Shown: piece by piece, positions 1-64,000 of the stretch
Numbering within the stretch: the stretch's first letter is position 1
How the letters are laid out: the number at the start of each line of letters is the position of its first letter
Assembly (NCBI GenBank): GCA_022709525.1
Contig: JAKLIQ010000001.1
Location: 274,679 to 338,678 of the forward strand
From: Candidatus Omnitrophota bacterium
Lineage (GTDB): Bacteria > Omnitrophota > Omnitrophia > Omnitrophales > Aquincolibacteriaceae
Reading direction: 5' to 3'
DNA length: 64,000 bases
Position numbers and translations under genes: made by a program
Notes under the pieces: generated by a model
The model's database searches: none
Seen by the model: only the letters and a program-made list of their open reading frames with translations
Told to the model about the DNA's origin: nothing

Positions 1-76
1 AGACAAAGTGTCTTCAAACAAGGGTAGGGCCTTGCAATCGCAGGGGATTTTTTAAATCATCGGGGACCGAAAGTCC

Positions 77-3000
77 GTGAATTTAAAAATGGATTCCGAC
101 AACATAAAAAAATATCACAAAGAGCTTTCCGCCCTTTCCAGGGCTCTCTCTGGCTATCTTCAGGAATTGCCCCGCGCCGGCTACCTCTGGCCCTTTTTCA
201 TAACGCGTTTCCTGGATAAACTCGGGAAACTCAAACAAGGGAAATTCCGGTATGCCACTCCGAGCCAGCACAATTTCGTGATGTCCGACATCATGGTAAA
301 AAAAGCCATCGGAAGCATCGTCTGCCGGGAAATGGCAGGTAGCAGCCGCCAATACAGGAGAAAAGACCGGGCGATCCATCAAAGACTTTCCGGGCTTTAC
401 GATGAGGTTCAGACATGCCAGGCAAAAGACCGGGCCGTTGACGCGGATATCCTCCGCAGGATCAGGAATCTGGAAAAAAGCCGGTCCTTTCTTCAAAACA
501 GGATCCAGGAGCGGAAACTGAGATTCCAAGGCGAATTGAGCGAAGCATTCATCGCCATTTTTGAAAGCGAAACGGCATCGTTAAGCCCTGTAAAAGACCT
601 TCGGGACTATGAGACCCTTTTATTCCGCCTGACCGATGCCGTCCGGTCCAACGATCAGAACGCCATTAAGGCCGGGGCTCAGGCCTTGGCCGAAAAGCTT
701 CAAGTTCCCGGGGAGCTCTTCTCGCAAAGTCTCGCCGGCCGCCGCATCGGCAATCATGAACTGAACCTTCTTGGTAAATTCATCAAAGCCCTTGAAAACT
801 CAAAACAATACCCGGATGCCGTCGCCGCTCTTAAGGAGTTCAGCCGTTACCGGAAGGGCAAGCTTTTTGTCGCCCAGCTTCGCGAGGTCAAGGGAACCCG
901 GATCTCGGACGCGTTCGTTAAAAGCAAGCAGGCGCAGTGTTTTGAATATCTTGTTAAAGGCCAGCGTTTGTTCTTTGCGGCCATGGTGGCTTTTGTTCCG
1001 TCGCTTTTAGTCTACGGGGTCGACAGTATTCCTTACCTGCCGGCCGTCACGCTCTTTTGGATGGTCGTTTGTTTTGGGGTGACCTATTATATTTCCTGGG
1101 TGCCCTCCCACAAGATATCGCTTTTCCTCATGAGCGTTTTCGCGGATATTCCGGGGCATAAGAAAGTCCGGGATGTCGTGTCCTATATCCATACCCGCTA
1201 CAGCGAAAAGGACCCTCTTAAGATCGATTATGTCATCGCCAAAAAAAGCGAGAACGACGCGGATGCCGAGATCGCGCGCTTCTATTTCAGAAAATCCATC
1301 CAGGCGCTTGCCCCCACGCTTGAAACCTTCGGCAAAAAACTTCTTTTAGTGTTCCACCTCTGGTCCGACACCAAAGAGGACAAGATCATCGATTATGAGA
1401 TCAAGATGATGCAGGGGCTTCACGGGGAGTTCCCGCAGGAGAACCTGATCTTCTGTTATGCCAACCGTTCAAAAAGCGAATGGTTCGACAACACAAAATT
1501 CGGCATGGCAAAGGCCGGGGGGTTTGCCGGCAAAGTGGGCTGCATCGGTAACTTCCTTCATTTCATGAATACAGGGGAGACCAAGCCCCGCCTTTTCATC
1601 GATGAAGGGTTCGAGGCGACCCAAAACCGTAACGTGCCCCTTTTCTGTCATTTCTGGTCGAGTGACCTGGTCCGGGCTTTTGGGATCCAGCAGGGCAAAG
1701 AGCGCCTTGACCAAGAAGGGATCCTTCGGAAGATCCTGGGGGGCGAAGATGTCGCGATCGATCCGGAAAAAATATCAGAATACTGTTTCATGATGGATGA
1801 TAAGAACGAGCTCTATCCGGGCGAACTGGAAAAAGCGATCGCCATCATGGCCCACCCTGAGAACAGCCATATCGTGATCGGCCAGCCGCATATCACCATC
1901 ACGCCGCCTTTCCACGAGGGAAAAGCCAAGGAGAGCACTTTTTGGAAGATCATGAAAGGCGAGCGGGACATCGAGAACGAGATCAATACCAAGATCGTTT
2001 CGGGCCTCTACGGCAAAGAAAGGGCTTTTTTCGGCAAGGGATTTATCCGGACCAAACTTTATTACGAGCGGGTCTTCAAGAACGAGACCCTTTCGCCTAC
2101 CAAATTGCGTTCGCACGACTGGCAGGAATCCATTTTCAGCCGGAATTGCGAAGGCTTTTTCGGGGCGAAACGTTTCATCGTCAAAAAGATCCTGGAGCGG
2201 CCGGGAACCGCTGTCTTGAGGGTCGAATTGCCCGATGCGACCTCGTTCATCAAAATAGAAAAAGAAGAGGACGGTTCCGTGGCCGTTTCTCATCTGGACC
2301 TTTTTTCCGGCGTGTACAGATTTTCAAGGACCTTCCGCCATCTTGAGGGTCTGGACATGGACGAAACCGTCAAATACGTGGCCAATTTCTACGGCAACGC
2401 GGTTTTTGTCGGCGAGCGCGATCAGCTGCATTTTGTCACTCACATCATCCGCGACGAACGGTGGTTGATCGGCGATTTCCAGGCCCTCCGGACGCTGATC
2501 GCTTATTGGAAGATCCTGACGCCTTACCATCAATGGCATTTCAGCTGGGCCATGGGGAGGATCCTGCTCGATGTCGGGCTTTTTGTTTTCATTATGCTGA
2601 TGTGCCTGCTTTGGATCTTTCAGTTCTTTTTTGTTCTGCCCACCAGTTCGAGCGCCTATTACGTCACGCTGGTACTGGCGTTCTTCGGCATTATCGTGGT
2701 GCATCGGTTCATCGATCCCATGCGGTATTTCGTGCGGCGGGCGCATGCCGAAGGGCGCGCCGTCAGGCCTTTGGCTTTTACGGTCGAATTCGTCAACCAA
2801 TTCTTCCGCAGCGTCATGCTGACGCTTGAAACGACCATGTCCGCCCTCCAGCTCACCATCATCAAGCCGCTTTTGACGCATCTTGTGTACCGGGCTGAAA
2901 AATACAACAAAGTCCCCGAATGGAAGACTTCCAGCACGCTTTCCCTTATGGAGCTTGAAGAAAAGATCACGCCCCAGGAGTTCAAGGATATCAAGATCGA

Positions 3001-6000
3001 TGAGGCCCAGAAAGCGGGGCTTTTTATTACCGGAATCGCGGCCACTTATGTGCTGACGGGAATCGCGCCCTTCGCCGTGCTCGGTATTTTCGGCATCTTG
3101 CCGTGGGCGGGTTCTCTGATGTTCGGGCGTTACGTGATCCAAGCCATGGGGCGAGTCAGGGATTACCGTGACATTCCGGTTCCTTTTAAGCAAAAGGTCA
3201 AAAGCGCGTGCATCGGGCTCGGAGTTTTTCTCCTCGCCCTTTCCGCGATCGGCGCCGTGAGGAATATTCCGACTGAAAATAAACCCGAGATCGTCAAATT
3301 ACTTTTACCTGAAAGCAGGGACCGGTACAGCTATTCCGACAGCGAGAACAGGCTGCTTGAAAAAATGCGCACGGATCTGGAAAAGATCGAGTTCTATATC
3401 CCGGAGAAGGTCGTCAAAAGCAAGTTAACGCCTCTTTTAAAAACCCGGGAGGGAAAGGCCGAGCAGCTTTTTGAGATCGAACCGTTGCTGGAAAGGCTGA
3501 CAAACGCCATCCCTACCCTCAAACCTCAAAAAAGGGAAGTGATCGCTCCCCCGATCAAGGCCTTGCCGGCACCGCTCGAGGCGCCCGAGATCTCGGATCC
3601 CGAGGCGTTCCAAGATTTTTTCAAGGTGGCGCACAAAATGGGCAACCAGCGGTTCCTTCTTTCGGTCCTCCTAGCCGGCGGCAAATTTTTTCTTTCCATG
3701 GAATTCTTTCCGGCGGCCATCGCGATCCTCGCGATCGACCGCGTGGAAGGGCTTGGCATGATCCTGAAATATTTCAGGAAATACCCCTGGTTCACGCTCA
3801 AGGACCCGCTGGCCGCGCAATTCTGGTTCGAGGCCAGCAAGCTTAGCGGTCTTTCGATGAAGAGGATCGCTAAAGTTTTTCTATGGGAGGAAACAAAAAA
3901 ATATTGGGATTGCGATTTCGCCCACCAGCGGAGCGTCTGGAAACGTTATGAATATTTGCAGCGGGGGGTGCTTTCGCTTTATTACGGAGGTCTTGAGGTC
4001 AATGAAGAGAATCTAAGGAAATTTTTTACCGAATACGCGCGGATGGAGGAATTCCACAAGCGTTATCCTTACGTTCCCCTCAAGCCGTTCCGGCCCATCC
4101 CGGAATCGGTCATGCTTCTTTTTAAAATACTGGGCACGGGCATTTTTTACGTTCCTATTTTTGATACAGCATTTTTACTGGACATCCCCTTCGGGACCGT
4201 GCTTAGCATTGTCGAGACCATCGTTACACCGTACGGCGGGAAGCTCGAATACCTGATCACGATGGCCATGAAGAACAATATCTCGGTCGATGAGGTCATG
4301 AACAGGATCGGTTTCGATTACATTAATTACGCCTGGAAAAAGACCAAGATCCCCGGCGAAATGTATAAGGTGAACAAAGAACGCTATCTGGAGGATTTCA
4401 GAAGGAAAGGCGTGGAGAAGGTGGCTTGCGAAAAAAGCAACATCAAGCTCATATGCCTTATTTCGGATTACCGTATGGCCTCGGAGATCTGGAATGCCCT
4501 CGACAAGGGGGCGCATCCGACGAACGCCCAGTTGCTTGCGATCAGCAACCAGCTCCACAAAGATCTGAAGAAGATCTGGAAAACGCTCGGGAAAAAATAC
4601 CCCGCTCTGCGCGACGGTTTCAAAGCTAAAGGTATCGGAGAGAACCTCGCGGCGCGGTATTACGTGATCCGCGAAAAATACGGGTGGGGGATCGATCAAT
4701 TCGTGGATTACCTGGCGCCGCAGCTCGAGGAAGTCCGCAAGCTCAAGGAAGAGGATTTTCAGATCGACGAGAATATCATCCACGAGATCATGTTCCAGAA
4801 CGAGATCCGGCAGAACCAGCTTTATGACGATCCGAGACTTCTGGAATTCGAGCACCGCGACGCCATCGCTTCACTGGAAAAGAAAGTGGAGAAACAGTCC
4901 GACGCCGGCAAACAAATGACGGGGTATCTCTGGCTCTCGGCCCTGATCGCGGACGCGAAGAACAACGACATCGCCGCGACGCCACAAGAGCTTGTGGATA
5001 AATTCATGGAGATATACCGCAAGGGGAACTCCATCGGCTACACTTCAAAGCCCTGGTGGGATAAAAGCGGTTATTTGACGCTTATTTACTACAAGGCCCG
5101 CTTCCAGGACGTCGATTCGCTTTTCAAATATTTCAAAAAGGAATTCGATTATTCCAACGCGTGGCATGCCGAAAAAATGCCTCTGCCCGAAGGTTTTGTC
5201 GACGGCGCCGCTTCCAGCGCTTTCCGTGACATGGGCTATACTCCCGAAGAGGTCAAGATGCTCGTGGCCGAGACCCCCGAAAAACTCAAAGCCGACATCG
5301 CCTATGAATTCCTGGCGGAACTTTTCTTGACGGCCCAGTACAACGGTATCCAGGTAAAGCCGCGCGAGCTCGCGTCGGAATTCATGGTTTTCTATCGCGC
5401 CGGTCTCGCGTCTCCCTATGACCGGATCCCGTGGTGGAGCGTGGGCGGCTACCTCGTGCTTGAATATTACAAGAACAAAGAGCGGCGCGGGTGGAAGGAT
5501 ATGAACGATTACTTTTCTTTTTATGCCAAGACCTTTGCCCAGATCAACCGGTGGTTGACGGAGGATCTTGCCCTGCCCCCGGGCTTTGAGTATGAGAACG
5601 CTTTCCGTCTCCAGGTCATCAAAAGGAAATTGCCTTCCGATCCAAGGGTCTCCGCGGAAGAGAACAAGGGCGTGCTGCAGGTGATCGAGGATAATGTCCA
5701 GAATGAGACCGGGCTTATCAAACGGTACAACGCCTATATGACCTTGGCCAGGATCAAGGAGGATTATCAGCTTGATTTCGGCCGCGAGCTGGACGACGCC
5801 GGGGTCCTGAAGCTTGCCCAGACGCTCATGATATTTTGGAAAGAGCTTCCTGCCCGGTACCCCCAATTGCCTTTTTTTGTTCCGGGAATTGTGGAGAAGC
5901 TCGCTATCGACTCTTTCGCGTTCTCGGACCCGCATGAGATCGAAAAAACCGCGCACCTTGCCGAGATCAATGCGTTCTGGGACACCCCGATCCCTTCTTC

Positions 6001-7624
6001 GATCGAAGACGCTCTTCGCAACGAGATCGAAGCCAGGACCGGCATATGGATCGCGGACAGGAAGGGACTGCACTACGCCGCCCTGCAGACAGCCATCGGC
6101 ATTTTAAACGGCCTTGGCGTCGAACTTTCCAGTCCCCACATCGTTCAGATCCTGCAGATAAGGCGTTTGATCAAAAGCGTTGCTTCCCGTTATCCCGATC
6201 TTGATCTTTCCAGGGAAGGAAGCTCTGAATGGATCGCGGTATTCGCTTTGAAGAAAGGGATACCTTTTCCAGAACTCGAGGAAAAATACCTTAAACCCAT
6301 GCAGGAGTTGTACAAACCGGCCGAGAACGCTTATACCCCGTATGAGCTCGAATTAGCGGTGGAGCGGGTCCGGTCCATCAATCAAAGGGATATGGCCCTG
6401 ATCACCGAGACTTATGGCCTCAAAGATAAGGGCTATATCTCCGAACCCAAGACCGCCTCGAGGGACGTCCTTCTCAACACGATCTGGTACCACCTTCAAA
6501 GAAGCTACGACATCGGGGCCGATCCCGGCGATCTGCGGGATTTCTTCAAGATCCTCGGGGCCGTCAAAAGGTCCAATATGGAAGAACTTGTTCAGATCCG
6601 CGACATCGAGCACCTGGAGGAATGGCAGGGGAAGATGGACTCCATTTCCTATCAGCTGCTTCCCATTTATAAAAATCCGAAAGCACTGACCCGCGTCAAA
6701 TCGGGCGATGATTTCCTCTACCGGTTCCTCGCCAATTACCAACTTGTGCGCGAAGATAAGATCATTTCCGCGGAATTAAGAGAAACAACCGCCGCCGAAA
6801 AAGACGTTTCCGAATCCCTCCGGTTCCTCTGGCCCCTTTGGATGTCAATGGGCGATGTCTCGGCTTCCGTGATGCAGCGCATCACCTCGAAGATGGATGC
6901 GGCGGGGCAGATGTACCGCGAAATATTAGGCATAGAACCCGAGGCGGACTCCGCCGTCAAATTCAATGAAGCGGTCAACCTGCATCTTCTCGGAAAATAC
7001 GGCAAGTTCCTTGTCAATCAAAGGACCTTGTATCAGCGCTCGCAGACTTCCTGGTGGACCAACTACATGGTAAAGATCGCCTACAAAAGGCTTTTCGGCG
7101 AGCATTTGGAAGAAAGTACCAGGAAAGGCCGCCGGGTCCTGAAGAACATGCAGACCTGGTACAGCCGCGTCAAATTGCGCGATCCCCACAGGATCGTGCT
7201 GCAGGAAATGATGCAAGGTTTGGCGAACCACGGTTCCGTCAAAAGGATAGGTCTTTTCAGGCCGGTTTTCTCGGGCAAGGACGAATATCATAAAAGACTC
7301 GCGAGGTTCCGGGATTACATCCGCCACCTTGATGACGAGATCGTCGCGCTCAAAGAAGAAAAACGCTACACCGCCAATCTGGAAAAAATAAGGGCGGAGG
7401 TCCAAAAGGATCTTATCCGGCTTGAGAACGCCCCAGAGGAGCTCTCTCTTATGGCCGTAGAGGCCGAACGGCTCCTCGGGATATGCCAGAAGAGGCACAG
7501 CATTGATTCCACGTTCGTTACCGCGCTTATCTTCTCGGGCTTGTTCATTTATTATCTGCTGACCCGCCTTGTCTTTTTTGCCCGCAAGGCCGCTTTGGGC
7601 GTTCACCGCGCTCAACCCGCGTAG
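77..7624 (+). CDS. Giant (~2515 aa) multi-pass membrane protein of unknown function with an internal tandem duplication
   Basis: Single uninterrupted 7.5-kb ORF (GTG at 77, alternative ATG at 89). There are at least four hydrophobic helix clusters (aa ~300-350, ~800-880, ~975-1060, ~1190-1220). A ~100-aa duplicated segment is present (ELVDKFMEIYRKGNSIGYTSKPWWDKSGYLTLIYYKARF... / ELASEFMVFYRAGLASPYDRIPWWSVGGYLVLEYYKNKERR...). No catalytic motif recognised. Confidence 0.6.
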   Translation: MNLKMDSDNIKKYHKELSALSRALSGYLQELPRAGYLWPFFITRFLDKLGKLKQGKFRYATPSQHNFVMSDIMVKKAIGSIVCREMAGSSRQYRRKDRAIHQRLSGLYDEVQTCQAKDRAVDADILRRIRNLEKSRSFLQNRIQERKLRFQGELSEAFIAIFESETASLSPVKDLRDYETLLFRLTDAVRSNDQNAIKAGAQALAEKLQVPGELFSQSLAGRRIGNHELNLLGKFIKALENSKQYPDAVAALKEFSRYRKGKLFVAQLREVKGTRISDAFVKSKQAQCFEYLVKGQRLFFAAMVAFVPSLLVYGVDSIPYLPAVTLFWMVVCFGVTYYISWVPSHKISLFLMSVFADIPGHKKVRDVVSYIHTRYSEKDPLKIDYVIAKKSENDADAEIARFYFRKSIQALAPTLETFGKKLLLVFHLWSDTKEDKIIDYEIKMMQGLHGEFPQENLIFCYANRSKSEWFDNTKFGMAKAGGFAGKVGCIGNFLHFMNTGETKPRLFIDEGFEATQNRNVPLFCHFWSSDLVRAFGIQQGKERLDQEGILRKILGGEDVAIDPEKISEYCFMMDDKNELYPGELEKAIAIMAHPENSHIVIGQPHITITPPFHEGKAKESTFWKIMKGERDIENEINTKIVSGLYGKERAFFGKGFIRTKLYYERVFKNETLSPTKLRSHDWQESIFSRNCEGFFGAKRFIVKKILERPGTAVLRVELPDATSFIKIEKEEDGSVAVSHLDLFSGVYRFSRTFRHLEGLDMDETVKYVANFYGNAVFVGERDQLHFVTHIIRDERWLIGDFQALRTLIAYWKILTPYHQWHFSWAMGRILLDVGLFVFIMLMCLLWIFQFFFVLPTSSSAYYVTLVLAFFGIIVVHRFIDPMRYFVRRAHAEGRAVRPLAFTVEFVNQFFRSVMLTLETTMSALQLTIIKPLLTHLVYRAEKYNKVPEWKTSSTLSLMELEEKITPQEFKDIKIDEAQKAGLFITGIAATYVLTGIAPFAVLGIFGILPWAGSLMFGRYVIQAMGRVRDYRDIPVPFKQKVKSACIGLGVFLLALSAIGAVRNIPTENKPEIVKLLLPESRDRYSYSDSENRLLEKMRTDLEKIEFYIPEKVVKSKLTPLLKTREGKAEQLFEIEPLLERLTNAIPTLKPQKREVIAPPIKALPAPLEAPEISDPEAFQDFFKVAHKMGNQRFLLSVLLAGGKFFLSMEFFPAAIAILAIDRVEGLGMILKYFRKYPWFTLKDPLAAQFWFEASKLSGLSMKRIAKVFLWEETKKYWDCDFAHQRSVWKRYEYLQRGVLSLYYGGLEVNEENLRKFFTEYARMEEFHKRYPYVPLKPFRPIPESVMLLFKILGTGIFYVPIFDTAFLLDIPFGTVLSIVETIVTPYGGKLEYLITMAMKNNISVDEVMNRIGFDYINYAWKKTKIPGEMYKVNKERYLEDFRRKGVEKVACEKSNIKLICLISDYRMASEIWNALDKGAHPTNAQLLAISNQLHKDLKKIWKTLGKKYPALRDGFKAKGIGENLAARYYVIREKYGWGIDQFVDYLAPQLEEVRKLKEEDFQIDENIIHEIMFQNEIRQNQLYDDPRLLEFEHRDAIASLEKKVEKQSDAGKQMTGYLWLSALIADAKNNDIAATPQELVDKFMEIYRKGNSIGYTSKPWWDKSGYLTLIYYKARFQDVDSLFKYFKKEFDYSNAWHAEKMPLPEGFVDGAASSAFRDMGYTPEEVKMLVAETPEKLKADIAYEFLAELFLTAQYNGIQVKPRELASEFMVFYRAGLASPYDRIPWWSVGGYLVLEYYKNKERRGWKDMNDYFSFYAKTFAQINRWLTEDLALPPGFEYENAFRLQVIKRKLPSDPRVSAEENKGVLQVIEDNVQNETGLIKRYNAYMTLARIKEDYQLDFGRELDDAGVLKLAQTLMIFWKELPARYPQLPFFVPGIVEKLAIDSFAFSDPHEIEKTAHLAEINAFWDTPIPSSIEDALRNEIEARTGIWIADRKGLHYAALQTAIGILNGLGVELSSPHIVQILQIRRLIKSVASRYPDLDLSREGSSEWIAVFALKKGIPFPELEEKYLKPMQELYKPAENAYTPYELELAVERVRSINQRDMALITETYGLKDKGYISEPKTASRDVLLNTIWYHLQRSYDIGADPGDLRDFFKILGAVKRSNMEELVQIRDIEHLEEWQGKMDSISYQLLPIYKNPKALTRVKSGDDFLYRFLANYQLVREDKIISAELRETTAAEKDVSESLRFLWPLWMSMGDVSASVMQRITSKMDAAGQMYREILGIEPEADSAVKFNEAVNLHLLGKYGKFLVNQRTLYQRSQTSWWTNYMVKIAYKRLFGEHLEESTRKGRRVLKNMQTWYSRVKLRDPHRIVLQEMMQGLANHGSVKRIGLFRPVFSGKDEYHKRLARFRDYIRHLDDEIVALKEEKRYTANLEKIRAEVQKDLIRLENAPEELSLMAVEAERLLGICQKRHSIDSTFVTALIFSGLFIYYLLTRLVFFARKAALGVHRAQPA

Positions 7625-7732
7625 TTTTTAAAATCCTCTCTTCCCGCGGGTCCGGTAAAACCTCCCTTGATAGGGAAGCCGCGGGAGTTTAGAATAACCC
7701 CGCTTGTTCTTATCCGGAGGGAGCCGTCTTCA

Positions 7733-8569
7733 ATGGAAAAAATCGGGATCATTGTTAATCAAAAGAAAAAAGGCGCTATTGAGCTTGGCGAAAAGCTCAA
7801 GGAATGGCTTGCGAAACGGGACATTCCGGCGAAGGACTCTTCATCCGCATCGATCGAGGAGCTTATCGAAGGCTCGACCTTTCTGATCTGTCTCGGTGGC
7901 GACGGGACCATTCTTTCGGTTGTAAGCCGTATGAAGGCCCGCGTAGTCCCGATCCTGGGCGTTAATTTCGGGAAGCTCGGTTTTTTAACGGAAGCCAAGG
8001 CCGACGAAGTTTTTGAGGAGCTGAACGCGTATCTTCATCAAAAGCCCCTGGTGGATAAGCGTCTGATGCTTTCCTGCACCGTTAAAGGCAAGAAGAACGT
8101 TCAAGATCGGCGTTTTGTCGCTTTAAATGATATCGTGATCAGCCGGGAAGGCCTGGCGCGCATCCTGCAGCTGGATGTTATTATCTCGGGGGAGAAATTC
8201 ACGAGTTTCCGCGGGGACGGCCTCGTGATCGCTTCGCCGACCGGGTCCACCGCCTACTCGCTTTCGGCGGGCGGCGCGGTCGTGCATCCGAAACTTGAAG
8301 CGTTGCTGATCACGCCTATATGCCCTCATGCTTTGAATCTGCGCGCGCTTGTCATCGCGGCGGATGAAAAGATCACGGTCCGCATCCGCACCGAACATCC
8401 CAACGAAAAAGCCCTCCTGACCGCGGATGGTCAAGAAAAGATCGAAATCGACGATAGCTATATTGTCGAGGTAACCCGTTTTCACATGCCTTTGACTCTG
8501 GTCAAAAGCACGAAGCGGAGCTATCTCGAGACGCTCAGGGAGAACTTCAAGTTCCCCGATTTTGAATAG
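7733..8569 (+). CDS. nadK: NAD+ kinase
   Basis: GGDGT motif (LICLGGDGTILSV), NFGKLGFL and GDGLVIASPTGSTAYSLSAGG motifs typical of NadK/PpnK. The ATG at 7733 follows a GGAGGG RBS; the ORF track begins upstream at 7667. Confidence 0.85.
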   Translation: MEKIGIIVNQKKKGAIELGEKLKEWLAKRDIPAKDSSSASIEELIEGSTFLICLGGDGTILSVVSRMKARVVPILGVNFGKLGFLTEAKADEVFEELNAYLHQKPLVDKRLMLSCTVKGKKNVQDRRFVALNDIVISREGLARILQLDVIISGEKFTSFRGDGLVIASPTGSTAYSLSAGGAVVHPKLEALLITPICPHALNLRALVIAADEKITVRIRTEHPNEKALLTADGQEKIEIDDSYIVEVTRFHMPLTLVKSTKRSYLETLRENFKFPDFE

Positions 8570-8607
8570 CGCCCTTTCAAAAGGAGGGTAGTTCTATCGT
8601 CAAACTT

Positions 8608-8961
8608 TTGATCGTCGATGATGAAAAAATGATCTGCGAGGAATTCCGCGAGACCCTCGAACAAGAGGGGTATGAGGTCGATTGCGCCTTAAACGGCAAG
8701 GATGGTATCCAGAAGATCCAGAAAAACGATTACAATCTTGTTTTTCTTGATTCCGCGATGCCTATGATGGACGGCAAGAAAGTCCTGGAACGGATCCGCC
8801 ATTTCAGCCGCGTGCCGGTGGCCTTTATCACGGGATTTCTTCCCGAACATAAAGAAAAGGAGATCCTCCACCTCGGCGCGATGGTGTGCCTGCGGAAACC
8901 CTTGGACCTTGACCGCGTCAAAACCGTTATTCATACTGTGGCCCGTTCTGCACGTGACTGA
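8608..8961 (+). CDS. Single-domain response regulator (CheY-like receiver)
   Basis: LIVDDE N-terminus, acidic pocket and the phospho-acceptor region LVFLDSAMPMMDG; ~117 aa with no output domain; TTG start after an AAGGAGGG RBS. Confidence 0.7.
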   Translation: MIVDDEKMICEEFRETLEQEGYEVDCALNGKDGIQKIQKNDYNLVFLDSAMPMMDGKKVLERIRHFSRVPVAFITGFLPEHKEKEILHLGAMVCLRKPLDLDRVKTVIHTVARSARD

Positions 8962-9004
8962 TCCCGGATTTTAGATTTAAATTTTCAAATTTGAGATTTT
9001 AACC

Positions 9005-10369
9005 ATGTCCGACATTCGAGTAAGGTTCGCTCCATCTCCAACGGGGTATCTCCACATCGGCGGCGTCCGCACCGCGCTTTTTAATTATCTCTATGCCCGC
9101 CAGCAGGGCGGGAAATTCCTCCTTCGCATCGAGGATACCGACCGCCAGCGCTCAACGCCGGAATTCGAACGCGAAATCCTTGATTCCCTAAAGTGGCTCG
9201 GTCTTGATTGGGACGAGGAATTGGTCCATCAAAGCAAGCGGCTTGATAGGTACCGCGAGATTGCGCAGGAGCTGATCGCCAAAGGGGCGGCCTACGAATC
9301 GGAGGGCGCGATCAAATTCAAGATGCCCCAGACCGCCGTCAAAGTCTATGACATTGTCCGCGACGAAGTGGCTTACGATTCAAAAGAGTTCGACGATCTT
9401 GTCATCATGAAATCCGACGGGTTTCCGGTCTTTCATCTTGCCGTAGTGGTCGACGACCATGATATGGGGATCACGCATGTGATCCGCGGCGAGGACCATC
9501 TGACGAATACGCCGCGTCACATCCTGCTCCAGCAGGCGCTCGGGTGGAAATCGCCCAAGTACGCGCATCTTCCGCTCATTTTCGGTTCAGACGGTACGCC
9601 GCTTTCCAAACGCCACGGCGCGGTGGCCGTCACCGAATACCGCAATAAAGGTTTTCTTCCGCAGGGACTCGTCAATTATCTTGCGCTTTTAGGATGGAAT
9701 CCGGGGACCCCGCAGGAGATCTTTACGCTGCCTGAGCTTGTGAAGCAATTTTCCTTGAAACGCGTTATCAAGTCGAACGCCCAGTTCAATCCCGAAAAAC
9801 TCCTTTGGGTGAACGGCCAGCATATCCGCGCTTTACCCGGCGAAGTTTATGAAGACCAGATCACGGCGTTCTGGAAAGAGAAGCCCCATTCTCCATCAAA
9901 AGAATTAAAAATTAATGGGACTAGCCCTGGCAACCTTTCATCAGAAAAAGATAGAGGCCAGGGCAAGATACCGGAGATGTCCGAAGAAAAATGGCGAAAG
10001 CTGATCGCGCTTTACCGGCCGCGCATCCAAACCTACGGGGATCTTAAGGACCAAGCGGCTTATTGTTTCGCCGAACCGGAATATAAAGACGCCCAGCTCA
10101 TGAATGAGATCAAAGGGAATAAGTCTGTTACCGGCCTTCTTAAACAGCTTTATGGCGTTCTTGAGGAGTTAGGCGATTTCGAAGAGGTTGAGTTATTGGA
10201 TCAAAAAACGAAACAGGTGGCTGAAGAGGCGGGATTAAAACCCAAAGATATCATCCACCCGCTTCGTTTTGTCCTGACAGGCGGCACCGCCAGCCCCGGC
10301 ATTTTTGAGCTTATGAGCCTTCTCGGCAAAGACACCTGTCTCAAGCGGCTCTCCGCCTTTCTTTCCTAA
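9005..10369 (+). CDS. gltX: Glutamyl-tRNA synthetase
   Basis: Class I aaRS signature RFAPSPTGYLHIGGVRTALFN (HIGH-type) and the GluRS catalytic-core pattern; 454 aa. Confidence 0.9.
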   Translation: MSDIRVRFAPSPTGYLHIGGVRTALFNYLYARQQGGKFLLRIEDTDRQRSTPEFEREILDSLKWLGLDWDEELVHQSKRLDRYREIAQELIAKGAAYESEGAIKFKMPQTAVKVYDIVRDEVAYDSKEFDDLVIMKSDGFPVFHLAVVVDDHDMGITHVIRGEDHLTNTPRHILLQQALGWKSPKYAHLPLIFGSDGTPLSKRHGAVAVTEYRNKGFLPQGLVNYLALLGWNPGTPQEIFTLPELVKQFSLKRVIKSNAQFNPEKLLWVNGQHIRALPGEVYEDQITAFWKEKPHSPSKELKINGTSPGNLSSEKDRGQGKIPEMSEEKWRKLIALYRPRIQTYGDLKDQAAYCFAEPEYKDAQLMNEIKGNKSVTGLLKQLYGVLEELGDFEEVELLDQKTKQVAEEAGLKPKDIIHPLRFVLTGGTASPGIFELMSLLGKDTCLKRLSAFLS

Positions 10370-10509
10370 TATTTCCCATATCCTTCTTGATGGGGAGAGG
10401 TCTTTCTTGGATTTTTATTTAAAATAATATAAGTTATTATAATTAAGCAAATATAAATGACAATACACTTGTCTATACAATAAATTTGTGATATTCTTGA
10501 GGTAGTAGC

Positions 10510-10782
10510 GTGAAGGTTAAATGGTGCGTTGAAAAGGATCGGGTGCTTAAATTTCGTTACGGCATTTCTTTTGGAAGATTAATAAAATGCCGGAAAATAG
10601 GGGTAATGCCACATCCCGCAAGAAGGAACCAGCGGTTGATGTTTTTTGAGCGGGGAGGGTATGTGTGGGTCATTCCGTTTATACAAGGCGAAGATGAGCT
10701 ATTCTTGAAAACATTTTACCCGAGCCGGAAGTACACCCGGCTTTATAAAGAGGGGTGGTTCCATGAAAAAAAAGAAGATTGA
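10510..10782 (+). CDS. BrnT-like (DUF497 family) type II toxin
   Basis: ~90 aa. The central GISF... segment and the C-terminal ...GYVWVIPFIQGEDELFLKTFYPSRKYTRLYKE resemble the BrnT/DUF497 ribonuclease toxin layout. GTG start. It lies in an AT-rich insert between gltX and glnS. Confidence 0.5.
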   Translation: MKVKWCVEKDRVLKFRYGISFGRLIKCRKIGVMPHPARRNQRLMFFERGGYVWVIPFIQGEDELFLKTFYPSRKYTRLYKEGWFHEKKED

Positions 10783-11035
10783 TTGGGATAAGATCAAGTT
10801 GGATCCAGAAGAGCAGGAAATTGAGGATGCCGCCGGAACGGTTCCCTATGAACCGGTGAGTAAGGAAGAGTTTCTCAGGATCAAGGAAGCGATAGACCAG
10901 TATAACAAGAGCTCAGTGCTTAATATGCGCGTCAACCCTGACGTTATCATGAGAATCAAAGAAAAGGCAAAAAGGCTAGGTGTTAAATACCAAACTTTTA
11001 TTGCCGCAATTCTTGATCGGGTCGCGCGAAGCTAG
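10763..11035 (+). CDS. BrnA-like antitoxin (ribbon-helix-helix C-terminus)
   Basis: ~90 aa, overlaps the 3' end of the upstream toxin-like ORF by 20 nt. The C-terminus (MRVNPDVIMRIKEKAKRLGVKYQTFIAAILDRVA) is a typical CopG/RHH segment of BrnA-family antitoxins. Confidence 0.5.
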   Translation: MKKKKIDWDKIKLDPEEQEIEDAAGTVPYEPVSKEEFLRIKEAIDQYNKSSVLNMRVNPDVIMRIKEKAKRLGVKYQTFIAAILDRVARS

Positions 11036-11058
11036 GGAATCTGATATAATTCCGTCCT

Positions 11059-12744
11059 ATGGAGCCCGAAAAGAAACCCTCTAACTTTATCCGCGACATC
11101 ATCGATCAGGATATCGCCAACGGCAAGAACGGCGGACGCGTCCACACGCGTTTTCCGCCGGAACCGAACGGCTATCTTCATATCGGACACGCCAAGGCCA
11201 TCTGCATTAGCTTCGGGATCGCGCGCGACTACAAAGGGCTTTGCAACCTCCGTTATGACGACACCAATCCCGTCAAAGAAGACGTCGAATACGTCGATTC
11301 GATCCGCGAAGACGTTCATTGGCTCGGCTTCGATTGGGGGGACCGGGAATATTACGCCTCCGATTATTTCGATCAGCTTCACCAGCACGCCATGACGCTT
11401 ATCAAAAAAGGGAAGGCCTACGTTTGCGATTTGAGTCCGGAGGAACAGCGCCTGCATCGCGGGACGCTCACGGCGCCGGGCAAAGAAAGCCCGAACCGCA
11501 GCCGGTCAGTCGAAGAGAATCTCGATCTTTTTGAGCGCATGCGAAAAGGCGAATTCGCCGAAGGGTCGCGGGTCCTGCGCGCGAAAATCGACATGAATTC
11601 GCCCAATATCAACATGCGCGATCCGACGATGTACCGGATCAAGAAAGCGTCGCATCACCGGACCGGCGACAAATGGTGTATTTATCCGATGTATGATTTC
11701 ACGCACTGCATCTCGGATTCGATCGAAGGGATCACGCACTCGCTTTGCACGCTCGAATTCGAGAACAACCGCCCGCTTTACGACTGGTTCCTGATCGAGC
11801 TCGGGATCCACCGCCCCCAACAAATTGAATTCGCGCGGCTGAATCTAACGCACACGGTCTTAAGCAAGCGCGTCCTTCTGAAACTGGTCCAGCAGAAAAC
11901 CGTCTCCGGATGGGATGATCCGCGGATGCCGACGATCTCCGGGTTTCGCCGCCGGGGCTATACGCCTTCTTCCATAAGGAATTTTTGCGATCAGATCGGT
12001 GTCGCGAAATTCAATAGCACGATCGACATGGTCGTGCTGGAGAATTCGATCCGCGAGGAGCTCAACAAGACTGCGCCGCGCATGATGGCTGTTTTGAAGC
12101 CGCTTAAAGTCGTGATCACGAATTATCCGGAAGGGAAGGCGGAGGACCTTGAGGCCGTCAATAATCCCGAAGACCTTTCCGCAGGTTCGCGTAAGATCCC
12201 TTTCAGCCGCGAGATCTATATCGAAGAAGAAGATTTCCGCGAAGTGCCGCCGCCGAAATATTTCCGATTGGCGCCCGGCCAGGAAGTGCGTCTCCGCTAC
12301 GCTTATTTCATCAAATGCGAAAAAGTGATCAAAGATCACGCGGGTAAGATTAAAGAAATTCATTGCACTTATGACCCCGCAACGCGGGGTGGGAATAATC
12401 CTCCGGACGGTCGCAAGGTCAAAGGGACGATCCATTGGGTTTCGGCCGAACACGCCGTTTCCCCGGAGGTTCGCCTTTACGATCATCTGTTTGCTGCCAA
12501 AGATCCCAATGATTTTCCCGAGGGGAAAGATATTTTTGTGAACCTGAATCCGAACTCATTGGAAATCCTGAAAAGCGCGAAGCTTGAGCCAGCATTAGCT
12601 CAAGTGAAAGCAGGAGAACGCGTCCAATTCGAACGGATGGGTTATTTTATTGCCGACGCTAAGGATTCCCAACCTGGCAAACCGGTTTTCAACCGTATTG
12701 TGACGCTTCGCGACACCTGGGGCAAGATCGAAAAAAAGAGTTAG
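11059..12744 (+). CDS. glnS: Glutaminyl-tRNA synthetase
   Basis: [25 protein letters not shown] (HIGH motif) and a GlnRS-type catalytic core with the C-terminal anticodon-binding beta-barrel region; 561 aa. Confidence 0.9.
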
Positions 12745-13045
12745 ACTGCCCGAACGCCACTCACAGACGACCTACTTTCCCCATTGAAATCCCGATCCTG
12801 CTTTACCGGGTGGCCAAGGGAGAGTGGAAGATCAAAAAAGTCGTTGATAAAACAACCGCTCTAAGGCGTGTTTACGATCCCATCAAATACAGGCCCAGAG
12901 TTGTCCGGGCGCCTTACCCGGGTCCCATGGGACATTCCAATTTTTACCAATGGTGTAGGCGGGAATTGTAGAGAGACATTTATAATAAAGGCCTGAAAAC
13001 AAGCTTCGCCCCAGGGCTTGGAACGGATAAACTCTATAGCAAGGC

Positions 13046-13076
13046 TTGACAATATCATATTCTGAATGCAGAATAT
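13046..13076 (+). promoter_or_regulatory. Candidate promoter/operator of the abiE pair: TTGACA -35-like hexamer followed by an 8-bp inverted repeat ATATTCTG-aatg-CAGAATAT
   Basis: TTGACA at 13046-13051 and a perfect 8-bp-arm palindrome at 13057-13076, ~20 nt upstream of the AbiEi start. AbiEi antitoxins are known to autorepress via inverted repeats in their promoter. Confidence 0.3.
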
Positions 13077-13094
13077 GTCCTGCGGAGACATAAA

Positions 13095-13928
13095 ATGACA
13101 TTAAAGTATAATGTTGCAAAAACCCTTGGTTCCAAGGCGGCCTTGCTGATTGCCGCACTCTACGAGGAGAAGCTCTCTATCTTCAGGTTAACGGATGTCC
13201 AAAGGATTTTGGCGATCAAAAAGCCGTCTGCCACAAATTTTGTTCGGAAACTCGTCAACAGGGGAATTGCATCAAGACTGAAGCCGGGGCTCTTTATCCT
13301 GGTTCCCTTTGAGTTGGGCAAAGAACGTGAATATTTGGGGGACCCCCTGATCGTCGCTCGTGAGATCGCCTGCGGCAAGGGATATTATTTTTCTCATGGC
13401 AGCGCGATGCAAATCCATCAAATGCTGACACAGCCCCAGTTACTTGTATACGCTTCGGTGCTCAAACCGCGGCGCCCGGTCCGCGTGCTCGGCGCTGAGT
13501 TCCAGTTCATCCACACGCCCAGGAAATACTTTTTTGGCGTCGCCGATCATTGGGCCACCAAAGAGACGCAAGTAAAAGTGAGCGATCTTGAGAAAACGGT
13601 GATCGACGGTCTGAGACAGCCTGAATATTGCGGAGGTTTGACCGAGGTCGCAAAAGGCCTTTGGATGAGGCATCAAGACATGAACCCCGCCCGCCTCATT
13701 GAATACGCAAAAAAAACCGGGGTCGGGGCCGTAGTACGCAGGTTGGGATATTTAATGGAACTTTACAAAATTGGAGCGGCCCAAGATCTGGAAGCACTGC
13801 AAAATACACTCACCGAAACTTATATGCGTTTGGATCCCCGCTTGCTGGCCGAGGGGAAATTCCTGCGTCGCTGGAGATTGCAGCTCAATGTTTCTCCGGA
13901 AGAACTCTTAGCCGTCGTGAGGACCTGA
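13095..13928 (+). CDS. AbiEi-like antitoxin/transcriptional regulator (type IV TA / abortive infection)
   Basis: 277 aa. The N-terminal wHTH-like region and overall layout match COG5340/AbiEi-family proteins. Its stop lies 3 nt before the AbiEii-like gene. Confidence 0.65.
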   Translation: MTLKYNVAKTLGSKAALLIAALYEEKLSIFRLTDVQRILAIKKPSATNFVRKLVNRGIASRLKPGLFILVPFELGKEREYLGDPLIVAREIACGKGYYFSHGSAMQIHQMLTQPQLLVYASVLKPRRPVRVLGAEFQFIHTPRKYFFGVADHWATKETQVKVSDLEKTVIDGLRQPEYCGGLTEVAKGLWMRHQDMNPARLIEYAKKTGVGAVVRRLGYLMELYKIGAAQDLEALQNTLTETYMRLDPRLLAEGKFLRRWRLQLNVSPEELLAVVRT

Positions 13929-13931
13929 CCC

Positions 13932-14765
13932 GTGATTCCTCAACGCAATCTCTCTCTACTCTCCAATGAACTTGCCCGCAAAGGCGGACGCCGTATTCCG
14001 GAATCCGTGCTTGAACGCGATTATTGCCTTTCATGGTTTCTCGTAGGCTTATCTCAATGCAGTCTTCGCGAGATCCTTTTATTCAAAGGCGGGACCGCGA
14101 TCAAGAAATGCCACATCGCTGATTACCGTTTTTCCGAAGATCTCGATTTCACTTTTGCGAATGAAATCCCTTTTGAGAAGGTCCAGGAAGACCTTGAACA
14201 AGTGTTCCCTAAAATCGAACAGCAATCGGGCATTAAATTCAATTTCAGCCGGCTTGACCGGCACGCCCATCAAAACAGCCACACTTTTTTTCTGGGTTAC
14301 GAAGGCCCTTTGCCGGCCATGGCTCCCAAGGAAGTCAAAGTGGACATTACGATCCGTGAACGGGTTGTCTTTTCGCCGCAGGAAAAGCCGGTTCTCGCGG
14401 AATACGCCCAATATGAGGACATCCCGAAGAATTCCAAGGTGCGTGTGTACTCCCTCGATGAAATAGCCTCTGAAAAGGTTGTTGCCCTCTCAGACCGAGC
14501 GCGGAATGAACCGCGCGATCTTTACGACTTGTGGCATCTCACCTCAAATCAGCATGTCGATATTGCAGAGATCTTCGACGCCATCGGTGAAAAGCTGACG
14601 TTCCGCAAAAGAAGTTCGGACACTGTGGGAGAAGAATTTTCCAAAAAAGAGGCGCGGCTCAAAAAGCTTTGGAGCGAGCGGCTTTCGGCCCAGGTTTCCG
14701 TACTCCCGGAATTCGACGAGGTTTACCGGACCGTAAAACGGGAACTCCGGCAAGCCGGATTTTGA
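13932..14765 (+). CDS. AbiEii/AbiGii-family nucleotidyltransferase toxin
   Basis: LFKGGTAIKKCH..YRFSEDLDFTF: the hallmark N-terminal motifs of the DUF1814/AbiEii nucleotidyltransferase family. GTG start. Confidence 0.75.
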   Translation: MIPQRNLSLLSNELARKGGRRIPESVLERDYCLSWFLVGLSQCSLREILLFKGGTAIKKCHIADYRFSEDLDFTFANEIPFEKVQEDLEQVFPKIEQQSGIKFNFSRLDRHAHQNSHTFFLGYEGPLPAMAPKEVKVDITIRERVVFSPQEKPVLAEYAQYEDIPKNSKVRVYSLDEIASEKVVALSDRARNEPRDLYDLWHLTSNQHVDIAEIFDAIGEKLTFRKRSSDTVGEEFSKKEARLKKLWSERLSAQVSVLPEFDEVYRTVKRELRQAGF

Positions 14766-14847
14766 AAGACCCCAGGACATTACTCTCGAGATTCAATTTA
14801 CAGCCTCTCCGCCTATCTGATTTACTGTCCGATGCGCATTCAAACGG

Positions 14848-16563
14848 CTACGGCTGAGCCGGTTCTTTCGGCTTCAGGTCCTGGATAATGCCGAGGACGC
14901 GGGGATCGTGGCGCAGGATGTCGGCCTTGATCTTGAGGACACGGGCGCGCAGATTCAGCATGTCTTCGGGCTTAAACCTTTTTTGATAAGGATCATAGTC
15001 CGTTTTCTCCGGATCCTTCCCCGGAACATAGAAAAAACGCCGTTCAATGCATCGCTGGCTTTGCCCGCGGTCGTACCGCGCCATAAAACCCACGCTGACC
15101 CGGCCCCCGCCGATCTCCCATAGCAGCATATTGCTCGCCCTAGCGGTCTCCCTGTTCATCAGTGCTTCAAAATCCCGTTTTTCTACGAGCCGATTATTCC
15201 CCTCAAAGATCCCTTCGTAGAACCGCTTGTATTCCTCGCTTTTCCAAACACTCTCAGGAACACCCGGAAGAAAGAGAGCGCTCCCATCCCGGTTTTTCCG
15301 GTAAAAGGAGCTGAGCCTTGATGAAAAGATCCGGCAGCATTCCGGGGATAGACCTTCAAGATGCGGCTCGAGTGGATACTCTTCCGTAAATTCCTCAGGA
15401 AAGAACAGATAGATGACGGCCTTTTCATTGCAAGAAGAGTACTTCATCCGCCCGGCCATCTCGCAGAAAAGACGGGAAAGAAAATACCGCATGAACTCCG
15501 TGCCTTTGCTTTCCAGCTCGATCAAAAGATGCTTCCCGGAATCCAGGATGTCCTTGATGTCCAAAGGATATCCCTGCGTGACGGGATATTTTTCGAGTCG
15601 CAGGGTATTTCCCCATTTCGTGAGTTTTTTTGCCAACTCAACGCGCGCTTTCCGGAGAGAATCAAAGCGCCATAGGTATTCCCGCGTCAGATCGATCTCG
15701 TTAAGCGCTATGGCTCCGCGCTTGTCCTCTAAGAGCAGAAGGAGATCCTCCAGCGTGTAGGGTTTCCCGCTTTTTTCAAGAGACGTCATCAGCCGTTCCA
15801 GGATACCCGCTCCCGGGCCGTCCCAATCAAGCTTAAGGTGGTCTTTCAAAAAATCAATACTCCCTTTCCCGTAAAATGGCGAATAACTCGCGGAAAGATC
15901 CGGTTGTTTTAACGAGAAGTAAAAAAAGGCTTGCCCCGTTTCGGAACCTCTTTCCCTTAACACATACGTTACTTCCCGGAGAAGGTCCTTCTGAGTCTCG
16001 GAGGCGAGGATCAGGACCGAATGGCCGTATTTAACGTCAGCTTCCAGCGCCTTTTGTAACGTGGAACGGGCGTAAGCTCCCGGCGGACCCAATACCTGCA
16101 GTGGGAAGGCGGGATCAAAAAGAGAAACTGAGACAGGATCACCCGTGACAAGATCCAGGCCCAGGACATCCCGGCTTTTCTGCCGGTCCATGGCGGCCTT
16201 TGCCGCCCGTATTTTTTTCGATCTCCTTCCAAGGATCCATGTTGAAAGAGCCAAGCTGGCCGCAAAAGAATGGGTCCACACCCAGAGCATAAAGATACTG
16301 CACCCATACAAAAATCCGGACTCCCACATCCCCCAAAATTGCTCTCCAAGGAATGGCATGAAGGAAAACCCACGCCCCCCGTGCATGGCATAGTCGATAA
16401 AATCATACGTCCACAAAATGGCTATGATAAGAAACGGGGAATAGCCGGGGACCGGGCCCAAAAACTTTCGGAGCGGCCAGGCACAGAATCGGCCAAGCCA
16501 GCAAGTCCAACCCAAACAAAGCATGAAGAAAACCTCCCAAAAACCCGGATATTCGTCGTCCAT
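14848..16563 (-). CDS. VirD4/TraD-like type IV coupling protein homologue with apparently degenerate Walker A/B motifs
   Basis: N-terminal hydrophobic helices are followed by a domain with the T4CP spacing pattern. The P-loop position reads VLGPPGAYARST (not GxxGxGK[ST]). It is followed by GHSVLILASETQ (where T4CPs have hhhhDpKGE) and ...FFYFSLKQPDLSASYSPF (where they have hhhhDP....NPL). A later hhhh-PEE stretch (IYLFFPEEF) sits at the Walker B DE position. The ATG at 16561-16563 overlaps the stop of the upstream gene by 1 nt (TGATG); the ORF track's longer start at 16656 is less likely. Confidence 0.45.
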   Translation of the reverse strand: MDDEYPGFWEVFFMLCLGWTCWLGRFCAWPLRKFLGPVPGYSPFLIIAILWTYDFIDYAMHGGRGFSFMPFLGEQFWGMWESGFLYGCSIFMLWVWTHSFAASLALSTWILGRRSKKIRAAKAAMDRQKSRDVLGLDLVTGDPVSVSLFDPAFPLQVLGPPGAYARSTLQKALEADVKYGHSVLILASETQKDLLREVTYVLRERGSETGQAFFYFSLKQPDLSASYSPFYGKGSIDFLKDHLKLDWDGPGAGILERLMTSLEKSGKPYTLEDLLLLLEDKRGAIALNEIDLTREYLWRFDSLRKARVELAKKLTKWGNTLRLEKYPVTQGYPLDIKDILDSGKHLLIELESKGTEFMRYFLSRLFCEMAGRMKYSSCNEKAVIYLFFPEEFTEEYPLEPHLEGLSPECCRIFSSRLSSFYRKNRDGSALFLPGVPESVWKSEEYKRFYEGIFEGNNRLVEKRDFEALMNRETARASNMLLWEIGGGRVSVGFMARYDRGQSQRCIERRFFYVPGKDPEKTDYDPYQKRFKPEDMLNLRARVLKIKADILRHDPRVLGIIQDLKPKEPAQP

Positions 16564-17318
16564 CAAAGCACCTCTTTTAAGGCGAAACTCCCGCGCCAGG
16601 TCCTCAGGACCGCCCGCTCCCCGAATTCCATGAGTTCCTTGTAGAGGACAAAGCACATGCGGTCAGCCCATCTTTCGCCCGCTTCTTTCATGACCTTTCC
16701 CCGGATGGAGGCATCCCCGCAAACATAGAAAATGTAACGTATCTTCGGATCGCGCTCATAGACCTCGAATATCTTCCGGTAGGTGTGTGCCTTCTTGACA
16801 TGCAGCTCCACTTCGATGGCGATCCCTTTGCCGTTCCTTCTAAATACGCCGTCCGGCACTTTCCGCTCTCCCTTCGTCCCAGCCCGTAATACTTTCTCGC
16901 TTTTCCAGTCTTTGCACATCCCGAGCCGCTCAAACAAGAACCTCACATCCGTCACTTTTTTGTCATGATCATAGAATGCGATCTCGATCGAATCCTGGGC
17001 ATCAGGAGCACCAAAGCCGCGAACGCCGACTATGCATCCGGCCTCTCTCAGAGCCTCTATACCCGCCTTACCTAAAAGATAGCTTTCAGGTTCGTCAGCT
17101 AAGGTTTTAACCGCTTTCAAATAGCCGAATTTTTTAAGCTTCCTGATCCGGATCTTGGCATAGCTTCTGGCTCCATCAAAGATGTTCTCGATCACATGAG
17201 GCCTTGTTAAAAACTTCTGTTCCACGATCATCTTCATCAGCCGGATATCCCTTTCCGTCACATCCAGATATTTCCAGTTCTGTTTCTTAGGTTCTCTCTT
17301 ACCAGGTGTAGCCTCCAT
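16563..17318 (-). CDS. Replication-relaxation family protein (plasmid/ICE-type wHTH protein)
   Basis: 251 aa; an N-terminal wHTH-like segment (LDVTERDIRLMKMIVEQKFLTRPHVIENIF...) and overall size match the replication-relaxation family, which is usually found beside coupling proteins on conjugative or mobilisable elements. Confidence 0.5.
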   Translation of the reverse strand: MEATPGKREPKKQNWKYLDVTERDIRLMKMIVEQKFLTRPHVIENIFDGARSYAKIRIRKLKKFGYLKAVKTLADEPESYLLGKAGIEALREAGCIVGVRGFGAPDAQDSIEIAFYDHDKKVTDVRFLFERLGMCKDWKSEKVLRAGTKGERKVPDGVFRRNGKGIAIEVELHVKKAHTYRKIFEVYERDPKIRYIFYVCGDASIRGKVMKEAGERWADRMCFVLYKELMEFGERAVLRTWRGSFALKEVL

Positions 17319-17348
17319 TTAATTATACCTCCGCCGATCAATCGTTTC

Positions 17349-17464
17349 TGTTTGCCCGCCACGATTCGACACCGAAGACCACACTCTCGCTCCCATAAGA
17401 GGAGAGAGTGTGGTCTTCGGTAACTGCTGCCAAAAGCAGTAGGGACGAAACGTGGCGGGCAAAC
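17349..17464. repeat. 116-bp nested inverted repeat (outer arms gtttgcccgccacgattcg/cgaaacgtggcgggcaaac; inner perfect 18-bp stem accgaagaccacactctc/gagagtgtggtcttcggt)
   Basis: Seen directly in the sequence. It lies in the 325-bp gap between the small ORF at 17644 and the replication-relaxation gene. It is a candidate oriT/nic region or a structured RNA. Confidence 0.6.
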
Positions 17465-17643
17465 GAGTTACGATGCTTTCGCCTCCACCTTGGTATATAC
17501 GCCCTGCGGAATACATACCAAAGTAGATCCGAAAGTGCAGGAAATCCCGAAAATCCAGATCATTTTCACCGGAGCTTTCATGGAATTTTTCAGGCCAGAA
17601 TTTGCGAGGGAATAGCCGCGAGTGTAGTGTTGCGGGGTTCATT

Positions 17644-17841
17644 TCAGGCGGTCTCTTTTGCCTTTTCCGGGGCCTGGCGGGCCGGGGCTTTCGGGTTTTT
17701 CAAAAGCCCGCGCTTCTCGGCAAGACGGAGCACGCCTTTGGCTAGAAGCTCGCAGGCTTGATCGAGCCTTTCTTCGTCGGAGAGATGGGCATAAACCCGG
17801 TAGACGGGACTTCTGAAGGTGTTCGGGGAAACCACTTTCAT
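17644..17841 (-). CDS. Small (65 aa) hypothetical protein translationally coupled to the upstream wHTH gene
   Basis: Its ATG overlaps the stop of the 17838-18308 ORF (ATGA). No recognisable motif. Confidence 0.35.
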   Translation of the reverse strand: MKVVSPNTFRSPVYRVYAHLSDEERLDQACELLAKGVLRLAEKRGLLKNPKAPARQAPEKAKETA

Positions 17842-18308
17842 TGCGGCTGCTTGTCCTCTACACCAAGAGCCGTGGGAAGGATCTGCTTGGCGCTTTCGGA
17901 AAGATAGAGAAGCTTGGGATTGCCGCGCTCAAGAAAACCAAATTCGATCAAAAGACGGATGCGCTGGAAACCGGCTTTGGCTTTCTTGGAACGGTTGTCC
18001 CAAAAACACCGGGAAAGATCCGCAGAGGTTTTCGCGCCCTCGACCTGCAAAAGCTGGAAGATCAAAAGATCGCGGGCTGTCAGTTGCACGGACCGGACTT
18101 TGGGGAACCTGCCGGGGATCCTATGGCTTTGGGATGTTGTTGGATTTTTTAAGCTTGCGGTTGCCTGTTGTAATGCCACTGCTTCAGTTGGTTCTTTGTG
18201 CATGGTGCATTCCGTTCCTTTCGGACCCTGGTAATCAAGCCTCCGGTGATGTGATGCCCCCTCATGGGACATGGAGTTAAGAGCTTGCCGTTCAACATTT
18301 ACGAACAT
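17838..18308 (-). CDS. Hypothetical wHTH-type DNA-binding protein
   Basis: The C-terminal half (LTARDLLIFQLLQVEGAKTSADLSRCFWDNRSKKAKAGFQRIRLLIEFGFLERG) looks like a winged helix. The true start is probably internal: M at 18272, or M at 18203 which is preceded by a GGAACGG RBS-like sequence. Confidence 0.4.
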   Translation of the reverse strand: MFVNVERQALNSMSHEGASHHRRLDYQGPKGTECTMHKEPTEAVALQQATASLKNPTTSQSHRIPGRFPKVRSVQLTARDLLIFQLLQVEGAKTSADLSRCFWDNRSKKAKAGFQRIRLLIEFGFLERGNPKLLYLSESAKQILPTALGVEDKQPQ

Positions 18309-18612
18309 TTCTAAGCTTGAAATAAATTTTCACGAACATCGATCAGATCCATTAAGCCCGCCGGAAAGACTCCGGATTCGCCGGAAACCAAAACATCAAT
18401 TCCCCCCAAACAAGCCTCTCATGGGAGGTCGAGTTACGACATGGACATTCACACCAAACGAACCTTTCTAAGCTAGAAATAAATTTTTCAGCGGTGTCGG
18501 CCGCGGGTGTTTTCGCTCCGTCGGCCTCCTTTCATCCCCTCATGGGAGGTCCGTTTAAGACAGGGGTGTGAACGTTTTGTGAAGGTTTTTAAGCTTGAAA
18601 CAAATTTTATCT
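18301..18612. repeat. Iteron-like direct repeats: three ~30-bp copies of acgaac(a/c)tttctaagct(t/a)gaaa(t/c)aaatttt and two ~20-bp copies of cc(t)ctcatgggaggtc(g/c)(a/t)tt
   Basis: A-type repeats at ~18301-18333, ~18458-18490 and ~18588-18612; B-type at ~18415-18435 and ~18537-18557. They lie in the 560-bp divergent intergenic region between the wHTH gene and the secreted calpain-like gene. Confidence 0.6.
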
Positions 18613-18984
18613 CAAGGTACCGACCACCCGGGTAAGAGCCCTGGAATGGTTAAGCTCATTGAAGGGTTAAAAACTTTGGGGATAAGGAAAAAGAAAACCG
18701 TCTTAAAGTTTTCTCGTCTTTTTTATGTTCGGTCTTCCAGGCGGATCCAGCCATTGCGGTGTGACGAAGAAATATTCGGAGAGGAGTAAGGGCCGAAAGA
18801 GCCCAGTATCGCTAGAACAAAAGATAGAAGAAACTATATTTCACTATAAACGCTAGTTTTTGCTATGAGGTATTTCGGGCAGGACTTCTTCAAAGGGTAT
18901 TTTAAGATGCTATTCTTTAGTCAGGATGAAGGAAGGTACCGTTGGAACAGCAATAAAGCGGAAGGTTACGCCAAACGGGTGAGA

Positions 18985-21900
18985 ATGATTATGCGAGACG
19001 CAAAGAAGGTGAATACGAAAAAGCTCATCGCTATTTTTACTGCCATCAGTTTGGCATTTTTGCAGGCCGCCCCGGTTGGAGTCGCGGCAAATACCCCTGC
19101 TGATCAGCTTGATGGTAGTGGAGTACATGTACCTGTCAAGTCTGCCACAGATGCACCATCGGAACCCTCGTCTGCGCAGGCGGTAATTCCTCCCAATTTT
19201 TTGATGGATACTGGCGGAATATCAAAAACCGAGGAAACGGAAATTCCGCAAAATGATGAAATCCAGGCGGTTAATCAAGCATTGGACAGTGATCAGCAAG
19301 ATGCTGTTAGTGAATTGGCCCAATATGCTCAAAACCTGACAGATTCAGCACAGCACACCCAATTTGAGGCAGCGTTATCGGAGGCTGCGCCGGATGCTCA
19401 ATACCGATACCGAATTGGTGCTAATGGCGATCAGAGCTGGTCGTGGACGAGCGCGGATGGTGAGACAACCTATACTTTGCATCAGGATCATCGCATGGTC
19501 CCGATCGGGATCGACGGGCAGATGGAAGAGGAAATTCTCTGGAGTTTTGAAGCTTTAAGCATTGTTATGAAAACAGAAGTAGAGCAATGCAGGAGCCAAC
19601 TTCCAGCCGATTCACTGGCCTACTTTGAGGAAGCGCTATCGCAAACAGATGATACAACTGTATTCTCAAGAACCACAATCGGGACGGATACCATTTATCA
19701 ATGGAACGACAAATCGGACGCATCAAAACTTTACACGATTTCTTTTCATCCTGGGCCCAGCGGGACTATCGAAGCGGCTTTCAGCGTTCAAATTGCGATG
19801 ATGCCTTGGGGACTAACGCATTTGGGGCCGATGTTAACAGATATGGCGCAAAGGACACAATTTGAAACAGCCATTTTAGATGTCGCTCCACTTACCCGTG
19901 ATAATTTTGAAACACTCCTTTTGAGAACGACAGATTCAATCGGACGAGTCACATCCTGGACCTGGACGAGCGCGGATGGGCAGACGACGTATGTTTTGCG
20001 CCAGGATCGACGCATAGTTCCTGTTGGAATTGATGGAGAGACGCACGAAGAGGTTCAGTGGAGTTTTGAAATAAAGAGTCAGATATCGGCGTCAGAGGTT
20101 CAGGAAAATATCAACCAAATTGCAAATGAATATGTTCGGGATCAGGCGCAGCAAGCTTTTGATCAATCCGTAGATAATGGGCAACAGACTTTTACAAAGA
20201 TTGTAAACGGTGGAGACATTATCTATCAATGGAATGATGTTATGGATGCATCGGTGGTCCAAACCCTTTTTTACGCACAAAGCCCAATGGGTGGTAACTG
20301 GTCTTTCAGTACGCAAACAGCTTTGGCACCTCAAGGTCTTTCACATCTTGCGGAGAACCTAACGGAAGTTGCTCAACGCGCCCAGTTTGAAACAGCGATC
20401 CTGGATGCCGCGCCATTGAGTCAGGATAATTGGCAGACGCTTCTTACGAGAATCACGGATACCAATGGTCGCGTTACCTCGTGGAGTTGGGTAAATGCTG
20501 ATGGAGGAACGACATATACCTTGCACGAAGATAAGACAACAGCTGGCGCTTCGACATGGAGTTTTGTCGCCGTAATCCAAGTTTCAACCGAGGAAACAAG
20601 GCAAGAGCTCATGTCGTGGGGGACAACTTCTCCTGAACACCTTCAAGTCTTTGAACAAGCGGTTCAACTTGGAGCTGTGTTTACTAAAACCATAAGCGGC
20701 GATCAAGTAAGCTATCAATGGAATTTGCCAATGAGCGGGCTGGCACAATATACCCAAAACCTGACGGATCCAGAACAGCGTACCCAGTTTGAAGCAGCCC
20801 TTTTGGCCGGCGGATACAGCACTCAGTCCTTCAATGGCGGCGGCTCTAATTCTTGGCGTTGGACAAGCGCGGACGGAAATACGGTTTATTTATTGGTTAA
20901 TAATAAATTTCAAGTGCCTATGCCGGACGGCAGCCAGTGGTTTATTGATGAATGGGGATTTTCAGCTGAAAACCAAGTGAGTGCTCAGGACATTAGGGAT
21001 CAGTTGCAAAATATCGGAACTCCCGAGGAACGCAATATGGCGGAGAATGCAATTGCTGACGGAGCGGTATTCAAAAAAATCACAATGGGCGCAACGGCTC
21101 AGTTCCAATGGGAAAGCGTTAGCGACCCAGAGCTTACTTATCAGCTTATGATTATTGACGATAGACTATCGTTTGCTACGATGTTTAATCAAGCTTCGGA
21201 CATTCAGTATGATGCTCAAGGCAATGTAATCAGTACTACATATCGAAACTATGACTGGGATTCCTTGCTTTGGCTGTATATGCCTTCATACGCTACAGTC
21301 TATCCCTCGCCCTCGACAATAAAATATTATGACTCGCAGGGAAATCTCCTTCGCGAATTAATATGGGGCGAATATGGAAACAGAACTCTAATTGTCTATG
21401 GTGACGCCTCCGTAATGGAGATTCCTGGAAAAGTCGAGGTCTATAGCTTTGATCAAAATCTTTATTCCACGCTTTATTATGATCAAAGGGGCTTCCTCAT
21501 ATCTTATGAAGTTTTACCCACTTTTATGAATCAGCTTCGGGCAGCTTTTCCGGCTTTTGAAGTTTCTTCACCGGTTTATATTTCAGGCAGCAACCCTTCT
21601 CTTTTTCAAATTACTATCACCAATCCATCGCCTGCTATGGGGGCATTAAATCAAATGAGTTTCCATGTGGATCAGGAGGGACAAATAGATTTTGATACGC
21701 TCGAAATCACCTATGAAGATACGGAATTTCAATGGTTTGGGGATCAGCTTCTTCTAGGACAAGTAAAAGATTTGCAGCCGAACGCCAATGATATTGAGAT
21801 CCTTACTCTAATATCTCAATTAACCATCGATTATGTCGACACGAACGGAACGATCCAGTTTACTTTGAATGGAACGCCTTACATGGCGGACGCAACGCTA

Positions 21901-23319
21901 TTTTCCATTATTGATACTTACTTGTACGACGATGCCGTGATAAATCGATCAGAAATGCTGTCGCTTTTTGATCGGGTTGAAGATGATGGCATTGTTTCTA
22001 ACGTTGAGTTTAACATTTTAAAAGCGATACAAAACAATCCTAATCATTATCCGGAGCTTGATTATGTGCGTAATCTCACGGATGCGGTAGTCTTTGGTTC
22101 CCTTGCCAATGCCACCTACCAGGGAACTCTGTTGGGGAATCTTTATGGCGGCTCGACTGCAGACCACCTAGAGAAACTGGTGAATAAATGGTTCTTAGGT
22201 TTGGATCATCCGCTTGTGACTACAGATTACTATGGTACTCCTATTTATCAGCAAGTTGCCGGCAATCTTTTTGTGGATGGTGTAAGCTATGCCGATATAT
22301 CACAAGGTGTTATCGGGGATTGTTATTTAATAGCTGCGCTGGGTGAAACGGCGCTTCGAACTCCGGACATTATTACCGATATGTTTATTGACAATGGTGA
22401 CGGCACCTACACGGTTCGATTTTTTAAGGATGGCATGGCCGAATATGTCACTGTTGATCGTCAGCTCCCGGTTCTTTCAGAATTTTTGATTTATGGCGGT
22501 TCGGCTGGTGGAACAACACATATGGCTGATCCCGATGCTGAATTATGGGTAGCGTTAGCTGAAAAGGCTTATGCCCAAATAAATGCAAAATGGAATTCTT
22601 ATGCAGAAAACTCTTATGATGACATCGGTAGAGGCGGGTATATTGATCGAGCCCTTCAAGCGATTACCGGTTTTGCAACTAATACATATGATCTTTTGAA
22701 TAACTTTACCTCAATAGTGTCATCTTGGGCAGCCGGCGGTCTCATAGGGTTGGCGTCGCGGTACGATGCCGTTTCCCCCGTAGTGAGCGGCCACGCGTAT
22801 ACACTGGTAGATTACGATGCGGTAACGCAACTATTTACGCTCTTGAATCCATGGGGGCTCGTCATGACTAATCTTTTGACATTGACTTGGAGTGAGCTTG
22901 AACGGAGCTTCGAAAATTTTTCTGTGGCAACTGGAAGTACAAATACCACGGCGGCAGAACTTGTTTCCAACCCTCAAACAGAAGGCCAGTCCACAACCGG
23001 TTCTGCAGAGGTCGCGTCCCAGAGAAATCCATCTTATGAATCAGTTGTTCAGCTTGAAGCTGCGCCAAATAAAGATGCCGCTGAAAATGTGTTGGATGTG
23101 GGTCTCGAAAAGGAAGAGCAAGAACGACCTGAGGTGGTAGAAAAAAGCACTAAACGCTTTAGAAATCGTTCCGAAAGGCGCTCCAGGGACAGCTATCAGA
23201 CCAGCACTGTTGAAGCGAAACACTTTTTTAGCGAACCGCTTTCCTATCAAAGCGTACTCGATGATTTTTTGTTTCAAAACTTTATCGCACACATGACCCA
23301 AAAGCGTCTCACGGGCTAA
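18985..23319 (+). CDS. Secreted ~1440-aa tandem-repeat protein with a C-terminal calpain-type (peptidase C2-like) cysteine protease domain
   Basis: The likely start MIMRDAKKVNTKKLIAIFTAISLAFLQAAPVGVAA is a signal peptide. The ATG at 18985 follows GGTGAG; the ORF track starts at 18865. Four ~170-aa repeats contain TQFE(A/T)A(L/I)L...W(S/T)WTSADG.TTY.L.QD.R.VP.GIDG..EE..WSFE. The C-terminal domain has QGVIGDCYLIAALG (calpain catalytic Cys), ~165 aa later SGHAYTLVDYD (His), and LLNPWG (Asn). The gene is visibly more AT-rich than its neighbours. Confidence 0.7.
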   Translation: MIMRDAKKVNTKKLIAIFTAISLAFLQAAPVGVAANTPADQLDGSGVHVPVKSATDAPSEPSSAQAVIPPNFLMDTGGISKTEETEIPQNDEIQAVNQALDSDQQDAVSELAQYAQNLTDSAQHTQFEAALSEAAPDAQYRYRIGANGDQSWSWTSADGETTYTLHQDHRMVPIGIDGQMEEEILWSFEALSIVMKTEVEQCRSQLPADSLAYFEEALSQTDDTTVFSRTTIGTDTIYQWNDKSDASKLYTISFHPGPSGTIEAAFSVQIAMMPWGLTHLGPMLTDMAQRTQFETAILDVAPLTRDNFETLLLRTTDSIGRVTSWTWTSADGQTTYVLRQDRRIVPVGIDGETHEEVQWSFEIKSQISASEVQENINQIANEYVRDQAQQAFDQSVDNGQQTFTKIVNGGDIIYQWNDVMDASVVQTLFYAQSPMGGNWSFSTQTALAPQGLSHLAENLTEVAQRAQFETAILDAAPLSQDNWQTLLTRITDTNGRVTSWSWVNADGGTTYTLHEDKTTAGASTWSFVAVIQVSTEETRQELMSWGTTSPEHLQVFEQAVQLGAVFTKTISGDQVSYQWNLPMSGLAQYTQNLTDPEQRTQFEAALLAGGYSTQSFNGGGSNSWRWTSADGNTVYLLVNNKFQVPMPDGSQWFIDEWGFSAENQVSAQDIRDQLQNIGTPEERNMAENAIADGAVFKKITMGATAQFQWESVSDPELTYQLMIIDDRLSFATMFNQASDIQYDAQGNVISTTYRNYDWDSLLWLYMPSYATVYPSPSTIKYYDSQGNLLRELIWGEYGNRTLIVYGDASVMEIPGKVEVYSFDQNLYSTLYYDQRGFLISYEVLPTFMNQLRAAFPAFEVSSPVYISGSNPSLFQITITNPSPAMGALNQMSFHVDQEGQIDFDTLEITYEDTEFQWFGDQLLLGQVKDLQPNANDIEILTLISQLTIDYVDTNGTIQFTLNGTPYMADATLFSIIDTYLYDDAVINRSEMLSLFDRVEDDGIVSNVEFNILKAIQNNPNHYPELDYVRNLTDAVVFGSLANATYQGTLLGNLYGGSTADHLEKLVNKWFLGLDHPLVTTDYYGTPIYQQVAGNLFVDGVSYADISQGVIGDCYLIAALGETALRTPDIITDMFIDNGDGTYTVRFFKDGMAEYVTVDRQLPVLSEFLIYGGSAGGTTHMADPDAELWVALAEKAYAQINAKWNSYAENSYDDIGRGGYIDRALQAITGFATNTYDLLNNFTSIVSSWAAGGLIGLASRYDAVSPVVSGHAYTLVDYDAVTQLFTLLNPWGLVMTNLLTLTWSELERSFENFSVATGSTNTTAAELVSNPQTEGQSTTGSAEVASQRNPSYESVVQLEAAPNKDAAENVLDVGLEKEEQERPEVVEKSTKRFRNRSERRSRDSYQTSTVEAKHFFSEPLSYQSVLDDFLFQNFIAHMTQKRLTG

Positions 23320-23451
23320 TGGTTTCCCTAGCGCTTCAAAATCTTTTGGCAAGACTGCGGTAAAGCAATTTTGACCCGCGGGTCGGAAGTTTTGCCTTTG
23401 GCCCGCTTTAAAATGTCTTTCTTTTTTTGCCTCGAACAGATAATATGCGCC

Positions 23452-25158
23452 ATGCACCCCGAACAGAAGAAAGACAGATTCGTTAATTGCGCCGTTTATA
23501 CCCGCGTATCCGTCGATGAGCGAGCCGCGACGCAAGCTTATTCCACGCTCGACAATCAACGGGATAGCTGTCTCTCCTATATCGAAAGTCAAAAGTCCGA
23601 GGGCTGGCGAGTCTTTAAAACCTATGAAGACTCCGGCCAGTCCGGCGGATCGCTTAACCGCCCCGCCATCAAGCAGTTGATCCATGACATCAAGAAAAAG
23701 CTCATCCAGGTTGTCGTTGTTTACAAGATCGACCGTCTCACGCGAAGCCACCGGGATTTTTATTCGCTTCTGGAAGTTCTGAACGAAAACGGCGTTACCT
23801 TCGTTTCCACCACCCAGCATTTTGAAACCAACTCCCCGGCGGGAAGGCTTTTATTGCACGTCATGCTTGAGTTCGCGCAATTCGAACGGGAAATGGCACA
23901 GGAGCGGACGTACGACAAACGCATCGCGATGGCTCGTAAAGGCATGTACTGCGGAGGAAGGGTGCCGCTTGGATACGACACAAAGAACAAGAAGCTTATC
24001 ATCAATCCCGAAGAGGCCAAGATCGTGCAGCTTTGTTTTGAGCTTTATCCTAAACTCGGGTCCATGGCAAGGGTCAGCCAGCGGTTGAACGAGCTGGGTT
24101 ATCGCACGAAAAAATTCTACGACAAAAGCAAAAAAAACACCGGAAGCAGAGGAAGCATCAAATTTGATAAAAAGAAAGTTTCGACGATCCTGGCCAATCC
24201 TCTGTATATCGGGAAGGTGCGTTTTGTAGATAAAAGCAAAAAAACCTATCTTTTTGATGGGGAGCACAAACCTATCATTAAAGATCTTAAGGTCTGGGAT
24301 GGGGTCCAGAACCTGCTCGTCAGTAACCGCGAAACCCGCAAGAGTTTTAAACAGAATAAATATGAAATGCTCTTTCAGGGTCTTGTCCGCTGCGGAGAAT
24401 GCGGAAGTACGATGAGCAATGCCTCCAAAAGAAAAAACGGGAAGGTTTATCTTTATTATCGCTGTATCGAGGCCATCGCGAAGGGCAAGGATTATTGCTC
24501 CATTCGTACTGTTTCCGGAGAAGCGCTTGAGGAGCTTCTTATTGCAGAATTTAAGGCCCTCGGCAAAAATCAGACGCTTCTCAGGAGATCCATTGAAAAG
24601 GCTAACGGTTTGGCCAAGAAGGGACTTGCGCCCTTGCAGAGGGAGAAAGACGCTGTGGAGGCCCAATTAACGAAAATAAACGGGGATTTAAAGCGGCTGG
24701 TAAATATCATGAAGTCCGAAGATATGCCTCAGAGAAGAGTTCAAACCCTTCTGAGCGAAATGTCGGACCTGGAAGCATCCAAGGAAAAGCTGGAATATGA
24801 GACCCACCGCATTAATACCAACATGCACCATCTTAGCCGGCACGTTATCGACGCGGAGACCTTCACCAAGCTTTTTGCGGAGTTCCCGGCAGTTTTCGAC
24901 ACCTTTGACTTTGAGGAAAGAAGGAAACTCATTGTTCTCTTGGTCAAAGAAGTGATTTATACTCCAACCAAGATCACCGTTAAATTCTGGGGGGATTTAC
25001 CAGAAATGGATTTTGACATTAAGCATCCGCCGGACTGGACACCGCCGCCGGATGACGATGGTGGAGAGGCTAGGGGTAGACCCGGAAATTCCGCCACACA
25101 ACCGGCGGGCAGGCAGGTTTGCTCAAGAGTGTCGAATGGCTGGGGAACTAGGATTTGA
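23452..25158 (+). CDS. Large serine recombinase (resolvase/invertase catalytic domain + recombinase + zinc-ribbon/coiled-coil regions)
   Basis: N-terminal CAVYTRVSVDE...QRD and VVVVYKIDRLTRS motifs of the serine-recombinase catalytic domain. A Cys-rich CGECGSTMS...YRC zinc-ribbon segment is present. The length (~570 aa) is typical of phage/ICE large serine integrases. The 3' end as called overlaps tRNA-Gln, so the true C-terminus is uncertain. Confidence 0.8.
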   Translation: MHPEQKKDRFVNCAVYTRVSVDERAATQAYSTLDNQRDSCLSYIESQKSEGWRVFKTYEDSGQSGGSLNRPAIKQLIHDIKKKLIQVVVVYKIDRLTRSHRDFYSLLEVLNENGVTFVSTTQHFETNSPAGRLLLHVMLEFAQFEREMAQERTYDKRIAMARKGMYCGGRVPLGYDTKNKKLIINPEEAKIVQLCFELYPKLGSMARVSQRLNELGYRTKKFYDKSKKNTGSRGSIKFDKKKVSTILANPLYIGKVRFVDKSKKTYLFDGEHKPIIKDLKVWDGVQNLLVSNRETRKSFKQNKYEMLFQGLVRCGECGSTMSNASKRKNGKVYLYYRCIEAIAKGKDYCSIRTVSGEALEELLIAEFKALGKNQTLLRRSIEKANGLAKKGLAPLQREKDAVEAQLTKINGDLKRLVNIMKSEDMPQRRVQTLLSEMSDLEASKEKLEYETHRINTNMHHLSRHVIDAETFTKLFAEFPAVFDTFDFEERRKLIVLLVKEVIYTPTKITVKFWGDLPEMDFDIKHPPDWTPPPDDDGGEARGRPGNSATQPAGRQVCSRVSNGWGTRI

Positions 25159-25210
25159 ACCTAGACTAGGTGATCCAGAGTCACCTGTGCTACCGTTACA
25201 CCATTCCCCA
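25137..25210 (-). tRNA. tRNA-Gln (anticodon CUG)
   Basis: The reverse complement folds as a cloverleaf: acceptor TGGGGAA/TTCCCCA, anticodon stem GGTGA/TCACC with loop CTCTGGA (anticodon CTG), T-arm CTAGG-TTCAAAT-CCTAG, discriminator G and an encoded CCA. Confidence 0.8.
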
Positions 25211-25416
25211 ACGTAGCTATTTGAAAAAACCTTATTGCGGCAACTCAACATCTGTTACTTAATCATTCGGGGTTCGCAGTCCCGGCTGATCTTCAGCCGG
25301 GGCACCATTCCCCAATGAAAAGCGAACAAAAAACGGAATTCCGGAGAACAAAAAGGACCCAAGTCGCAGGATTATAGCGGGTCTTCAGAACACCGACAAG
25401 AATTCTTCTGACGGGA

Positions 25417-25849
25417 GTGTTTATGGCCATCACAAAAGAAGAGCTGCTCGATCTTTTAAAAAGGGCCTACGAAATGGAAGAGGTCATGGCTTCCACCTTA
25501 CTCAAATTGGCCGAGAAGCCCATTTCGGGGGACAATATTTCCCAGGAAGCAAAAAACAAAATCTCTGGAGTTATCTCAGTCATCAAAAATGACACCCTGG
25601 AGCATCGGAAGATAGTTTCGGAGCTCGTGAAGCGGGTTTCTGGGGGAACTTGTGGATTCTAACGTCTTACTTCAGCGGGTTCGGCAGCTCAATGCGATCG
25701 ATAAAAACGCTCTGGCTATTTATACCGACTTAATGAAAAAGGTTGAGCATCCCGATCTTGTTAAAATTTTTCAGCGACTCGTACGGGATGAAACCAAACA
25801 TGTAAGGCTTGAGAAAGAGCTATTCTCACTTCTTCAAAGCAAGGCCTAG
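25417..25849 (+). pseudogene. Ferritin-like/rubrerythrin-like four-helix-bundle gene split into two frames (25417-25662 and 25652-25849)
   Basis: Both halves carry E..H motifs typical of di-iron ferritin-like helices (NDTLEHRKIV; VRDETKHVRLEKEL) and are separated by a +1 frame change near 25652-25662. This could be a genuine frameshift mutation, a programmed shift or a sequencing error. Confidence 0.3.
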
Positions 25850-25867
25850 ATTTTTCCAAGGAATACT

Positions 25868-27214
25868 ATGACGGTCCGAGGATTGAAAGAATGGGCTAAG
25901 GTTGCGGAGGTCTTTCTTTGGCTGATTTTAGGAGCCACCACCGTTTTTTACGTGATCTCCATAAAATGGCCGCTATTCTTAGACATCAGTTATTACTTCA
26001 TCGTTACTCTCCTGGTCGTGGATTCAGCTTTCTCTTATTGGTTCACGACAAGTGTTTTTAATGATAAAAAATTCGTTCCTCTTCCAACAGCTGAAAACAA
26101 ACCGGTTCCCAGGACCACGTTTATTGTCAGCGCCTATCTGCCCAACGAAGTGGCGGTCATTGAATGCACGCTCCTGAACATTCTTCAAAAAGTCAAAAGG
26201 CCGGCTGACGGCATCGAGGTCATTTTGGCTTACAACACGCCTCATATGGAGGAACTTGAACTAAAGCTTCGGGAGCTTACTTACCGGTGGCCTGAACTGA
26301 TCCTTGCCAATGCTTACGGGTCACGGAGCAAAAGCGAAAATCTAAATTACGCGATCGATCTGGCAAGCGGTCGCATGATAGCACTCTTGGATGCGGATCA
26401 TCTGGTCTCAGAAGATTGTCTCGCGCTTGCCTGGCGATGGCTTGATGAAGGTTACGATGTGGCGCAAGGCAGGTGCAAGGTGCGTAACTGTGAGGAAAGT
26501 ATTCTCGCGAAGCTTGTCGAGATCGAATTCGAGATCATTTACGGCGTTAATCATCTGTCCCGGTCGATCATTTTTGACACGGCCCTTTTCGGAGGGTCCA
26601 ACGGATATTGGAAAGTCGAGGTCCTAAAAAAAGTGAAATTTCTTGAGAATATGCTGACCGAAGATATCGATACAACGCTTCGCGGGGTTCTCGAGGGTTA
26701 CCGGTTCGTGCATGATCGCAGCATTGTCTCTTCGGAATTGGCCCCGACAACGATCCCAAGCTTTTGGTTTCAAAGAAAACGATGGTCTCAGGGGTGGTTC
26801 GAATGTTCGATGAAATATCAAATAGCCATTTGGAGAAATCGGTATTTGAATTTCCAACAAAAATTCATATGGACCATGCTTTTGACCTGGCGCATATTTT
26901 TTGATGTGGTCAGCATGCTGCTTTTTCCGGTCGTTTTTGCTTTCTGGCTTCATTTGGGAAGGATCGCCTTTCCCGTGAATGCGTACATTCTTTTTGCATT
27001 AGTTTTCATTCTTTTTAGCGGGCCTTATCAGGCGTTGATCGCCTATAAAAACGCCGCTCCACCGAAAGCTCCGGTCTGGGAATATCTATTCTATTCTTTC
27101 TTTGTATGGCCCTACACCGTGTTCAAAACCGTTATCCACATCATCGCCATCCGGGATCAGCTAGCAGGGGAGCATTCGTGGATTGTTTCAAAAAGGACCG
27201 CGGCAAAAATATGA
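25868..27214 (+). CDS. Family 2 glycosyltransferase, membrane-integrated processive synthase type (cellulose/chitin/hyaluronan-synthase-like)
   Basis: N-terminal and C-terminal TM helices; GT-A core with DAD (LLDADH), TED (LTEDID) and the Q..RW motif (FQRKRWSQGW). Confidence 0.75.
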   Translation: MTVRGLKEWAKVAEVFLWLILGATTVFYVISIKWPLFLDISYYFIVTLLVVDSAFSYWFTTSVFNDKKFVPLPTAENKPVPRTTFIVSAYLPNEVAVIECTLLNILQKVKRPADGIEVILAYNTPHMEELELKLRELTYRWPELILANAYGSRSKSENLNYAIDLASGRMIALLDADHLVSEDCLALAWRWLDEGYDVAQGRCKVRNCEESILAKLVEIEFEIIYGVNHLSRSIIFDTALFGGSNGYWKVEVLKKVKFLENMLTEDIDTTLRGVLEGYRFVHDRSIVSSELAPTTIPSFWFQRKRWSQGWFECSMKYQIAIWRNRYLNFQQKFIWTMLLTWRIFFDVVSMLLFPVVFAFWLHLGRIAFPVNAYILFALVFILFSGPYQALIAYKNAAPPKAPVWEYLFYSFFVWPYTVFKTVIHIIAIRDQLAGEHSWIVSKRTAAKI

Positions 27215-27663
27215 AACTAAAGGGACATAAAGACTTTATGAGCGAAGCTATCCGGGAAGCCCGGAAAGGCCTTCGCGAAGGAGGCATTCCGATCGGTTCG
27301 GTTCTGGTCAAACGGGGCAGGGTGATCGGTCGCGGGCATAACCGGCGCGTCCAAAAAAGATCGGCCGTTCTTCACGCGGAAATGGATTGTCTCGAGAATG
27401 CGGGACGGCTTAGCGCCAAAGATTATAAAAAATGCGTGATCTATTCGACGCTTTCACCCTGTGATATGTGTACTGGCGCCATCCTTCTCTACAAGATCCC
27501 CATCGTCGTGATCGGCGAGAACAAAACTTTCAAAGGTCCGGAAGCTTATTTTAAAAAACGGGATGTTAAAATCATCAATTTGGATCTTGTCGAATGCAAA
27601 AAAATGATGAGAAATTTTATTGCCGCAAAACCCGGTCTCTGGAACGAAGATATCGGAAAATAA
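27211..27663 (+). CDS. CDA-fold zinc deaminase (TadA/guanine-deaminase-like)
   Basis: H-A-E zinc motif (VLHAEMDCLENAG) and PC..C motif (TLSPCDMCTGAI). The ATG overlaps the GT2 stop by 4 nt (ATGA). The ORF track's upstream extension lies inside the GT2 gene and is rejected. Confidence 0.7.
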   Translation: MKLKGHKDFMSEAIREARKGLREGGIPIGSVLVKRGRVIGRGHNRRVQKRSAVLHAEMDCLENAGRLSAKDYKKCVIYSTLSPCDMCTGAILLYKIPIVVIGENKTFKGPEAYFKKRDVKIINLDLVECKKMMRNFIAAKPGLWNEDIGK

Positions 27664-27889
27664 TGCTGTGCGTTGTTGCATCGCAGATCCTGCACTGAAA
27701 AAGTCGGAAAAATTTATAGAAAGTTTAGTGCGGCGCTCCCTTCAATAAAATCTTTATGAGAACCAGTGCCGTTTGGTGTTCGGGAGACGGGAAGATAGTA
27801 GAATAAAGCGTTTTTTAAAATACCGTTTTTCAATACCCCGCAAGTCAGCTATAATCCCTTCCCAATCGAAATCGGCAAAGAGGTTTCCT

Positions 27890-30116
<2,227 letters not shown>

Positions 30117-30167
30117 ATCCTCTCCGGGCGATTGACATTTGAACTAAAAGAGATAGGATAGCCAGTT

Positions 30168-30189
30168 AATTGTTCCTGATTTCACAATT
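30168..30189 (+). promoter_or_regulatory. Candidate Rex operator (AATTGTtcctgatttcACAATT)
   Basis: The right half-site TTCACAA matches the Rex box consensus (TTGTGAA-n-TTCACAA) exactly and the left half TTGTTCC partially. Perfect 6-bp outer inverted repeat AATTGT/ACAATT. It lies 13 nt upstream of the NuoE-like gene and downstream of a TTGACA at 30132. Confidence 0.4.
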
Positions 30190-30201
30190 TCGAAGGGCCC
30201 G

Positions 30202-30765
30202 ATGAGCGTTCCATCGCAAAAAACCCAGCAAACCCAAGCCTCCTCCAGCCAACCCTGCGGCTGTCAGCCCTCCGAAGAGGAAATGCTTCGCAGTCTCGAT
30301 GCCGTGATCGACGGTTTCAAGAAAACCGATGGCGCCTTGATCCCGATCCTTCAGACCGCGCAGAACCTTTTCGGTTATCTCCCCGCCACCGTCCTCAAAC
30401 ACATCAGCATGCGGCTCAATATCCCTTATAGCGAAGTCACGGGGGTTGTCAGTTTCTACTCTTTCTTTTCCACCGTGCCGCGCGGGAAGCATGTCATTCG
30501 CGTTTGTCTCGGGACCGCCTGCTACGTCCGCGGCGGCAAGGAAGTGCTCGAGGCGTTTAAAAAGAACCTCAAGATCAACGTAGGAGAGACCACGCCCGAC
30601 CGGATGTTCTCGCTTGAAGTCGGACGCTGTTTCGGGGCGTGCGGCCTGGCGCCTGTAGCCATGATCGATGAAGATGTCCATCAGCGGGTCAAATCCGCCA
30701 AGATCCGCGAGATCATCAGCCAGTACCAGCACGAAGGAGAAGACGTCAAGGAGGCCAAGTCATGA
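30202..30765 (+). CDS. NuoE/HydC/HndA-like [2Fe-2S] thioredoxin-fold subunit (first flavin-based module)
   Basis: Matches the NuoE 24-kDa subunit pattern: VSFYSFF, CLGTACYVRGG and the later C-loop RCFGACGLAPVAMID. Confidence 0.8.
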   Translation: MSVPSQKTQQTQASSSQPCGCQPSEEEMLRSLDAVIDGFKKTDGALIPILQTAQNLFGYLPATVLKHISMRLNIPYSEVTGVVSFYSFFSTVPRGKHVIRVCLGTACYVRGGKEVLEAFKKNLKINVGETTPDRMFSLEVGRCFGACGLAPVAMIDEDVHQRVKSAKIREIISQYQHEGEDVKEAKS

Positions 30766-33700
30766 CCGGGTCTCCGCAAAAACTTGCTTCCATACAGGAC
30801 CTCAACAAGTTCAAAAAATCCGCCCTGGATGAAAAAAAGAAAAGCGCTTCGAAAAAAAAGATCCTCCTTTGCGCCGGCGCCGGCTGCATCGCGTCCGGTT
30901 CACTTCAGCTTAAAAAAGCCCTCACCGAAAAGATCAAGGATGAAAAACTGGATATCGAAGTGATCGAAACGGGATGTCTCGGGCCCTGCGCGCAAGGGCC
31001 GGTCATCGTGGTGGAGCCGGACCGTGTTTTCTATGAAAACCTCAAGCCGGCGGATGCTTCCGATATTGTGAACGAGCACCTCCGTAAAGGGAAGCCCGTC
31101 GAGCGGCTCATGCCCCGCGATATCAAGAGCGGCCAATCCGTTCCCAAGCAGGATCAGATGGATTTTTTCCAGAAGCAGACCAAAATCGTGCTCCGCAATT
31201 GCGGCGGGATCGATCCTTTAAAGATCGGCGACTACATCGCCCAAGACGGTTACCAGTCGCTGGCCAAGGTCCTGACCTCCATGAAACCGGAGGAAGTGAT
31301 CGAACAGGTCAAAAAGTCCGGGCTTCGCGGCCGCGGCGGCGCGGGATTTCCGACCGGCATGAAATGGGAATTCACGCGTAAGGCGCCGGGCGATGTCAAA
31401 TATGTGATCTGTAACGCGGACGAAGGGGATCCCGGCGCTTTTATGGACCGGAGCGTCCTGGAAGGGGATCCGCACAGTGTGATCGAAGGCATGGCGATCG
31501 CGGCGTTCGCGGTCGGAGCTTCGCGCGGCTTTGTCTATGTGCGCGCTGAATACCCACTTGCGGTTTCGCGCCTCACCAAGGCCATCGAACACGCCAACGA
31601 AACCGGCCTGCTCGGGAAAAATATTTTGGGGACCGGTTTTCATTTCGATCTTGAGATCCGCATGGGTTCCGGCGCTTTCGTCTGCGGCGAAGAAACAGCT
31701 CTTATGAATTCTATCGAAGGGAAGCGCGGCGAGCCGCGGCCAAGGCCTCCCTTTCCGGCCCAGAGCGGGCTATGGAATAAACCCAGTCTCCTGAACAACG
31801 TCGAAACCTACGCGAACATACCGGTCATCCTTTTAAAAGGTTCGGAGTGGTATGCGTCTCTGGGGACGGAATCAAGCAAGGGAACCAAGGTATTTGCTCT
31901 TGCCGGCGCTATCCGGAACACCGGCCTTGTGGAAGTGCCGATCGGAACACCTCTTGGGGAGCTCATTTATGATATCGGCGGGGGGATCAAAGGCGGCAAA
32001 AAATATAAAGCTGCGCAGATCGGAGGGCCTTCCGGCGGCTGCATCCCGAAAGAATATCTGAACGTTCCGCTGGATTACAAGACCTTGGAAGACCTCGGCG
32101 CCATCATGGGCTCCGGCGGCCTGATCGTGATGGATGAAGACTCCTGCATGGTGGATGTGGCGCGATTCTTCCTTGATTTCGTGCAGGATGAATCCTGCGG
32201 CAAATGCGTGCCGTGCCGCGTGGGGACCAAACGCATGCTCGAGATCCTGGAACGCATTTGTTCGGGGCAGGGGGAGGAAGGCGACGTTGAGAGGTTGATC
32301 AAGCTGGGCGGAGAGATTAAAGAGACCTCGCTTTGCGGTTTGGGCCAAACGGCTCCCAATCCCGTTCTTTCCACCATCCGCCATTTCCGCAAGGAATACG
32401 ATCAACATATTCGCGAAAAACACTGTGAAGCGGGCGTTTGTCCGTCCCTCGTGCGAGCTCCGTGTCAAACCGCGTGCCCCGCAGGAGTGGATGTTCCCGG
32501 TTTTGTGTCGCTGGTGGGAGAAAAACGTTACGCGGAGGCGCTCAAACTTCATCGCGAACGGAATCCCTTTGCCGCGGTGTGCGCGCGCGTCTGTTTTCAC
32601 ACTTGCGAGGATAAATGCCGGCGGGCGACGCTTGATGATTCCGTTTCGATACGCGGCATTAAACGTTTCATGGTCGACCAGGAAGTTGTGATCCAGGTGC
32701 CGGAGGTCCGTCACAATGAACAAAATGCCGCGCGCAAGATCGCGATCATCGGGGGAGGTCCGGCAGGGCTTTCCTGCGCTTATTTTTTAGCACGGCTTGG
32801 CTACCGGCCGACCGTTTTTGAATCAGAGCCGAGGCCGGGCGGAATGCTTGTTCAAACGATCCCGGCGTACCGTCTGCCGCGCGAAACGCTCGCCCGGGAA
32901 ATAAGAATGATCGAACAATTAGGCGTGACCATGGAGACCAACAAGCGGTTGGGTCGGGATTTTACGCTGCAGGAGCTTCGCGATAAAAAATACGATGCGA
33001 TCTTTATCGGGATCGGTGCTCCGGAGTCTTTCGGGCTTGGGATCGCCGGCGAAGACGCCGAAGGCGTCGTGATGGCGCTTCCGTTCTTGAGGGAATACAA
33101 CATCCGCGGGTCTGTTCCCGTCGGAAAACAAGTGGTCGTCGTAGGCGGCGGCAACGCGGCGATCGACGCGGCCCGGACCGCGCTTCGCTTGGGAGCCAAG
33201 ACCGTCACAGTGCTTTACCGGCGCAGCCAGGAAGAAATGCCGGCCTACGCGGAGGAAGTGCGCGAGGCGATCTATGAAGGGATCAAGTTGATGCCGCTCA
33301 CTCATCCCGTGGAGATCCTGAAATCGAAAGAAGGCAAAGTTTGCGGTGTCCAGTGCATGACGATGAAACTCGGCGAATACGATCGCAGCGGCCGGCGGTG
33401 CCCGACCGCGGACGGGGCCGACCAATTTAAATTAGAGGCGGACCAGGTGATCGTCGCGATCGGTCAAACGCTTCAGCCGGGGAAACTTTTTGAGCTCAAA
33501 GACGCCGAGATCAAGATGACGCAGCATAAATTCATTTATGCGGATTCCGTGACCGGACAAACTTCTGTTTCCGGTATTTTTGCCGGCGGCGATGCGGCGT
33601 CCGGCCCCTGGTCGGTGGTGGCAGCGATCGGCGCGGGGGAGCGCGCGGCTGTGGGGATCGATCATTATCTGACCGGCGAAGATCATGCCTTTTGGCGGGA

Positions 33701-33911
33701 GGAAAAAGTCGTGGATACGGATTTTGATCCCGATGTGGATCCGGTCCCTTACCCGCGGGAAGCCGTCCGTTCGATCCCGGTCGAGAAAAGGAAACATAAT
33801 TTCGACGAAGTCGAGCTTCCCTGGAATGAAAATGTGGCACAGCGCCAGGCCAAACGCTGCCTTCGTTGCGATTACGGGAAAACAGTGACCCGGAGAGGAA
33901 GCAAGTCATGA
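30762..33911 (+). CDS. Triple-fusion flavoprotein: HndB-like [2Fe-2S] thioredoxin domain + NuoF/HydB-like FMN-NAD(P)H subunit + C-terminal GltD/NfnB-like NADPH oxidoreductase
   Basis: The N-terminus has the CAGAGC...GCLGPC pattern. The NuoF core has GLRGRGGAGFPTGMKWEF and SCGKCVPCRVG. From ~aa 600 on there are CEAGVCPSLV..CQTACPAGVD cluster motifs followed by IAIIGGGPAGLSCAYFLARLGYRPTVFE and VVVVGGGNAAIDAA dinucleotide folds, as in NfnB/GltD. The start overlaps the upstream stop (ATGA). Confidence 0.8.
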   Translation: MTGSPQKLASIQDLNKFKKSALDEKKKSASKKKILLCAGAGCIASGSLQLKKALTEKIKDEKLDIEVIETGCLGPCAQGPVIVVEPDRVFYENLKPADASDIVNEHLRKGKPVERLMPRDIKSGQSVPKQDQMDFFQKQTKIVLRNCGGIDPLKIGDYIAQDGYQSLAKVLTSMKPEEVIEQVKKSGLRGRGGAGFPTGMKWEFTRKAPGDVKYVICNADEGDPGAFMDRSVLEGDPHSVIEGMAIAAFAVGASRGFVYVRAEYPLAVSRLTKAIEHANETGLLGKNILGTGFHFDLEIRMGSGAFVCGEETALMNSIEGKRGEPRPRPPFPAQSGLWNKPSLLNNVETYANIPVILLKGSEWYASLGTESSKGTKVFALAGAIRNTGLVEVPIGTPLGELIYDIGGGIKGGKKYKAAQIGGPSGGCIPKEYLNVPLDYKTLEDLGAIMGSGGLIVMDEDSCMVDVARFFLDFVQDESCGKCVPCRVGTKRMLEILERICSGQGEEGDVERLIKLGGEIKETSLCGLGQTAPNPVLSTIRHFRKEYDQHIREKHCEAGVCPSLVRAPCQTACPAGVDVPGFVSLVGEKRYAEALKLHRERNPFAAVCARVCFHTCEDKCRRATLDDSVSIRGIKRFMVDQEVVIQVPEVRHNEQNAARKIAIIGGGPAGLSCAYFLARLGYRPTVFESEPRPGGMLVQTIPAYRLPRETLAREIRMIEQLGVTMETNKRLGRDFTLQELRDKKYDAIFIGIGAPESFGLGIAGEDAEGVVMALPFLREYNIRGSVPVGKQVVVVGGGNAAIDAARTALRLGAKTVTVLYRRSQEEMPAYAEEVREAIYEGIKLMPLTHPVEILKSKEGKVCGVQCMTMKLGEYDRSGRRCPTADGADQFKLEADQVIVAIGQTLQPGKLFELKDAEIKMTQHKFIYADSVTGQTSVSGIFAGGDAASGPWSVVAAIGAGERAAVGIDHYLTGEDHAFWREEKVVDTDFDPDVDPVPYPREAVRSIPVEKRKHNFDEVELPWNENVAQRQAKRCLRCDYGKTVTRRGSKS

Positions 33912-35680
33912 CGAAAGTTTTGATCAATCACCAGGAGGTGGAAGTTCCCGCAGGAGCGACCATCCTTGAGGCGGCCCGGAAGCTTGGGGTGGAGATCCCG
34001 ACCCTTTGTTACCTCGAAGGGAAGCTTCCGATCGGCGCTTGCCGCGTTTGCCTTGTCGAAGTAGAAGGGGCGAAGCGCCTTGTGGCTTCCTGTTCCACGC
34101 CCGTGACGGAGGGGATGCGGGTCCATACCAATAATAAGAAAGTGCGCGAAGCGCGGCGAACGGTCGTGGAGTTGATCCTAAGCGAACACGAAGGGGCTTG
34201 CCAGTACTGCACGCGCAGCGAAGATTGCGAACTTAAAAAAATAGCGTCCCATTTAGGCATTGAGGATGTTCACTACAAAGGCGAGAAACCCCCGGTCCAT
34301 ATCGACGCAAGCACGCCCGCGCTTGTGCGGGATTCGGGCAAGTGTATCAAGTGCCGCCGCTGCGTGACAGTTTGCCGCGAAGTCCAGGGCGTTGGCGCGC
34401 TTTTTCCGCAAAACCGCGGTTATAAAACCGTGATCGGACCGGCTTTCGCGATGGACCTGGATCATGTCGCTTGCGTCCAATGCGGGCAATGCGCCGCCAT
34501 CTGTCCGGTCGGGGCGATCCAGGAAAAGAACGATATTGATAAGGTCTGGGAAGTGATCGAGAACGGGACCAAGCATGTTGTGGTGCAGACGGCCCCGGCG
34601 ATCCGGGCCGCCCTCGGGGAATGCTTCGGCTACTCTCCCGGAACGCTTGTCACAGGAAAAATGGTGACGGCGTTACGCCGGCTTGGCTTTAACGCGGTTT
34701 TTGATACGAATTTTGCCGCCGATCTGACCATTATTGAAGAGGGAAACGAGCTTCTGACGCGCCTTAAAAAGGCCCTTGTCGACAAAGAGCCCGTATCGCT
34801 TCCGATGTTCACGAGCTGCTCTCCGGGCTGGATCAAATTCGCCGAGTATTATTACCCGGAATTCCTGCCGAACCTTTCCACGTGCAAGTCGCCGCAGCAG
34901 ATGTTCGGCGCTCTGGCCAAAACCTACTATGCCGCGCAAAAAGGGATCAAGCCCGAGGATATCGTTGTGGTTTCGGTCATGCCGTGCACCGCGAAAAAAT
35001 TCGAAGCTCAACGCCCGGAAATGAACGCGAGCGGTTTCCAGGACGTCGATTATGTCCTCACGACGCGCGAACTCGGCTTCATGATCGAATCAGCCGGGAT
35101 CGATTTCAAGAATTTGGAAGATGGCCAAATGGATTCGCCGCTTGGCCTTTCAACGGGCGCCGCGGATATCTTTGCCAACACGGGCGGCGTGATGGAAGCG
35201 GCCTTGCGGACCGTCTATGAGGTTGTAACCGGCCGGGAATTTCCTTCCGCGGACCTCCGCCTGGCTCCGGTCGAGGGTCTTAAAGGCATTAAAGCCGCTT
35301 CGCTTGTGATCCAGGGGACGCTCCCTGAGTGGAATTTTCTTGAGAATGTTGAAGTGAAAGTCGCCGTGGCGCACGGCCTCGCGAACGCGGCCGATCTGCT
35401 GGACCAGATCAAGGAAGGAAAAGCCAGTTTTCATTTTATCGAGATCATGACCTGTCCCGGGGGCTGTATCGGCGGGGGTGGCCAGCCGCGTTACACGGAC
35501 GATTCGGTCCGTTTGGCGCGCATTAACGCCATCTACCAGGAAGATGCCGGAAAAAAGCTCCGCAAATCCCATACAAATCCCCAGATCCAGAAACTCTACG
35601 AAGAATACCTCAAGAAGCCGCTCGGGGAGCGGTCCCACCACCTGCTTCATACGCATTATCACGAACGGACCAAGGTTTAA
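33908..35680 (+). CDS. [FeFe]-hydrogenase large-subunit homologue (HydA-like) with a non-canonical L1 motif TSCSPGW
   Basis: N-terminal 2Fe-2S and two 4Fe-4S ferredoxin motifs are present. H-cluster motifs L2 (VMPCTAKKFE) and L3 (EIMTCPGGCIGGGGQP) are canonical. L1 reads FTSCSPGW (canonical TSCCPxW); the Ser codon TCT is at 34820-34822. The ATG overlaps the upstream stop (ATGA). Confidence 0.8.
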   Translation: MTKVLINHQEVEVPAGATILEAARKLGVEIPTLCYLEGKLPIGACRVCLVEVEGAKRLVASCSTPVTEGMRVHTNNKKVREARRTVVELILSEHEGACQYCTRSEDCELKKIASHLGIEDVHYKGEKPPVHIDASTPALVRDSGKCIKCRRCVTVCREVQGVGALFPQNRGYKTVIGPAFAMDLDHVACVQCGQCAAICPVGAIQEKNDIDKVWEVIENGTKHVVVQTAPAIRAALGECFGYSPGTLVTGKMVTALRRLGFNAVFDTNFAADLTIIEEGNELLTRLKKALVDKEPVSLPMFTSCSPGWIKFAEYYYPEFLPNLSTCKSPQQMFGALAKTYYAAQKGIKPEDIVVVSVMPCTAKKFEAQRPEMNASGFQDVDYVLTTRELGFMIESAGIDFKNLEDGQMDSPLGLSTGAADIFANTGGVMEAALRTVYEVVTGREFPSADLRLAPVEGLKGIKAASLVIQGTLPEWNFLENVEVKVAVAHGLANAADLLDQIKEGKASFHFIEIMTCPGGCIGGGGQPRYTDDSVRLARINAIYQEDAGKKLRKSHTNPQIQKLYEEYLKKPLGERSHHLLHTHYHERTKV

Positions 35681-35754
35681 CGCCGATTTTTTTCTTGCCT
35701 CACTATGAAAATTTTGATAATATCTCAATCGTTCGATTTTTCACGAATTCTTCT

Positions 35755-36372
35755 ATGAAGAAACTTCCCCGAAAGATCATCACAAGGGTCTTGCTTTACA
35801 TACGGACCCTCGAAAGCTTGATCAAGGAAAAGCGTTTCCTGGTCTCCTCGAAGCAGCTTTCCGAGATCACGGGGCTTTCGGACGTGAAGATCCGGAAGGA
35901 TATCTCGAATTTTAAAAAGATCGGAAAGCCGCGGATCGGTTATAAAACGCTTGATCTGAAGAGGACGCTTGAGAATTATCTGATCCAGGGCAATACGGTG
36001 CGCGTCGTGCTTTTTGGCGCGGGGAACCTGGGTTCGGCGATCCTGCGATACCCCGGATTCCGGAAGGGCAACGTGAGATTGGTTGCGGCGTTCGACGCGT
36101 TGCGGCGCAAGACCGGGAAGAAAGTCGGGGGCGTTCACATTTATCCGGTCGAGCGTTCGCCGGAGATCATCCGGCGGTGCCGGGCGGATATCGGGATCAT
36201 TGCCGTCCCCAAAGAACACGCTCAAGAAGTGGCGGATTTTATGGTATTATCGGGGCTGCACCGGATCATTAATTTTGCTCCTTGCCCGATCAGCGTGCCG
36301 GCCAAGGTCCAGGTCCGGAACATTGATTTTACGATTGAGTTCCTGTCGCTTTTCTGCGATACCCAGAAATAG
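35755..36372 (+). CDS. rex: Redox-sensing transcriptional repressor Rex
   Basis: N-terminal wHTH (IITRVLLYIRTLESL...FLVSSKQLSEITGLSDVKIRKDIS) and C-terminal Rossmann fold (VVLFGAGNLGSAILRY) characteristic of Rex/AT-rich DNA-binding protein. Confidence 0.8.
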   Translation: MKKLPRKIITRVLLYIRTLESLIKEKRFLVSSKQLSEITGLSDVKIRKDISNFKKIGKPRIGYKTLDLKRTLENYLIQGNTVRVVLFGAGNLGSAILRYPGFRKGNVRLVAAFDALRRKTGKKVGGVHIYPVERSPEIIRRCRADIGIIAVPKEHAQEVADFMVLSGLHRIINFAPCPISVPAKVQVRNIDFTIEFLSLFCDTQK

Positions 36373-36384
36373 ACGGAGGGAAAT

Positions 36385-36735
36385 ATGCGATACGCGACCC
36401 AAGAGACGCTCAAAGAATTCAACCGCCTGATGGTAAGCATCCGCAAAGCGGTGCCGAAAGAATACGACGCGTTCATGAATGAAAAAAAGGTCATGACGCG
36501 ATCCGGGAAGCTTCCCGAGAAGATGAAATGGCTGTTGCTTTTGACTGCCAGCGTGGCGCAAAAATGCCCCGTTTGCATTCCGCGTGCGGTCCAGCATTGC
36601 CTGGAAGCCGGTTGGACGAAAGAGGAAATGCTCGAGGCCTGCATGGTCGCGGTGCTTGTAGGCGGTTCGAGCGCCATGACGTATGTGACTGTTGCAGCCA
36701 AGGCGATCGAAGAGCTTCATAAAAAGAAGAAATAG
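36385..36735 (+). CDS. Carboxymuconolactone decarboxylase/AhpD-like family protein with CxxC
   Basis: ~116 aa; a CPVCIPRAVQHC motif within a helical AhpD-like core. Confidence 0.6.
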   Translation: MRYATQETLKEFNRLMVSIRKAVPKEYDAFMNEKKVMTRSGKLPEKMKWLLLLTASVAQKCPVCIPRAVQHCLEAGWTKEEMLEACMVAVLVGGSSAMTYVTVAAKAIEELHKKKK

Positions 36736-36771
36736 AACTTAATATTTTTTGTTATCAAAGGAGTTATTGGA

Positions 36772-37263
36772 ATGGATAAAGCGGTGATCGAACAGGAAGT
36801 GCGGGAGATCGCGGATTCCTGGAAGGGTAAGGAAGGGAACCTTATCATGGTGCTCCACCAGATCCAGAACCGCTACGGTTATGTTCCGCGCGAAGTTTCG
36901 CTTGTTCTTTCCGAGATCCTTGATGTACCGCTTGCCCGCATCTACGAAGTGATCACTTTCTATCATTTTTTCCGCCTGACCCCGCCTGGCAAACACACGA
37001 TCTCCGTTTGTATGGGAACGGCCTGTTATCTCAAAGGAGGCGCCGAGATCCTGGGCGAATTAGAGCATCTTCTTTGTGTTAAGCCGGGGGAGACGACCAA
37101 AGACGGTCAATTCCATCTCGAGGTCGTGCGCTGTCTTGGCTGTTGCGGGCTGGCCCCGGTGGTGAAGATCGGTGAAAAAGTCTACGGCGGCGTGAAAAAG
37201 AAAGACGTCGGCGACATTATTACCCAGTATTCTGAGGATTCGGAAGCCAAGACGGCGGCCTGA
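36772..37263 (+). CDS. hndA: NuoE/HndA-like [2Fe-2S] subunit of tetrameric [FeFe]-hydrogenase
   Basis: VITFYHFF, CMGTACYLKGG and RCLGCCGLAPVVKI motifs; 163 aa. Confidence 0.8.
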   Translation: MDKAVIEQEVREIADSWKGKEGNLIMVLHQIQNRYGYVPREVSLVLSEILDVPLARIYEVITFYHFFRLTPPGKHTISVCMGTACYLKGGAEILGELEHLLCVKPGETTKDGQFHLEVVRCLGCCGLAPVVKIGEKVYGGVKKKDVGDIITQYSEDSEAKTAA

Positions 37264-37274
37264 GGAGAAAGTAT

Positions 37275-37625
37275 ATGGCGAAAATAACCAGGAAAGACCT
37301 TGAAGCTTTGAAGCAAAAACATACCGGCGAGGATCGTAATTGGATCCGCGTAGGCTTCAGCACCTGCGGGATCGCCGCGGGGGCCCAGGAAGTCTATGAC
37401 ACTCTTGTTGAGGAAAGCCGCAAGCACAATGCGGATGTGGAGATCAAAAAGTGCGGTTGCGTCGGGATGTGTTCGGCAGAACCGCTTGTGGAAGTCCACG
37501 TTAAGAACATGCCGACGGTCTTCTACGGCAAGGTCGACAAAGAAGTGGCGACCAAGATCATGGAAAAACATGTTTGCGGGAAAATGCTCGTCAATGACCG
37601 CATCTACGACATGAGGCTTTCTTAA
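37275..37625 (+). CDS. hndB: Small thioredoxin-like [2Fe-2S] ferredoxin subunit (HndB-like)
   Basis: 116 aa with the CGIAAGAQ...C GCVGMCSAEPLVEV cysteine pattern; sits between the NuoE-like and NuoF-like genes as in hndABCD. Confidence 0.6.
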   Translation: MAKITRKDLEALKQKHTGEDRNWIRVGFSTCGIAAGAQEVYDTLVEESRKHNADVEIKKCGCVGMCSAEPLVEVHVKNMPTVFYGKVDKEVATKIMEKHVCGKMLVNDRIYDMRLS

Positions 37626-37640
37626 AGGAAATCAGGGAAT

Positions 37641-39380
37641 ATGGCCAAAACCGTTTTTGTCAAAGACACCGCGATCACCGGAAAAGACAGAACCCGCGAT
37701 TTTTACGGATTCTTTCTTGGCGGCCTCAGAGAAAAGGGCCTTGAGAACGACGTTCAACTTGTTCGCGTCGCAGATATTGGCGTCTACGGCCAGGGCATGG
37801 TCGTACGGGTATTGCCTGAAGATTTTCTCTATGTCAATGTCCAGGATAGCGACATTCCTGCCGTCATTACCGAAAGCGTGATCGGCGGCAAACCGATCAA
37901 AGATAAACTTTTTACCCAAGCCTCAAAGCAAGCGCGCATTGTGCTTCGCAACTGCGGCGTGATCGATCCGGAAAGCATCGAAGATTACATCGCCCGCGAC
38001 GGATATCAAGCTCTCGCCAAAGTCCTCGGCGAATACACGCCCGAGAAAACCGCTCAGGAGATCAAGGCCTCCGGCCTTCGCGGCCGCGGAGGCGCCGGTT
38101 TTCCCACCGGAATGAAATGGGAGATCACGCGGAAAGCGCCGGGCGATCAGAAATACATGATCTGTAACGGGGACGAAGGGGATCCGGGCGCTTATATGGA
38201 TCGCAGCGTCCTGGAGGGCGATCCGCATTCGGTGGTCGAAGGGATGATCATCGGCGGCTATGCCATCGGCGCTTCCAAAGGTTATTTTTATATCCGGGCG
38301 GAATACCCTCTCGCGATCGCGAGGATCGAAAAAGCTATTGAGCAATGCCGGAAGCACGGGATCCTGGGTGAAGGCATCTTGGGATCCTCGTTTAATTTTG
38401 ATCTTGAGATCCGTCTCGGTGCCGGCGCGTTCGTTTGCGGCGAAGAAACGGCGCTGATCGCGTCAATTGAAGGGAAGCGCGGTTACCCGAGTCCGCGCCC
38501 TCCGTTCCCGTCCATTAAAGGTCTCTGGGGCAAGCCTACTTGCATTAATAATGTCGAAACCTTGGCGAATATCCCGGTCATTATTTTAAAGGGAGGTTCA
38601 TGGTTCGCCGGCATCGGGACCGAAGGTTCCAAGGGGACCAAGGTGTTCGCCGTAACCGGAAAAGTAAAGAATTCGGGATTAGTAGAAGTCCCGATGGGAA
38701 CAACGATCGAAGATATCGTCTATGGGATCTGCGGGGGAGCATTGAGCGGAAAATCCGTCAAGGCGATCCAGACCGGCGGCCCTTCGGGCGGTGTGATCCC
38801 CAAAGAATATTTCCAGACCAAAGTGGATTATGAAAGCCTCCAAAAAATGGGATCCATTATGGGTTCCGGCGGCATGATCGTGATGGATGAGGACGATTGC
38901 ATGGCGGATATTGCGAAATTCTATCTCGGATTTTGCGTCGATGAATCCTGCGGAAAATGCGCGCCGTGCCGTATCGGTGGAACGCAAATGCTCCGGCTCC
39001 TTAAGAAAGTCACGGATGGGGAGGGAACCCGCAAAGATCTGGACCAGCTCGAACAGATCTCGTTCGCGATGCAAAAGGCCTCGCTTTGCGGGCTCGGCCA
39101 GACGGCGCCGAACCCCGTGCTTTCCACTTTGCATTATTACCGCAGCGAATATGAAGCGCATGTCGACAAGAAGAAATGCCCGGCCTGCAAATGCGAAAAA
39201 CTGATCCGGTTCCTGATCATGAGCGAAAAATGCGTCAAGTGCGGCATGTGTTTCAAGGCGTGTCCGGTAGGCGCCATTTCGGGGAACCGTGAAAGCGGTT
39301 ATCTGATCGACCAGACGAAATGCGTCCGCTGCGGGCAGTGTTTCGAGGTCTGCAAACCGCGCGCGATCAGCCGCAGCTAA
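37641..39380 (+). CDS. hndC: NuoF/HydB/HndC-like FMN- and NAD(P)H-binding subunit with C-terminal 2x[4Fe-4S] ferredoxin domain
   Basis: GLRGRGGAGFPTGMKWEI, SCGKCAPCRIG, and C-terminal CVKCGMCFKACP / CVRCGQCFEVC motifs. Confidence 0.85.
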   Translation: MAKTVFVKDTAITGKDRTRDFYGFFLGGLREKGLENDVQLVRVADIGVYGQGMVVRVLPEDFLYVNVQDSDIPAVITESVIGGKPIKDKLFTQASKQARIVLRNCGVIDPESIEDYIARDGYQALAKVLGEYTPEKTAQEIKASGLRGRGGAGFPTGMKWEITRKAPGDQKYMICNGDEGDPGAYMDRSVLEGDPHSVVEGMIIGGYAIGASKGYFYIRAEYPLAIARIEKAIEQCRKHGILGEGILGSSFNFDLEIRLGAGAFVCGEETALIASIEGKRGYPSPRPPFPSIKGLWGKPTCINNVETLANIPVIILKGGSWFAGIGTEGSKGTKVFAVTGKVKNSGLVEVPMGTTIEDIVYGICGGALSGKSVKAIQTGGPSGGVIPKEYFQTKVDYESLQKMGSIMGSGGMIVMDEDDCMADIAKFYLGFCVDESCGKCAPCRIGGTQMLRLLKKVTDGEGTRKDLDQLEQISFAMQKASLCGLGQTAPNPVLSTLHYYRSEYEAHVDKKKCPACKCEKLIRFLIMSEKCVKCGMCFKACPVGAISGNRESGYLIDQTKCVRCGQCFEVCKPRAISRS

Positions 39381-39409
39381 AGTTTATATAGAGAAAAAAG
39401 GAAAGATCC

Positions 39410-41161
39410 ATGGTTAAGGCTGTTATCAACGGATTAAAGGTTGAAGTGCCCGAAAAGACGACGATCCTCGATGCCGCGCGTAAGGCGCAGATCAAGATCC
39501 CGACCCTTTGCAAACATCCGGATTCTTACCTTCACGCCTCCGCCGCCTGCGGTATCTGCCTTGTGAGGGTCAAGGGTTCAAAGAAAATGCTTCGGGCTTG
39601 CTGCACGCCGCTTGAAGAAGGCATGGACATCATCACTCATGATCCCGAGATCGTGGCGATCCGGCGGACCGTTGTGGAGCTTTTTCTTTCCAATCATCCG
39701 AATGAATGTTTAACCTGCGGCCGGAACAATAATTGCGAACTGCAATCCCTTGTGGCGGATTTCGGGATCCGTGAAGAGTTTTATGAAAAGATCGTAAAAG
39801 ATATCCCCAAGGATGATTCGACAGGGAATATTGTGCTGGAGCCCCGGAAATGCATCAATTGTGCGCGCTGCGTCGATGTCTGCCAAAACGTTCAAGATGT
39901 ATGGGCGCTTACGTTCCTCCACCGCGGGTTCAATACAAGAATGGCTCCCGCCGGCGATATCAGTCTTGCAGACTCGCCTTGCGTTCGTTGCGGTCAGTGC
40001 GCCGCGCATTGTCCGACCGGAGCGATCTTCGAAAAAGACGATACCGTGCTCGCCTGGAAAGCGCTTCGCGATCCGGAACAGTATTGCGTGGTTCAGATCG
40101 CGCCGGCGGTCCGCGTCGCTCTTGGCGAGGCCTTCGGTTTTCCGCTCGGCGCTAATGTGACCAAAAAAATCTACACCGCCCTCCGCCGCATGGGCTTCAA
40201 GGCGATCTTCGATACCAATTTCAGCGCCGATGTGACCATCATGGAGGAGGCGAGCGAATTCGTCGAACGTTTTGCGCACAAAAAGGGCCCTCTTCCGCTT
40301 ATTACGACCTGCTGTCCCTCATGGGTGGATTTCATGGAGAAATTCCATCACGATATGATCCCGCATTTTTCATCCGCGAAATCACCTCACGAAATGATGG
40401 GTGTTCTGGTGAAGACCTATTACGCCGAAAAGAACAAGCTCGATCCGGCGAAATTAAAGGTGATTTCCGTCATGCCATGCACGGCCAAGAAATTTGAGAT
40501 CTCGCGCAGCCATGATATGTCGGCTTCCGGGTTCCAGGATGTCGACGTGGTGCTCACAACACGCGAGCTTGCCCGCATGATCAAACAAGCCGGTATCGAT
40601 TTTTCGAATCTTCCGGAAGAAGATAGCGATCATATCCTGGGAGATTACAGCGGCGCTGGAACGATCTTTGGAGCTACGGGCGGCGTGATGGAAGCGGCAT
40701 TGCGCACCGCTTATTCTTTTGTGACCGGCAAGAAACTTCCCAAAGTGGAGTTTGAAAATGTTCGCGGCTTGAAAGGCGTTAAGGAAACTTCGATCAAGAT
40801 CGAGGGCGCGGAAGTGAAGATCGCGGTCGCGCACGGTTTGGCGAACGTAGAATATGTGCTTGATCAAGTCCGCAAAGCCCAGAAAGAAGGCAAGCCGCTC
40901 CCGTATCATTTTATCGAGGTCATGGCTTGTCCCGGCGGTTGCGTGGGCGGCGGCGGCCAGCCTTATGGCGTGACAGACGAGCTTCGCACCGCTCGCGCGA
41001 AAGGGCTTTATTCGGACGACGAAGCGCAGACCGTTCGCTGCTCGCATGAAAATCCGTACGTGCAGCAGCTCTATAAGGAGTTTCTCGGTAAACCGTTGAG
41101 CGAAAAGGCGCATCACCTGCTTCATACGAAATATCAACCGTTACCGATCTATCGGCGGTAG
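39410..41161 (+). CDS. hndD: [FeFe]-hydrogenase catalytic subunit (canonical H-cluster motifs)
   Basis: N-terminal 2Fe-2S + 2x4Fe-4S domains; L1 TTCCPSW, L2 VMPCTAKKFE, L3 EVMACPGGCVGGGGQP. Confidence 0.85.
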   Translation: MVKAVINGLKVEVPEKTTILDAARKAQIKIPTLCKHPDSYLHASAACGICLVRVKGSKKMLRACCTPLEEGMDIITHDPEIVAIRRTVVELFLSNHPNECLTCGRNNNCELQSLVADFGIREEFYEKIVKDIPKDDSTGNIVLEPRKCINCARCVDVCQNVQDVWALTFLHRGFNTRMAPAGDISLADSPCVRCGQCAAHCPTGAIFEKDDTVLAWKALRDPEQYCVVQIAPAVRVALGEAFGFPLGANVTKKIYTALRRMGFKAIFDTNFSADVTIMEEASEFVERFAHKKGPLPLITTCCPSWVDFMEKFHHDMIPHFSSAKSPHEMMGVLVKTYYAEKNKLDPAKLKVISVMPCTAKKFEISRSHDMSASGFQDVDVVLTTRELARMIKQAGIDFSNLPEEDSDHILGDYSGAGTIFGATGGVMEAALRTAYSFVTGKKLPKVEFENVRGLKGVKETSIKIEGAEVKIAVAHGLANVEYVLDQVRKAQKEGKPLPYHFIEVMACPGGCVGGGGQPYGVTDELRTARAKGLYSDDEAQTVRCSHENPYVQQLYKEFLGKPLSEKAHHLLHTKYQPLPIYRR

Positions 41162-41246
41162 AATATCATTTCATAGCATTGCAAGTTCCTGAAGAAAAGG
41201 CCCTGTAAAGGGCTGACGCTAAGGGAAGGAAAATGGAAAAGTTTTG

Positions 41247-41285
41247 AATCCCAGTTTCTTTCCTAAGGAACTGGGATTTTTTTTA
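41247..41285 (+). terminator. Rho-independent terminator after hndD
   Basis: Stem aatcccagtt / aactgggatt with a 12-nt loop, followed by a run of eight T residues. Confidence 0.6.
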
Positions 41286-41301
41286 AGAAACGGAGGCGCA
41301 A

Positions 41302-41553
41302 ATGACGGATAAAAGGCTTGGATTTGTCGGCATTATCATCGAAGACAGGAAAAAAGCCGCGCATGCGGTCAACGATCTTCTTTCAGAATTCGGGGATATG
41401 ATCGTCGCCCGCGTCGGTCTGCCGTACCGGGAACGCCATTGTTCCGTGATCACGCTCATCGTGGACGCAAACACGGATGAGCTCGGCGCCTTGACGGGGA
41501 AGCTCGGCGCCCTGGAAGGCGTTTCCGTCAAATCAGCGCTCACAAAATCCTAA
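41302..41553 (+). CDS. Small ACT/NikR-C-like putative [FeFe]-hydrogenase system regulator
   Basis: 83 aa (GFVGIIIEDRKKAAHAVNDLLSEFGDMIVARVGLPY...CSVITLIVDA) immediately upstream of hydF. Proteins of this size and pattern accompany hydEFG in many genomes. Confidence 0.5.
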   Translation: MTDKRLGFVGIIIEDRKKAAHAVNDLLSEFGDMIVARVGLPYRERHCSVITLIVDANTDELGALTGKLGALEGVSVKSALTKS

Positions 41554-41561
41554 AGGCATTT

Positions 41562-42824
41562 ATGGAAAAAACTCCAAAATCGATGAGACTTCAGATCGGT
41601 ATCTTCGGCAGGACCAATGTCGGAAAATCCAGCTTTCTCAACATGGTCGCGGGCCAGGACGTGGCGATCACTTCGCCGGTGCCGGGGACAACGACGGATG
41701 TGGTTGAAAAAGTGATGGAGCTTCTGCCGGTCGGCCCGGTGGTGTTCCTGGATACCGGCGGTCTTGACGATGATTCCACGCTCGGTTCCAGGCGCGTGGA
41801 GCGGACCCGAAAGATATTTGACCGCTCGGATGTTTCCATCCTCATTCTGGACGCGGATCGCTGGACGGAATTTGAAGAAGAAGTGGTTCGCGAAGCGCAG
41901 GCGAGGAAAAGCCCGCTCATTCTTGTCGTGAATAAAAGCGATCTTACGCCGCCCTCCGCGGTTTTTCTGGAGAAAATAAAACAAAAAACCTCCCGCATTC
42001 TGGTCTGTTCGAGCACGGACCGGGCGCGGCGCGACGAGTACGTGAATCTTCTGAAGCAATTTTTACTCGAGGTCTGCCCCGAAGATTTCCTAATGGCGCC
42101 CGCGATGCTTGGGGACCTCATGCCGAAAGGAGGACTTGCCATCCTGATCATCCCGATCGATTTTGAGGCGCCTAAGGGCCGCATCATCCTGCCCCAAGTC
42201 CAGGCGATCCGCGATGCCCTGGACCATGATTCGATGACGCTTGTGGTCAAGGAAAGCGAATATAAGGACGCGTTACAAAAATTAAAAACACCTCCCGACC
42301 TTGTGGTCTGCGATTCCCAAGTGGTCGACCGGATGGTCGCTGAGACGCCGCCCGGCGTGAGGTGCACGACTTTCTCCATTCTTTTGTCACGCATTAAAGG
42401 GGATATTGCCGAAATGACAAAGGGCGCGCTCGCGGTCGAGAGCCTCAAAGAAGGCGATAAGATCCTTATTTCCGAATCCTGCAGCCATCACGCGATCGAA
42501 GGGGATATCGGCCGGATCAAGATCCCGAAATGGATCCAGAAATACTTGGGCTGCGAGATCAAGATCGGCGTTTGCGCGGGGCGGGATTTCCCGGACGATC
42601 TGAAAGATTACAAACTGATCATTCAGTGCGGTTCCTGCATGCTGACGCGACGGGAAACGCTGGCGCGTATCCAGAAAGCAAAGCAGGCCGGGGTTCCGAT
42701 CACCAATTACGGGCTGTGCATTTCCTACCTCCAAGGAGTGCTCGAACGAGTGATAGAGCCTTTTCCAGATGCCCTTAAAGCGTTTCAAGAAAATAAAATC
42801 AATATCAAGGAAATCCTGCGATGA
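41562..42824 (+). CDS. hydF: [FeFe]-hydrogenase maturation GTPase HydF
   Basis: G1 motif GRTNVGKSS, G3 LDTGG, NKSD G4-like motif, and the C-terminal cluster-binding region with CSHH...C...C. Confidence 0.85.
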   Translation: MEKTPKSMRLQIGIFGRTNVGKSSFLNMVAGQDVAITSPVPGTTTDVVEKVMELLPVGPVVFLDTGGLDDDSTLGSRRVERTRKIFDRSDVSILILDADRWTEFEEEVVREAQARKSPLILVVNKSDLTPPSAVFLEKIKQKTSRILVCSSTDRARRDEYVNLLKQFLLEVCPEDFLMAPAMLGDLMPKGGLAILIIPIDFEAPKGRIILPQVQAIRDALDHDSMTLVVKESEYKDALQKLKTPPDLVVCDSQVVDRMVAETPPGVRCTTFSILLSRIKGDIAEMTKGALAVESLKEGDKILISESCSHHAIEGDIGRIKIPKWIQKYLGCEIKIGVCAGRDFPDDLKDYKLIIQCGSCMLTRRETLARIQKAKQAGVPITNYGLCISYLQGVLERVIEPFPDALKAFQENKINIKEILR

Positions 42825-44305
42825 CGCCCGAAACCGCTTGGATCGCCCAGCGCATCAAGCAGGATCAGATCAACCGTTATCTCGATCGAGGCCGCGATTT
42901 TATCGACGATAACGCGATTTGGGATGAGATCAAAAAAGCGGCGGAACCTGATGCGGCGACGGTTCGCACCATTCTCGCTAAATCGCTTGCCGTCCAAACG
43001 CTTGCCCCTGAAGAATTGGCTCAATTGATGCTTGTCAGGGATCCCGGACTGCTCGAGGAGATGAAAGCGGCGGCATTTGCGGTTAAAAAGAAGGTTTATG
43101 ATAACCGGATCGTGACGTTTGCGCCGCTTTATATGGGCAACTTTTGCGTCAATAACTGCGCCTATTGCGGGTTCAAACGGGAAAATACGGAAGCGAAACG
43201 GCGCGTTCTCAGCATGGAGGAGATTCGCAGAGAGACCGAGAGCCTCGCGGGGAAGATCGGCCACAAGCGCATTATCGCTGTTTACGGCGAACATCCGCTT
43301 ACGGGGATCGATTACATCCTTGAAAGCATGCGGACGATCTATGATGTTAAAGTCCTAACGAAGCACGGTTACGGGAATATCCGCCGCATCAACGTGAACG
43401 CCGCCCCGATGTCGATCGAGGAATTAACGCGTCTGAAGGACGGCGGGCTGGGAACTTATCAGGTGTTCCAGGAAACTTACCATCACGAAACCTACGCAAA
43501 ACTCCATCCCAAGGGAACGCTTAAATCGGATTATCACTGGCGGCTTTATGCGATGCACCGGGCGCTCGAGGCGGGCATCGATGACGTAGGGATCGGCGTC
43601 CTTTTCGGGCTTTATGATTGGCGCTTTGAGATTATGGCGCTTCTTTATCACGCGATCGAACTGGAAGCCAAGCTCGGGATCGGCCCGCATACGGTCTCAT
43701 TCCCGCGCATGGAGCCCGCGCTTAATTCCGATTATGCAGAACATTCGCCTTACAAAGTTTCGGATGAGGATTTTAAAAAGATCATCCTTCTTATCCGTCT
43801 AGCCATTCCTTATACCGGTATGATCATTACCGCGCGTGAAACCGCGCAGATGCGCCGCGATGCGATCGGCCTCGGGATCACGCAAACGGACGCTTCCACC
43901 AAGATCGGGATCGGCAGCTACAGCGAAGAAGGAAGCGAACAGGAGTCAAAGCGACAGCAATTCATGCTGGGCGATACGAGGAGCTTGGATGAATTGGTAA
44001 AGGATTTCGCGGACATGGGGCATATCACTTCTTTCTGCACGGCCGGTTATCGTTGCGGCCGCACTGGCAAATGCATCATGGATCTTTTACGAAGCGGCAA
44101 AGAAGGCAAATTCTGCAAATTGAACGCTGTTCTGACATTCCAGGAATGGCTCGATGATTTCGCGACGCCCGCAACGCGCGAAGCGGGCCTCCGCGTGCTT
44201 GAAAAAGAACTTGAAGAGATCCGCGCGACAAACCCTCAGGGTTTTCCCGTCTTTTTTCAATTCTTGGAACGCGTCCGGAAAGGGGAGCGGGACCTTTTCC
44301 TGTAA
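42821..44305 (+). CDS. hydG: [FeFe]-hydrogenase maturase HydG (radical-SAM tyrosine lyase)
   Basis: CVNNCAYCGF radical-SAM motif, a ThiH-like core and a C-terminal Cys-containing extension (CTAGYRCGRTGKC). Overlaps hydF by 4 nt. Confidence 0.85.
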   Translation: MTPETAWIAQRIKQDQINRYLDRGRDFIDDNAIWDEIKKAAEPDAATVRTILAKSLAVQTLAPEELAQLMLVRDPGLLEEMKAAAFAVKKKVYDNRIVTFAPLYMGNFCVNNCAYCGFKRENTEAKRRVLSMEEIRRETESLAGKIGHKRIIAVYGEHPLTGIDYILESMRTIYDVKVLTKHGYGNIRRINVNAAPMSIEELTRLKDGGLGTYQVFQETYHHETYAKLHPKGTLKSDYHWRLYAMHRALEAGIDDVGIGVLFGLYDWRFEIMALLYHAIELEAKLGIGPHTVSFPRMEPALNSDYAEHSPYKVSDEDFKKIILLIRLAIPYTGMIITARETAQMRRDAIGLGITQTDASTKIGIGSYSEEGSEQESKRQQFMLGDTRSLDELVKDFADMGHITSFCTAGYRCGRTGKCIMDLLRSGKEGKFCKLNAVLTFQEWLDDFATPATREAGLRVLEKELEEIRATNPQGFPVFFQFLERVRKGERDLFL

Positions 44306-44314
44306 CGATCGGCC

Positions 44315-45373
44315 ATGGCAGAACTCACGCGCAAAGAAATGCTCGGTTGGCTCAGCGAGAAAGATCCCCAGAAGCTCGAAGAGCTTTTCCGCGAAGCGCG
44401 AGCCTGCGCGATCCGCCATGTCGGCCCCAAGGTTTATTTCCGCGGGCTTATCGAGTTCAGCAACTTTTGCTCGAAAGACTGTTATTACTGCGGTATCCGG
44501 AAAAGCAACCGGAATCTGGAACGTTTTTCTCTAACCGAAGCCGAGATCTTGGAATGCGCGAAAGCGGCTTACGAAATGGATTATGGCTCGATCGTTCTTC
44601 AGTCCGGCGAGCGGCAGGACGGCGTCTACGCCGGTTTTATCGAGGATATTCTCCGTAAGATCAAAAAAATGACTTCCGGGAAACTTGGGATCACGCTTTC
44701 TCTCGGAGAGCAAGCCCCGGAAACCTATGAGCGATGGTTTGAGGCCGGAGCACACCGTTATCTTTTGAGGATCGAAACCAGCAGCCCCGCGCTTTATCAA
44801 CGTCTCCATCCGGCGGATCACTCCTTTGAAACGCGCAAGAGATGCCTCGAGGCGCTTTGCCGGATCGGCTATCAGGTCGGCACCGGCGTGATGATCGGAC
44901 TTCCTTTTCAGACCCATGAGGACCTGGTAGGGGACATCTTCTTTTTCAAAGACCAGGATATCGATATGATCGGGATGGGGCCTTATATCGCGCACGCGGA
45001 TACGCCCCTCAAGGCCCAAATATCGGATTATGATCCTTCAGAGAATTTCCGGCTGGGGCTTGTCATGGTGGCGCTTACGAGGCTTTTCCTTAAAGATGTC
45101 AATATTGCGGCCGCGACAGCGCTTCAGACGCTTGATGTCCAAGGAAGAGAAAAAGGGGTATTGGCGGGCGCAAACGTCATCATGCCCAATATCACGCCGA
45201 CGGACTACCGGAAGCTTTATCGGCTTTATGATAACAAACCCTGCTTGGACGAAAATGCCCGCCAATGCAAAAACTGCCTCGAGCAGCGGATCCGCGCGGC
45301 CGGCGCGAAGATCGGTTACGGCGAATGGGGGGATGCCCCTCATTTCATGAGGAGGAAAAGCGCTGCCGTTTAG
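44315..45373 (+). CDS. hydE: [FeFe]-hydrogenase maturase HydE (radical-SAM, BioB-like)
   Basis: CSKDCYYCGIR radical-SAM motif; 352 aa with a biotin-synthase-like fold. Confidence 0.85.
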   Translation: MAELTRKEMLGWLSEKDPQKLEELFREARACAIRHVGPKVYFRGLIEFSNFCSKDCYYCGIRKSNRNLERFSLTEAEILECAKAAYEMDYGSIVLQSGERQDGVYAGFIEDILRKIKKMTSGKLGITLSLGEQAPETYERWFEAGAHRYLLRIETSSPALYQRLHPADHSFETRKRCLEALCRIGYQVGTGVMIGLPFQTHEDLVGDIFFFKDQDIDMIGMGPYIAHADTPLKAQISDYDPSENFRLGLVMVALTRLFLKDVNIAAATALQTLDVQGREKGVLAGANVIMPNITPTDYRKLYRLYDNKPCLDENARQCKNCLEQRIRAAGAKIGYGEWGDAPHFMRRKSAAV

Positions 45374-45511
45374 CGCGGTTTTCAGGGCCGGCGGGGATTT
45401 TGCCGCCCTGAAGATTCTCTGGAATTTTTCCAAAAATATGATAGAACATACGCCTTCGGAATCATGAGCATCCCTTGTCAACCGGCTCCATTTTAAAAGG
45501 AAGAGGCGGCC

Positions 45512-45895
45512 ATGGATAAAAAAGAGTTTTACGCAAAGTCGGAAAAGATCATCAACGAGACTTTCGAAACGATGAAAAAATACGCCAAAGTCGTGGCGGA
45601 AAAGACCGGCGAAGCGGCGCATGTCACGAGGCTTCTCATTCAGAAAGCGGCGCTCGAACATCAGATGGCAAAATCATTCTCGCAGCTCGGTAGCCAGGTC
45701 TATCAAAAAGCCGTGCGGCAAGGGGAGATGGTCTCTCTTGCGGATCCGGAGGTCGCCAAGATCATCGAAGAGACCAAAAAGATCGACACGGAGCTCGGCC
45801 AGGTTGAAGCAGTGCTCGAAAAAGAGCGCAAGGCCCGGGGAGTCAAGGAAGCCAAGCTGAAAGCCGTCCGCAAGAAAACGGTTAAGACCTCATAG
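45512..45895 (+). CDS. Hypothetical coiled-coil protein (127 aa)
   Basis: AAGGAAGAGG RBS; K/E-rich helical sequence; no recognisable domain. Confidence 0.4.
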   Translation: MDKKEFYAKSEKIINETFETMKKYAKVVAEKTGEAAHVTRLLIQKAALEHQMAKSFSQLGSQVYQKAVRQGEMVSLADPEVAKIIEETKKIDTELGQVEAVLEKERKARGVKEAKLKAVRKKTVKTS

Positions 45896-45914
45896 TTTAT
45901 TTTAAAAAATTCAT

Positions 45915-45996
45915 GCGAGCGTGGTGAAACTGGCAGACACATCAGCTTGAGGGGCTGACGCCGCAAGGCATGGAGGTTCAAGTCCTCTCGCTCGCA
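45915..45996 (+). tRNA. tRNA-Leu (anticodon GAG), type II with long variable arm
   Basis: Acceptor GCGAGCG/CGCTCGC, anticodon stem TCAGC/GCTGA with loop TTGAGGG, long variable arm, T-arm GGAGG-TTCAAGT-CCTCT, discriminator A; CCA not encoded. Confidence 0.8.
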
Positions 45997-46090
45997 CTTT
46001 TTTCATTAAAAAAGTACGTCATCGTGACGGCTTAAGGTTGGCCATCTACGATGAACGCACTTGTTCTCATCCCTAACCCAGAGGTTATAA

Positions 46091-47476
46091 ATGTCCATGT
46101 CTTCCGCAACGATCTCGCCCTTCATTTTCCGTGAATATGATATCCGCGGCATTGCCGGCAAGGACCTTACCGAAGAAGTTGCTTTAAATATCGGGAAAGC
46201 GTTCGGCACCGTGCTTAAGCGCGACGGCAAGCAAAAGGTTGTGATCGGTCATGACCATCGCTGGAGCGCGGAATTCCTTTTTCGTGGGCTTTCCGCCGGC
46301 CTTCAAAGCTGCGGTCTTACGGTCATGGATATCGGCCTTGTCCCCACGCCGCTTATTTATTTCTATGTCACGAATAATCATCTTGACGCGGGCGTCTCGC
46401 TGACAGGGTCTCACAATCCACCGGACGAGAACGGCTTTAAATTTCAGCACGCGAGCCGCTCGTTTTATGGCAAGGAGATCCAGGGGCTTCGCCAGCTGAT
46501 CGAAAAACAGGATTTTGTTTCCGGCAAGGGCGTGGTTGAACGGCTCGATCATGAGGCTGTGGTTCGTTCTTATCAGGATTTCATCGCAAAGGATTTTCAT
46601 TTCAAAAAGAAGCTTAAAGTCGTGATCGATACCGGGCACGGGATGGCGGCCGTGACCGCGCCCGCGCTGATCCGGCGCCTTGGTTGCGATGTGACCGTGC
46701 TTTTCGAGAATCTCGATCCCAAAATGCCGGATCATCAAGCCGATCCTTCCGTTCCGTCGAACATGAAAGACCTCCAGAAAAAAGTCGTCGAAATGAAAGC
46801 TGACATCGGAATCGCCTTCGACGGAGATGCCGATCGCCTCGGCGTCGTTGATGAAAAAGGAAAGATCATCTATGGCGACAAACTTCTTCTTCTTTACGCC
46901 CGCGAGATCCTGACCCGTAAACCCGGCGCCATCATTATCGGCGATGTTAAAAGCTCCAAGCAAGTCTATGACGATATCGCGAAACGCGGCGGCAAGCCCA
47001 TCATGTGGAAAACGGGGCATTCGCTCATCAAGGCTAAAATGAAAGAAACGGGCGCGGAAATGGCGGGCGAGATGAGCGGTCATATGTTCTTCAAGGACCG
47101 TTGGCTTGGGTTTGATGACGCTGTTTACGCCGCGTGCCGGATCCTTGAGATCGCGGATAAGGCGGACGGCCCTTTTTCATCGCTTTTGGCGGATGTTCCC
47201 GATCTTTGCTCTACCCCCGAGATCCGAGTCGATTGTCCCGATGCGATCAAGTTCAGGGTGGTCGGGCAGGCGGTCGCCGATCTTAAGAAAAAATATGAAG
47301 TCGTTGATATTGACGGCGCGCGCGTACAATTCCCCGACGGCTGGGGGCTTGTCCGCGCTTCCAATACCCAGCCCGTGCTCGTGATGCGCTTTGAAGCCAA
47401 GACCGAGAGCCGCCTTGCGGAGATCCGGGCGATCATCGAGAACGAGATCAAGCGCATCATGCAAGAGATCCGCTGA
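46091..47476 (+). CDS. Phosphomannomutase/phosphoglucomutase (alpha-D-phosphohexomutase)
   Basis: Active-site Ser loop TGSHNPPDENGFKF; metal-binding DGDADR; four-domain PMM/PGM layout. Confidence 0.8.
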   Translation: MSMSSATISPFIFREYDIRGIAGKDLTEEVALNIGKAFGTVLKRDGKQKVVIGHDHRWSAEFLFRGLSAGLQSCGLTVMDIGLVPTPLIYFYVTNNHLDAGVSLTGSHNPPDENGFKFQHASRSFYGKEIQGLRQLIEKQDFVSGKGVVERLDHEAVVRSYQDFIAKDFHFKKKLKVVIDTGHGMAAVTAPALIRRLGCDVTVLFENLDPKMPDHQADPSVPSNMKDLQKKVVEMKADIGIAFDGDADRLGVVDEKGKIIYGDKLLLLYAREILTRKPGAIIIGDVKSSKQVYDDIAKRGGKPIMWKTGHSLIKAKMKETGAEMAGEMSGHMFFKDRWLGFDDAVYAACRILEIADKADGPFSSLLADVPDLCSTPEIRVDCPDAIKFRVVGQAVADLKKKYEVVDIDGARVQFPDGWGLVRASNTQPVLVMRFEAKTESRLAEIRAIIENEIKRIMQEIR

Positions 47477-48540
47477 TGAACTGGGCCGTTATTATGGCGG
47501 GCGGGAGCGGGACACGCTTCTGGCCCGAAAGCCGCAGGCATCACGCCAAACAATTCCTGAATCTTTTCGGCCGAAAAACCCTCATCGAAGAGACTTTCGA
47601 CCGGATTAAAAAGGTCGTTCCTGTTTCGCGCATCCTTGTTTTTACGGCCGAAAATAAGGCCGCTTCAACGGCAAAGCTTCTCGGGGTCCCGCGCTCGCAA
47701 GTGATCGGCGAGCCGCTCGGCCGCAATACCGCGCCTTGCGCCGTTTGGGCCGCGTCCCTCATCTTGAAAAAAGATCCCGCCGCGGTGTTGGGTATTTTTC
47801 CGGCCGATCATTTCATTAAGGATCGCGCGGCTTTCACAAAAATCCTCCGGGTGGCCTACGAACAGGCTGCCCGGGAGGGGATGCCCGTGACGCTTGGGAT
47901 CAAGCCGGACCGCCCTCATACAGGGTATGGTTACCTTGAGCTTGCCGAAAAGAAAGCGACGGTTCGCGGTACCCCGGTTTTTTTTCTCAGGCGCTTTCAT
48001 GAAAAACCAGGATTGCCGCGGGCCCGGAAATATTTCCGCTCCAAGAAATTCCTGTGGAACGCCGGGATCTTTGTCTGGCGCGCGGACTGCCTGCTTGAAA
48101 CGGCGCGCCGCGAATTGCCTTCTGTTTTCCGCGCCGCCGTCAGGATCGCCGCGGACGGTTTTTCCCAGCAAAAGATCAAAAAGATCTTTTCCCGTATTCC
48201 GCATATTTCGATCGATCATGGGATGATGGAAAAACTTCCGAGGGGCATTTTGACCATTCCAGCTTCGGTCGGCTGGAGCGATGTGGGAAGCTGGGCGACG
48301 CTTCGCGATCTTTTGACGGTCGACAAGGACAAGAACCTTTCGATCGGCACGAATATCCTGGTTGAGAGTTCGGGCAATGTCGTGAAAGGATCAGGGCGCC
48401 CGATCGTGGCCGTGGGCCTCCAAGACCATGTGGTCGTGGATACCGAGGATGCCGTGCTGGTTTGCCCTTTAAGCGAAACAGAATCGATCCGCAAGATCGT
48501 CGTTGAACTGCACAAAAGAAAGATGCATCACTTACTTTAA
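47476..48540 (+). CDS. manC: Mannose-1-phosphate guanylyltransferase
   Basis: N-terminal MAGGSGTRFWP nucleotidyltransferase motif; ~354 aa. The start overlaps the upstream stop. Confidence 0.8.
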   Translation: MNWAVIMAGGSGTRFWPESRRHHAKQFLNLFGRKTLIEETFDRIKKVVPVSRILVFTAENKAASTAKLLGVPRSQVIGEPLGRNTAPCAVWAASLILKKDPAAVLGIFPADHFIKDRAAFTKILRVAYEQAAREGMPVTLGIKPDRPHTGYGYLELAEKKATVRGTPVFFLRRFHEKPGLPRARKYFRSKKFLWNAGIFVWRADCLLETARRELPSVFRAAVRIAADGFSQQKIKKIFSRIPHISIDHGMMEKLPRGILTIPASVGWSDVGSWATLRDLLTVDKDKNLSIGTNILVESSGNVVKGSGRPIVAVGLQDHVVVDTEDAVLVCPLSETESIRKIVVELHKRKMHHLL

Positions 48541-48553
48541 CAAGGAGAACACC

Positions 48554-48757
48554 ATGAAGACGTTGATCGTGATTTTGGCAGTGTTTTTTTCGATCACAAC
48601 CCTGTCGGGTTGCGCAAGCAGTTGCAAAAAGTGCAGCGGAAGCAGTCCCGCGGCAACAGTGGTTCCGGTGGAGACCGTAACCGTTGTAGCCCCGGAACCG
48701 GCGGCAGAGCCTGCTGAAGAGCAAGTGCCCGAGGCGGCAAAGCGCTACATTAAGTAG
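48554..48757 (+). CDS. Small lipoprotein (lipobox LSGC)
   Basis: MKTLIVILAVFFSITTLSGC signal peptidase II-type signal after an AAGGAGAA RBS. Confidence 0.45.
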   Translation: MKTLIVILAVFFSITTLSGCASSCKKCSGSSPAATVVPVETVTVVAPEPAAEPAEEQVPEAAKRYIK

Positions 48758-48772
48758 ACCTTCCAAGGAGAT

Positions 48773-48830
48773 CGCTCCGGGGCGGCCGGCTGAAACAGCC
48801 GTTCCCGGAGCGGTCTTTTTAATAAAACCA
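48773..48830 (+). terminator. Rho-independent terminator
   Basis: Stem cgctccggg / cccggagcg with a long loop, followed by gtcttttt. Confidence 0.55.
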
Positions 48831-48843
48831 GCGTGAAATAGAA

Positions 48844-49674
48844 ATGACTCTTTTCCAATCGATCATCCTGGGCATCGTCCAGGGTCTTACGGAATTCCTG
48901 CCCATCTCAAGTTCCGGGCATTTGGTGCTCTTTCAAAACCTCTTTGGGATGAAAGAACCGATGCTTGCCTTCGATATCGCCGTCCACGGCGGCACGCTGG
49001 TTGCGGTCCTCGCTTTTTTTTATAAGGACATCCTGGTCATTGTGAAGGACTTGGCGGGAGACCTCCGGAAAGCCGTAGCGTCCAAAGATGTTCCTCGGGC
49101 GGGTGTTTTGCCGCAGCATCAAGGGCTTTGGGCTTGCATCTTGATCACGCTTGTTCCGACCGGCATCATCGCCGTTTTTTTCAGGTCTTGGATCGAAACC
49201 GCTTTTTCAAAACTTGTCTTTGTCGCGATCGCATGGCTTGCCATGGGAGCGCTTCTGATCTTAAGTCAACGTTTCTCCAAGGGGCAAAAGGATCTTTCGG
49301 CGATCCATTATGGCGATGCGCTCTGGGTGGGGTTGGCCCAGGGGATCGCTCTTTTGCCCGGAGTTTCGCGTTCGGGAAGCACGATCCTTGCCGGCATGCT
49401 CCTGGGGATCAAAAAAGAGGATGCCGCAAAATTCTCGTTTCTGATCTCTATCCCCGCGATCCTGGCCGCGATCATCATGGACCTCAAAGAAAGCATTCAA
49501 TATTTTTCTTCCCAGACAACAATTGTTCTGGCCGGTTTTTTTGCCGCCGCCGTGACGGGATATCTTGTGATCCGTTGGCTGATGCGGATCATTCAGCGCG
49601 GCCATTTCTTTCTTTTTGGTTACTATTGCATTGCGGCCGGCCTTTTCGCGCTTACTCTCACGATCCTCTCCTGA
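48844..49674 (+). CDS. uppP: Undecaprenyl-diphosphate phosphatase
   Basis: N-terminus GIVQGLTEFLPISSSGHL typical of UppP/BacA; 8 TM helices. Confidence 0.85.
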   Translation: MTLFQSIILGIVQGLTEFLPISSSGHLVLFQNLFGMKEPMLAFDIAVHGGTLVAVLAFFYKDILVIVKDLAGDLRKAVASKDVPRAGVLPQHQGLWACILITLVPTGIIAVFFRSWIETAFSKLVFVAIAWLAMGALLILSQRFSKGQKDLSAIHYGDALWVGLAQGIALLPGVSRSGSTILAGMLLGIKKEDAAKFSFLISIPAILAAIIMDLKESIQYFSSQTTIVLAGFFAAAVTGYLVIRWLMRIIQRGHFFLFGYYCIAAGLFALTLTILS

Positions 49675-49677
49675 TCC

Positions 49678-50856
49678 ATGAAAACCGTTCAATGCGTCCT
49701 CCAAAGAGGCAAAGAACGGCCGGTCCGCAACCGTCACCCCTGGATCTTTTCAGGGGCCGTTGATCAGATCGAAGAAGGATTTGAGGCTGGCGACCTTGTA
49801 AGGGTCCTCTCCGACAAAGAAGAATTTCTCGGCATCGGTTATTTCAATCCGAAATCCCAGATCGTCGTCCGCATGCTCGCGTTCGAGGATACCCCTATCG
49901 ACGAAGCCTTTTTTGACAGAAGGATCTCCCAAGCGGTCGAAACCCGGAAACGTTTTTTGCCGCCCGATACGAACGCCTACCGGCTCATTCATTCCGAAGG
50001 GGATCTTCTTTCGGGGCTTGTCGTGGATGTTTACGGGGAATTCTTGGTCGTGGAGTTCAATACGGCCGGGATCGATGCGTGGAAACCGGTGATCGTCAAG
50101 ATCCTCCAAAAGCATTTTCCAAAATATTCGATCTTTGAAAAAAGCGATTCCGACCTTCGCAAATGGGAGGGGCTCAAGCGTTCCGTGGGCGCGCTTACGG
50201 GTTCGGAGCCCCCCGAGACAATTGAAATTAAGGAGCATGGCCTCCTTTTTAACGTAGATATTCGCGGCGGACAAAAGACGGGATTTTTTCTCGATCAGTG
50301 TGAGAGCCGTGAAATCGTAAGGGGATTAAGCGCGGAGAAACGGGTACTCAATTGCTTCGCCTATACGGGGGGATTTTCCGTTTATGCGGCCAAAGGCGGC
50401 GCAAAGGAAGTCGTGTCCGTAGAATCCTCGGAGTCGGCCGTTCAGCTTGGCCGGGAGAATTTTGAAAAAAACAAATTAACTCAGGAACAAAGCGTTTGGG
50501 CCCAGCAGGATGTTTTTGATTACTTGCGTGCGACGCAAAAGGTTTTTGACCTGATCATCCTCGACCCGCCGGCCTTTTGTAAAAGTAAAAATCAGATCCG
50601 GGATGCCGCCCGTGGCTACAAAGATATCAATCTCCAGGCTTTCAAAATACTCCCCAAGGGCGGCCTGCTTTTCACGTTCTCGTGTTCTTCCTATATCACA
50701 CCGGATCTTTTCCAGAAGATCATCTTCGGCGCGGCCTCGGACGCAAAACGCGATGTCCGGATCCTTAAAAAAACCTCTCACGCTTTTGACCATCCCATCA
50801 ATATCTACCATCCGGAAGGCGAGTATCTTAAAGGCCTTCTTTGCGAGGTGTTTTAA
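49678..50856 (+). CDS. rlmI: 23S rRNA m5C methyltransferase RlmI-like (PUA + class I SAM MTase)
   Basis: N-terminal PUA-like region; SAM-binding LNCFAYTGGFSVYAA; catalytic DPPAF motif. Confidence 0.7.
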   Translation: MKTVQCVLQRGKERPVRNRHPWIFSGAVDQIEEGFEAGDLVRVLSDKEEFLGIGYFNPKSQIVVRMLAFEDTPIDEAFFDRRISQAVETRKRFLPPDTNAYRLIHSEGDLLSGLVVDVYGEFLVVEFNTAGIDAWKPVIVKILQKHFPKYSIFEKSDSDLRKWEGLKRSVGALTGSEPPETIEIKEHGLLFNVDIRGGQKTGFFLDQCESREIVRGLSAEKRVLNCFAYTGGFSVYAAKGGAKEVVSVESSESAVQLGRENFEKNKLTQEQSVWAQQDVFDYLRATQKVFDLIILDPPAFCKSKNQIRDAARGYKDINLQAFKILPKGGLLFTFSCSSYITPDLFQKIIFGAASDAKRDVRILKKTSHAFDHPINIYHPEGEYLKGLLCEVF

Positions 50857-50861
50857 CGGCT

Positions 50862-51395
50862 ATGGGCGAGATCTATGTCGGAGTGAAATTCAAAGTGGTC
50901 TATGAAGCGCCGGAATCCGTGAATGATCCGCGGATCGCGGAACTTATCCGGATCGGGAAAATATTGACGGATAAGGGATTTTGCCCCGAGAACAGCGGGA
51001 ACATGAGTTTTCGCGTCCAAAAAGGTTTTGCGATCACGGCAGCCGGCTCGAAACTCGGCGAACTCACTTCTAATGACTTTGTTCTCGTAAAAAAAGTCGA
51101 TCTTTCCCGCAAAGTAGTTTTCTGCGCCGGCAAAGTCCAGCCGAGTTCCGAAGCGATGATGCACCGGATGATCTACGATGCGCGGGATGATATCGATGTT
51201 ATTTTGCATGCCCACACTCTTGATCTTAAAGGCGCTGTCGTGACCGAAAAAGAATATCCTTACGGGACGTTTGAATTCGCCCGTTCCGCGGCCCAAGCGG
51301 TCCAAAAACATGATCTTATTGTTTTAAAGGGCCACGGCTTCGTATCGGTGGCGAAAACGGTCCCGGAGGCCTACGAAAAGCTCGCGCTTTCTTAA
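50862..51395 (+). CDS. Class II aldolase/adducin-family protein
   Basis: ENSGNMSFRV and HAHT motifs of the class II aldolase fold. The ATG is 6 nt after the rlmI stop; the ORF track begins at a TTG at 50841. Confidence 0.6.
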   Translation: MGEIYVGVKFKVVYEAPESVNDPRIAELIRIGKILTDKGFCPENSGNMSFRVQKGFAITAAGSKLGELTSNDFVLVKKVDLSRKVVFCAGKVQPSSEAMMHRMIYDARDDIDVILHAHTLDLKGAVVTEKEYPYGTFEFARSAAQAVQKHDLIVLKGHGFVSVAKTVPEAYEKLALS

Positions 51396-51417
51396 AACAC
51401 CGTGTTATAATCCGCTC

Positions 51418-51975
51418 ATGGCGAACATCCAGATCACCACCGAATTCACCCCGAACCCGAACTCGCTGAAGTTCAATGTGAGCGTTCCTATCTGTACCCA
51501 CGGAACGGTTCATTTTGCCTCCAAGGCCGAGTCAGGGAAATCGCCCCTTGCGGCCAAGCTTTTTGAGATCGAACATGTCAAAGAAGTGATGATCGGTCCC
51601 GATCTTGTGACGATCACGCGCGATGACGGGGTCCAGTCGTGGAGTTCTTTGATCTCGAAGGTGACCGAGACGATCCGTGAGTTTCTTGTTTGCGGGAAAA
51701 CGAGCCCCAAAGTCTGCGAGAAATGCGCGGATGCCACGAATCCGAAGTCGGATATCGAGAAAAAGATCATCGAGATCATGGACGAGCAGATCCGCCCGGC
51801 TCTTGCCCGGGACGGCGGTGACGCGGTCTTCTGCGGTTTTGAGAATGGCGTTGTGAAGCTCCACCTGAAGGGCGCGTGCTCCGGATGCCCGAGCGCGACC
51901 ATGACGCTTAAAATGGGAATCGAAGCCTACCTCAAGGAATACATCCCCGAAGTCAAAGAAGTTGTCCGGGTCTAA
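51418..51975 (+). CDS. nfuA: NfuA/NifU-like Fe-S cluster carrier (Nfu_N + NifU C-terminal CxxC domain)
   Basis: C-terminal GACSGCPSATMTLKMGIE with upstream IRPALARDGGD; an N-terminal Nfu_N-like domain. Confidence 0.7.
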   Translation: MANIQITTEFTPNPNSLKFNVSVPICTHGTVHFASKAESGKSPLAAKLFEIEHVKEVMIGPDLVTITRDDGVQSWSSLISKVTETIREFLVCGKTSPKVCEKCADATNPKSDIEKKIIEIMDEQIRPALARDGGDAVFCGFENGVVKLHLKGACSGCPSATMTLKMGIEAYLKEYIPEVKEVVRV

Positions 51976-51977
51976 AA

Positions 51978-52048
51978 TCGGGGCTTGTACCTCGTTCCTC
52001 GGGACTCGCTTTTTTTGAGGAGCGAATCCCTAGTCCCGAGTCCCTTTA
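51978..52048. repeat. REP/MITE-like nested-palindrome repeat, copy 1
   Basis: Contains the gggactcg / cgagtccc units and a central hairpin shared with five other intergenic copies. Confidence 0.6.
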
Positions 52049-52113
52049 TCCTTTTTTAAAAACGCCGATACTTTAGCCAAGGGAAATCTTTCATTTCGTT
52101 TTAGGAGGGGATA

Positions 52114-52290
52114 TGGCTAAAAAAGTTCTGAAAAAACTTTCCACAAGCAGAGTTACAACGTTCAAGATCCGCAACCGGCGGGGCTACGCCGCTCTATGTA
52201 TGGGGAATTTGACCGAAGGCAATACGGTCAGTATCGCTCTGGCCCGCATGGCCAAGGCGGTTAAACGGATGGGATATCTTCTGGCGTGAG
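52114..52290 (+). CDS. Possible small protein (58 aa, MAKKVLKKLSTSRVTTFKIRNRRGYAAL...)
   Basis: GGAGGGG RBS 6 nt upstream of the ATG; basic; below the ORF-track length cutoff; sits between two REP-like copies. Confidence 0.2.
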
Positions 52291-52308
52291 CGCCAGAGGC
52301 GGGACTTG

Positions 52309-52377
52309 TCGCTCGGGACTCGTACCTCGAAAAACGAGGAACCAAAACGAGTCCCGAGGAACTAGTCCCGAGCCCCG
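52309..52377. repeat. REP/MITE-like nested-palindrome repeat, copy 2
   Basis: gggacttgtcgctcgggactcgtacctcgaaaaacgaggaaccaaaacgagtcccgaggaactagtcccgag. Confidence 0.6.
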
Positions 52378-52387
52378 GCTTTATTGA

Positions 52388-52558
52388 CTAACGTCCGCTG
52401 GCGTCCTTACGCTTCGCGAAGCAATCCTTGCAGTAGACCGGACGGTCTTCTCTTGGCTTGAAAGGAACTTCACATTCCTTTTTGCATTCTCCGCAGACCG
52501 CTTTGTGCATTTCACGCGGCGCGCCTCCAAATCCACGGCCTCCCTGATCGAAACCCAT
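52388..52558 (-). CDS. Small zinc-ribbon protein with Gly/Arg-rich N-terminus
   Basis: CGEC-x(~19)-CKDC four-Cys ribbon (CGECKKECEVPFKPREDRPVYCKDCF). The ATG at 52558 is preceded by an AGGAGGA RBS; the ORF track starts at a GTG at 52579. Confidence 0.45.
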   Translation of the reverse strand: MGFDQGGRGFGGAPREMHKAVCGECKKECEVPFKPREDRPVYCKDCFAKRKDASGR

Positions 52559-52629
52559 GTTATCTCCTCCTGTTGGCACTGATGTCAGTGCAGTTGTGGG
52601 AAAAAAATTCCCGAAAAGCTGTTTAATAT

Positions 52630-53061
52630 TTAATGACTTTCACGATGCGGACGGGGGCCCTTCCGGTGGCGAAAGAACGGCTTTTCGCCGTGGCCGAACC
52701 CGCGAGGCCCTGCGCCTGGTTTTCTGTCAAAGGGACGCCCCTGGCCAAAGCTTCCTTCTTTTGGCCGGTCATGTGAAAAGCCGCTTTCCCTGGGGCGTTC
52801 ATGAGGAAAACTCCGTTCCCTGGGTCCGCGGTTAAAATCCCTTTTGCCGTGAGAATGTCCTCCGTGGCCGAAAGAGGGGCGGAAAGGTTTTGAGAAACGT
52901 CTTTCGCCGGAAGACCTCTCCGGGGATTGACCGATCAGGAGATCTATTTTTTTCTCCAAAAAGTTCAACTGCTGTTGCATCTTTAGGATCAAAGATACAA
53001 CATCCGTGCCGGCTTGCGGCAAACCGGAAAGATCCGCGTCTTGTTTTATGTGTTCGCTCAT
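52630..53061 (-). CDS. Hypothetical protein with an N-terminal helix and an Arg/Gly/His/Pro-rich low-complexity tail
   Basis: AAGGAG RBS 8 nt upstream of the ATG at 53061; repeats of (R/K)xxGF/SH in the tail; function unknown, possibly nucleic-acid binding. Confidence 0.4.
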   Translation of the reverse strand: MSEHIKQDADLSGLPQAGTDVVSLILKMQQQLNFLEKKIDLLIGQSPERSSGERRFSKPFRPSFGHGGHSHGKRDFNRGPRERSFPHERPRESGFSHDRPKEGSFGQGRPFDRKPGAGPRGFGHGEKPFFRHRKGPRPHRESH

Positions 53062-53145
53062 TGTGTGCCGGCTCCTTTTTCATGATAGTTTTGATTTAAC
53101 ATAAGGGAGGAAATTTTGTTCCTAAGAGGTTTTGTCGCTCGATCC

Positions 53146-53661
53146 CTAATCTTCTCCGGCAAGCGTCAGAGCCGAAAGGACCGAAGGATTGATCCGTGAT
53201 GTGCGGCCCATGCTTTTCCGGATCCTACATGCTGTTTCCTTTAAAGTCCATTTGAATACGCAGGAAAGTTCTCCCACAAGGCCCTTCGCGGAATGCTCGA
53301 GCGCTTGGCGTTTTTTTTGATCTTTCGCTTCGAATTTGTCATAAGCAAGAGATAAAAGGCCGTGAGCCAAGTTCCAGGCCTGCGCTTGCGGGCTCGAAGG
53401 CGTTTCAGCCGCCGGACGACCTTTGCCATTCCCGGCTTTTAAATAGTGAAGGATCTTATTGGCCTCTTTCGGGGAAACAAGGCCATGAAAACCCGAAACT
53501 TCCATATCAGCGGCCGAGATGATAAAACGAGATTTCATCCTGGCGGCTATTTTAGGGACCAATGAATAGGACGGACCCCGGTGGTCGGATGAGCTCGACG
53601 GGGTGATCCTGTCAACACGGCACAGTCCATGGACTGGATGAAAAAGCAGGTCGCCGTTCAT
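53146..53661 (-). CDS. CarD/CdnL-family RNA-polymerase-interacting transcription factor
   Basis: The N-terminal segment GDLLFHPVHGLCRVDRI...YSLVP has the CarD_CdnL_TRCF domain pattern (hydrophobic GD..VHP.HG.G.V). Start taken at the internal M at 53661. Confidence 0.5.
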   Translation of the reverse strand: MNGDLLFHPVHGLCRVDRITPSSSSDHRGPSYSLVPKIAARMKSRFIISAADMEVSGFHGLVSPKEANKILHYLKAGNGKGRPAAETPSSPQAQAWNLAHGLLSLAYDKFEAKDQKKRQALEHSAKGLVGELSCVFKWTLKETACRIRKSMGRTSRINPSVLSALTLAGED

Positions 53662-54012
53662 GATCTTTTCTTTTTTCACAGGGTTCTTTCTTTTGGGTCC
53701 AGGCGGTTCATTTGTTCGATAGATTTCAGGCATGGCTTCAAGCAAGACGGGCTTTTTTCAACGTCAGCGCAACTTACGGAAATGCCAAATTCTCTCGCTT
53801 CGCCCTCTTTCCGTCTCCAGAGCGGACGGGGCAAGCGCGGGAAACTTTTCAAATCAACAGTTACGCAGCGCTCGTAACGGAAGACAGTATACAGCGGTTT
53901 GCCCGGGAGGGGGCATTTATTCCATCATTCTGGTTCCTGCCCGTTTCTATTCATTTTGACACCTCCTGATCCTTCCGTTAATATAATGAAAATCAACAAG
54001 TTACGGAGAATC

Positions 54013-54993
54013 ATGGCACGAGTTTTGAGCGGTACAAGGCCCACCGGCAAGCTTCATCTCGGGAATCTTCTCGGCGCCCTTGAAAATTACAAGAAACTCC
54101 AGGGTGAAGACGCCTTTTTCATGATCGCCGATCTGCACGCCCTCACGACCGAATACGAGGACAAGACCAAGATCGCCGAGAACGTGATGGAGGTCGTGGT
54201 CGATTATTTGGCGAGCGGCCTTGATCCGGACCAATGCACGATGTTCGTGCAAAGCGAAGTGCTGGAACACGCCAATCTCGCATTGCTTTTTTCCATGATC
54301 ACGCCGCTTGGATGGCTCGAGCGGAACCCGACTTATAAAGATCAGCTTCGTGAGCTAAAGGGGAAAGACCTTCATACGCACGGTTTCCTGGGTTACCCCG
54401 TACTTCAGGCCGCGGACATCGCGATCTATAAAGCGGAAAAAGTCCCGGTTGGCGAAGACCAGCTGCCGCATCTGGAATTGACCCGCGAGATCATCCGGCG
54501 GTTCACGCATCTTTACGGAAAAAAAGTTTTTCCCGAGCCGGAAGCCGTGCTGACACAAGCGCCGAAAGTCCCGGGACTTGACGGGCGCAAGATGAGCAAG
54601 AGCTATGATAATTGCATTTATCTTGCCGACTCCAAGGACGCAGTGACCAAAAAGGTCAAAACCATGGTGACGGACCCGGCGCGGAAGATCCGTTCAGACA
54701 AAGGCCATCCGGAAGTCTGCCCGGTTTATTTTTATCACAAACTTTTTAACAAAGACCAGGCGCTAACGGTCGCCAAAGAATGCAAAAATGCGGAACGCGG
54801 CTGCGTGGATTGCAAAATGGAAATGGCCGCGAAGCTCAACGAGTTCATGGATCCTATCAGGGAAAGACGTGAATCATGGATGAAGAAAAAAACGGAAGTG
54901 TGCGAGATCCTCAAACGGGGAGCCAAGAGGGCTCGGGAAGTGGCGGGCGAGACCCTCAAGGAAACTCTCCGGGCGATGGGTCTGGCATCGTAG
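54013..54993 (+). CDS. trpS: Tryptophanyl-tRNA synthetase
   Basis: VLSGTRPTGKLHLGN (HIGH-type) and KMSKS motifs; ~326 aa from the ATG at 54013. The ORF track extends to a TTG at 53899. Confidence 0.85.
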   Translation: MARVLSGTRPTGKLHLGNLLGALENYKKLQGEDAFFMIADLHALTTEYEDKTKIAENVMEVVVDYLASGLDPDQCTMFVQSEVLEHANLALLFSMITPLGWLERNPTYKDQLRELKGKDLHTHGFLGYPVLQAADIAIYKAEKVPVGEDQLPHLELTREIIRRFTHLYGKKVFPEPEAVLTQAPKVPGLDGRKMSKSYDNCIYLADSKDAVTKKVKTMVTDPARKIRSDKGHPEVCPVYFYHKLFNKDQALTVAKECKNAERGCVDCKMEMAAKLNEFMDPIRERRESWMKKKTEVCEILKRGAKRAREVAGETLKETLRAMGLAS

Positions 54994-55784
54994 CTTCTTC
55001 CGAAACGCCCCAGGCGACGCCCCCTCCTCTGACCCCTGAAGCTCCCAAGGGGCCGGACCCGCTTCATGTCAAGGTCGCGGTCTATGACGGTCCGCTCGAT
55101 CTTCTTTTAGACCTCATTAAGAAAAACGAGATGAATATTTATGACATCCCGGTCGCGGAGATCACCCAGCAATACCTGGAGTATTTGAAGGTGATGAAGC
55201 AGCTGGACCTTGAGGTCGCAGGCGAATTCATTGTGATGGCCGCGACGCTCATTTATATTAAATCCAAGATGCTGCTTCCCACCGAGAAGGACGAAGAAGA
55301 AGGCGAGGGTGAGGATCCGCGCGCGGAGCTGGTGCGGAAACTTCTCGAATACCAGGCTTTCAAGGAAGCCGCCAAAGAGCTCGGGCTCCTTCAGACCGAA
55401 CGCGGCAAGATGTTCACGCGCCAGATCACGGATTACTATCTGGGGGAAATGGACCCCGAGGATGCCGGCGTTGATACTTTCAGTGCGAATTTCTTCGACC
55501 TGATCGTCGCGTTCCAGAACGTGCTGGCCAAAAAAGGGCCGAAACGCGAGCATGAGGTGTTCGAAGAGGTCATCTCGATCGAAGAGAAGATGATCCAGAT
55601 CCAGTCCTATCTCGCGGAAAAAAAGAAAGTTTCCTTCAATGAGCTTTTTTCAGAGCGTTGGACGCGCAACGAACTGATCGCCACATTCTTGGCGATCCTC
55701 GAGCTTGTCCGGACACGTTTCGCCTGGGTGCGGCAGGACAAGCAGTTCGGTGAGATCGTCATCGAAAAACGGGAGGGGAATTAG
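54876..55784 (+). CDS. scpA: Segregation and condensation protein A
   Basis: FDGPLDLLLDLIKKNEMNIYDIPVAEITQQYLEYL core. The N-terminal ~60 aa are Gly/Ser/Pro-rich low complexity and overlap the trpS 3' end, so the real start may be downstream. Confidence 0.75.
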   Translation: MDEEKNGSVRDPQTGSQEGSGSGGRDPQGNSPGDGSGIVASSETPQATPPPLTPEAPKGPDPLHVKVAVYDGPLDLLLDLIKKNEMNIYDIPVAEITQQYLEYLKVMKQLDLEVAGEFIVMAATLIYIKSKMLLPTEKDEEEGEGEDPRAELVRKLLEYQAFKEAAKELGLLQTERGKMFTRQITDYYLGEMDPEDAGVDTFSANFFDLIVAFQNVLAKKGPKREHEVFEEVISIEEKMIQIQSYLAEKKKVSFNELFSERWTRNELIATFLAILELVRTRFAWVRQDKQFGEIVIEKREGN

Positions 55785-55877
55785 CACTGTTTTTTATTTA
55801 ATTTCTACGGGTTAACAGTACAATACTGCGAACCCATAAAATTAATATCAACGCAGTATTAGTACACCCAACACATT

Positions 55878-56705
55878 ATGAAACTGACCGCGGCGCAAGA
55901 ACGGGAAAAACAGGCCAAACTTCGGGTTTTACGCAAAGAGCTGGACCAGGAGATCCAGGAACAGCTCGAGGAGAAAAATGCCCTTGAGGGGCTGACGGAC
56001 GCCCAGAGGTTCCAGGTCGAATCTTTGCGGGAAGAAGACTTGCAGGATCCCGCCAAAGCCAAGCTGGTGGTGGAAGCGCTTATTTTTGCCTCCTCGAAAC
56101 CGCTAACGCCGGCCGAGATCCGCAAGGTCACCAAAGCCCTTACTGTAAACCAGATCGAGAAGATCGTGGCTGAACTGAAAGAAGAATATAAAACAAGCGG
56201 CCGCTGCTTCGAGCTGCTTGAGATCGCCGGCGGTTATGAGCTTTCCACCAAAAAGGAATTCGCGCCCTGGATCCTGAAGATCGAGCTTCAACGCAAGGCG
56301 CGTCAAGCCACGCAATCGGCGCTAGAGACGCTTGCGATCCTGGCCTACAAGCAGCCGCTTACGCGCGCCGAGATCGAAGCGCTGCGCGGTGTCGATACAA
56401 GCGGCGTGCTGACAACGCTCATGGAAAAAGGTTTCATCAAGATCGTCGGAAAAAAAGAAGTTCCGGGACGGCCGTTCCTTTACGGGACGACGGAAAAATT
56501 CCTGGAGCATTTCGGGCTCAAACAGTTGCAGGACCTTCCGAGCATTGAAGAGATCCGGCAAATGGTGGAAAGCTCGGTAAAGAAAGATGAATTGATCGGA
56601 ACGAAAAAGATCGTGGATGTCCCGCAAGAAGGAACTACGCCGCCTTCCGGAACACCGGCGGCGGATGTGTCCGAAGCAAAAAATGAACTAAACGATACTT
56701 ACTAA
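55878..56705 (+). CDS. scpB: Segregation and condensation protein B
   Basis: Two wHTH repeats (ALIFASSKPLTPAEI... and LAILAYKQPLTRAEIEALRG) typical of ScpB. Confidence 0.8.
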   Translation: MKLTAAQEREKQAKLRVLRKELDQEIQEQLEEKNALEGLTDAQRFQVESLREEDLQDPAKAKLVVEALIFASSKPLTPAEIRKVTKALTVNQIEKIVAELKEEYKTSGRCFELLEIAGGYELSTKKEFAPWILKIELQRKARQATQSALETLAILAYKQPLTRAEIEALRGVDTSGVLTTLMEKGFIKIVGKKEVPGRPFLYGTTEKFLEHFGLKQLQDLPSIEEIRQMVESSVKKDELIGTKKIVDVPQEGTTPPSGTPAADVSEAKNELNDTY

Positions 56706-56709
56706 TACG

Positions 56710-56755
56710 ACCCTGTACACACCGGGTGTGGCGCGCCACACCCGGTGTGTACAGG
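56710..56755. repeat. Perfect 46-bp palindrome (ccctgtacacaccgggtgtggcg|cgccacacccggtgtgtacaggg)
   Basis: Seen directly; it lies between the scpB stop and the pheA start, with no T-run on either side. Confidence 0.7.
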
Positions 56756-56776
56756 GTGAAAAAAAGGCGGGGGATT

Positions 56777-57856
56777 ATGGACCTGAGCCAAATAAGAAAG
56801 AAGATCGACGAATTGGACGAGAGGATCATCCGGCTTTTGAACGAGCGCACGGACCTTGCGCGCGAAGTCGGGAAAATGAAGATGGAAGCCGGCAAGGAGA
56901 TCTACGCCCCCGAGCGGGAAAGCGAGATCTACCGGAAGATCGATGCTTTGGCCGAGAAGGGCGTTCTGCCGAAGGACGCGCTCAAATCCATCTACCGCGA
57001 GATCATGTCGGCCTCGCTGGCCCTTGAAAAGCCGCTGACGATCGCCTATCTCGGACCCGAGGCGACCTTCACGCACCTGGCTTCGCTTTCGAAGTTCGGT
57101 TCCAGCGTCCATTACCGTTCCTGCGCCAGCATCAACGAGGTTTTCCGGGAGGTGGAACAGGGCCGCGCGGATTACGGCGTGATCCCGATCGAGAATTCCA
57201 TCGAGGGGGCTGTCAGCCACACGCTCGATATGTTTATCGATTCGGAGCTCAAGATCTGTTCGGAGATCTATTTTGAGATCTCGCACAATCTCATGACGAA
57301 CGTTCCCAATATGAAGCAGATCAAGCGGGTTTACTCCAAGGCTGAGGTGTTCGGGCAGTGCCGGATGTGGCTTGAGGCGCATCTGCATCACGCCGAGCTG
57401 ATGGAAGCTTCCAGTACGGCGGCAGCGGCCAAACGCGCGGCTGACGAAGACGGCGCAGCAGCGATCGGTTCCCGGCTTGCCGCGACGCTCTATAATCTGC
57501 CGATCCTGGCCGAAAGCATCCAGGATTTCTCGAACAATGTGACCCGCTTTCTTGTGATCTCCAAGCAGATCCCGGCGCGGACAAAACATGACAAGACCTC
57601 CATGCTTGTTTCGATCCGCGACAAGGTCGGGGCGCTTTATGAAATGCTCCTGCCGATCAAGAAGTATCGCGTCAACATGACCAAGATCGAATCGCGCCCT
57701 TCGAAGAAAAAGGCGTGGGATTATTATTTTTATATCGATCTCGAGGGGCATGTCGGGGACCCGAACATCCGCAAGATGCTCGCGGATATGGAAAAAAAGG
57801 TCAAATTCCTCAAAGTGCTCGGTTCCTATCCCGCGGCGGGGAAGACGAAAGACTAA
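56777..57856 (+). CDS. pheA: Bifunctional chorismate mutase / prephenate dehydratase
   Basis: N-terminal AroQ chorismate mutase helix (IRKKIDELDERIIRLLNERTDLAREVG), a PDT domain and a C-terminal ACT domain. Confidence 0.85.
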   Translation: MDLSQIRKKIDELDERIIRLLNERTDLAREVGKMKMEAGKEIYAPERESEIYRKIDALAEKGVLPKDALKSIYREIMSASLALEKPLTIAYLGPEATFTHLASLSKFGSSVHYRSCASINEVFREVEQGRADYGVIPIENSIEGAVSHTLDMFIDSELKICSEIYFEISHNLMTNVPNMKQIKRVYSKAEVFGQCRMWLEAHLHHAELMEASSTAAAAKRAADEDGAAAIGSRLAATLYNLPILAESIQDFSNNVTRFLVISKQIPARTKHDKTSMLVSIRDKVGALYEMLLPIKKYRVNMTKIESRPSKKKAWDYYFYIDLEGHVGDPNIRKMLADMEKKVKFLKVLGSYPAAGKTKD

Positions 57857-57865
57857 AAAGACGTT

Positions 57866-57950
57866 GGGACTCGCATCTCGGGCCTCGGGACTCGCAAGGC
57901 GTAAGAAGTGAAGAACTGCGAGGAACGAGTCCCTAGTCCCGAGTCCCTTG
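57866..57950. repeat. REP/MITE-like nested-palindrome repeat, copy 3
   Basis: gggactcgcatctcgggcctcgggactcgcaagg...gaggaacgagtccctagtcccgagtccc. Confidence 0.6.
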
Positions 57951-57996
57951 CGCAGGTTTTGATAACACATGATCATTACAAATGAGATTTTAAAGT

Positions 57997-59094
57997 ATGT
58001 TACCTTTTAAACCACATATACAGTCGATCAAGCCGTATGAGCCGGGGAAGCCCATCAAGGAGCTTCAGCGGGAATACGGGATTCGCCATGTCATCAAGCT
58101 CGCGTCCAACGAGAACCCGCTCGGGCCTTCAGGGAAGGCGATCAGCGCGATGCGCAAGGCGATCCGCGAGGTCCATCTCTATCCGGAGGGAAGCTGCTAC
58201 TATCTTTTGGACCGTTTAGCGAAGGAGCTGGATATTGATCCCGGGCACATTCTTTTCGGGAACGGTTCCAATGAGATCATTGAACTTTTGGCGCGCGGTT
58301 TTTTATCCGAAGGCGACGAGGTCATATCGTCCGAAATGACTTTCCTTGTCTACCCGATCCTTTCGCAGGTCTGCGGGGCAAAGTTCAAGGCCGTACCGAT
58401 GAAAGATCACCGCTATGACCTGGAGGGAATCCTCCGGGCGATCACGCCGAGGACCAAGCTTATTTTTATCGCCAATCCCAATAATCCGACCGGAACCTAT
58501 GTGACCGCAGCGGAAGTCGAGGAGTTCCTTTCCAAGGTTCCGGAACATGTGGTTGTTTGTTTCGACGAGGCCTATGTGGATTTTGTGGACGCCGAGGATT
58601 TTCCCAAAATGCTGGAATATGTAAAATCAGGGAAACCGAATCTGGTGGTCTTGAGGACTTTTTCGAAGGCCTACGGTTTGGCGGGGCTTCGCATTGGTTA
58701 CGGGCTGGCTTCGAAGGAGATGATCCAGTATTTCCATAAGATCCGTCAGCCCTTTAATGTGAACTCGGTCGCCCAAGCGGCGGTCGTGGCGGCGCTGGAT
58801 GACACATTCTTTCTCTGGCGGACCAAGTGGCTTGTGGTGCGCGGCAGAAAATTCTTCTACCGTAAACTCAAGAAATTGGGATTAGAATATCTCCCGAGCC
58901 AGTCAAATTTCATCCTGATCCGTATGAAAACGGACGGGTACGAGGTTTATCAGTATTTATTGCGGCAGGGGATGATCGTCCGGCCGATGAACGCTTATCA
59001 ATTGCCGGATTGGATCCGCGTTACGATCGGGCGTCGCAGCCAGAATGTGCAGTTGATCCGGTTGTTGAAAGGTTATCTAGAGAAAAAAACTTAA
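57997..59094 (+). CDS. hisC: Histidinol-phosphate/aromatic aminotransferase (class II PLP aminotransferase)
   Basis: KLASNENPLGPS N-terminal motif and the PLP lysine region RTFSKAYGLAGLRIGY; embedded in an aromatic amino-acid operon. Confidence 0.8.
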   Translation: MLPFKPHIQSIKPYEPGKPIKELQREYGIRHVIKLASNENPLGPSGKAISAMRKAIREVHLYPEGSCYYLLDRLAKELDIDPGHILFGNGSNEIIELLARGFLSEGDEVISSEMTFLVYPILSQVCGAKFKAVPMKDHRYDLEGILRAITPRTKLIFIANPNNPTGTYVTAAEVEEFLSKVPEHVVVCFDEAYVDFVDAEDFPKMLEYVKSGKPNLVVLRTFSKAYGLAGLRIGYGLASKEMIQYFHKIRQPFNVNSVAQAAVVAALDDTFFLWRTKWLVVRGRKFFYRKLKKLGLEYLPSQSNFILIRMKTDGYEVYQYLLRQGMIVRPMNAYQLPDWIRVTIGRRSQNVQLIRLLKGYLEKKT

Positions 59095-59097
59095 GAT

Positions 59098-59177
59098 GGG
59101 ACTCGCCCCTCGGGGCTAGGGACTCGTCAAAACAAGAAACCGAAAACGAGTCCCAAGGAACAAGTCCCGAGTCCCAA
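59098..59177. repeat. REP/MITE-like nested-palindrome repeat, copy 4
   Basis: gggactcgcccctcggggctagggactcgtcaaaacaagaaaccgaaaacgagtcccaaggaacaagtcccgagtccc. Confidence 0.6.
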
Positions 59178-59193
59178 AAGGAGAAGCAAAAGC

Positions 59194-60210
59194 ATGATCA
59201 TTGTCTTAAAGAAAAGCGCAACGCCGCAAGAGTTGGAACACATCTGTCAAAAGGTGCGCGAACTGGGGCTCACGCCGAACGTTTCGCGCGGCATCGAGCG
59301 CACCGTGATCGGCGTGATCGGAGACGAAGAAAAATTGCAGGTCCAGCCGATCGAGGCCTTCCCGGGCGTCGAATCGGTCATGGCGATCCTCAAGCCCTAC
59401 AAGCTCGCAAGCCGTGACTACAAGGCCGAAAATACCGAATTCGAGATGTCGAACGGCGTCAAAGTCGGCGGCAAGAAGATCGTCGTGATGGCCGGCCCGT
59501 GCTCGGTGGAAAATTACGATATGCTTTTAGGGCTCGCGAAAGCCGTCAAAAAGGCCGGAGCGACATTTCTCCGCGGCGGCGCCTTCAAGCCGCGAACATC
59601 GCCTTATTCTTTTCAGGGGCTCGGCGAAGAGGGCTTAAAATACCTTCGCCAGGCGGCCGATGAGGTTGGGCTTTTAGTCGTGACCGAGGTGATGGATACC
59701 CGGCAGGTCGAGCTCGTCTCGCAATACGCCGACATGCTCCAGATCGGCGCCCGCAACATGCAAAACTTTGATCTTCTTAAAGAATGCGGCATGACGAAGA
59801 AGGCGGTACTTCTCAAACGGGGATTAAGCGCCACGGTCAAGGAACTCCTCATGTCCGCCGAATACCTGCTTTCCAAAGGGAATTTCAAGGTCCTGCTGGG
59901 CGAGCGCGGCATCCGCACTTTTGAGACCGCGACCCGGAACACTTTAGATCTCAATGCGATCCCGGTGATCAAAAAAGAGACGCATCTTCCGGTCTTGGTC
60001 GATCCTTCGCACGGGACGGGATACCGCGATTTTGTAGCGCCCATGGCGATGGCGGGTGTCGCAGCCGGGTGTGATGGCCTGATGGTTGAAGTTCACCAAA
60101 ACCCCGAAGAGGCAAAAAGCGACGGCGAGCAATCGGTGCTGCCATCACAGTTCGAGGAAATGATGCGTAAAGTGCGTCTCGTCGCGCAAGCGGTGGGACG
60201 GGATATTTAA
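59194..60210 (+). CDS. 3-deoxy-7-phosphoheptulonate (DAHP) synthase, class I-beta, with an N-terminal ferredoxin-like regulatory domain
   Basis: KDO8P/DAHP synthase TIM-barrel core (VMAGPCSVEN...LRGGAFKPRTSPYSFQGLG) preceded by a ~70-aa N-terminal extension, as in Thermotoga-type enzymes. Confidence 0.8.
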   Translation: MIIVLKKSATPQELEHICQKVRELGLTPNVSRGIERTVIGVIGDEEKLQVQPIEAFPGVESVMAILKPYKLASRDYKAENTEFEMSNGVKVGGKKIVVMAGPCSVENYDMLLGLAKAVKKAGATFLRGGAFKPRTSPYSFQGLGEEGLKYLRQAADEVGLLVVTEVMDTRQVELVSQYADMLQIGARNMQNFDLLKECGMTKKAVLLKRGLSATVKELLMSAEYLLSKGNFKVLLGERGIRTFETATRNTLDLNAIPVIKKETHLPVLVDPSHGTGYRDFVAPMAMAGVAAGCDGLMVEVHQNPEEAKSDGEQSVLPSQFEEMMRKVRLVAQAVGRDI

Positions 60211-60214
60211 AAAC

Positions 60215-60292
60215 CGGGACTTGTTCCTCGTACCTTGGGACTCGAAAAACGAGGAACCAGAACGAGTCCCTAGTCCCGAGTGACGAGTCCCA
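60215..60292. repeat. REP/MITE-like nested-palindrome repeat, copy 5
   Basis: gggacttgttcctcgtaccttgggactcgaaaaacgaggaaccagaacgagtccctagtcccgagtgacgagtccc. Confidence 0.6.
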
Positions 60293-60314
60293 TTTATGTT
60301 GAAGATAAACAAAA

Positions 60315-61160
60315 GTGAAAAGCATGACTTTTAAGAAAATAGCTATTGTAGGGCTCGGGCTCATGGGCGGTTCACTGGCCGCGGCCTGCCGTAAAGGATT
60401 TCCCAAAGCCCGGATCATTGGGATCAGTCGCAACCGCGCCGCTCTCGCGTTGGCTAAGAAAAAGAAATGGGTCCATGAAGCGACGCGCGATATCAAACTT
60501 GGCGCGAAGCAAGCGGATCTCGTCGTTCTTTGCACGCCCGTCGGTACTTTTCTGCCTTACCTCCGGCTGATCGATAAAGTTTGCGCCAAAGGCGCGCTTG
60601 TGATGGATGTCGGAAGCGTCAAGGCCTCGGTTCTGAAGGAAGCGAACTCCCGGAAATGGAAGAACCTTTTCTTCGTCGGATGTCACCCTATGGTCGGATC
60701 GCACAAACGCGGTATCGGAGTCGTGAATCCCGAGCTCTATAAAGGCGGCCTGGTCTTGATCGCGCGCGACGGCAAAACATGCCCGTTAAGCTACGCCCGG
60801 GCCAGGAAGTTCTGGCTTAAATTATCATCCCGTCTCATAGTCTTATCGCCTCAAGTCCACGATAAACTCGTGGGAGAGATCAGCCATCTGCCGCATGCGA
60901 TCGCGTTCTGCCTGATGCATACGGCGTCGGCACCCGCCCTTAAGGTTGCCGCGTCCGGTTTCCGGGACATGACGCGCATTGCCTCCTCCGACCCCTCGGT
61001 CTGGCAGCCGATCTTTTCTGCCAACCGCGCCGCGGTCCTTGGCGCTTTGGACCGCTTTGAAAAAGAGCTCAAAAGGTTCAAACAGATTCTTCGAGCTCGG
61101 AATCCAAAGCTCCTTTCTGGCTACCTCGAAAAAGCGCAGCAGCGACGGAAGGCACTTTAA
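60315..61160 (+). CDS. tyrA: Prephenate dehydrogenase
   Basis: N-terminal Rossmann fold IAIVGLGLMGGSLAAA and a TyrA-type catalytic domain (CHPMVGS). Confidence 0.8.
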   Translation: MKSMTFKKIAIVGLGLMGGSLAAACRKGFPKARIIGISRNRAALALAKKKKWVHEATRDIKLGAKQADLVVLCTPVGTFLPYLRLIDKVCAKGALVMDVGSVKASVLKEANSRKWKNLFFVGCHPMVGSHKRGIGVVNPELYKGGLVLIARDGKTCPLSYARARKFWLKLSSRLIVLSPQVHDKLVGEISHLPHAIAFCLMHTASAPALKVAASGFRDMTRIASSDPSVWQPIFSANRAAVLGALDRFEKELKRFKQILRARNPKLLSGYLEKAQQRRKAL

Positions 61161-61166
61161 TTTAAG

Positions 61167-61225
61167 CGGGGACTTGTCGCTCGGGACTTGTACCTCGAAA
61201 AAATGAGAAACTCAAACGAGTCCCG
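61167..61225. repeat. REP/MITE-like nested-palindrome repeat, copy 6
   Basis: gggacttgtcgctcgggacttgtacctcgaaaaaatgagaaactcaaacgagtcccga. Confidence 0.6.
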
Positions 61226-61407
61226 ATTTTTCGGATTCTTCGAAAAATCCCCCTTCCCAAATTCAGAAGATATGTTATACTGCTCACGTTCGCGCCGATT
61301 TCGGCTCCGGCCCATGTGCCAGGAACTGAAAGGGGAAAAACGGCGACGGACCCCCATTTTCATGCAATCCCAATGAGAAGGGGACTCTCAAGGAGGTTTT
61401 CCCTAAG

Positions 61408-62970
61408 ATGCAATCCAATTTTTCAGAGCTATACGAGAAGTCTTTTCAAGACATTAAGATCGGCGAGGTCGTCAAAGGCACGGTGATCGCGGTCCACGAA
61501 CGTGACGTGGTCGTGGATATCGCCTACAAGGCCGAAGGCATCCTGCCGAAGGACGAGTTTCCCAATCCGGAAACCTTGACCGTCGGGTCGGAAGTCGAAG
61601 TGCTTTTTGAAGGTTTTGACGATGTGGAAGGGACAGCGATCCTCTCCAAGCGCAAGGCCGACCGCCAGAAGACCTGGAACGACATTCTCTCGAACGCCGA
61701 AGAAGGCGCCATTGTGGACGGGCGTATCTGCCGTAAAGTGCGCGGCGGTTTCATGGTCGATATCGGCATGGAAGCGTTCCTGCCGGCGTCGCTTGTCGAC
61801 ATCAAACCGGTCCGCAACCAGGACATGTTCATCGGGTTGCAGAGCAAATTCCTCGTCGTAAAGATCAATCATAAACGTAAAAATGTCGTTGTTTCCCGCA
61901 AAGACCTTCTCGAAAAAAGCCGCAATGAAGCCCGCACCGAGAAGCTGAGCACCCTCAAGGTCGGCCAGCTTGTGAAGGGCAAGGTCAAGAACATCACCGA
62001 TTTCGGCGTTTTTATCGATATCGGGAATCTTGACGGGCTTCTCCATATCACCGATATGAGCTGGGGACGCATTTCGCATCCTTCGGACCTTGTGAAGATC
62101 GGCGATGATATTGAAGTGGTCGTCATTTCGATCGATCAGGTCAAGCAGAAGATCTCCCTCGGCCTCAAGCAAAAAGGAACCGATCCCTGGAGCACGGTCG
62201 AACAGCGTTACGCGATCGGCAACCAGATCCGCGGGAAGGTGGTCAATATCCTTCCGTATGGCGCTTTTGTGGAGCTCGAGCCTGGCATCGAAGGCCTTGT
62301 CCATATCAGCGAACTGTCCTGGACCAAGCGTGTCAACCATCCGAGCGAGATCCTTTCGATCGGCATGGAGCTTGACGTTGTGATCCTGAGTATGGATACC
62401 GCGGCCAAGAAGATCTCCCTGGGCGCCAAGCAAGCGCAGGAGAATCCTTGGACAACGGTTGCTGAAAAATTCCAGGTCGGGAGCCGCGTCAAGGGAACGA
62501 TCCGCAATCTTACCGATTACGGCGCGTTCATCGAGCTGGAACCCGGCATTGAAGGCCTGCTCCATGTTTCCGATATTTCCTGGACCCACAAGGTCGCCAA
62601 ACCCTCGGATGTCCTCAAGAAGGGGGACGCCTTAGAGGTTATGGTCCTTTCAGTGGACACGGAAGCCAAGAAGATATCGCTCGGAATGAGGCAGTTGACC
62701 GACGATCCTTGGGGCGAGCTCACGAAGAATTTCCTCACAGGCCTTGAGCTTCAGGGAAAGGTCACCAGGATCGTGAACTTCGGCATTTTCGTGGAACTCG
62801 AGAATGGCCTTGAGGGGCTCATCCATGTTTCCGAGATCCCGGATTGCTCGGCGCAGGACCTGGCGAAGCGTTTTACCGTCGGCGATACGCTCCGTTGCAG
62901 TATCCTGAACGTGGATCACGAAGGCCGCAAGATCGCGTTGACCTGCAAGAACGAACCGATTACCGCGTAA
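61408..62970 (+). CDS. rpsA: 30S ribosomal protein S1 (six S1 domains)
   Basis: Repeated S1 OB-fold units (G.V.G.V..I...G.FV.L..G..GL.HISE) across 520 aa. Confidence 0.85.
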   Translation: MQSNFSELYEKSFQDIKIGEVVKGTVIAVHERDVVVDIAYKAEGILPKDEFPNPETLTVGSEVEVLFEGFDDVEGTAILSKRKADRQKTWNDILSNAEEGAIVDGRICRKVRGGFMVDIGMEAFLPASLVDIKPVRNQDMFIGLQSKFLVVKINHKRKNVVVSRKDLLEKSRNEARTEKLSTLKVGQLVKGKVKNITDFGVFIDIGNLDGLLHITDMSWGRISHPSDLVKIGDDIEVVVISIDQVKQKISLGLKQKGTDPWSTVEQRYAIGNQIRGKVVNILPYGAFVELEPGIEGLVHISELSWTKRVNHPSEILSIGMELDVVILSMDTAAKKISLGAKQAQENPWTTVAEKFQVGSRVKGTIRNLTDYGAFIELEPGIEGLLHVSDISWTHKVAKPSDVLKKGDALEVMVLSVDTEAKKISLGMRQLTDDPWGELTKNFLTGLELQGKVTRIVNFGIFVELENGLEGLIHVSEIPDCSAQDLAKRFTVGDTLRCSILNVDHEGRKIALTCKNEPITA

Positions 62971-62979
62971 ATTCAGTCG

Positions 62980-64000
62980 ATGACGAGCCCCAAGAACCGA
63001 AGAGTCGTCATCACGGGTCTTGGGGTCGTTTCCTCGATCGGTTTCGGCAAAGAGGCCTTTTGGGATTCCCTCATCAAAGGCCGGAGCGGCGTTTCCAATA
63101 TTGCCGCTTTTGATACAACGCAGTTCACCACCCATTTCGCCGGTGAGATCAAGAATTTTGATCCTTCCGCCTACATCCTTCCCAAAAAACTGAAGCGCAT
63201 GGACCGCACGACCCAATACGCGGTCGTGGCGTCCAAAATGGCCGTTGCAGACGCGAAGCTCGATCTTTCCGCCACCGAGGTGCGCGAACGCACGGGCGTG
63301 ATCATCGGAACGGCGCTTGCCGGCGTCGGTTATATTCTTGAGCAATCCGCGACCCTCATGCAGAAAGGTCCGATGCGGATCAATCCCTTTACGGCGCTCG
63401 CTTCTTTTCCGGACGCCTGCGCGGGGAATGTCTCGATCGAATTAGGCGTTAAGGGCCCGAGTTTTTCGATCGCAACGGCCTGCTCCTCCGCTTCGGACGC
63501 CTGCGGTTATGCGCTTGCGGCGATCCAAAGCGGGAAACTCGATTTTCTTATCATGGGCGGCGCGGAGGCCACGATTTTCCCAGGGATCGTGGCGTCTTTT
63601 TGCGTCGCGCGGGCGCTTTCGACCCGCAACGACCAGCCCGAAAAAGCATCGCGTCCCTTTGCGATGGACCGGGATGGGTTCGTGCTCGGGGAAGGGGCGG
63701 GGATGTTGGTCCTGGAAGAATATGAGCATGCCAAAAAACGCGGCGCGCACATTTATGCCGAGATCCTGGGTCACGGCATGACCTGCGACGCGTATCACAT
63801 GACCGCGCCAGACCCGGAAGGCACTGAAGCGGCGCGGGCTATGAAGCTTGCCATGGAAAGCGCGGGAGTGACTCCGGAGGAGATCGACTATATCAACGCC
63901 CACGGGACCTCAACGTCTTTAAACGATAAGACCGAGACCCTCGTGATCAAAAAAGTATTTGGCCCGCGCGCCTATCAAGTCCCCATCAGCTCCATCAAAT
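62980..64000 (+). CDS. fabF: 3-oxoacyl-ACP synthase II (partial, continues beyond window end)
   Basis: N-terminus RRVVITGLGVVSSIGFGKEAFWDSLIKGRSG and the active-site Cys region PSFSIATACSSASDA of KAS II; no stop before position 64000. Confidence 0.8.
   Translation, partial: MTSPKNRRVVITGLGVVSSIGFGKEAFWDSLIKGRSGVSNIAAFDTTQFTTHFAGEIKNFDPSAYILPKKLKRMDRTTQYAVVASKMAVADAKLDLSATEVRERTGVIIGTALAGVGYILEQSATLMQKGPMRINPFTALASFPDACAGNVSIELGVKGPSFSIATACSSASDACGYALAAIQSGKLDFLIMGGAEATIFPGIVASFCVARALSTRNDQPEKASRPFAMDRDGFVLGEGAGMLVLEEYEHAKKRGAHIYAEILGHGMTCDAYHMTAPDPEGTEAARAMKLAMESAGVTPEEIDYINAHGTSTSLNDKTETLVIKKVFGPRAYQVPISSIK

Follow-up and report, generated by a model that had tools for sequence, protein, structure and literature searches.

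The window analysed here is a stretch of 64,000 nt from Candidatus Omnitrophota bacterium (GCA_022709525.1, contig JAKLIQ010000001.1, forward strand, 274,679-338,678), and all coordinates below refer to it. It holds an island which an earlier note, made from the sequence alone, had placed between glnS and tRNA-Gln, and both flanks were found (Pfam tRNA-synt_1c; tRNA-Gln(CTG)). The ends guessed there, 12745 and 25215, lie a few bases off the left attachment site (attL) and about 70 bases off the right one (attR). The features of the locus are as follows.

11059-12744: glnS, host flank on the left (tRNA-synt_1c, E 5e-113)
12746-12748 (+): attL crossover zone, the CTG common with attR, directly after the glnS stop codon (predicted TG 12747-12748)
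12746-12971 (+), as the recombinase gene: predicted attP P' arm together with the severed 3' end of the gene for the large serine recombinase (LSR), a start-less fragment of 73 codons
13095-13928 (+): AbiEi antitoxin/regulator (Pfam E 6e-7; PADLOC 1.4e-75)
13932-14765 (+): AbiEii nucleotidyltransferase toxin (Pfam E 2e-39; PADLOC 3.2e-80)
14848-16563 (-): protein like a type IV coupling protein (T4CP), membrane-anchored, very divergent, 571 aa, true start at an ATGA overlap
16563-17318 (-): Replic_Relax putative relaxase, 251 aa (PF13814, 28.3 bits against a cut-off of 25.3)
17349-17478 (-): nested hairpin lying between the genes for the putative relaxase and the 65-aa protein, candidate oriT
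17644-17841 (-): conserved module protein, 65 aa
17838-18203 (-): conserved module protein, 121 aa, probably wHTH
18258-18608: three 73-nt direct repeats upstream of the module operon
18865-23319 (+): calpain-type repeat protein, 1484 aa, cargo (Peptidase_C2, E 1e-23)
23452-25158 (+): LSR in its integrated-state form, 568 aa (Resolvase, Recombinase and Zn_ribbon_recom domains)
25140-25142 (+): attR crossover zone, CTG, at the CCA/discriminator end of the tRNA (predicted TG 25141-25142)
25137-25210 (-): tRNA-Gln(CUG), host target gene, kept intact

The AbiEi and AbiEii genes named in the earlier note are adjacent, Pfam and PADLOC agree on both, and the pair, an AbiE system of the type IV toxin-antitoxin or abortive-infection kind, is here cargo of the element. 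The large secreted repeat protein with a calpain-like domain is borne out by the Peptidase_C2 match and by internal repeats, its N-terminal signal-peptide-like segment being seen by inspection only. The call of a large serine recombinase holds as well, with three LSR domains in the expected order at 23452-25158 (PF00239, E 3.5e-36; PF07508, E 4.4e-14; PF13408, E 1.3e-14); among PHROGs the protein matches the integrase family phrog_95 (E 1.6e-116). The proposed shift in composition is confirmed in the calpain-like gene, richer in AT than host DNA (GC 0.455, tetranucleotide r 0.48), and in the LSR gene (GC 0.485, r 0.73), compared with r of 0.91-0.96 in host segments. However, it is smaller for 12746-18308 (GC about 0.50-0.52, r 0.77-0.83), the module half being near host composition, and the host flank 25140-28000 deviates too (GC 0.462, r 0.73).

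How is the island joined to the chromosome? The conserved coding part of the window LSR stops at AAT GG|C (25135-25140), and the final 6 codons are antisense tRNA. At the far end, the fragment at 12746-12971 encodes (C)PNATHRRPTFPIEIPILLYRVAKGEWK...RAPYPGP...REL* with no start codon, and its pN/pS of 0.12-0.52 indicates purifying selection. When the left side of attR was joined in silico to the right side of attL, as in excision, an in-frame LSR ORF of 637 aa was obtained. The attP predicted from this join has an imperfect dyad, GAGTGTCG-N14-CGCCACTC, centred on the TG, and its central 83 nt are identical at 82 of 83 positions to unbroken sequence in an independent contig, L141. The in-frame join, the dyad and this match together indicate that attP falls within the LSR ORF, so that integration splits the gene. 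The sequence common to attL and attR is CTG alone, a long terminal direct repeat is absent as expected of LSR-type sites, and no copy of the tRNA 3' end is present elsewhere in the window. Thus the att sites, whose duplication the earlier note could not find, are located after all, in the form of a short CTG on which an imperfect dyad is centred. The short imperfect inverted repeats with a 2-bp crossover that it had suggested looking for were found; the position of attP within the LSR ORF was unexpected. The B arm of attL, left of the crossover, is the stop-codon region of glnS, and lacks the TGG present in other attL B arms.

These sites suggest a simple scenario, in which the LSR is predicted to recombine attP with attB. 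The circular form would carry a 637-aa LSR, since attP sits in the 3' part of the LSR ORF. On integration, 562 conserved codons would stay at attR by the tRNA and 73 codons would come to lie 12.4 kb off, beside glnS, with the Cys codon between the two parts spanning the crossover. The two isoforms of the LSR may differ in activity. It counts against the scenario that among 5.8 billion database proteins there is no intact ORF of LSR plus tail, only split forms and decayed P-O-P' remnants.

Is this arrangement peculiar to the window? The LSR junction was surveyed in 37 metagenome loci with LSR relatives. In L106 divergence sets in earlier, after QVR; in all the others the conserved coding part ends in ...QVRxxVSNG (AAT GG|C). 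At this codon pair a tRNA 3' end starts on the opposite strand in 22 of the 37 loci. The tRNAs abutting the LSR are Gln-CUG (nine), Gln-UUG (three) and Asn-GUU (five), with one tRNA-like 3' end that is only partial because the contig stops there (L114); a further 4 loci have an interrupted tRNA-like 3' end, and one of these, L136, has a confirmed group I intron. CT[G/C]CCCGA is the exact starting point of the start-less tail in L096, L098 (twice), L100, L102 (twice), L131 and L143 as well as in the window, and also in 7 more database proteins, the sequences upstream being mutually unrelated. Outside attL, directly after the CCA, inspection of L096, L131 and L143 found a hairpin and T-run oriented for the tRNA strand, apparently the expected place of a displaced tRNA terminator.

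The LSR-tRNA end, the module and the tail have one order and orientation in three whole elements, namely the window's (12.4 kb), L108+L098 (23.3 kb, two loci overlapping at 100% identity) and the one on contig Ga0268299_1000148 (about 40 kb). Another 6 loci have the module 4-9 kb upstream of their LSR. Different parts are shared with different relatives: only 23399-25211 with L104-L107 and L138, and 13039-18731 with L096. The cargo of other elements includes type I R-M, helicase-nuclease, methylase, kdp and giant ORFs. The same block at the same position in relatives, which the earlier note had set as evidence against its island, was not found. In L001, whose GlnRS is 87% identical, the sequence after glnS is unrelated to the window's; L105 has an LSR and tRNA beside glnS, but arranged otherwise and with other cargo. 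Its tRNA points the other way with respect to glnS, which makes a secondary rearrangement at the attL/glnS end possible. The boundaries of the island, the geometry of the split gene, the recurrence of the LSR at tRNAs and of the module, and the variability of the cargo can all be read from sequence comparison.

Between its ends the element would have two cargo slots, filled here by AbiE and the calpain-like secreted protein, and a transfer module of the wHTH-like protein, the 65-aa protein, the hairpin, the Replic_Relax relaxase candidate and a divergent coupling protein. The replication-relaxation family gene named earlier is supported by a PF13814 match above the gathering cut-off. This domain is labelled MobC by CONJscan and belongs to the IME relaxase superfamily Rel_PF13814/MobC (PMC5357655), so the statement that the island has no relaxase was wrong: a relaxase candidate is present. 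The 251-aa protein is a candidate PD-(D/E)XK relaxase, but a distant relative and not a member of NCBIfam MobC_subf (40.5 bits, cut-off 200), and it is only 24-27% identical to any PLSDB plasmid protein. Residues E112, H118, D119, P155-D156-G157, E169, E171 and K175 are invariant in 8 homologues; the single-sequence structure model has a pLDDT of 31.

The nested hairpin reported earlier is present and strong. The fold of 17350-17464 reaches -53 kcal/mol (z = -10.8), with none of 200 shuffles as good, and it is kept in 9 loci with compensatory changes in 12 of 25 pairs. It has no Rfam match. It is likely the oriT, which the relaxase candidate may nick. A 107-aa ORF over the hairpin (17319-17642) is probably not a gene. 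The wHTH gene and small ORF of the earlier note both exist, but the wHTH assignment is weaker than claimed, with weak HTH_20 and HTH_24 matches in 4 and 3 of 11 homologues, respectively. Similarly, its iteron-like repeats are present as three 73-nt direct repeats, while the iteron reading found no support. Each repeat closes with an imperfect palindrome, TTCTAAGCTTGAA, a motif restricted to the closest relatives. As these palindromic ends lie upstream of the wHTH-like gene, a role as operators would fit at least as well as one as iterons.

The 571-aa protein has no match in Pfam, NCBIfam, PHROGs or PADLOC, so the earlier call of a VirD4/TraD-like protein had no direct support from these databases, but remote comparison does reach T4CPs. 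The family profile matched T4CPs in 9 of 10 remote matches tested, and Foldseek placed TrwB on top (E 2e-5) and also matched Cag-beta, with a structure model that is poor (pLDDT 56, TM 0.25-0.31) and has long N-terminal helices at residues 8-127. The protein has the N-terminal anchor, the P-loop domain with an all-alpha insert and the homology that define a T4CP. Its Walker A motif, which hhalign sets against ILGQPGVGKS, departs from the canonical GxxGxGK[ST] and reads GxxGxAR[SND] in all full-length members. The protein acts like a T4CP or derives from one, and is not a canonical member. Since the Walker A lysine is missing in every member of the family, the protein, though conserved, may be unable to hydrolyse ATP.

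What kind of element is it? An integrative mobilisable element (IME) has its own integrase and a relaxase and/or an oriT; the island has the LSR and the PF13814 match, with an oriT at candidate level. Among the island ORFs no VirB4, VirB6, pilin or related protein was matched in Pfam, NCBIfam or PHROGs, in agreement with the earlier statement that type IV secretion ATPases and pilus genes are absent. An ICE identity was ruled out, because the complete T4SS with its VirB4-type ATPase is absent from these ORFs. With an integrase and a relaxase candidate of its own and no mating-pore genes, the island matches the mobilisable, non-self-transmissible element that had been proposed. In all, 12746-25142 is probably a single 12.4-kb IME, inserted by its LSR at the 3' (CCA) end of tRNA-Gln(CUG), and its family has so far been seen solely in Candidatus Omnitrophota. 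Transfer would presumably proceed through the mating pore of another element.

Is the element still mobile? One alternative is a fixed and decaying remnant, now immobile, with a truncated LSR, an ATPase-dead coupling protein and cargo being domesticated or lost. The same strain's contigs from several samples all contain the island (15 of 15 collinear with the window), and no alternative junction, empty site or circular junction was seen among them. Neither attP nor an LSR relative turned up in 2.9 million viral contigs, the relatives hold many decayed remnants of LSR 3' end plus tail (L141, L100, L098b and the second copy in L102), and the Walker A motif is degenerate. On the other hand, the window has unbroken ORFs for the LSR, the relaxase candidate, the T4CP-like protein and the tail, conserved across loci that are no more than 35-90% identical, and the elements occupy differing host contexts. 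What is more, the tail is under the purifying selection described above despite no translation in the integrated state, which implies recurrent passage through the circular form. We regard an immobile remnant as possible though rather unlikely; it bears on present activity and not on origin, and can be compatible with the IME explanation. The element may still be able to excise.

A second alternative is that two unrelated units are neighbours: an LSR with its adjacent cargo at the tRNA, and a separate chromosomal module of wHTH-like protein, relaxase candidate and T4CP-like protein that anchors defence genes. The peptide at the far end would then come from an independent small gene. It would explain why the two halves differ in composition, why L098-L103 have the module with no LSR within 10 kb, and why seven LSR loci (L106, L113, L121, L124, L131, L133 and L134) have no module within 8-10 kb. 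However, in 3 of 3 contigs long enough, one element carries both LSR and module, and the tail lies beyond the latter. No start codon is conserved in the tail; in at least 10 unrelated contexts its beginning coincides precisely with the crossover, and in L141, L100 and L098b it is continuous with the LSR 3' coding sequence. This reading is already disfavoured, and we consider it improbable. A prophage or phage satellite integrated at the tRNA, to which the phrog_95 match and the tRNA targeting could point, is most improbable, because the island ORFs include no capsid, terminase, portal, tail or lysis genes (Pfam, NCBIfam, PHROGs), 2.9 million viral contigs hold neither an LSR relative nor the attP sequence, and the relaxase candidate and T4CP indicate conjugative mobilisation.

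There is a further question on the IME, why should an integrase gene be split by its own integration? One speculative answer, which we think doubtful, is that the split is a built-in switch of directionality: the tailed 637-aa LSR of the free circle would be competent for integration, and the integrated form would have other properties. Under this same doubtful idea, an integrated element would express only the conserved core of 562 residues plus a few junk residues (568 aa here). It is equally conjectural, and on balance unlikely, that the short LSR, for example, excises without a separate directionality factor or stays inactive until the tail is restored. If true, the switch would parallel, for a serine integrase, what is known from archaeal split integrases and from integration-dependent immunity. 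Should the isoforms differ in activity, this would be a new and simple control of directionality, of possible interest for serine-integrase engineering.

For Omnitrophota, an uncultured phylum whose bacteria are very small, we know of no earlier description of a mobile-element family. With its exact boundaries and its recognisable transfer module, the family described here offers a way to follow gene flow in the phylum, including that of defence systems and giant secreted proteins. Judged by sequence, the LSR family may also supply tRNA-end-specific recombinases with defined attP and attB sequences, and may provide the first serine integrase with attP in its own ORF, so that free and integrated states would encode different isoforms; no such case was found in the literature searched.

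Among known systems, IMEs of Firmicutes with a serine recombinase, Rel_PF13814/MobC and their own T4CP (PMC5357655) are like the island in having an integrase, a PF13814 gene and a T4CP, in lacking mating-pore genes, and in their modular layout and variable cargo. The island differs from them in its Omnitrophota host, its tRNA 3'-end target, the attP within the integrase ORF, a T4CP with a degenerate P-loop and no direct HMM match, and a relaxase-family protein so remote from those of plasmids. A likeness in gene order is given by the Bdellovibrio plasmid pBdHAGR4 (AP029180.1), where a 251-aa Replic_Relax-like gene likewise overlaps the start of a T4CP gene; however, this is a plasmid rather than an integrated element, the motif ILGQPGVGKS in its T4CP is canonical, and the identity is 24%. 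The best NCBIfam matches of the LSR, SCCmec CcrB and Anabaena XisF, share its three domains with coiled coil and short att sites free of long repeats, with scores far under the cut-offs (188 against 900 and 153 against 375). For the split gene, the SSV-type "suicidal" integrases of archaeal viruses and plasmids also have the site in the integrase ORF, two end fragments and a tRNA target (PMC7253208, PMC8371274). These are archaeal tyrosine recombinases whose enzyme is destroyed by the split, whereas the bacterial serine recombinase of the island loses only a 73-aa C-terminal extension and keeps all catalytic and DNA-binding domains on the attR-side fragment; the resemblance is one of analogy, not membership. 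Similarly, in the integration-dependent immunity of mycobacteriophage BPs (PMC4557955), attP lies in the 3' part of a gene and C-termini depend on the state, but what is split in that case is a repressor gene, with a tyrosine recombinase as integrase, while in the island it is the serine integrase itself that is split.

The island (12746-25142, 12.4 kb) lies on a 550-kb contig from JGI sample 3300010429, and the GlnRS encoded beside it is 87% identical to the GlnRS of a Candidatus Omnitrophota MAG. By gene, domain, tRNA and repeat assignment, every feature listed for the island in the earlier note was found present:

9005-10369, plus strand: gltX
10510-11035, plus strand: small toxin-antitoxin-like pair
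11059-12744, plus strand: glnS
13095-13928, plus strand: AbiEi
13932-14765, plus strand: AbiEii
14848-16563, minus strand: 571-aa membrane protein
16563-17318, minus strand: Replic_Relax protein
17644-17841, minus strand: 65-aa protein
17838-18203, minus strand: 121-aa protein
18258-18608, no strand: three direct repeats
18865-23319, plus strand: 1484-aa calpain-domain protein
23452-25158, plus strand: large serine recombinase (LSR)
25137-25210, minus strand: tRNA-Gln(CUG)

The four close-set minus-strand genes from 14848 to 18203 read as one operon. The pair at 10510-11035, in the gltX-glnS gap, consists of two overlapping 90-aa ORFs in a low-GC patch (0.435), the second with weak BrnA/CopG-antitoxin matches below the cut-off; it is missing in the related locus L105 (gltX-glnS spacing 79 nt), and the region is present in L001, the closest different species. 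About 1.4 kb upstream of gltX, with an NAD kinase and a response-regulator gene in between, there is a 2511-residue gene call (1059-7624; L081 1-6566) which continues past the upstream end of that locus.

How is the LSR gene placed relative to the tRNA? Scanning metagenomes with the LSR yielded 37 loci of 42-97% identity. The conserved coding sequence ends in ...QVRxxVSNG (AAT GG|C) in these loci, except in L106, which diverges earlier, after QVR, and in 22 of the 37 a tRNA 3' end starts at AAT GG|C on the opposite strand. The tRNA is Gln-CUG in nine of the 22 (the window being additional), Gln-UUG in three and Asn-GUU in five, while one locus (L114) has a partial tRNA-like 3' end cut off by the contig end and four have an interrupted tRNA-like 3' end. 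These four are L136 (10988-11182) and, by sequence similarity, L116, L122 and L123, with no ARAGORN call; a group I intron (Rfam RF00028, 71 bits) directly follows the tRNA-like end in L136, the one confirmed case of the four, and loci of this type likely contain an intron-bearing tRNA. Past AAT GG|C the LSR ORF crosses the antisense tRNA until a chance stop, so that LSR C-termini vary with the tRNA. On its LSR side the junction is bordered by about 25 nearly invariant nt, and the coding sequence immediately upstream is highly variable. The homology that the loci L104-L107 and L138 share with the window has a sharp edge at 23399-23410, shortly before the LSR start. Upstream of this boundary the cargo differs per locus: giant ORFs, a kdp operon, type I restriction-modification, an Upf1-like helicase-nuclease, methylases. 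Very large ORFs are frequent as LSR-adjacent cargo in relatives (2395 aa in L106, 2264 aa in L115, 1881 aa in L118). In six loci the module, which comprises the 121-aa and 65-aa genes, a hairpin, the Replic_Relax gene and the 571-aa gene, is found 4-9 kb upstream of the LSR and is divergently oriented, like that of the window.

At the far end, the first 85 nt after the glnS stop show 82-89% identity to sequences in L098-L103, where the match sits beyond the coupling-protein gene and its cargo with relative orientation unchanged. The stretch was considered as a conserved RNA and rejected, as it has no Rfam match and its synonymous-change pattern is that of coding sequence. Substitutions are mostly synonymous in one frame (pN/pS 0.12-0.52), which encodes (C)PNATHRRPTFPIEIPILLYRVAKGEWK...RAPYP... 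and has a start codon in no copy. CT[G/C]CCCGA is where this tail of the LSR gene begins, in the window as well as in L096, L100, L131, L143 and the two copies each of L098 and L102, and also in seven further database proteins; the sequences upstream of the copies are mutually unrelated. By inspection, L096, L131 and L143 have a hairpin and T-run upstream of the tail, in tRNA-strand orientation and directly after CCA, as expected of a displaced tRNA terminator. A database search for intact LSR-plus-tail proteins returned only short gene calls on tail fragments. Note that glnS ends in ...GAA AAA AAG AGT TAG (12729-12750) and that, relative to glnS, the tail is in the -1 frame; the A AAA AAG heptamer just upstream is probably a coincidence. 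L098 (12972-15090) equals L100 (13119-13293) plus a 2-kb cassette bounded by two tail copies, each preceded by LSR-3'-like sequence. The cassette holds an AAA_14/DUF4143 gene and a 119-aa gene, and appears to have arisen by tandem accretion at this site, or by decay of a second element there.

The two ends can be joined. attR (25140-25142, at the tRNA CCA end) reads ...GAGTGTCGAATGG CTG GGGAAC..., and attL (12746-12748, right after the glnS stop) reads ...AAGAGTTAGA CTG CCCGAACGCCACTC.... Joining attR-left to attL-right in silico gives an in-frame LSR of 637 aa, against 568 aa for the form encoded in the integrated state, and the joined attP has a dyad, GAGTGTCG-N14-CGCCACTC. Its centre is the TG of the shared CTG, which is the predicted crossover dinucleotide. 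The predicted attP is GCTCAAGAGTGTCGAATGGCTGCCCGAACGCCACTCACAGACGACC and the predicted attB is GATCGAAAAAAAGAGTTAGACTGGGGAACTAGGATTTGAACC. Over its central 83 nt, attP is matched at 82/83 positions by unbroken sequence in an independent contig, L141, in which a decayed LSR 3' remnant passes directly into the tail; L100 and L098b hold shorter such remnants. Moreover, three whole elements agree in the order and orientation of LSR-tRNA end, module and tail, namely the window (12.4 kb), L108+L098 (23.3 kb, the two loci overlapping at 100%) and contig Ga0268299_1000148 (about 40 kb). Because of this end-joining evidence, that is, the 637-aa ORF, the attP dyad, L141 and the whole elements, we conclude that the LSR ORF contains attP and that the LSR gene is split on integration at the tRNA CCA end.

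Two other readings of the att sites were rejected. A tyrosine-integrase-style model was dropped because no displaced copy of the tRNA 3' end was found as a direct repeat, and a 13-nt repeat of the tRNA's 5' end, located to the right of the tRNA, was ruled out because LSR and tRNA are present in the relative L140, where the repeat is missing, and because every piece of junction evidence points to the 3' end. This repeat (CACCATTCCCCAA; 25199-25211 and 25304-25316) flanks a 104-nt segment upstream of the tRNA (25212-25315) which is missing from L140. In locus L111 (4989-5210) a palindromic insert of about 85 nt interrupts two tandem 111-nt units of tRNA 5' sequence, and L112 (2329-2460) contains a comparable repeat. 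These tRNA 5'-end repeats are left unexplained by the LSR junction, which is at the 3' end.

The earlier note had taken the block for an integrated mobile island, a view which the same block at the same position in relatives, with host-like composition, would refute; no sign of such sharing appeared. Fifteen same-strain contigs, identical in GlnRS or in the right-flank glycosyltransferase, all run collinear with the window and have no alternative junction. In a genome-contig scan for glnS relatives the two closest contigs stop 100-400 nt past glnS, and in L001 the post-glnS sequence is unrelated, without tRNA, and stops after 411 nt. Thus there is no clean empty site. Viral contigs searched with the LSR and with attP gave no match to either. 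In L105 (2826-7782; LSR 90%, GlnRS 87% identical), gltX, glnS and tRNA-Gln lie on one strand followed by the LSR, unlike the window (9005-25210), where the element lies between glnS and a tRNA of opposite orientation; this points to the tRNA and the element having been inverted together, or to an independent arrangement.

Composition was measured as tetranucleotide r of a segment against the rest of the window, plus GC:

calpain-like gene: r 0.48, GC 0.455
LSR: r 0.73, GC 0.485
AbiE part: r 0.77, GC 0.50
module: r 0.83, GC 0.52
host segments: r 0.91-0.96
host flank 25140-28000: r 0.73, GC 0.462

These values support a foreign origin of the cargo. Composition is no clean boundary marker, because the host flank 25140-28000, whose AT-richness and deviation match those of the LSR gene, is conserved in L140. 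This flank holds 79-aa and 65-aa ORFs, a GT2 glycosyltransferase and a tadA-like deaminase.

Does the module recur elsewhere? In a search of 5.8 billion proteins the 571-aa protein had 12 homologues, both source-named members being Omnitrophota MAG proteins, and their contigs carry the module's four genes in different genomic surroundings. L096 shares 13039-18731 with the window at 83% nucleotide identity with different flanks, and L097 shares only 14866-18615. In distant modules a divergent LexA/CI-like repressor gene precedes and variable defence-type genes come after. This HTH_3 + Peptidase_S24 gene (L098 6906-7877, L100 7037-8011, L102 6984-7940) occupies the position where the window's clade instead has three direct repeats with a palindromic end, which hints at the same module under different regulation. 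The nested hairpin at 17349-17478, a candidate oriT between the 65-aa and relaxase-candidate genes, is kept in nine loci with compensatory changes in 12/25 pairs, and matched no Rfam family. PF13814 Replic_Relax is the domain labelled MobC by CONJscan and is treated as an IME relaxase superfamily (PMC5357655), with a PD-(D/E)XK fold assignment (PMC3424549). Acidic and lysine residues are invariant across eight homologues of the Replic_Relax protein; its single-sequence structure model is too poor to use (pLDDT 31). A PDB sequence search with this protein and the 121-aa protein gave no significant match, and HMM domain and family searches of the island ORFs detected neither a further MOB family nor any T4SS gene.

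The 571-aa family is small: a search of 1.84 billion representatives with its profile found only 44 proteins. Nine of 10 tested remote matches are type IV coupling proteins (T4CPs), and Foldseek with a weak model (pLDDT 56) placed TrwB first (E 2e-5, TM 0.25-0.31). All full-length members have a P-loop GxxGxAR[SND], which aligns to ILGQPGVGKS of a canonical T4CP 3' of a Replic_Relax gene on the Bdellovibrio plasmid pBdHAGR4. The Walker A position (residues 159-167) reads GPPGAYARS, with G159 and R166 family-invariant; the Walker lysine is thus replaced in every member, despite good conservation. On this small Bdellovibrio plasmid (L142, AP029180.1, 4822-7747) the Replic_Relax-like gene overlaps the T4CP gene; MOB-suite types this plasmid as 'non-mobilizable', and by gene content it may be mobilisable after all.

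The island fits the IME category. A limited literature search found no serine integrase split by its own att site, which does not prove absence. For sre of phage R4, attP possibly lies inside the ORF. An att site that splits its own integrase gene is established for the SSV-type integrases of archaea (PMC7253208, PMC8371274), but those are tyrosine integrases, whereas the island has a serine recombinase. Likewise, in mycobacteriophage BPs the C-terminus that depends on integration state belongs to the repressor (PMC4557955), whereas in the island it would belong to the LSR.

Follow-up and report, generated by a model that had tools for sequence, protein, structure and literature searches.

The nucleotide-binding domain is regarded as the defining feature of the coupling proteins (T4CPs) of the VirD4/TrwB/TraD type (PMC7431656). 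Its Walker A lysine was needed for DNA transfer in every T4CP tested, as shown by the variants TrwB K136T, TraD K198Q and TraJ delta-GKT (PMC7431656, PMC13463995). As a rule, mobilisable elements with MOBC relaxases bring along a VirD4-type coupling protein of their own, as in the MobB/MobC pair of CloDF13 and in the streptococcal IME_Class_8 (PMC7431656, PMC5357655, PMC12857230). The Pfam family PF13814 corresponds to these relaxases, and its characterised members are MOBC relaxases (PMC12857230, PMC5357655). The CloDF13 protein MobB furthermore has a second role as accessory protein of the relaxosome (PMC7431656).

The window analysed here, a stretch of 64,000 nt from an Omnitrophota bacterium, contains a gene pair of related type, in which the T4CP-like protein has lost its nucleotide-binding motifs (Table 1). 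The longest ORF at the locus of the T4CP-like gene extends over 14848..16656 (-) with an intact frame. The GTG start codon at 16656, resulting in 602 aa, was discarded since the orthologues all open with MDDE and a Shine-Dalgarno sequence precedes the ATG at 16563. This ATG, preceded by AAGAGGTG, gives a product of 571 aa which starts with MDDEYPGF like its orthologues. The TGATG overlap by which the first-pass annotation had regarded the gene as translationally coupled to the replication-relaxation gene was found again, the ATG and the stop codon TGA of the gene at 16563-17318 having one base in common. Stop and start codon overlap by 1 or 4 nt in eight further loci, and both the Shine-Dalgarno sequence and the translational coupling are conserved among loci.

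Table 1. Features of the T4CP-like protein, its partner genes and the surrounding island (window coordinates).
Feature	Coordinates	Strand	Basis
Predicted T4CP-derived pseudo-ATPase gene, 571 aa + stop	14848..16563	-	ORF, translation, homology
N-terminal membrane anchor, residues 1 to about 112, 2-3 hydrophobic helices	16228..16563	-	hydropathy, AF2
Degenerate shortened P-loop GPPGAYARST, residues 159-168, at the Walker A (GxxGxGK[ST]) position	16060..16089	-	hhalign
VLILASETQ, residues 183-191, at the hhhhDxKG[DE] position	15991..16017	-	hhalign
SASYSPF, residues 224-230, retained T4CP signature (canonical SxTYNPF/SYSPL)	15874..15894	-	alignment
All-alpha domain insertion, residues about 233-343	15535..15867	-	AF2 helices; hhalign to T4CP all-alpha region
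YLFFPEEF, residues 385-392, at the Walker B position	15388..15411	-	hhalign, PE versus DE; AF2 beta-strand
RIFSS, residues 411-415, at the sensor strand hhhh[ST]Q, Gln lost	15319..15333	-	motif table; AF2 strand 410-414
Family-specific C-terminal region, residues 416-571, beta-hairpin	14851..15318	-	conserved motifs; unaligned to T4CPs
MobC-type (Replic_Relax, PD-(D/E)XK-like) putative relaxase, coupled partner	16563..17318	-	Pfam PF13814
Structured element (outer stem, small hairpin, 18-bp perfect hairpin), candidate oriT	17350..17464	-	inverted repeats I2 and I3
Conserved 65-aa ORF	17644..17841	-	tblastn 51-89 % identity, same position in other loci
Conserved ~121-aa ORF	17838..18203	-	tblastn; mechanical ORF reaches 18308
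Three 73-nt direct repeats (family D1), 5' side of the operon	18258-18330, 18415-18487, 18536-18608	.	68-75 % identity
AbiEi/AbiEii toxin-antitoxin (abortive infection) cargo, convergent with the T4CP-like gene	13095..14765	+	Pfam; PADLOC E 1e-75, 3e-80
Conserved ~65-nt leader and 53-aa ORF (AKGEWK...RRVY...VRAPYP), distal end of the cargo	12746..12971	+	blastn, alignment

Neither Pfam nor NCBIfam models, the T4CP models PF02534, PF10412 and PF12696 included, matched the T4CP-like protein at E <= 1, and seven other family members were without matches to both collections at E <= 0.01. Comparisons of the protein with PHROGs, PADLOC and PDB sequences at permissive thresholds and of the family profile with PDB sequences gave no match either. 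The homology to T4CPs becomes visible only via an exhaustive profile search and hhalign, complemented by structural comparison. Twelve close relatives and about 30 remoter ones make up the homologue set, those examined being free of Pfam domains, and a repeat search (word-indexed, with an alignment as query) yielded the same 12 proteins. The family diverges down to about 20 % identity; clustered at 50 % identity, it comprises over 30 groups with intact full-length ORFs. Its profile recovered canonical T4CPs bearing the Pfam domains T4SS-DNA_transf, TraG-D_C and TrwB_AAD_bind, and the hhalign comparison with canonical T4CPs covered residues 127-394 (260 columns) with a probability of 99.2 % and an E-value of 1.8e-19. 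The closest canonical T4CP (P0038) is encoded in a full T4SS cluster, where it is preceded by an inverted repeat of 35 nt and by a MobC-like gene homologous to the one described here (E 6e-12). The SASYSPF signature, which corresponds to FLYFSLTEPDLSNSYSPL of P0038, is invariant in the full-length members of the family.

An AlphaFold (AF2) model of residues 120-571, based on 32 sequences from family members only, reached a pLDDT of 83.3 and a pTM of 0.83. A first run on the full-length protein with 13 sequences (pLDDT 56) was set aside as unreliable at residues 415-571. According to a Foldseek search against the PDB the top match of the model was TrwB (E 3.5e-8, probability 1.0; TM-scores modest, 0.31-0.40), and HerA, DotL, Cag-beta and VirB4 were among the further top matches. 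Profile alignment and model thus support a T4CP/HerA-FtsK-like fold, with a predicted RecA-like nucleotide-binding domain which is homologous to TrwB and into which an all-alpha domain is inserted. The T4CP layout proposed in the first-pass annotation is upheld by both, although it is visible only at the level of profile-profile and structural comparison, and neither pointed to the other outcome which had been envisaged, a fold that is not T4CP-like at all.

The hydropathy of the protein and of 14 homologues indicated hydrophobic segments at residues about 4-35, 31-61 and 75-112, and the first, full-length model contained N-terminal helices at residues 8-35, 41-64 and 84-127. The Kyte-Doolittle maximum of this protein (1.44) is under the classic threshold of 1.6, whereas the homologues are clearly hydrophobic, with values of up to 2.6. 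Furthermore, the Wimley-White octanol scale rates the N-terminal segments as strongly favourable, with -9 to -11.5 kcal/mol. The N-terminal transmembrane helices claimed earlier are therefore in line with the latter scale and with the homologues, despite the sub-threshold value of the protein itself. Short forms of the family (~345 aa) lack both the N-terminal membrane domain and the all-alpha insertion. The C-terminal region shows the conserved motifs YEPYQKRFKPEDML and IIxDLKPK.

Three sequence blocks had been read as degenerate forms of nucleotide-binding motifs, and hhalign indeed places GPPGAYARST, ASETQ and YLFFPE at the Walker A, DxKGE and Walker B positions. The tabulation of 32 members revealed that all three are degenerate throughout the family. 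The canonical GxTGxGKT is aligned to GPPGAYARST with a 3-residue deletion, the exact register of the P-loop being ambiguous with a loop that is 2-3 residues shorter than the canonical one; at this place the AF2 model has a strand (155-158), a 4-residue loop and a helix from residue 163. The sequence at the P-loop position varies over the 32 members and reads GK[ST] in none of them, and the DxKGE position is likewise variable (hhhhAPEGE or ASETQ). At the Walker B position the aspartate is replaced by Pro389 while Glu390 is kept, and both the proline and the glutamate are nearly invariant in the 32 members (family hYLhxPE). RIFSS was assigned to the sensor strand by comparison with the consensus and not by hhalign, whose alignment stops at residue 394. 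A canonical Walker A elsewhere in the protein, which would have spoken against this reading, is not present: the pattern [AG]xxxxGK[ST] was detected at any position in 0 of 33 family members versus 13 of the 13 nearest canonical T4CPs. Since the P-loop, the DxKGE motif, the Walker B aspartate and the sensor glutamine have all been lost, the protein, judged from its sequence, cannot be a conventional ATPase.

The MobC-like gene is located directly 5' of the T4CP-like gene, its stop codon overlapping the start codon of the latter, in every locus with upstream sequence, which amounts to about 19 distinct loci from Omnitrophota and metagenomes. Its product matches PF13814 with 28.3 bits (gathering threshold 25.3; E 2.2e-6; profile positions 2-173 of 191) and the NCBIfam model MobC_subf NF041423 with 40.5 bits versus a cut-off of 200 (E 1.8e-10). 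On these profile matches it is a distant member of the MOBC relaxases outside the NF041423 subfamily. The residues H118, D156, G157, E169, E171 and K175, candidate active-site residues of the PD-(D/E)XK type, are invariant in nine homologues including the T4SS-linked one. The hairpin element (~110 nt) recurs in eight other loci with 93.5 % of cells paired and compensatory changes in 17 of 34 pairs, a value which was reached by 0 of 500 shuffles and compares with 2-6 in slid controls. This covarying structure is a candidate oriT and may act as a DNA or RNA element. The ~121-aa ORF possibly encodes a winged-helix accessory protein; its similarity to the MobC N-terminus in a single pairwise comparison is weak (E 0.02).

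Two small ORFs (orf121 and orf65), the hairpin element, mobC and the T4CP-like gene follow each other in this order as a conserved module, after which comes variable defence or toxin cargo. The AbiE cargo is common to the loci L001 and L006, while L014 and L004 carry other cargo instead. Over all loci the cargo and neighbours comprise AbiE, SLFN_AlbA_2/HATPase_c_4, AAA_14-DUF4143, YhcG, Fic and MqsA-SocA. The 53-aa ORF was detected by tblastn in at least eight loci, 3' of the cargo and convergent with the T4CP-like gene. The idea of a "T-DNA border", according to which the distal leader would be a second oriT-like copy, was rejected as 145-399 of 500 shuffles align at least as well. An inverted pair of 20 nt (12904-12923 and 18626-18645; 80 % complementary) represents candidate terminal inverted repeats in this window.

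The 8-10 kb around each family member contained neither T4SS genes nor a canonical T4CP. The conserved ~6-kb block lacks an integrase, and none is a regular member of the module, which leaves its excision and integration unexplained. In this window a large serine recombinase (23371-25158) is encoded 6.8 kb off beside a tRNA-Gln gene, and only three of about 25 loci have one nearby. The assignment of the recombinase and of a calpain-like gene to the element was given up as not demonstrable, as they occur together with the module in no related locus. A direct repeat of the tRNA-Gln end, as expected from an attachment site, was absent elsewhere in the window, the best match being a 13-mer nearby. 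The module thus comes without the integrase or excision module of its own and the defined att ends by which an IME is recognised.

The T4CP-like protein is probably an ATPase-dead T4CP which belongs to the mobilisation module of a small island and serves there as a receptor or adaptor at the membrane. Having lost its motifs and being kept under selection beside a MobC-type gene, it is more readily understood as a docking adaptor than as a motor. It descends from a VirD4/TrwB-type coupling protein, of which the anchor, the RecA-like core, the all-alpha insertion and the coupling to a relaxase were retained. Its gene would be expressed as the last of an operon in the order orf121, orf65, hairpin element, mobC and T4CP-like gene. 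The hairpin element may act as oriT, on which MobC assembles together with the small proteins. The pseudo-ATPase would bind this relaxosome via its all-alpha and family-specific C-terminal parts and tether it to the membrane and to the conjugation machine of a helper. As the Walker A lysine is indispensable in the T4CPs tested, a T4CP without this motif would need another motor, and the energy is presumed to be provided by ATPases of the helper (its T4CP and VirB4). The outcome would be the mobilisation of the small island with its defence or toxin cargo.

The defence and toxin-antitoxin-like genes in the neighbourhood count against mobilisation insofar as they also fit a domesticated, non-transfer role. 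The MobC-like nuclease and the dead membrane T4CP might form a defence or exclusion system, with the latter acting either as a decoy, poisoning the coupling-protein hexamers of incoming elements in a dominant-negative manner, or as a membrane sensor which directs the nuclease to incoming DNA. The lack of a nearby T4SS and of a regular integrase would agree with such a role, as would the stability of ATPase-dead T4CP mutants that are defective in transfer (PMC13463995). However, PADLOC models match neither of the two proteins. The covarying hairpin occupies the very place that the oriT has in MOBC systems. In a true T4SS locus, the homologous gene has a related inverted repeat in front of it. 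Taking furthermore into account that close relatives of the module reside in different chromosomal contexts with swapped cargo, as is typical of a mobile element, and that one clade has an S24/HTH repressor divergent from the operon, recalling the regulation of ICEs or prophages, a defence pair seems rather unlikely.

The MobC-like protein also matches the PHROGs "replication initiation protein" (E 2.9e-5) and "replication initiation by nicking" (E 0.007), and its Pfam family is named "Replication-relaxation". Together with the three upstream 73-nt repeats, which are iteron-like, spaced by 157 and 121 nt and partly conserved in the loci L001, L004 and L006, these matches might suggest a replication or maintenance module. 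The Replic_Relax protein would then be the nicking initiator of an excised circle and the T4CP-like protein a DNA-binding or membrane-tethering accessory factor for replication or segregation. Such a module appears quite improbable given that the characterised PF13814 proteins are relaxases, that a replication role is known for no descendant of the T4CPs and that the recovered copies are all located on long chromosomal-looking contigs, none of which was recognised as a plasmid by its appearance.

That the protein is still an NTPase using a non-canonical site, for example one in which Arg166 stands in for the lysine of the P-loop and Glu390 acts as catalytic base, is very improbable. An arginine near the lysine position is frequent in the family, Glu390 is nearly invariant and the AF2 model keeps the strands of the RecA-like core. 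However, the loop falls 2-3 residues short of a P-loop, has none of its glycines and differs freely between members, the arginine being proline or glutamine in some of them. In addition, the Mg-coordinating aspartate is proline in nearly all members, the sensor glutamine is gone and an alternative Walker A occurs nowhere in the protein.

The overall dN/dS of the T4CP-like gene is 0.25-0.30, with every region below 0.51 and the highest values (0.36-0.50) in the C-terminal region 416-571, and therefore argues against decay. Although every catalytic motif is gone and no Pfam model matches, a pseudogene in the making is hardly credible in view of this purifying signal, the intact full-length ORFs in more than 30 clusters, the invariant non-catalytic motifs and the conserved translational coupling with its Shine-Dalgarno sequence, and it is refuted as far as sequence evidence can do so. 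Of the two options left by the first-pass annotation, the pseudo-ATPase is the one that stands, with a loss of motifs that is family-wide, whereas the decaying gene does not.

Returning to the receptor or adaptor, a wider formulation can be put forward only tentatively, namely that these loci represent previously undescribed, phylum-restricted elements of the Omnitrophota of 5-13 kb. Devoid of integrase and T4SS, they would carry swappable defence or toxin cassettes and, as their only "transfer" genes, a MOBC relaxase and an obligately ATPase-dead T4CP. Reception and motor would be naturally separated, and the dead T4CP might be an adaptor co-opting the T4CP hexamer or VirB4 of a helper, or a decoy blocking foreign conjugation. 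The family would be a natural separation-of-function variant of the T4CPs, in which the scaffold, the anchor and the partnership with the relaxase were selected and the residues of the ATP site all lost. It could reveal T4CP activities which need no ATP, such as the reception of the relaxosome, docking at the membrane or contact with the T4SS, and could show how small "hitcher" islands parasitise the conjugation machines of helpers. The T4CP-like protein is missed entirely by the present Pfam, NCBIfam and PADLOC models, and the compact module of hairpin element, mobC and T4CP-like gene may serve as a marker for islands with defence cargo in the Omnitrophota, an uncultured phylum with barely charted mobile elements.

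Like the VirD4/TrwB/TraD T4CPs (PF02534, PF10412, PF12696), the family has an N-terminal anchor, a RecA-like core into which an all-alpha domain is inserted and the FxxFSLxxPxxSxSYSPF block. The strands at the positions of Walker A, Walker B and the sensor follow in the same order as in these T4CPs, and the gene is likewise located beside a relaxase gene. In contrast to them, no member has the Walker A, the DxKGE motif, the Walker B aspartate or the sensor glutamine, residues 416-571 are unrelated in sequence, and a Pfam T4CP match and a nearby T4SS are both absent. A naturally Walker-less T4CP was not found in the literature searched, which does not prove that none has been described.

Similar to the locus described here, CloDF13 (MobB/MobC; MOBC1 mobilisable plasmids) encodes its own membrane T4CP beside a MOBC relaxase of ~250 aa. 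However, MobB, compared here by its description, is treated as a functional T4CP replacing that of the helper, whereas the present protein is without nucleotide-binding motifs. The element is furthermore chromosomal, belongs to the Omnitrophota and has the order relaxase to coupling protein. The streptococcal IME_Class_8, consisting of a VirD4 coupling protein, a Rel_PF13814/MobC relaxase and a serine integrase (PMC5357655), resembles it as a compact integrated pair of a PF13814 relaxase and a VirD4-family protein. The coupling protein of IME_Class_8 is described as canonical, and a serine recombinase is no conserved partner of the Omnitrophota module.

EssC/EccC of type VII secretion contain ATPase domains with degenerate motifs, FtsK/SpoIIIE-like members of the same HerA/FtsK superfamily, which are thought to act as substrate receptors or regulators and not as motors. 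In EssC/EccC they are fused to an active ATPase domain in one polypeptide, whereas in the family presented here the whole protein is the degenerate unit and belongs to the T4CP branch.

The T4CP-like protein of the window, i.e. the protein resembling type IV coupling proteins (T4CPs), had no match in Pfam or NCBIfam at E <= 1, in PHROGs or PADLOC at E <= 0.1 or among the PDB sequences at E <= 10, and the family profile also had none among the PDB sequences. A word-indexed search retrieved 12 relatives (34-92 % identity), none with a Pfam domain and the named ones being proteins of Omnitrophota MAGs. In an exhaustive profile search that covered 1.84 billion representatives, 44 proteins were retrieved. 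About 25 of them are family members and have no Pfam domain; matched more weakly (E 1e-6 to 1e-3) were canonical coupling proteins, which have the domains T4SS-DNA_transf, TraG-D_C and TrwB_AAD_bind. The profile-profile comparison of 15 family members with 10 of these canonical T4CPs resulted in a probability of 99.2 % (E 1.8e-19, residues 127-394), and the block AFFYFSLKQPDLSASYSPF of the window protein is near-identical to FLYFSLTEPDLSNSYSPL of P0038, the nearest canonical T4CP. The AlphaFold model of residues 120-571, based on family sequences only (n=32; pLDDT 83.3, pTM 0.83), has TrwB as its top PDB match (E 3.5e-8, probability 1.0), followed by HerA, DotL, Cag-beta and VirB4, and all 50 top matches fall within the HerA/TrwB/VirB4-type ATPase clade. 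The T4CP layout proposed in the first-pass annotation is thus supported by both profile and model. No alignment to T4CPs was obtained for residues 416-571, which carry the family-specific conserved motifs YEPYQKRFKPEDML and IIxDLKPK.

Neither the membrane anchor nor the all-alpha domain is present in short family forms of about 345 aa (P0022-P0037; L017/L018 8001-9044), in which the degenerate core, C-terminal motifs and MobC-like partner are maintained; in their neighbourhood are an RVT_1/bAvd region resembling a retron or DGR, and cargo consisting of MqsA-SocA and Fic. On the metagenome contig L022 the mobC-like gene (2499-3251) and the T4CP-like match (6316-7593), which starts at residue 142 with 94 % identity, are about 3 kb apart, suggesting that an insertion disrupts the 5' part of the latter.

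The gene upstream of the T4CP-like gene exceeds the Pfam Replic_Relax gathering score. In the literature PF13814 is equated with MOBC relaxases, which have a PD-(D/E)XK fold (PMC5357655, PMC12857230). Nine homologues of the encoded protein share invariant H118, D156-G157, E169, E171 and K175. In all of the approximately 19 distinct loci with upstream sequence, drawn from GTDB genomes, metagenomes and assemblies, a MobC-like gene is located directly 5' of the T4CP-like gene and itself follows homologues of the 65-aa and ~121-aa ORFs. The T4CP-like gene, translationally coupled to the MOBC-type gene, is part of a conserved module that also includes a structured element and, downstream, cargo of variable type: AbiEi/AbiEii in the window and SLFN_AlbA_2, AAA_14-DUF4143, YhcG, Fic or MqsA-SocA elsewhere. 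One clade has a divergent HTH-S24 repressor. Fold, partner and gene neighbourhood correspond to a T4CP-MOBC mobilisation pair; a domesticated defence or exclusion pair, consisting of a decoy T4CP and a nuclease, appears unlikely.

The structured element has an outer stem of 7 bp and two hairpins, one of 8 bp and one of 16-19 bp; in the window the longer one is a perfect 18-bp hairpin. It recurs at L014 8113-8227, L002 8965-9080 and L010 9088-9204 and in L012, L015, L017, L001 and L004. Across nine loci 93.5 % of the cells are paired, and compensatory changes affect 17 of 34 pairs, a number reached in none of 500 shuffles (slid controls, 2-6 such pairs). The element has no Rfam match. Situated where an oriT is expected, it is a candidate oriT, or leader or regulatory RNA. 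Upstream of the small-ORF/mobC operon a 73-nt direct repeat occurs three times (68-75 % identity; spacing 157 and 121 nt). Each copy has a TCCCATGAGGGG-like palindrome and a AAATTTATTTCAAGCTTAGAAA block, and the copies may represent operators, iterons or repeated promoters. That the whole serves as a replication or maintenance module is considered improbable.

Features of the window and ATP-site motifs of the T4CP-like protein (aa, residues)
Feature	Position	Strand	Description
Giant ORF	77-7624	+	2515 aa; no Pfam domain at E <= 0.001
Leader and small ORF	12746-12971	+	~65-nt non-coding leader, then small ORF
Inverted pair, 20 nt	12904-12923 / 18626-18645		80 % complementary, core CTTACCCGGGT
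Mechanical ORF	14848..16656	-	
T4CP-like gene	14848-16563	-	571 aa
mobC-like gene	16563-17318	-	Replic_Relax/MOBC-type
Structured element	17350-17464	-	conserved, ~110 nt, between orf65 and mobC
orf65	17644-17841	-	
orf121	17838-18203	-	
Direct repeats, 73 nt	18258-18330, 18415-18487, 18536-18608		
1484-aa protein gene	18865-23319	+	Peptidase_C2 (E 1e-23)
Large serine recombinase	23371-25158	+	Resolvase, Recombinase, Zn_ribbon_recom
tRNA-Gln(CTG)	25137-25210	-	3' end overlaps recombinase 3' end by 22 nt
Walker A (GxTGxGKT)	aa 159-168, GPPGAYARST		family LQVLG-(3-5 variable residues)-[AL]R; loop shorter by 2-3 residues; hhalign
hhhhDxKGD	aa 183-191, VLILASETQ		family hhhhAPEGE, ASETQ in subclade of window protein; varies within family; hhalign
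Walker B (hhhhDE)	aa 385-392, YLFFPEEF		family hYLhxPE; Pro389 in place of Asp, Glu390 retained; hhalign
Sensor (hhhh[ST]Q)			family RIFSx; Gln gone; consensus sequences compared

The three degenerate sites quoted in the first-pass annotation are all present, and hhalign places the P-loop, DxKGE and Walker B sites where they had been proposed; the sensor motif was matched by consensus comparison since the hhalign alignment stops at residue 394. In the AlphaFold model a loop of only four residues connects strand 155-158 to helix 163-178. The same pattern was found in 32 members diverged to about 20 % identity; in these, the former P-loop is among the stretches that vary most, and its flanks are conserved. 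A canonical Walker A elsewhere in the protein can be discounted because [AG]xxxxGK[ST] occurred in none of 33 family sequences in a regular-expression scan, compared with 13 of 13 nearest canonical T4CPs. An active NTPase of non-canonical type is accordingly very improbable. Because testing showed the defining catalytic features to be absent, the protein should not be classed as a functional T4CP family member.

The ATG at 16563 gives a protein starting with MDDEYPGF, as its orthologues do, and is preceded by the Shine-Dalgarno-like AAGAGGTG; the A of this ATG is also the last base of the upstream stop codon TGA (TGATG). A stop/start overlap of 1 or 4 nt in eight further loci agrees with the translational coupling suggested earlier. 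The N-terminal 112 residues contain three hydrophobic stretches with a Kyte-Doolittle (KD) maximum of 1.44, under the classic threshold; a membrane anchor of two to three helices is nevertheless likely because the Wimley-White octanol scale is strongly favourable (-9 to -11.5 kcal/mol) and KD values of up to 2.6 occur in homologues. The dN/dS ratios (Nei-Gojobori) against three orthologues were 0.30, 0.28 and 0.25, and all five regions of the gene remained below 0.51. Of the two initial alternatives, a decaying gene is scarcely credible given these ratios, the intact ORFs, the conserved upstream coupling and the invariant non-catalytic motifs, and the pseudo-ATPase is favoured by family-wide motif loss under purifying selection. 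The protein is thus very probably T4CP-derived, ATPase-dead and selected.

Close relatives of the module, with 83-92 % DNA identity over 13038-18731, have differing flanking genes, which suggests that the module is mobile. The leader, more conserved than the neighbouring proteins, and the small ORF after it (about 40-53 aa, AKGEWK...RRVY...VRAPYP) always lie at the far end of the cargo, convergent with the T4CP-like gene (also L002 12963-13146 and 14922-15090, L012 13119-13293, L009, L010, L015 and L023-L031). The leader core occurs twice in L015; in L002 and apparently L015 two copies bracket the AAA_14-DUF4143 cassette, which L012 lacks. This unit looks like a cassette boundary or element end. 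The 20-nt inverted pair near both ends of the block common to related loci could be a terminal inverted repeat or due to chance.

The gene of the 1484-aa protein is divergent to the mob module and, like the serine recombinase, is not shared with related loci. The protein has a calpain-type cysteine protease domain at its C-terminus, N-terminal segments of ~170 aa that are repeated internally, and a weak match to RHS repeats. Between 18 and 28 kb, GC falls from about 0.52 to 0.44-0.47. The recombinase/tRNA-Gln region, in which no att repeat was found, may represent a separate or composite integrated island. The remaining window is ordinary chromosome (GlnRS, FeFe hydrogenases, HydEFG, PGM, ribosomal protein S1).

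The gene for P0038 belongs to a full T4SS cluster, whose other products include a VirB4-like P-loop_TraG protein, CagX and Transposon_TraM; upstream are a 35-nt inverted repeat and the gene for a 256-aa homologue (E 6e-12) of the window MobC. This arrangement is likely to be ancestral. No VirB4-like gene was detected within 8-10 kb of any family member. The T4CP-like protein might be a membrane-anchored receptor or adaptor: bound to it, the MobC relaxosome would be presented to a helper machine, from which the ATPase power would come. Such a role in mobilisation is a tentative proposal; the statement as a whole, an ATPase-dead, selected T4CP descendant serving as mobilisation adaptor, is regarded as fairly probable. 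No naturally Walker-less T4CP clade was described in the literature searched, an absence that is not proof. TrwB, TraD and TraJ with a mutated Walker A fail to transfer DNA (PMC7431656, PMC13463995), which counts against the adaptor reading, and thus it would need a helper motor. MOBC mobilisable elements such as CloDF13 (MobB/MobC) and the streptococcal IME_Class_8 bring their own T4CP, and CloDF13 MobB is additionally a relaxosome accessory factor, providing a precedent for the adaptor role (PMC7431656, PMC5357655).

Follow-up and report, generated by a model that had tools for sequence, protein, structure and literature searches.

What a calpain-type protease is doing at the end of a tandem-repeat protein of Candidatus Omnitrophota, and how it came to be there, is the question raised by one gene (18985..23319, + strand, stop codon included) in the window, the 64,000-nt stretch of DNA analysed here (GCA_022709525.1, JAKLIQ010000001.1:274679-338678). 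Sequence surveys have turned up calpain homologues in bacteria, but hardly any biochemistry has been done on them, and no paper in the literature searched treats calpains and Omnitrophota together. The GlnRS encoded in the window is 85-91% identical to the GlnRS of named Omnitrophota MAGs. The predicted product of the fusion gene has 1,444 aa, two of them cysteines, and consists, from N- to C-terminus, of a hydrophobic leader, four repeats, a YD-like stretch, a module termed X, the C2 protease and a tail. The open reading frame extends further upstream (18865..23319, +), and JGI starts the gene at the upstream ATG at 18865. The originally proposed ATG at 18985 is likely the true start, because the homologues P0002, P0003, P0005 and P0006 start with the corresponding leader.

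Residues 1-35 (18985..19089, +; MIMRDAKKVNTKKLIAIFTAISLAFLQAAPVGVAA, followed by N) form a predicted Sec-type leader. The residues ahead of the hydrophobic core are basic and the end is compatible with a V-A-A cleavage site before the N. The protein has no other hydrophobic segment, and no transmembrane segment beyond the leader. The same leader, its sequence kept across the family, is found in P0002, P0003, P0005, P0006, P0142, P0143 and P0147. All of this agrees with the Sec-type signal peptide claimed in the original prediction. No signal for export across, or anchoring in, the outer membrane was identified in the fusion protein. With the two membranes presumed for Omnitrophota, a Sec leader alone predicts a periplasmic location; for the fusion protein we infer export beyond the inner membrane. 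Between the leader and the first repeat lies a linker (aa 36-107; 19090..19305, +) in which Asp, Ala, Pro, Gln and Ser are abundant.

The protease module occupies aa 981-1332 (21925..22980, +) and begins with a helical pre-region, after which come subdomains PC1 and PC2. Pfam Peptidase_C2 (PF00648) matches aa 1094-1293 (22264..22863, +) with 84.3 bits (E = 1e-23; cut-off 23.8 bits). Among PDB sequences, 19 calpains were matched at E <= 6e-5; for calpain-1, -2 and -9 the E-values were 1e-10 to 1e-8, with GDCYL aligned to GDCWL, GHAY to GHAY and NPWG to NPWG. Alignment with calpains places the catalytic Cys1113 in GDCYL (codon 22321..22323, +), His1270 in SGHAY (22792..22794, +) and Asn1288 in NPWG (22846..22848, +); together with Q1107 they correspond to C115, H272, N296 and Q109 of calpain-1. 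In an alignment of 121 sequences, the query and the best 120 of at least 827 homologues, every sequence has the Gln, Cys, His and Trp, and 120 have the Asn. The Cys/His/Asn signature of the original prediction was thus correct in its order, but the Cys-His distance was not about 165 residues: it is 157, equal to Cys115-His272 in calpain-1, with a further 18 residues from His1270 to Asn1288.

An AF2 model of the 352-aa module reached a pLDDT of 89.4 and a pTM of 0.89. In a Foldseek search of the PDB the top 40 hits to this model, a predicted rather than a solved structure, were all calpain cores (E 1.2e-17 to 1e-11, about 290 columns, TM 0.5-0.64). With both the profile search and the structure-model search significant, the proposed C-terminal calpain domain holds. 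By alignment and model, the module is an intact papain-fold, calpain-type (MEROPS C2) cysteine protease with its Gln, Cys, His and Asn present, and it would be expected to be enzymatically active. Such domains had been called rare in bacteria, which agrees with a 2015 survey that counted 67 bacterial calpain homologues (PMC4631099), but at least 827 homologous clusters are now found, the named ones from Cyanobacteria and Planctomycetes. In terms of homology the module itself is not exotic: it is a known kind of enzyme in a new architecture.

Calcium sites were compared using published definitions, with site 1 in PC1 and site 2 in PC2 (PMC4631099). In the alignment, the module keeps the site-1 residues V1097, G1099, D1104 and E1186 but lacks, after NPWG, the loop of about 30 residues bearing site 2. 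Calpain site 1 of the module may hold a single Ca2+, and the deletion of the site-2 loop would exclude the classical two-site calcium switch. Neither calpain domain III (C2-like) nor a penta-EF-hand was found, Peptidase_C2 being the only Pfam family in the C-terminal 470 aa (E <= 1). The module is followed by a low-complexity, Glu/Ser/Arg-rich tail of 112 aa (22981..23316, +), of which only the first residues were included in the AF2 model, and the pLDDT below 50 refers to those alone.

Fragment-versus-whole BLAST confirmed the claim of four repeats of about 170 aa: they are 130-175 aa each and 31-51% identical, with E-values down to 4e-41. All lie on the + strand: R1 at aa 108-276 (19306..19812; YAQNLTD...SWSWTSADGETTY...VFSRTTIGTDTIYQW; AF2 pLDDT 93.2), R2 at aa 277-451 (19813..20337), R3 at aa 452-582 (20338..20730), which is shortened and lacks the last beta-strands, and R4 at aa 583 to about 741 (20731..21207), the most divergent of the four. 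The repeat model (pLDDT 93) predicts long antiparallel strands and three helices. As the original prediction had it, the repeat resembles nothing recognised: it has no match in Pfam, PHROG or the PDB, and a fold search against the PDB returned nothing significant. After R4 come the YD-like stretch (aa 742-845; 21208..21519, +), common to P0001, P0003 and P0147, and module X (aa 846-968; 21520..21888, +; consensus PPAVQAYV...GAIHF...YKAYRD), which recurs in the family proteins P0002, P0005, P0142 and P0147. A profile of the repeat matches 74 proteins among 1.84 billion representatives. By these profile matches, the N-terminal 970 aa represent a rare family without annotation, found in Omnitrophota-type contigs, and none of the other 73 representatives carries the protease module.

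Synteny with three related loci (L006, L007 and L008) reveals an insertion of about 12.4 kb (12745..25139), bounded by the stop codon of GlnRS on one side and by the 3' end of tRNA-Gln (CTG; 25137..25210, -) on the other. In L006, whose GlnRS is 91% identical, the two genes lie 195 bp apart, compared with 12.4 kb in the window; the tRNA-Gln is 100% identical over 72 aligned nt, and its 3' end, where similarity restarts exactly, marks the right edge of the insertion. The left edge is placed within about 350 bp (12745-13095). Apart from the fusion gene, the element carries an AbiEi/AbiEii toxin-antitoxin pair (13095..14765, +), an orphan ORF (14848..16656, -; 602 aa if the longest start is used, 571 aa per JGI), a replication-relaxation family protein (PF13814; 16563..17318, -), three direct repeats of about 73 nt upstream of the fusion gene (18258..18608, +) and a large serine recombinase (23371..25158, +; Resolvase PF00239, Recombinase PF07508, Zn_ribbon_recom PF13408; phrog_95 integrase, E 1.6e-116), whose stop codon falls inside tRNA-Gln. 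None of the related loci carries the protease module or the recombinase.

The two edges of the element have no repeat of 9 nt or more in common; none is expected, because the crossover sites of serine recombinases are very short. An insertion of this size ending in a large serine recombinase supports the original claim of a mobile island beside a recombinase, and the assignment of the fusion gene as cargo of a serine-recombinase element beside tRNA-Gln is likewise supported by the synteny. Being carried on an integrated element, the gene would be an accessory, horizontally moved trait; the 2015 survey described bacterial calpains only as ordinary chromosomal genes (PMC4631099). Base composition is even along the gene, with a GC3 of 0.40-0.44 in the repeats, middle region, protease module and tail (0.42 for the whole gene). 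The chromosomal family member L003 is likewise GC-poor relative to its own flanks, and for this reason the low GC3 is not a clean sign of foreign origin.

The fusion protein is probably an exported protease carried on a repeat scaffold, belonging to Omnitrophota and moved by an integrative element. The Sec-type leader, kept across a small lineage-specific family, would take it across the inner membrane. The first 970 or so residues, with the four alpha/beta WTSADG repeats, the three YD-like hairpins and the single module X, would form a non-enzymatic scaffold, possibly a stalk or a binding array. The C2 protease would most likely have extracytoplasmic protein substrates, present in the environment or exposed on a host or prey cell. 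Omnitrophota have been proposed to be predators or parasites using large surface proteins (PMC10066038; bioRxiv 10.1101/2023.11.21.568195). Both the role of the scaffold and the substrate of the protease are putative, as is the effector or toxin-processing function suggested in the original prediction.

The architecture is, as far as homology searches reach, unique: repeat scaffold and calpain protease each occur separately elsewhere, and the joint form was found nowhere else in the databases searched. Such uniqueness could mean that metagenome assembly joined an Omnitrophota repeat gene to the protease gene of another organism, as could the fact that the named homologues of the module come from Cyanobacteria and Planctomycetes, not Omnitrophota. 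An artefact of this kind is extremely improbable, however, as an unbroken reading frame of 4.3 kb spans the join within a contig of 550,887 bp, GC3 is uniform, and both flanks are syntenic with Omnitrophota relatives. If the fusion is real, it might also be read as an effector resembling polymorphic toxins or RHS proteins, in which leader and repeats form a delivery region with swappable C-termini and the C2 protease is the payload or the peptidase releasing it. Family members do have the leader, module X and repeats in common while their C-termini differ, P0005 and P0006 combine the same leader with genuine Pfam RHS repeats, and a Salinispora calpain homologue is fused to Tox-PL and deaminase domains (Rawlings). 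The fusion protein itself contains three YDxxG motifs (aa 742, 782 and 832) and a borderline Pfam RHS_repeat match in R3 (aa 486-506; 22.9 bits against a cut-off of 22). This match is marginal and the only one of its kind, however, and the RHS core motif (PxxxxDPxGL) is absent from the sequence. There is also no small immunity-type ORF downstream, the recombinase ORF beginning 52 nt after the gene; no globular domain lies beyond the protease to be released, merely the disordered tail; and T6SS, Tc or other delivery genes are absent from the island. An effector of this type is therefore unlikely.

The protease could instead act in the periplasm or cell envelope on the bacterium's own proteins, for example in maturing large surface proteins, and not as an external effector. 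A Sec leader without a recognisable outer-membrane targeting signal does predict the periplasm, and for the giant proteins of Omnitrophota it has been suggested that their own peptidase domains cut them into smaller pieces (bioRxiv 10.1101/2023.11.21.568195). A strain-specific island which close relatives lack would nevertheless be an unexpected place for a single-copy housekeeping maturation enzyme, and the absence of the protease from the rest of the repeat family also argues against this role, which is distinctly doubtful. A bolder and quite unlikely reading is that repeats, YD hairpins and module X build a new beta-rich filament or shell, that the family is a polymorphic, leader-directed delivery platform with exchangeable C-termini in predatory or parasitic Omnitrophota, and that the island member is a mobile predation weapon presenting a calpain-type protease to the surface of host or prey. 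If true, the filament or shell would be a small-scale version of the predicted tubule-like regions of Archaeovorins.

An exported protease on a repeat scaffold, the preferred reading, would not overturn current understanding. The fusion shows that an entire C2 protease module can be joined to a predicted export scaffold confined to one lineage, and that a calpain fusion can travel on an integrative element, unlike the exclusively chromosomal bacterial calpains of the 2015 survey. It also reveals a small, leader-bearing repeat-protein family without annotation in a phylum thought to be predatory or parasitic. At 1.4 kaa the protein offers a tractable way into the function of the surface "dark matter" of Omnitrophota, and as a natural version of calpain with a single putative calcium site it could serve as a test of how calcium dependence evolved.

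Among known systems, the Archaeovorins, giant Omnitrophota proteins, have tubule-like beta-helix regions to which the scaffold can be likened by description only (bioRxiv 10.1101/2023.11.21.568195); they exceed 30,000 aa, against the 1,444 aa of the fusion protein, which has no transmembrane segments beyond the leader. Closer to the scaffold are the unannotated Omnitrophota secreted repeat proteins P0001 (GCA_035454205.1), P0002, P0003, P0142, P0143 and P0147, which share with it the leader, WTSADG repeats (30-38% identity), YD-like stretch and module X, but lack the protease and any Pfam domain. The genes of P0001 and P0003 differ further in not lying on an island; their chromosomal surroundings are conserved (DUF3307, the gene itself, response regulator, inositol phosphatase).

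On the protease side, the cores of the classical eukaryotic calpains (calpain-1, -2, -3 and -9; PDB 1tl9, 2p0r, 6bjd) have the same two-subdomain papain-like fold, predicted here, with identical catalytic residues, the same Cys-His spacing and the site-1 ligands kept. They are 19-24% identical to the module and cytosolic, whereas the fusion protein has an export leader, and they possess the site-2 loop, domain III and penta-EF-hand, none of which was detected here. To our knowledge, biochemical work on bacterial calpain-like peptidases has been confined to Tpr of Porphyromonas gingivalis. Tpr is much smaller and is not known to have a repeat scaffold. It is discussed in the 2015 survey (PMC4631099) and is a bacterial C2 member with a role outside the cytoplasm, as proposed for the fusion protein; its name does not occur among the best 120 of at least 827 module homologues. 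Those best 120 include C2 family cysteine proteases of Cyanobacteria and Planctomycetes (Fortiea contorta, Calothrix, Lacipirellulaceae; P0010, P0021, P0113), to which the module is 44-50% identical over 93-95%, with the same helical pre-region, Gln/Cys/His/Asn/Trp residues, calcium site 1 and shortened PC2. Among the matches listed, these proteins have about 500 aa (median 508, maximum 614), end with the module and carry an N-terminal extension (median 157, maximum 277 aa) often containing PPC, HemolysinCabind or dockerin domains; in the fusion protein an unrelated scaffold of 980 aa precedes the module and the 112-aa tail follows it, on an integrative element of Omnitrophota.

The fusion protein encoded at 18985-23319 (+) ends in a calpain-type protease followed by a tail. 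Its C-terminal region matched the Pfam family Peptidase_C2 with 84.3 bits (gathering score 23.8, E 1e-23) and 19 calpain sequences from the PDB at E <= 6e-5, with GDCYL, GHAY and NPWG aligned to GDCWL, GHAY and NPWG of the PDB calpains. An AlphaFold2 model of the protease module (aa 981-1332), for which 23 homologues were used, has a mean pLDDT of 89.4 and a pTM of 0.89. In a Foldseek search of the PDB with this model, the top 40 matches were all calpain protease cores (E 1e-17 to 1e-11, ~290 aligned columns), and the E-value of the next-best fold class was 13 orders of magnitude worse. The calpain identity made in the original prediction therefore holds, as both profile and Foldseek matches to this fold are significant. 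The catalytic residues are Cys1113, His1270 and Asn1288. The predicted signature was right in that all three align to calpain, but the distance from Cys to His is 157 residues, identical to that of human calpain-1, and not ~165. Going by the sequence and fold alignments, the triad would superpose on the calpain active site.

With the 352-aa module, the last globular part of the protein, as query, at least 827 clusters matched at E <= 0.001, of which the best 120 are 42-50% identical to the query over 88-98% of its length. Those with names are called "C2 family cysteine protease" or "peptidase C2 calpain", come from Cyanobacteria (Calothrix, Fortiea, Scytonema, Brasilonema) and Planctomycetes (Lacipirellulaceae, Pirellulales), and commonly contain PPC, HemolysinCabind or dockerin domains. 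The best 120 are proteins of ~500 aa in which the module is the extreme C-terminal domain, preceded by an extension of median 157 aa and maximum 277 aa. Four residues never vary among the 121 sequences formed by the query and these 120 homologues, namely the oxyanion Gln, the catalytic Cys and His, and the NPWG Trp; the NPWG Asn is kept in 120 of them.

Two calcium sites of the calpain core have been set out by Rawlings, with some bacterial homologues, cyanobacterial among them, possessing site 1 only (PMC4631099). In the sequence alignment the site-1 positions of the fusion protein are V1097, G1099 and D1104 (LFVDGVSYADI) and E1186 (AELW); among the query and 120 homologues the site-1 Asp never changes, and 105 of the 121 sequences have the Glu. 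The chain after NPWG is ~30 residues shorter than in calpain and the Pfam match reaches only as far as position 245 of the 297 in the model, so the site-2 loop is absent. Neither a calpain domain III nor an EF-hand domain was found after the protease core. The protein is therefore a member of family C2 and not a classical two-site calcium-switched calpain. The tail, in which Glu, Ser and Arg are abundant, is 112 aa long; the model covered only its first residues, at a pLDDT below 50. Homology of this tail to the K-rich tails of the repeat-family proteins P0001 and P0003 and of P0162 would have implied that the protease was inserted into a repeat-family gene; it was rejected, as Smith-Waterman scores were no better than those of shuffles (z <= 1.1).

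The four tandem repeats ahead of the protease were delimited by BLAST of fragments against the whole protein and by an HMM built from the units, at aa 108-276, 277-451, 452-582 and 583-~741. Self-BLAST of the whole protein gave the identity match only, and the repeats were detected only with fragment queries. They are 31-51% identical to each other (E down to 4e-41), and the third is missing the last strands. A search with the whole protein found seven proteins only. Of the seven, three have the repeats without the protease: P0001, which comes from an Omnitrophota MAG, P0002 and P0003. Two others, P0005 and P0006, are 39-44% identical in leader and linker and have genuine RHS repeats. When a 13-unit repeat profile was run against 1.84 billion representative proteins, all of which were scored, 74 matched at E <= 0.001, 40 of them at E <= 1e-10; the weakest of the 74 resemble unrelated Ig-type "YQW" repeats. 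The protease-module profile matched none of the 74, and the repeat-family members that were scanned are essentially devoid of Pfam domains. With a 7-sequence repeat alignment, two loci were found in 185,579 species-representative genomes and three in JGI metagenome contigs, and the protease module, the serine recombinase and the other island genes are absent from all five. P0001 and P0003 lie in a conserved chromosomal neighbourhood (DUF3307, family gene, response regulator, inositol phosphatase).

The region after the four repeats is likewise part of this family. Residues 735-842 contain three YDxxG motifs and match P0003, P0001 and another family member, P0147, and residues 846-968 match a module repeated several times in P0002, P0005, P0142 and P0147. 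The repeat is an undescribed, rare family, and the earlier statement that it matched nothing recognisable stands.

The single long ORF of the fusion protein in the window spans 18865-23319 (+). The JGI gene call starts at ATG 18865, and the starts of the homologues correspond to ATG 18985, immediately ahead of the conserved leader; numbering is therefore from 18985, which gives 1,444 aa. The product of this start has no exact-sequence match, the database entry being the 18865-start product. A frameshift concealing another C-terminus was rejected, with no continuation in the other two frames. A scan for the sigma-70 consensus gave no promoter ahead of the gene. Only two cysteines occur in the 1,444 aa, Cys202 and the catalytic Cys1113.

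Residues 1-35 (MIMRDAKKVNTKKLIAIFTAISLAFLQAAPVGVAA|N) have a basic start, the sole hydrophobic segment of the entire protein and a small-x-small end. They look like a Sec signal peptide, and these sequence features agree with the Sec-type leader claimed initially. The leader (within 18985-19305) is conserved at the sequence level (AIFTAISLAFLQAxPxGxAA) in P0002, P0003, P0005, P0006, P0142, P0143 and P0147, which is more than mere hydrophobicity. It is found on proteins with very different bodies, RHS-repeat proteins included, and could be a signal for export or sorting that is specific to the lineage.

The window lies in a contig of 550,887 bp from JGI metagenome 3300010429; neither sample nor contig is mentioned in the literature searched. 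Many MAGs that bear the label Candidatus Omnitrophota or Omnitrophica have a GlnRS 85-91% identical to the one in the window. NAD kinase is followed by a response regulator, GluRS, GlnRS and tRNA-Gln in three relatives (L006, L007, L008), with the tRNA gene no more than ~200 bp from GlnRS. In the window GlnRS ends at 12744 and an identical tRNA-Gln lies at 25137-25210, leaving ~12.4 kb in between. Nucleotide similarity to L006 ends at the GlnRS stop codon and restarts exactly at the tRNA-Gln 3' end. The "mobile island" of the original prediction is thus supported by an insertion visible in the synteny of relatives, beyond the mere presence of a neighbouring recombinase.

Besides the fusion-protein gene, the island carries an AbiEi/AbiEii pair, a Replic_Relax protein and small ORFs without Pfam or PHROG matches. 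The Replic_Relax gene has as its neighbour an orphan ORF at 14848-16656 (-), 571-602 aa long. The orphan (602 aa) has no Pfam, PHROG or PDB sequence match, and by its position could be a replication or transfer protein of the element. A large serine recombinase at 23371-25158 (+) is located at tRNA-Gln, and the last 19-22 nt of its ORF, with the stop codon, fall within the 3' end of the opposite-strand tRNA gene, so that the recombinase gene at its end overlaps the attachment site. This ORF has no JGI gene call. No direct repeats of 9 nt or more are common to both island edges; integration by a serine recombinase would leave edges without such a repeat. Three ~73-nt direct repeats (18258-18330, 18415-18487 and 18536-18608, +; 68-75% identical) lie between the Replic_Relax side and the protease gene, open with CCYCTCATGGGA and close with AAGCTTGAAATAAATTTT. 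Their core occurs four times in the window versus 0.72 expected by chance, with a partial core at 17391-17402 (-). The repeats could represent iterons or else repeated promoter/5' regions, but a sigma-70 consensus was not found.

The 2,515-aa product of an ORF at 77-7624 (+) has a hydrophobic helix at its end; no Pfam family matches it at E <= 0.1, and it is not similar to the repeat family. In L006 and L007 DXP synthase and a small S4-like gene are found upstream of NAD kinase, and neither locus has nucleotide similarity to 77-7624. GluRS and GlnRS have between them, at 10510-11035 (+), two overlapping ORFs of 90 aa each, the second of which matches CopG/BrnA antitoxin profiles. With just 32 nt separating the two synthetase genes in L006, this is probably a small toxin-antitoxin insertion. 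Just past tRNA-Gln, a GT2 glycosyltransferase and a deaminase at 25868-27663 are GC-poor (0.46-0.47); compared with L006 the former has no nucleotide match and the latter matches at 79% identity. The island thus seems to have a second variable region as its neighbour.

The GC3 of the fusion-protein gene is 0.42 and uniform across its parts, against 0.61-0.68 in host genes and 0.55-0.61 in other island genes, which suggests that the gene arrived already fused from elsewhere. The chromosomal repeat-family member in locus L003 is also GC-poor relative to its own flanks. GC content was therefore dropped as proof of foreign origin and is only weak, suggestive evidence of it. The same uniform composition, together with the single 4.3-kb frame and the syntenic flanks, makes it unlikely that the fusion is an assembly chimera.

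An intact C2 protease module, a leader peptide and a non-enzymatic repeat region are established here, as are the unique fusion and its location on an integrative element of an Omnitrophota genome. In the likeliest reading, the leader would export the protein, the repeat region would be a scaffold, used as a stalk or for binding, and the targets of the protease would be proteins outside the cytoplasm. A polymorphic-toxin-like system would account for the varying C-termini on a common leader and scaffold and for relatives bearing RHS repeats, but the RHS core motif and an immunity gene are missing and there is no domain beyond the protease; this reading is improbable. That the enzyme is a periplasmic maturation protease is more doubtful still. 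An exported accessory protease fits the proposed lifestyle of Omnitrophota, mostly predators or parasites, whose large, poorly annotated surface proteins are thought to attach to and degrade target cells (PMC10066038; bioRxiv 10.1101/2023.11.21.568195). The fusion protein bears on the question of what role these surface proteins have. Omnitrophota tubules have been predicted with antiparallel beta-sheet and exterior helices, like RHS shells (bioRxiv 10.1101/2023.11.21.568195); the repeat model has the same ingredients, a resemblance by description that serves as a lead.

Rawlings (2015) listed 67 bacterial calpain homologues from seven phyla and termed them rare; architectures varied, with the peptidase mostly C-terminal, a signal peptide was predicted in only 3 of 66, and none was on a plasmid (PMC4631099). 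Cyanobacterial calpains were surveyed again in 2022 (PMC9380684). The rarity noted in the original prediction was accurate for 2015, but the set is now far larger (the clusters number at least 827), and the protease module is an ordinary member of it. No paper in the literature searched connects calpain with Omnitrophota, so the host phylum is new for calpain. Also new are the 980-aa scaffold of an undescribed family ahead of the module, the extra tail after it, and a bacterial calpain gene on a serine-recombinase island. The enzyme class of the fusion protein is known and its function is predicted, while its architecture is unique in very large databases.
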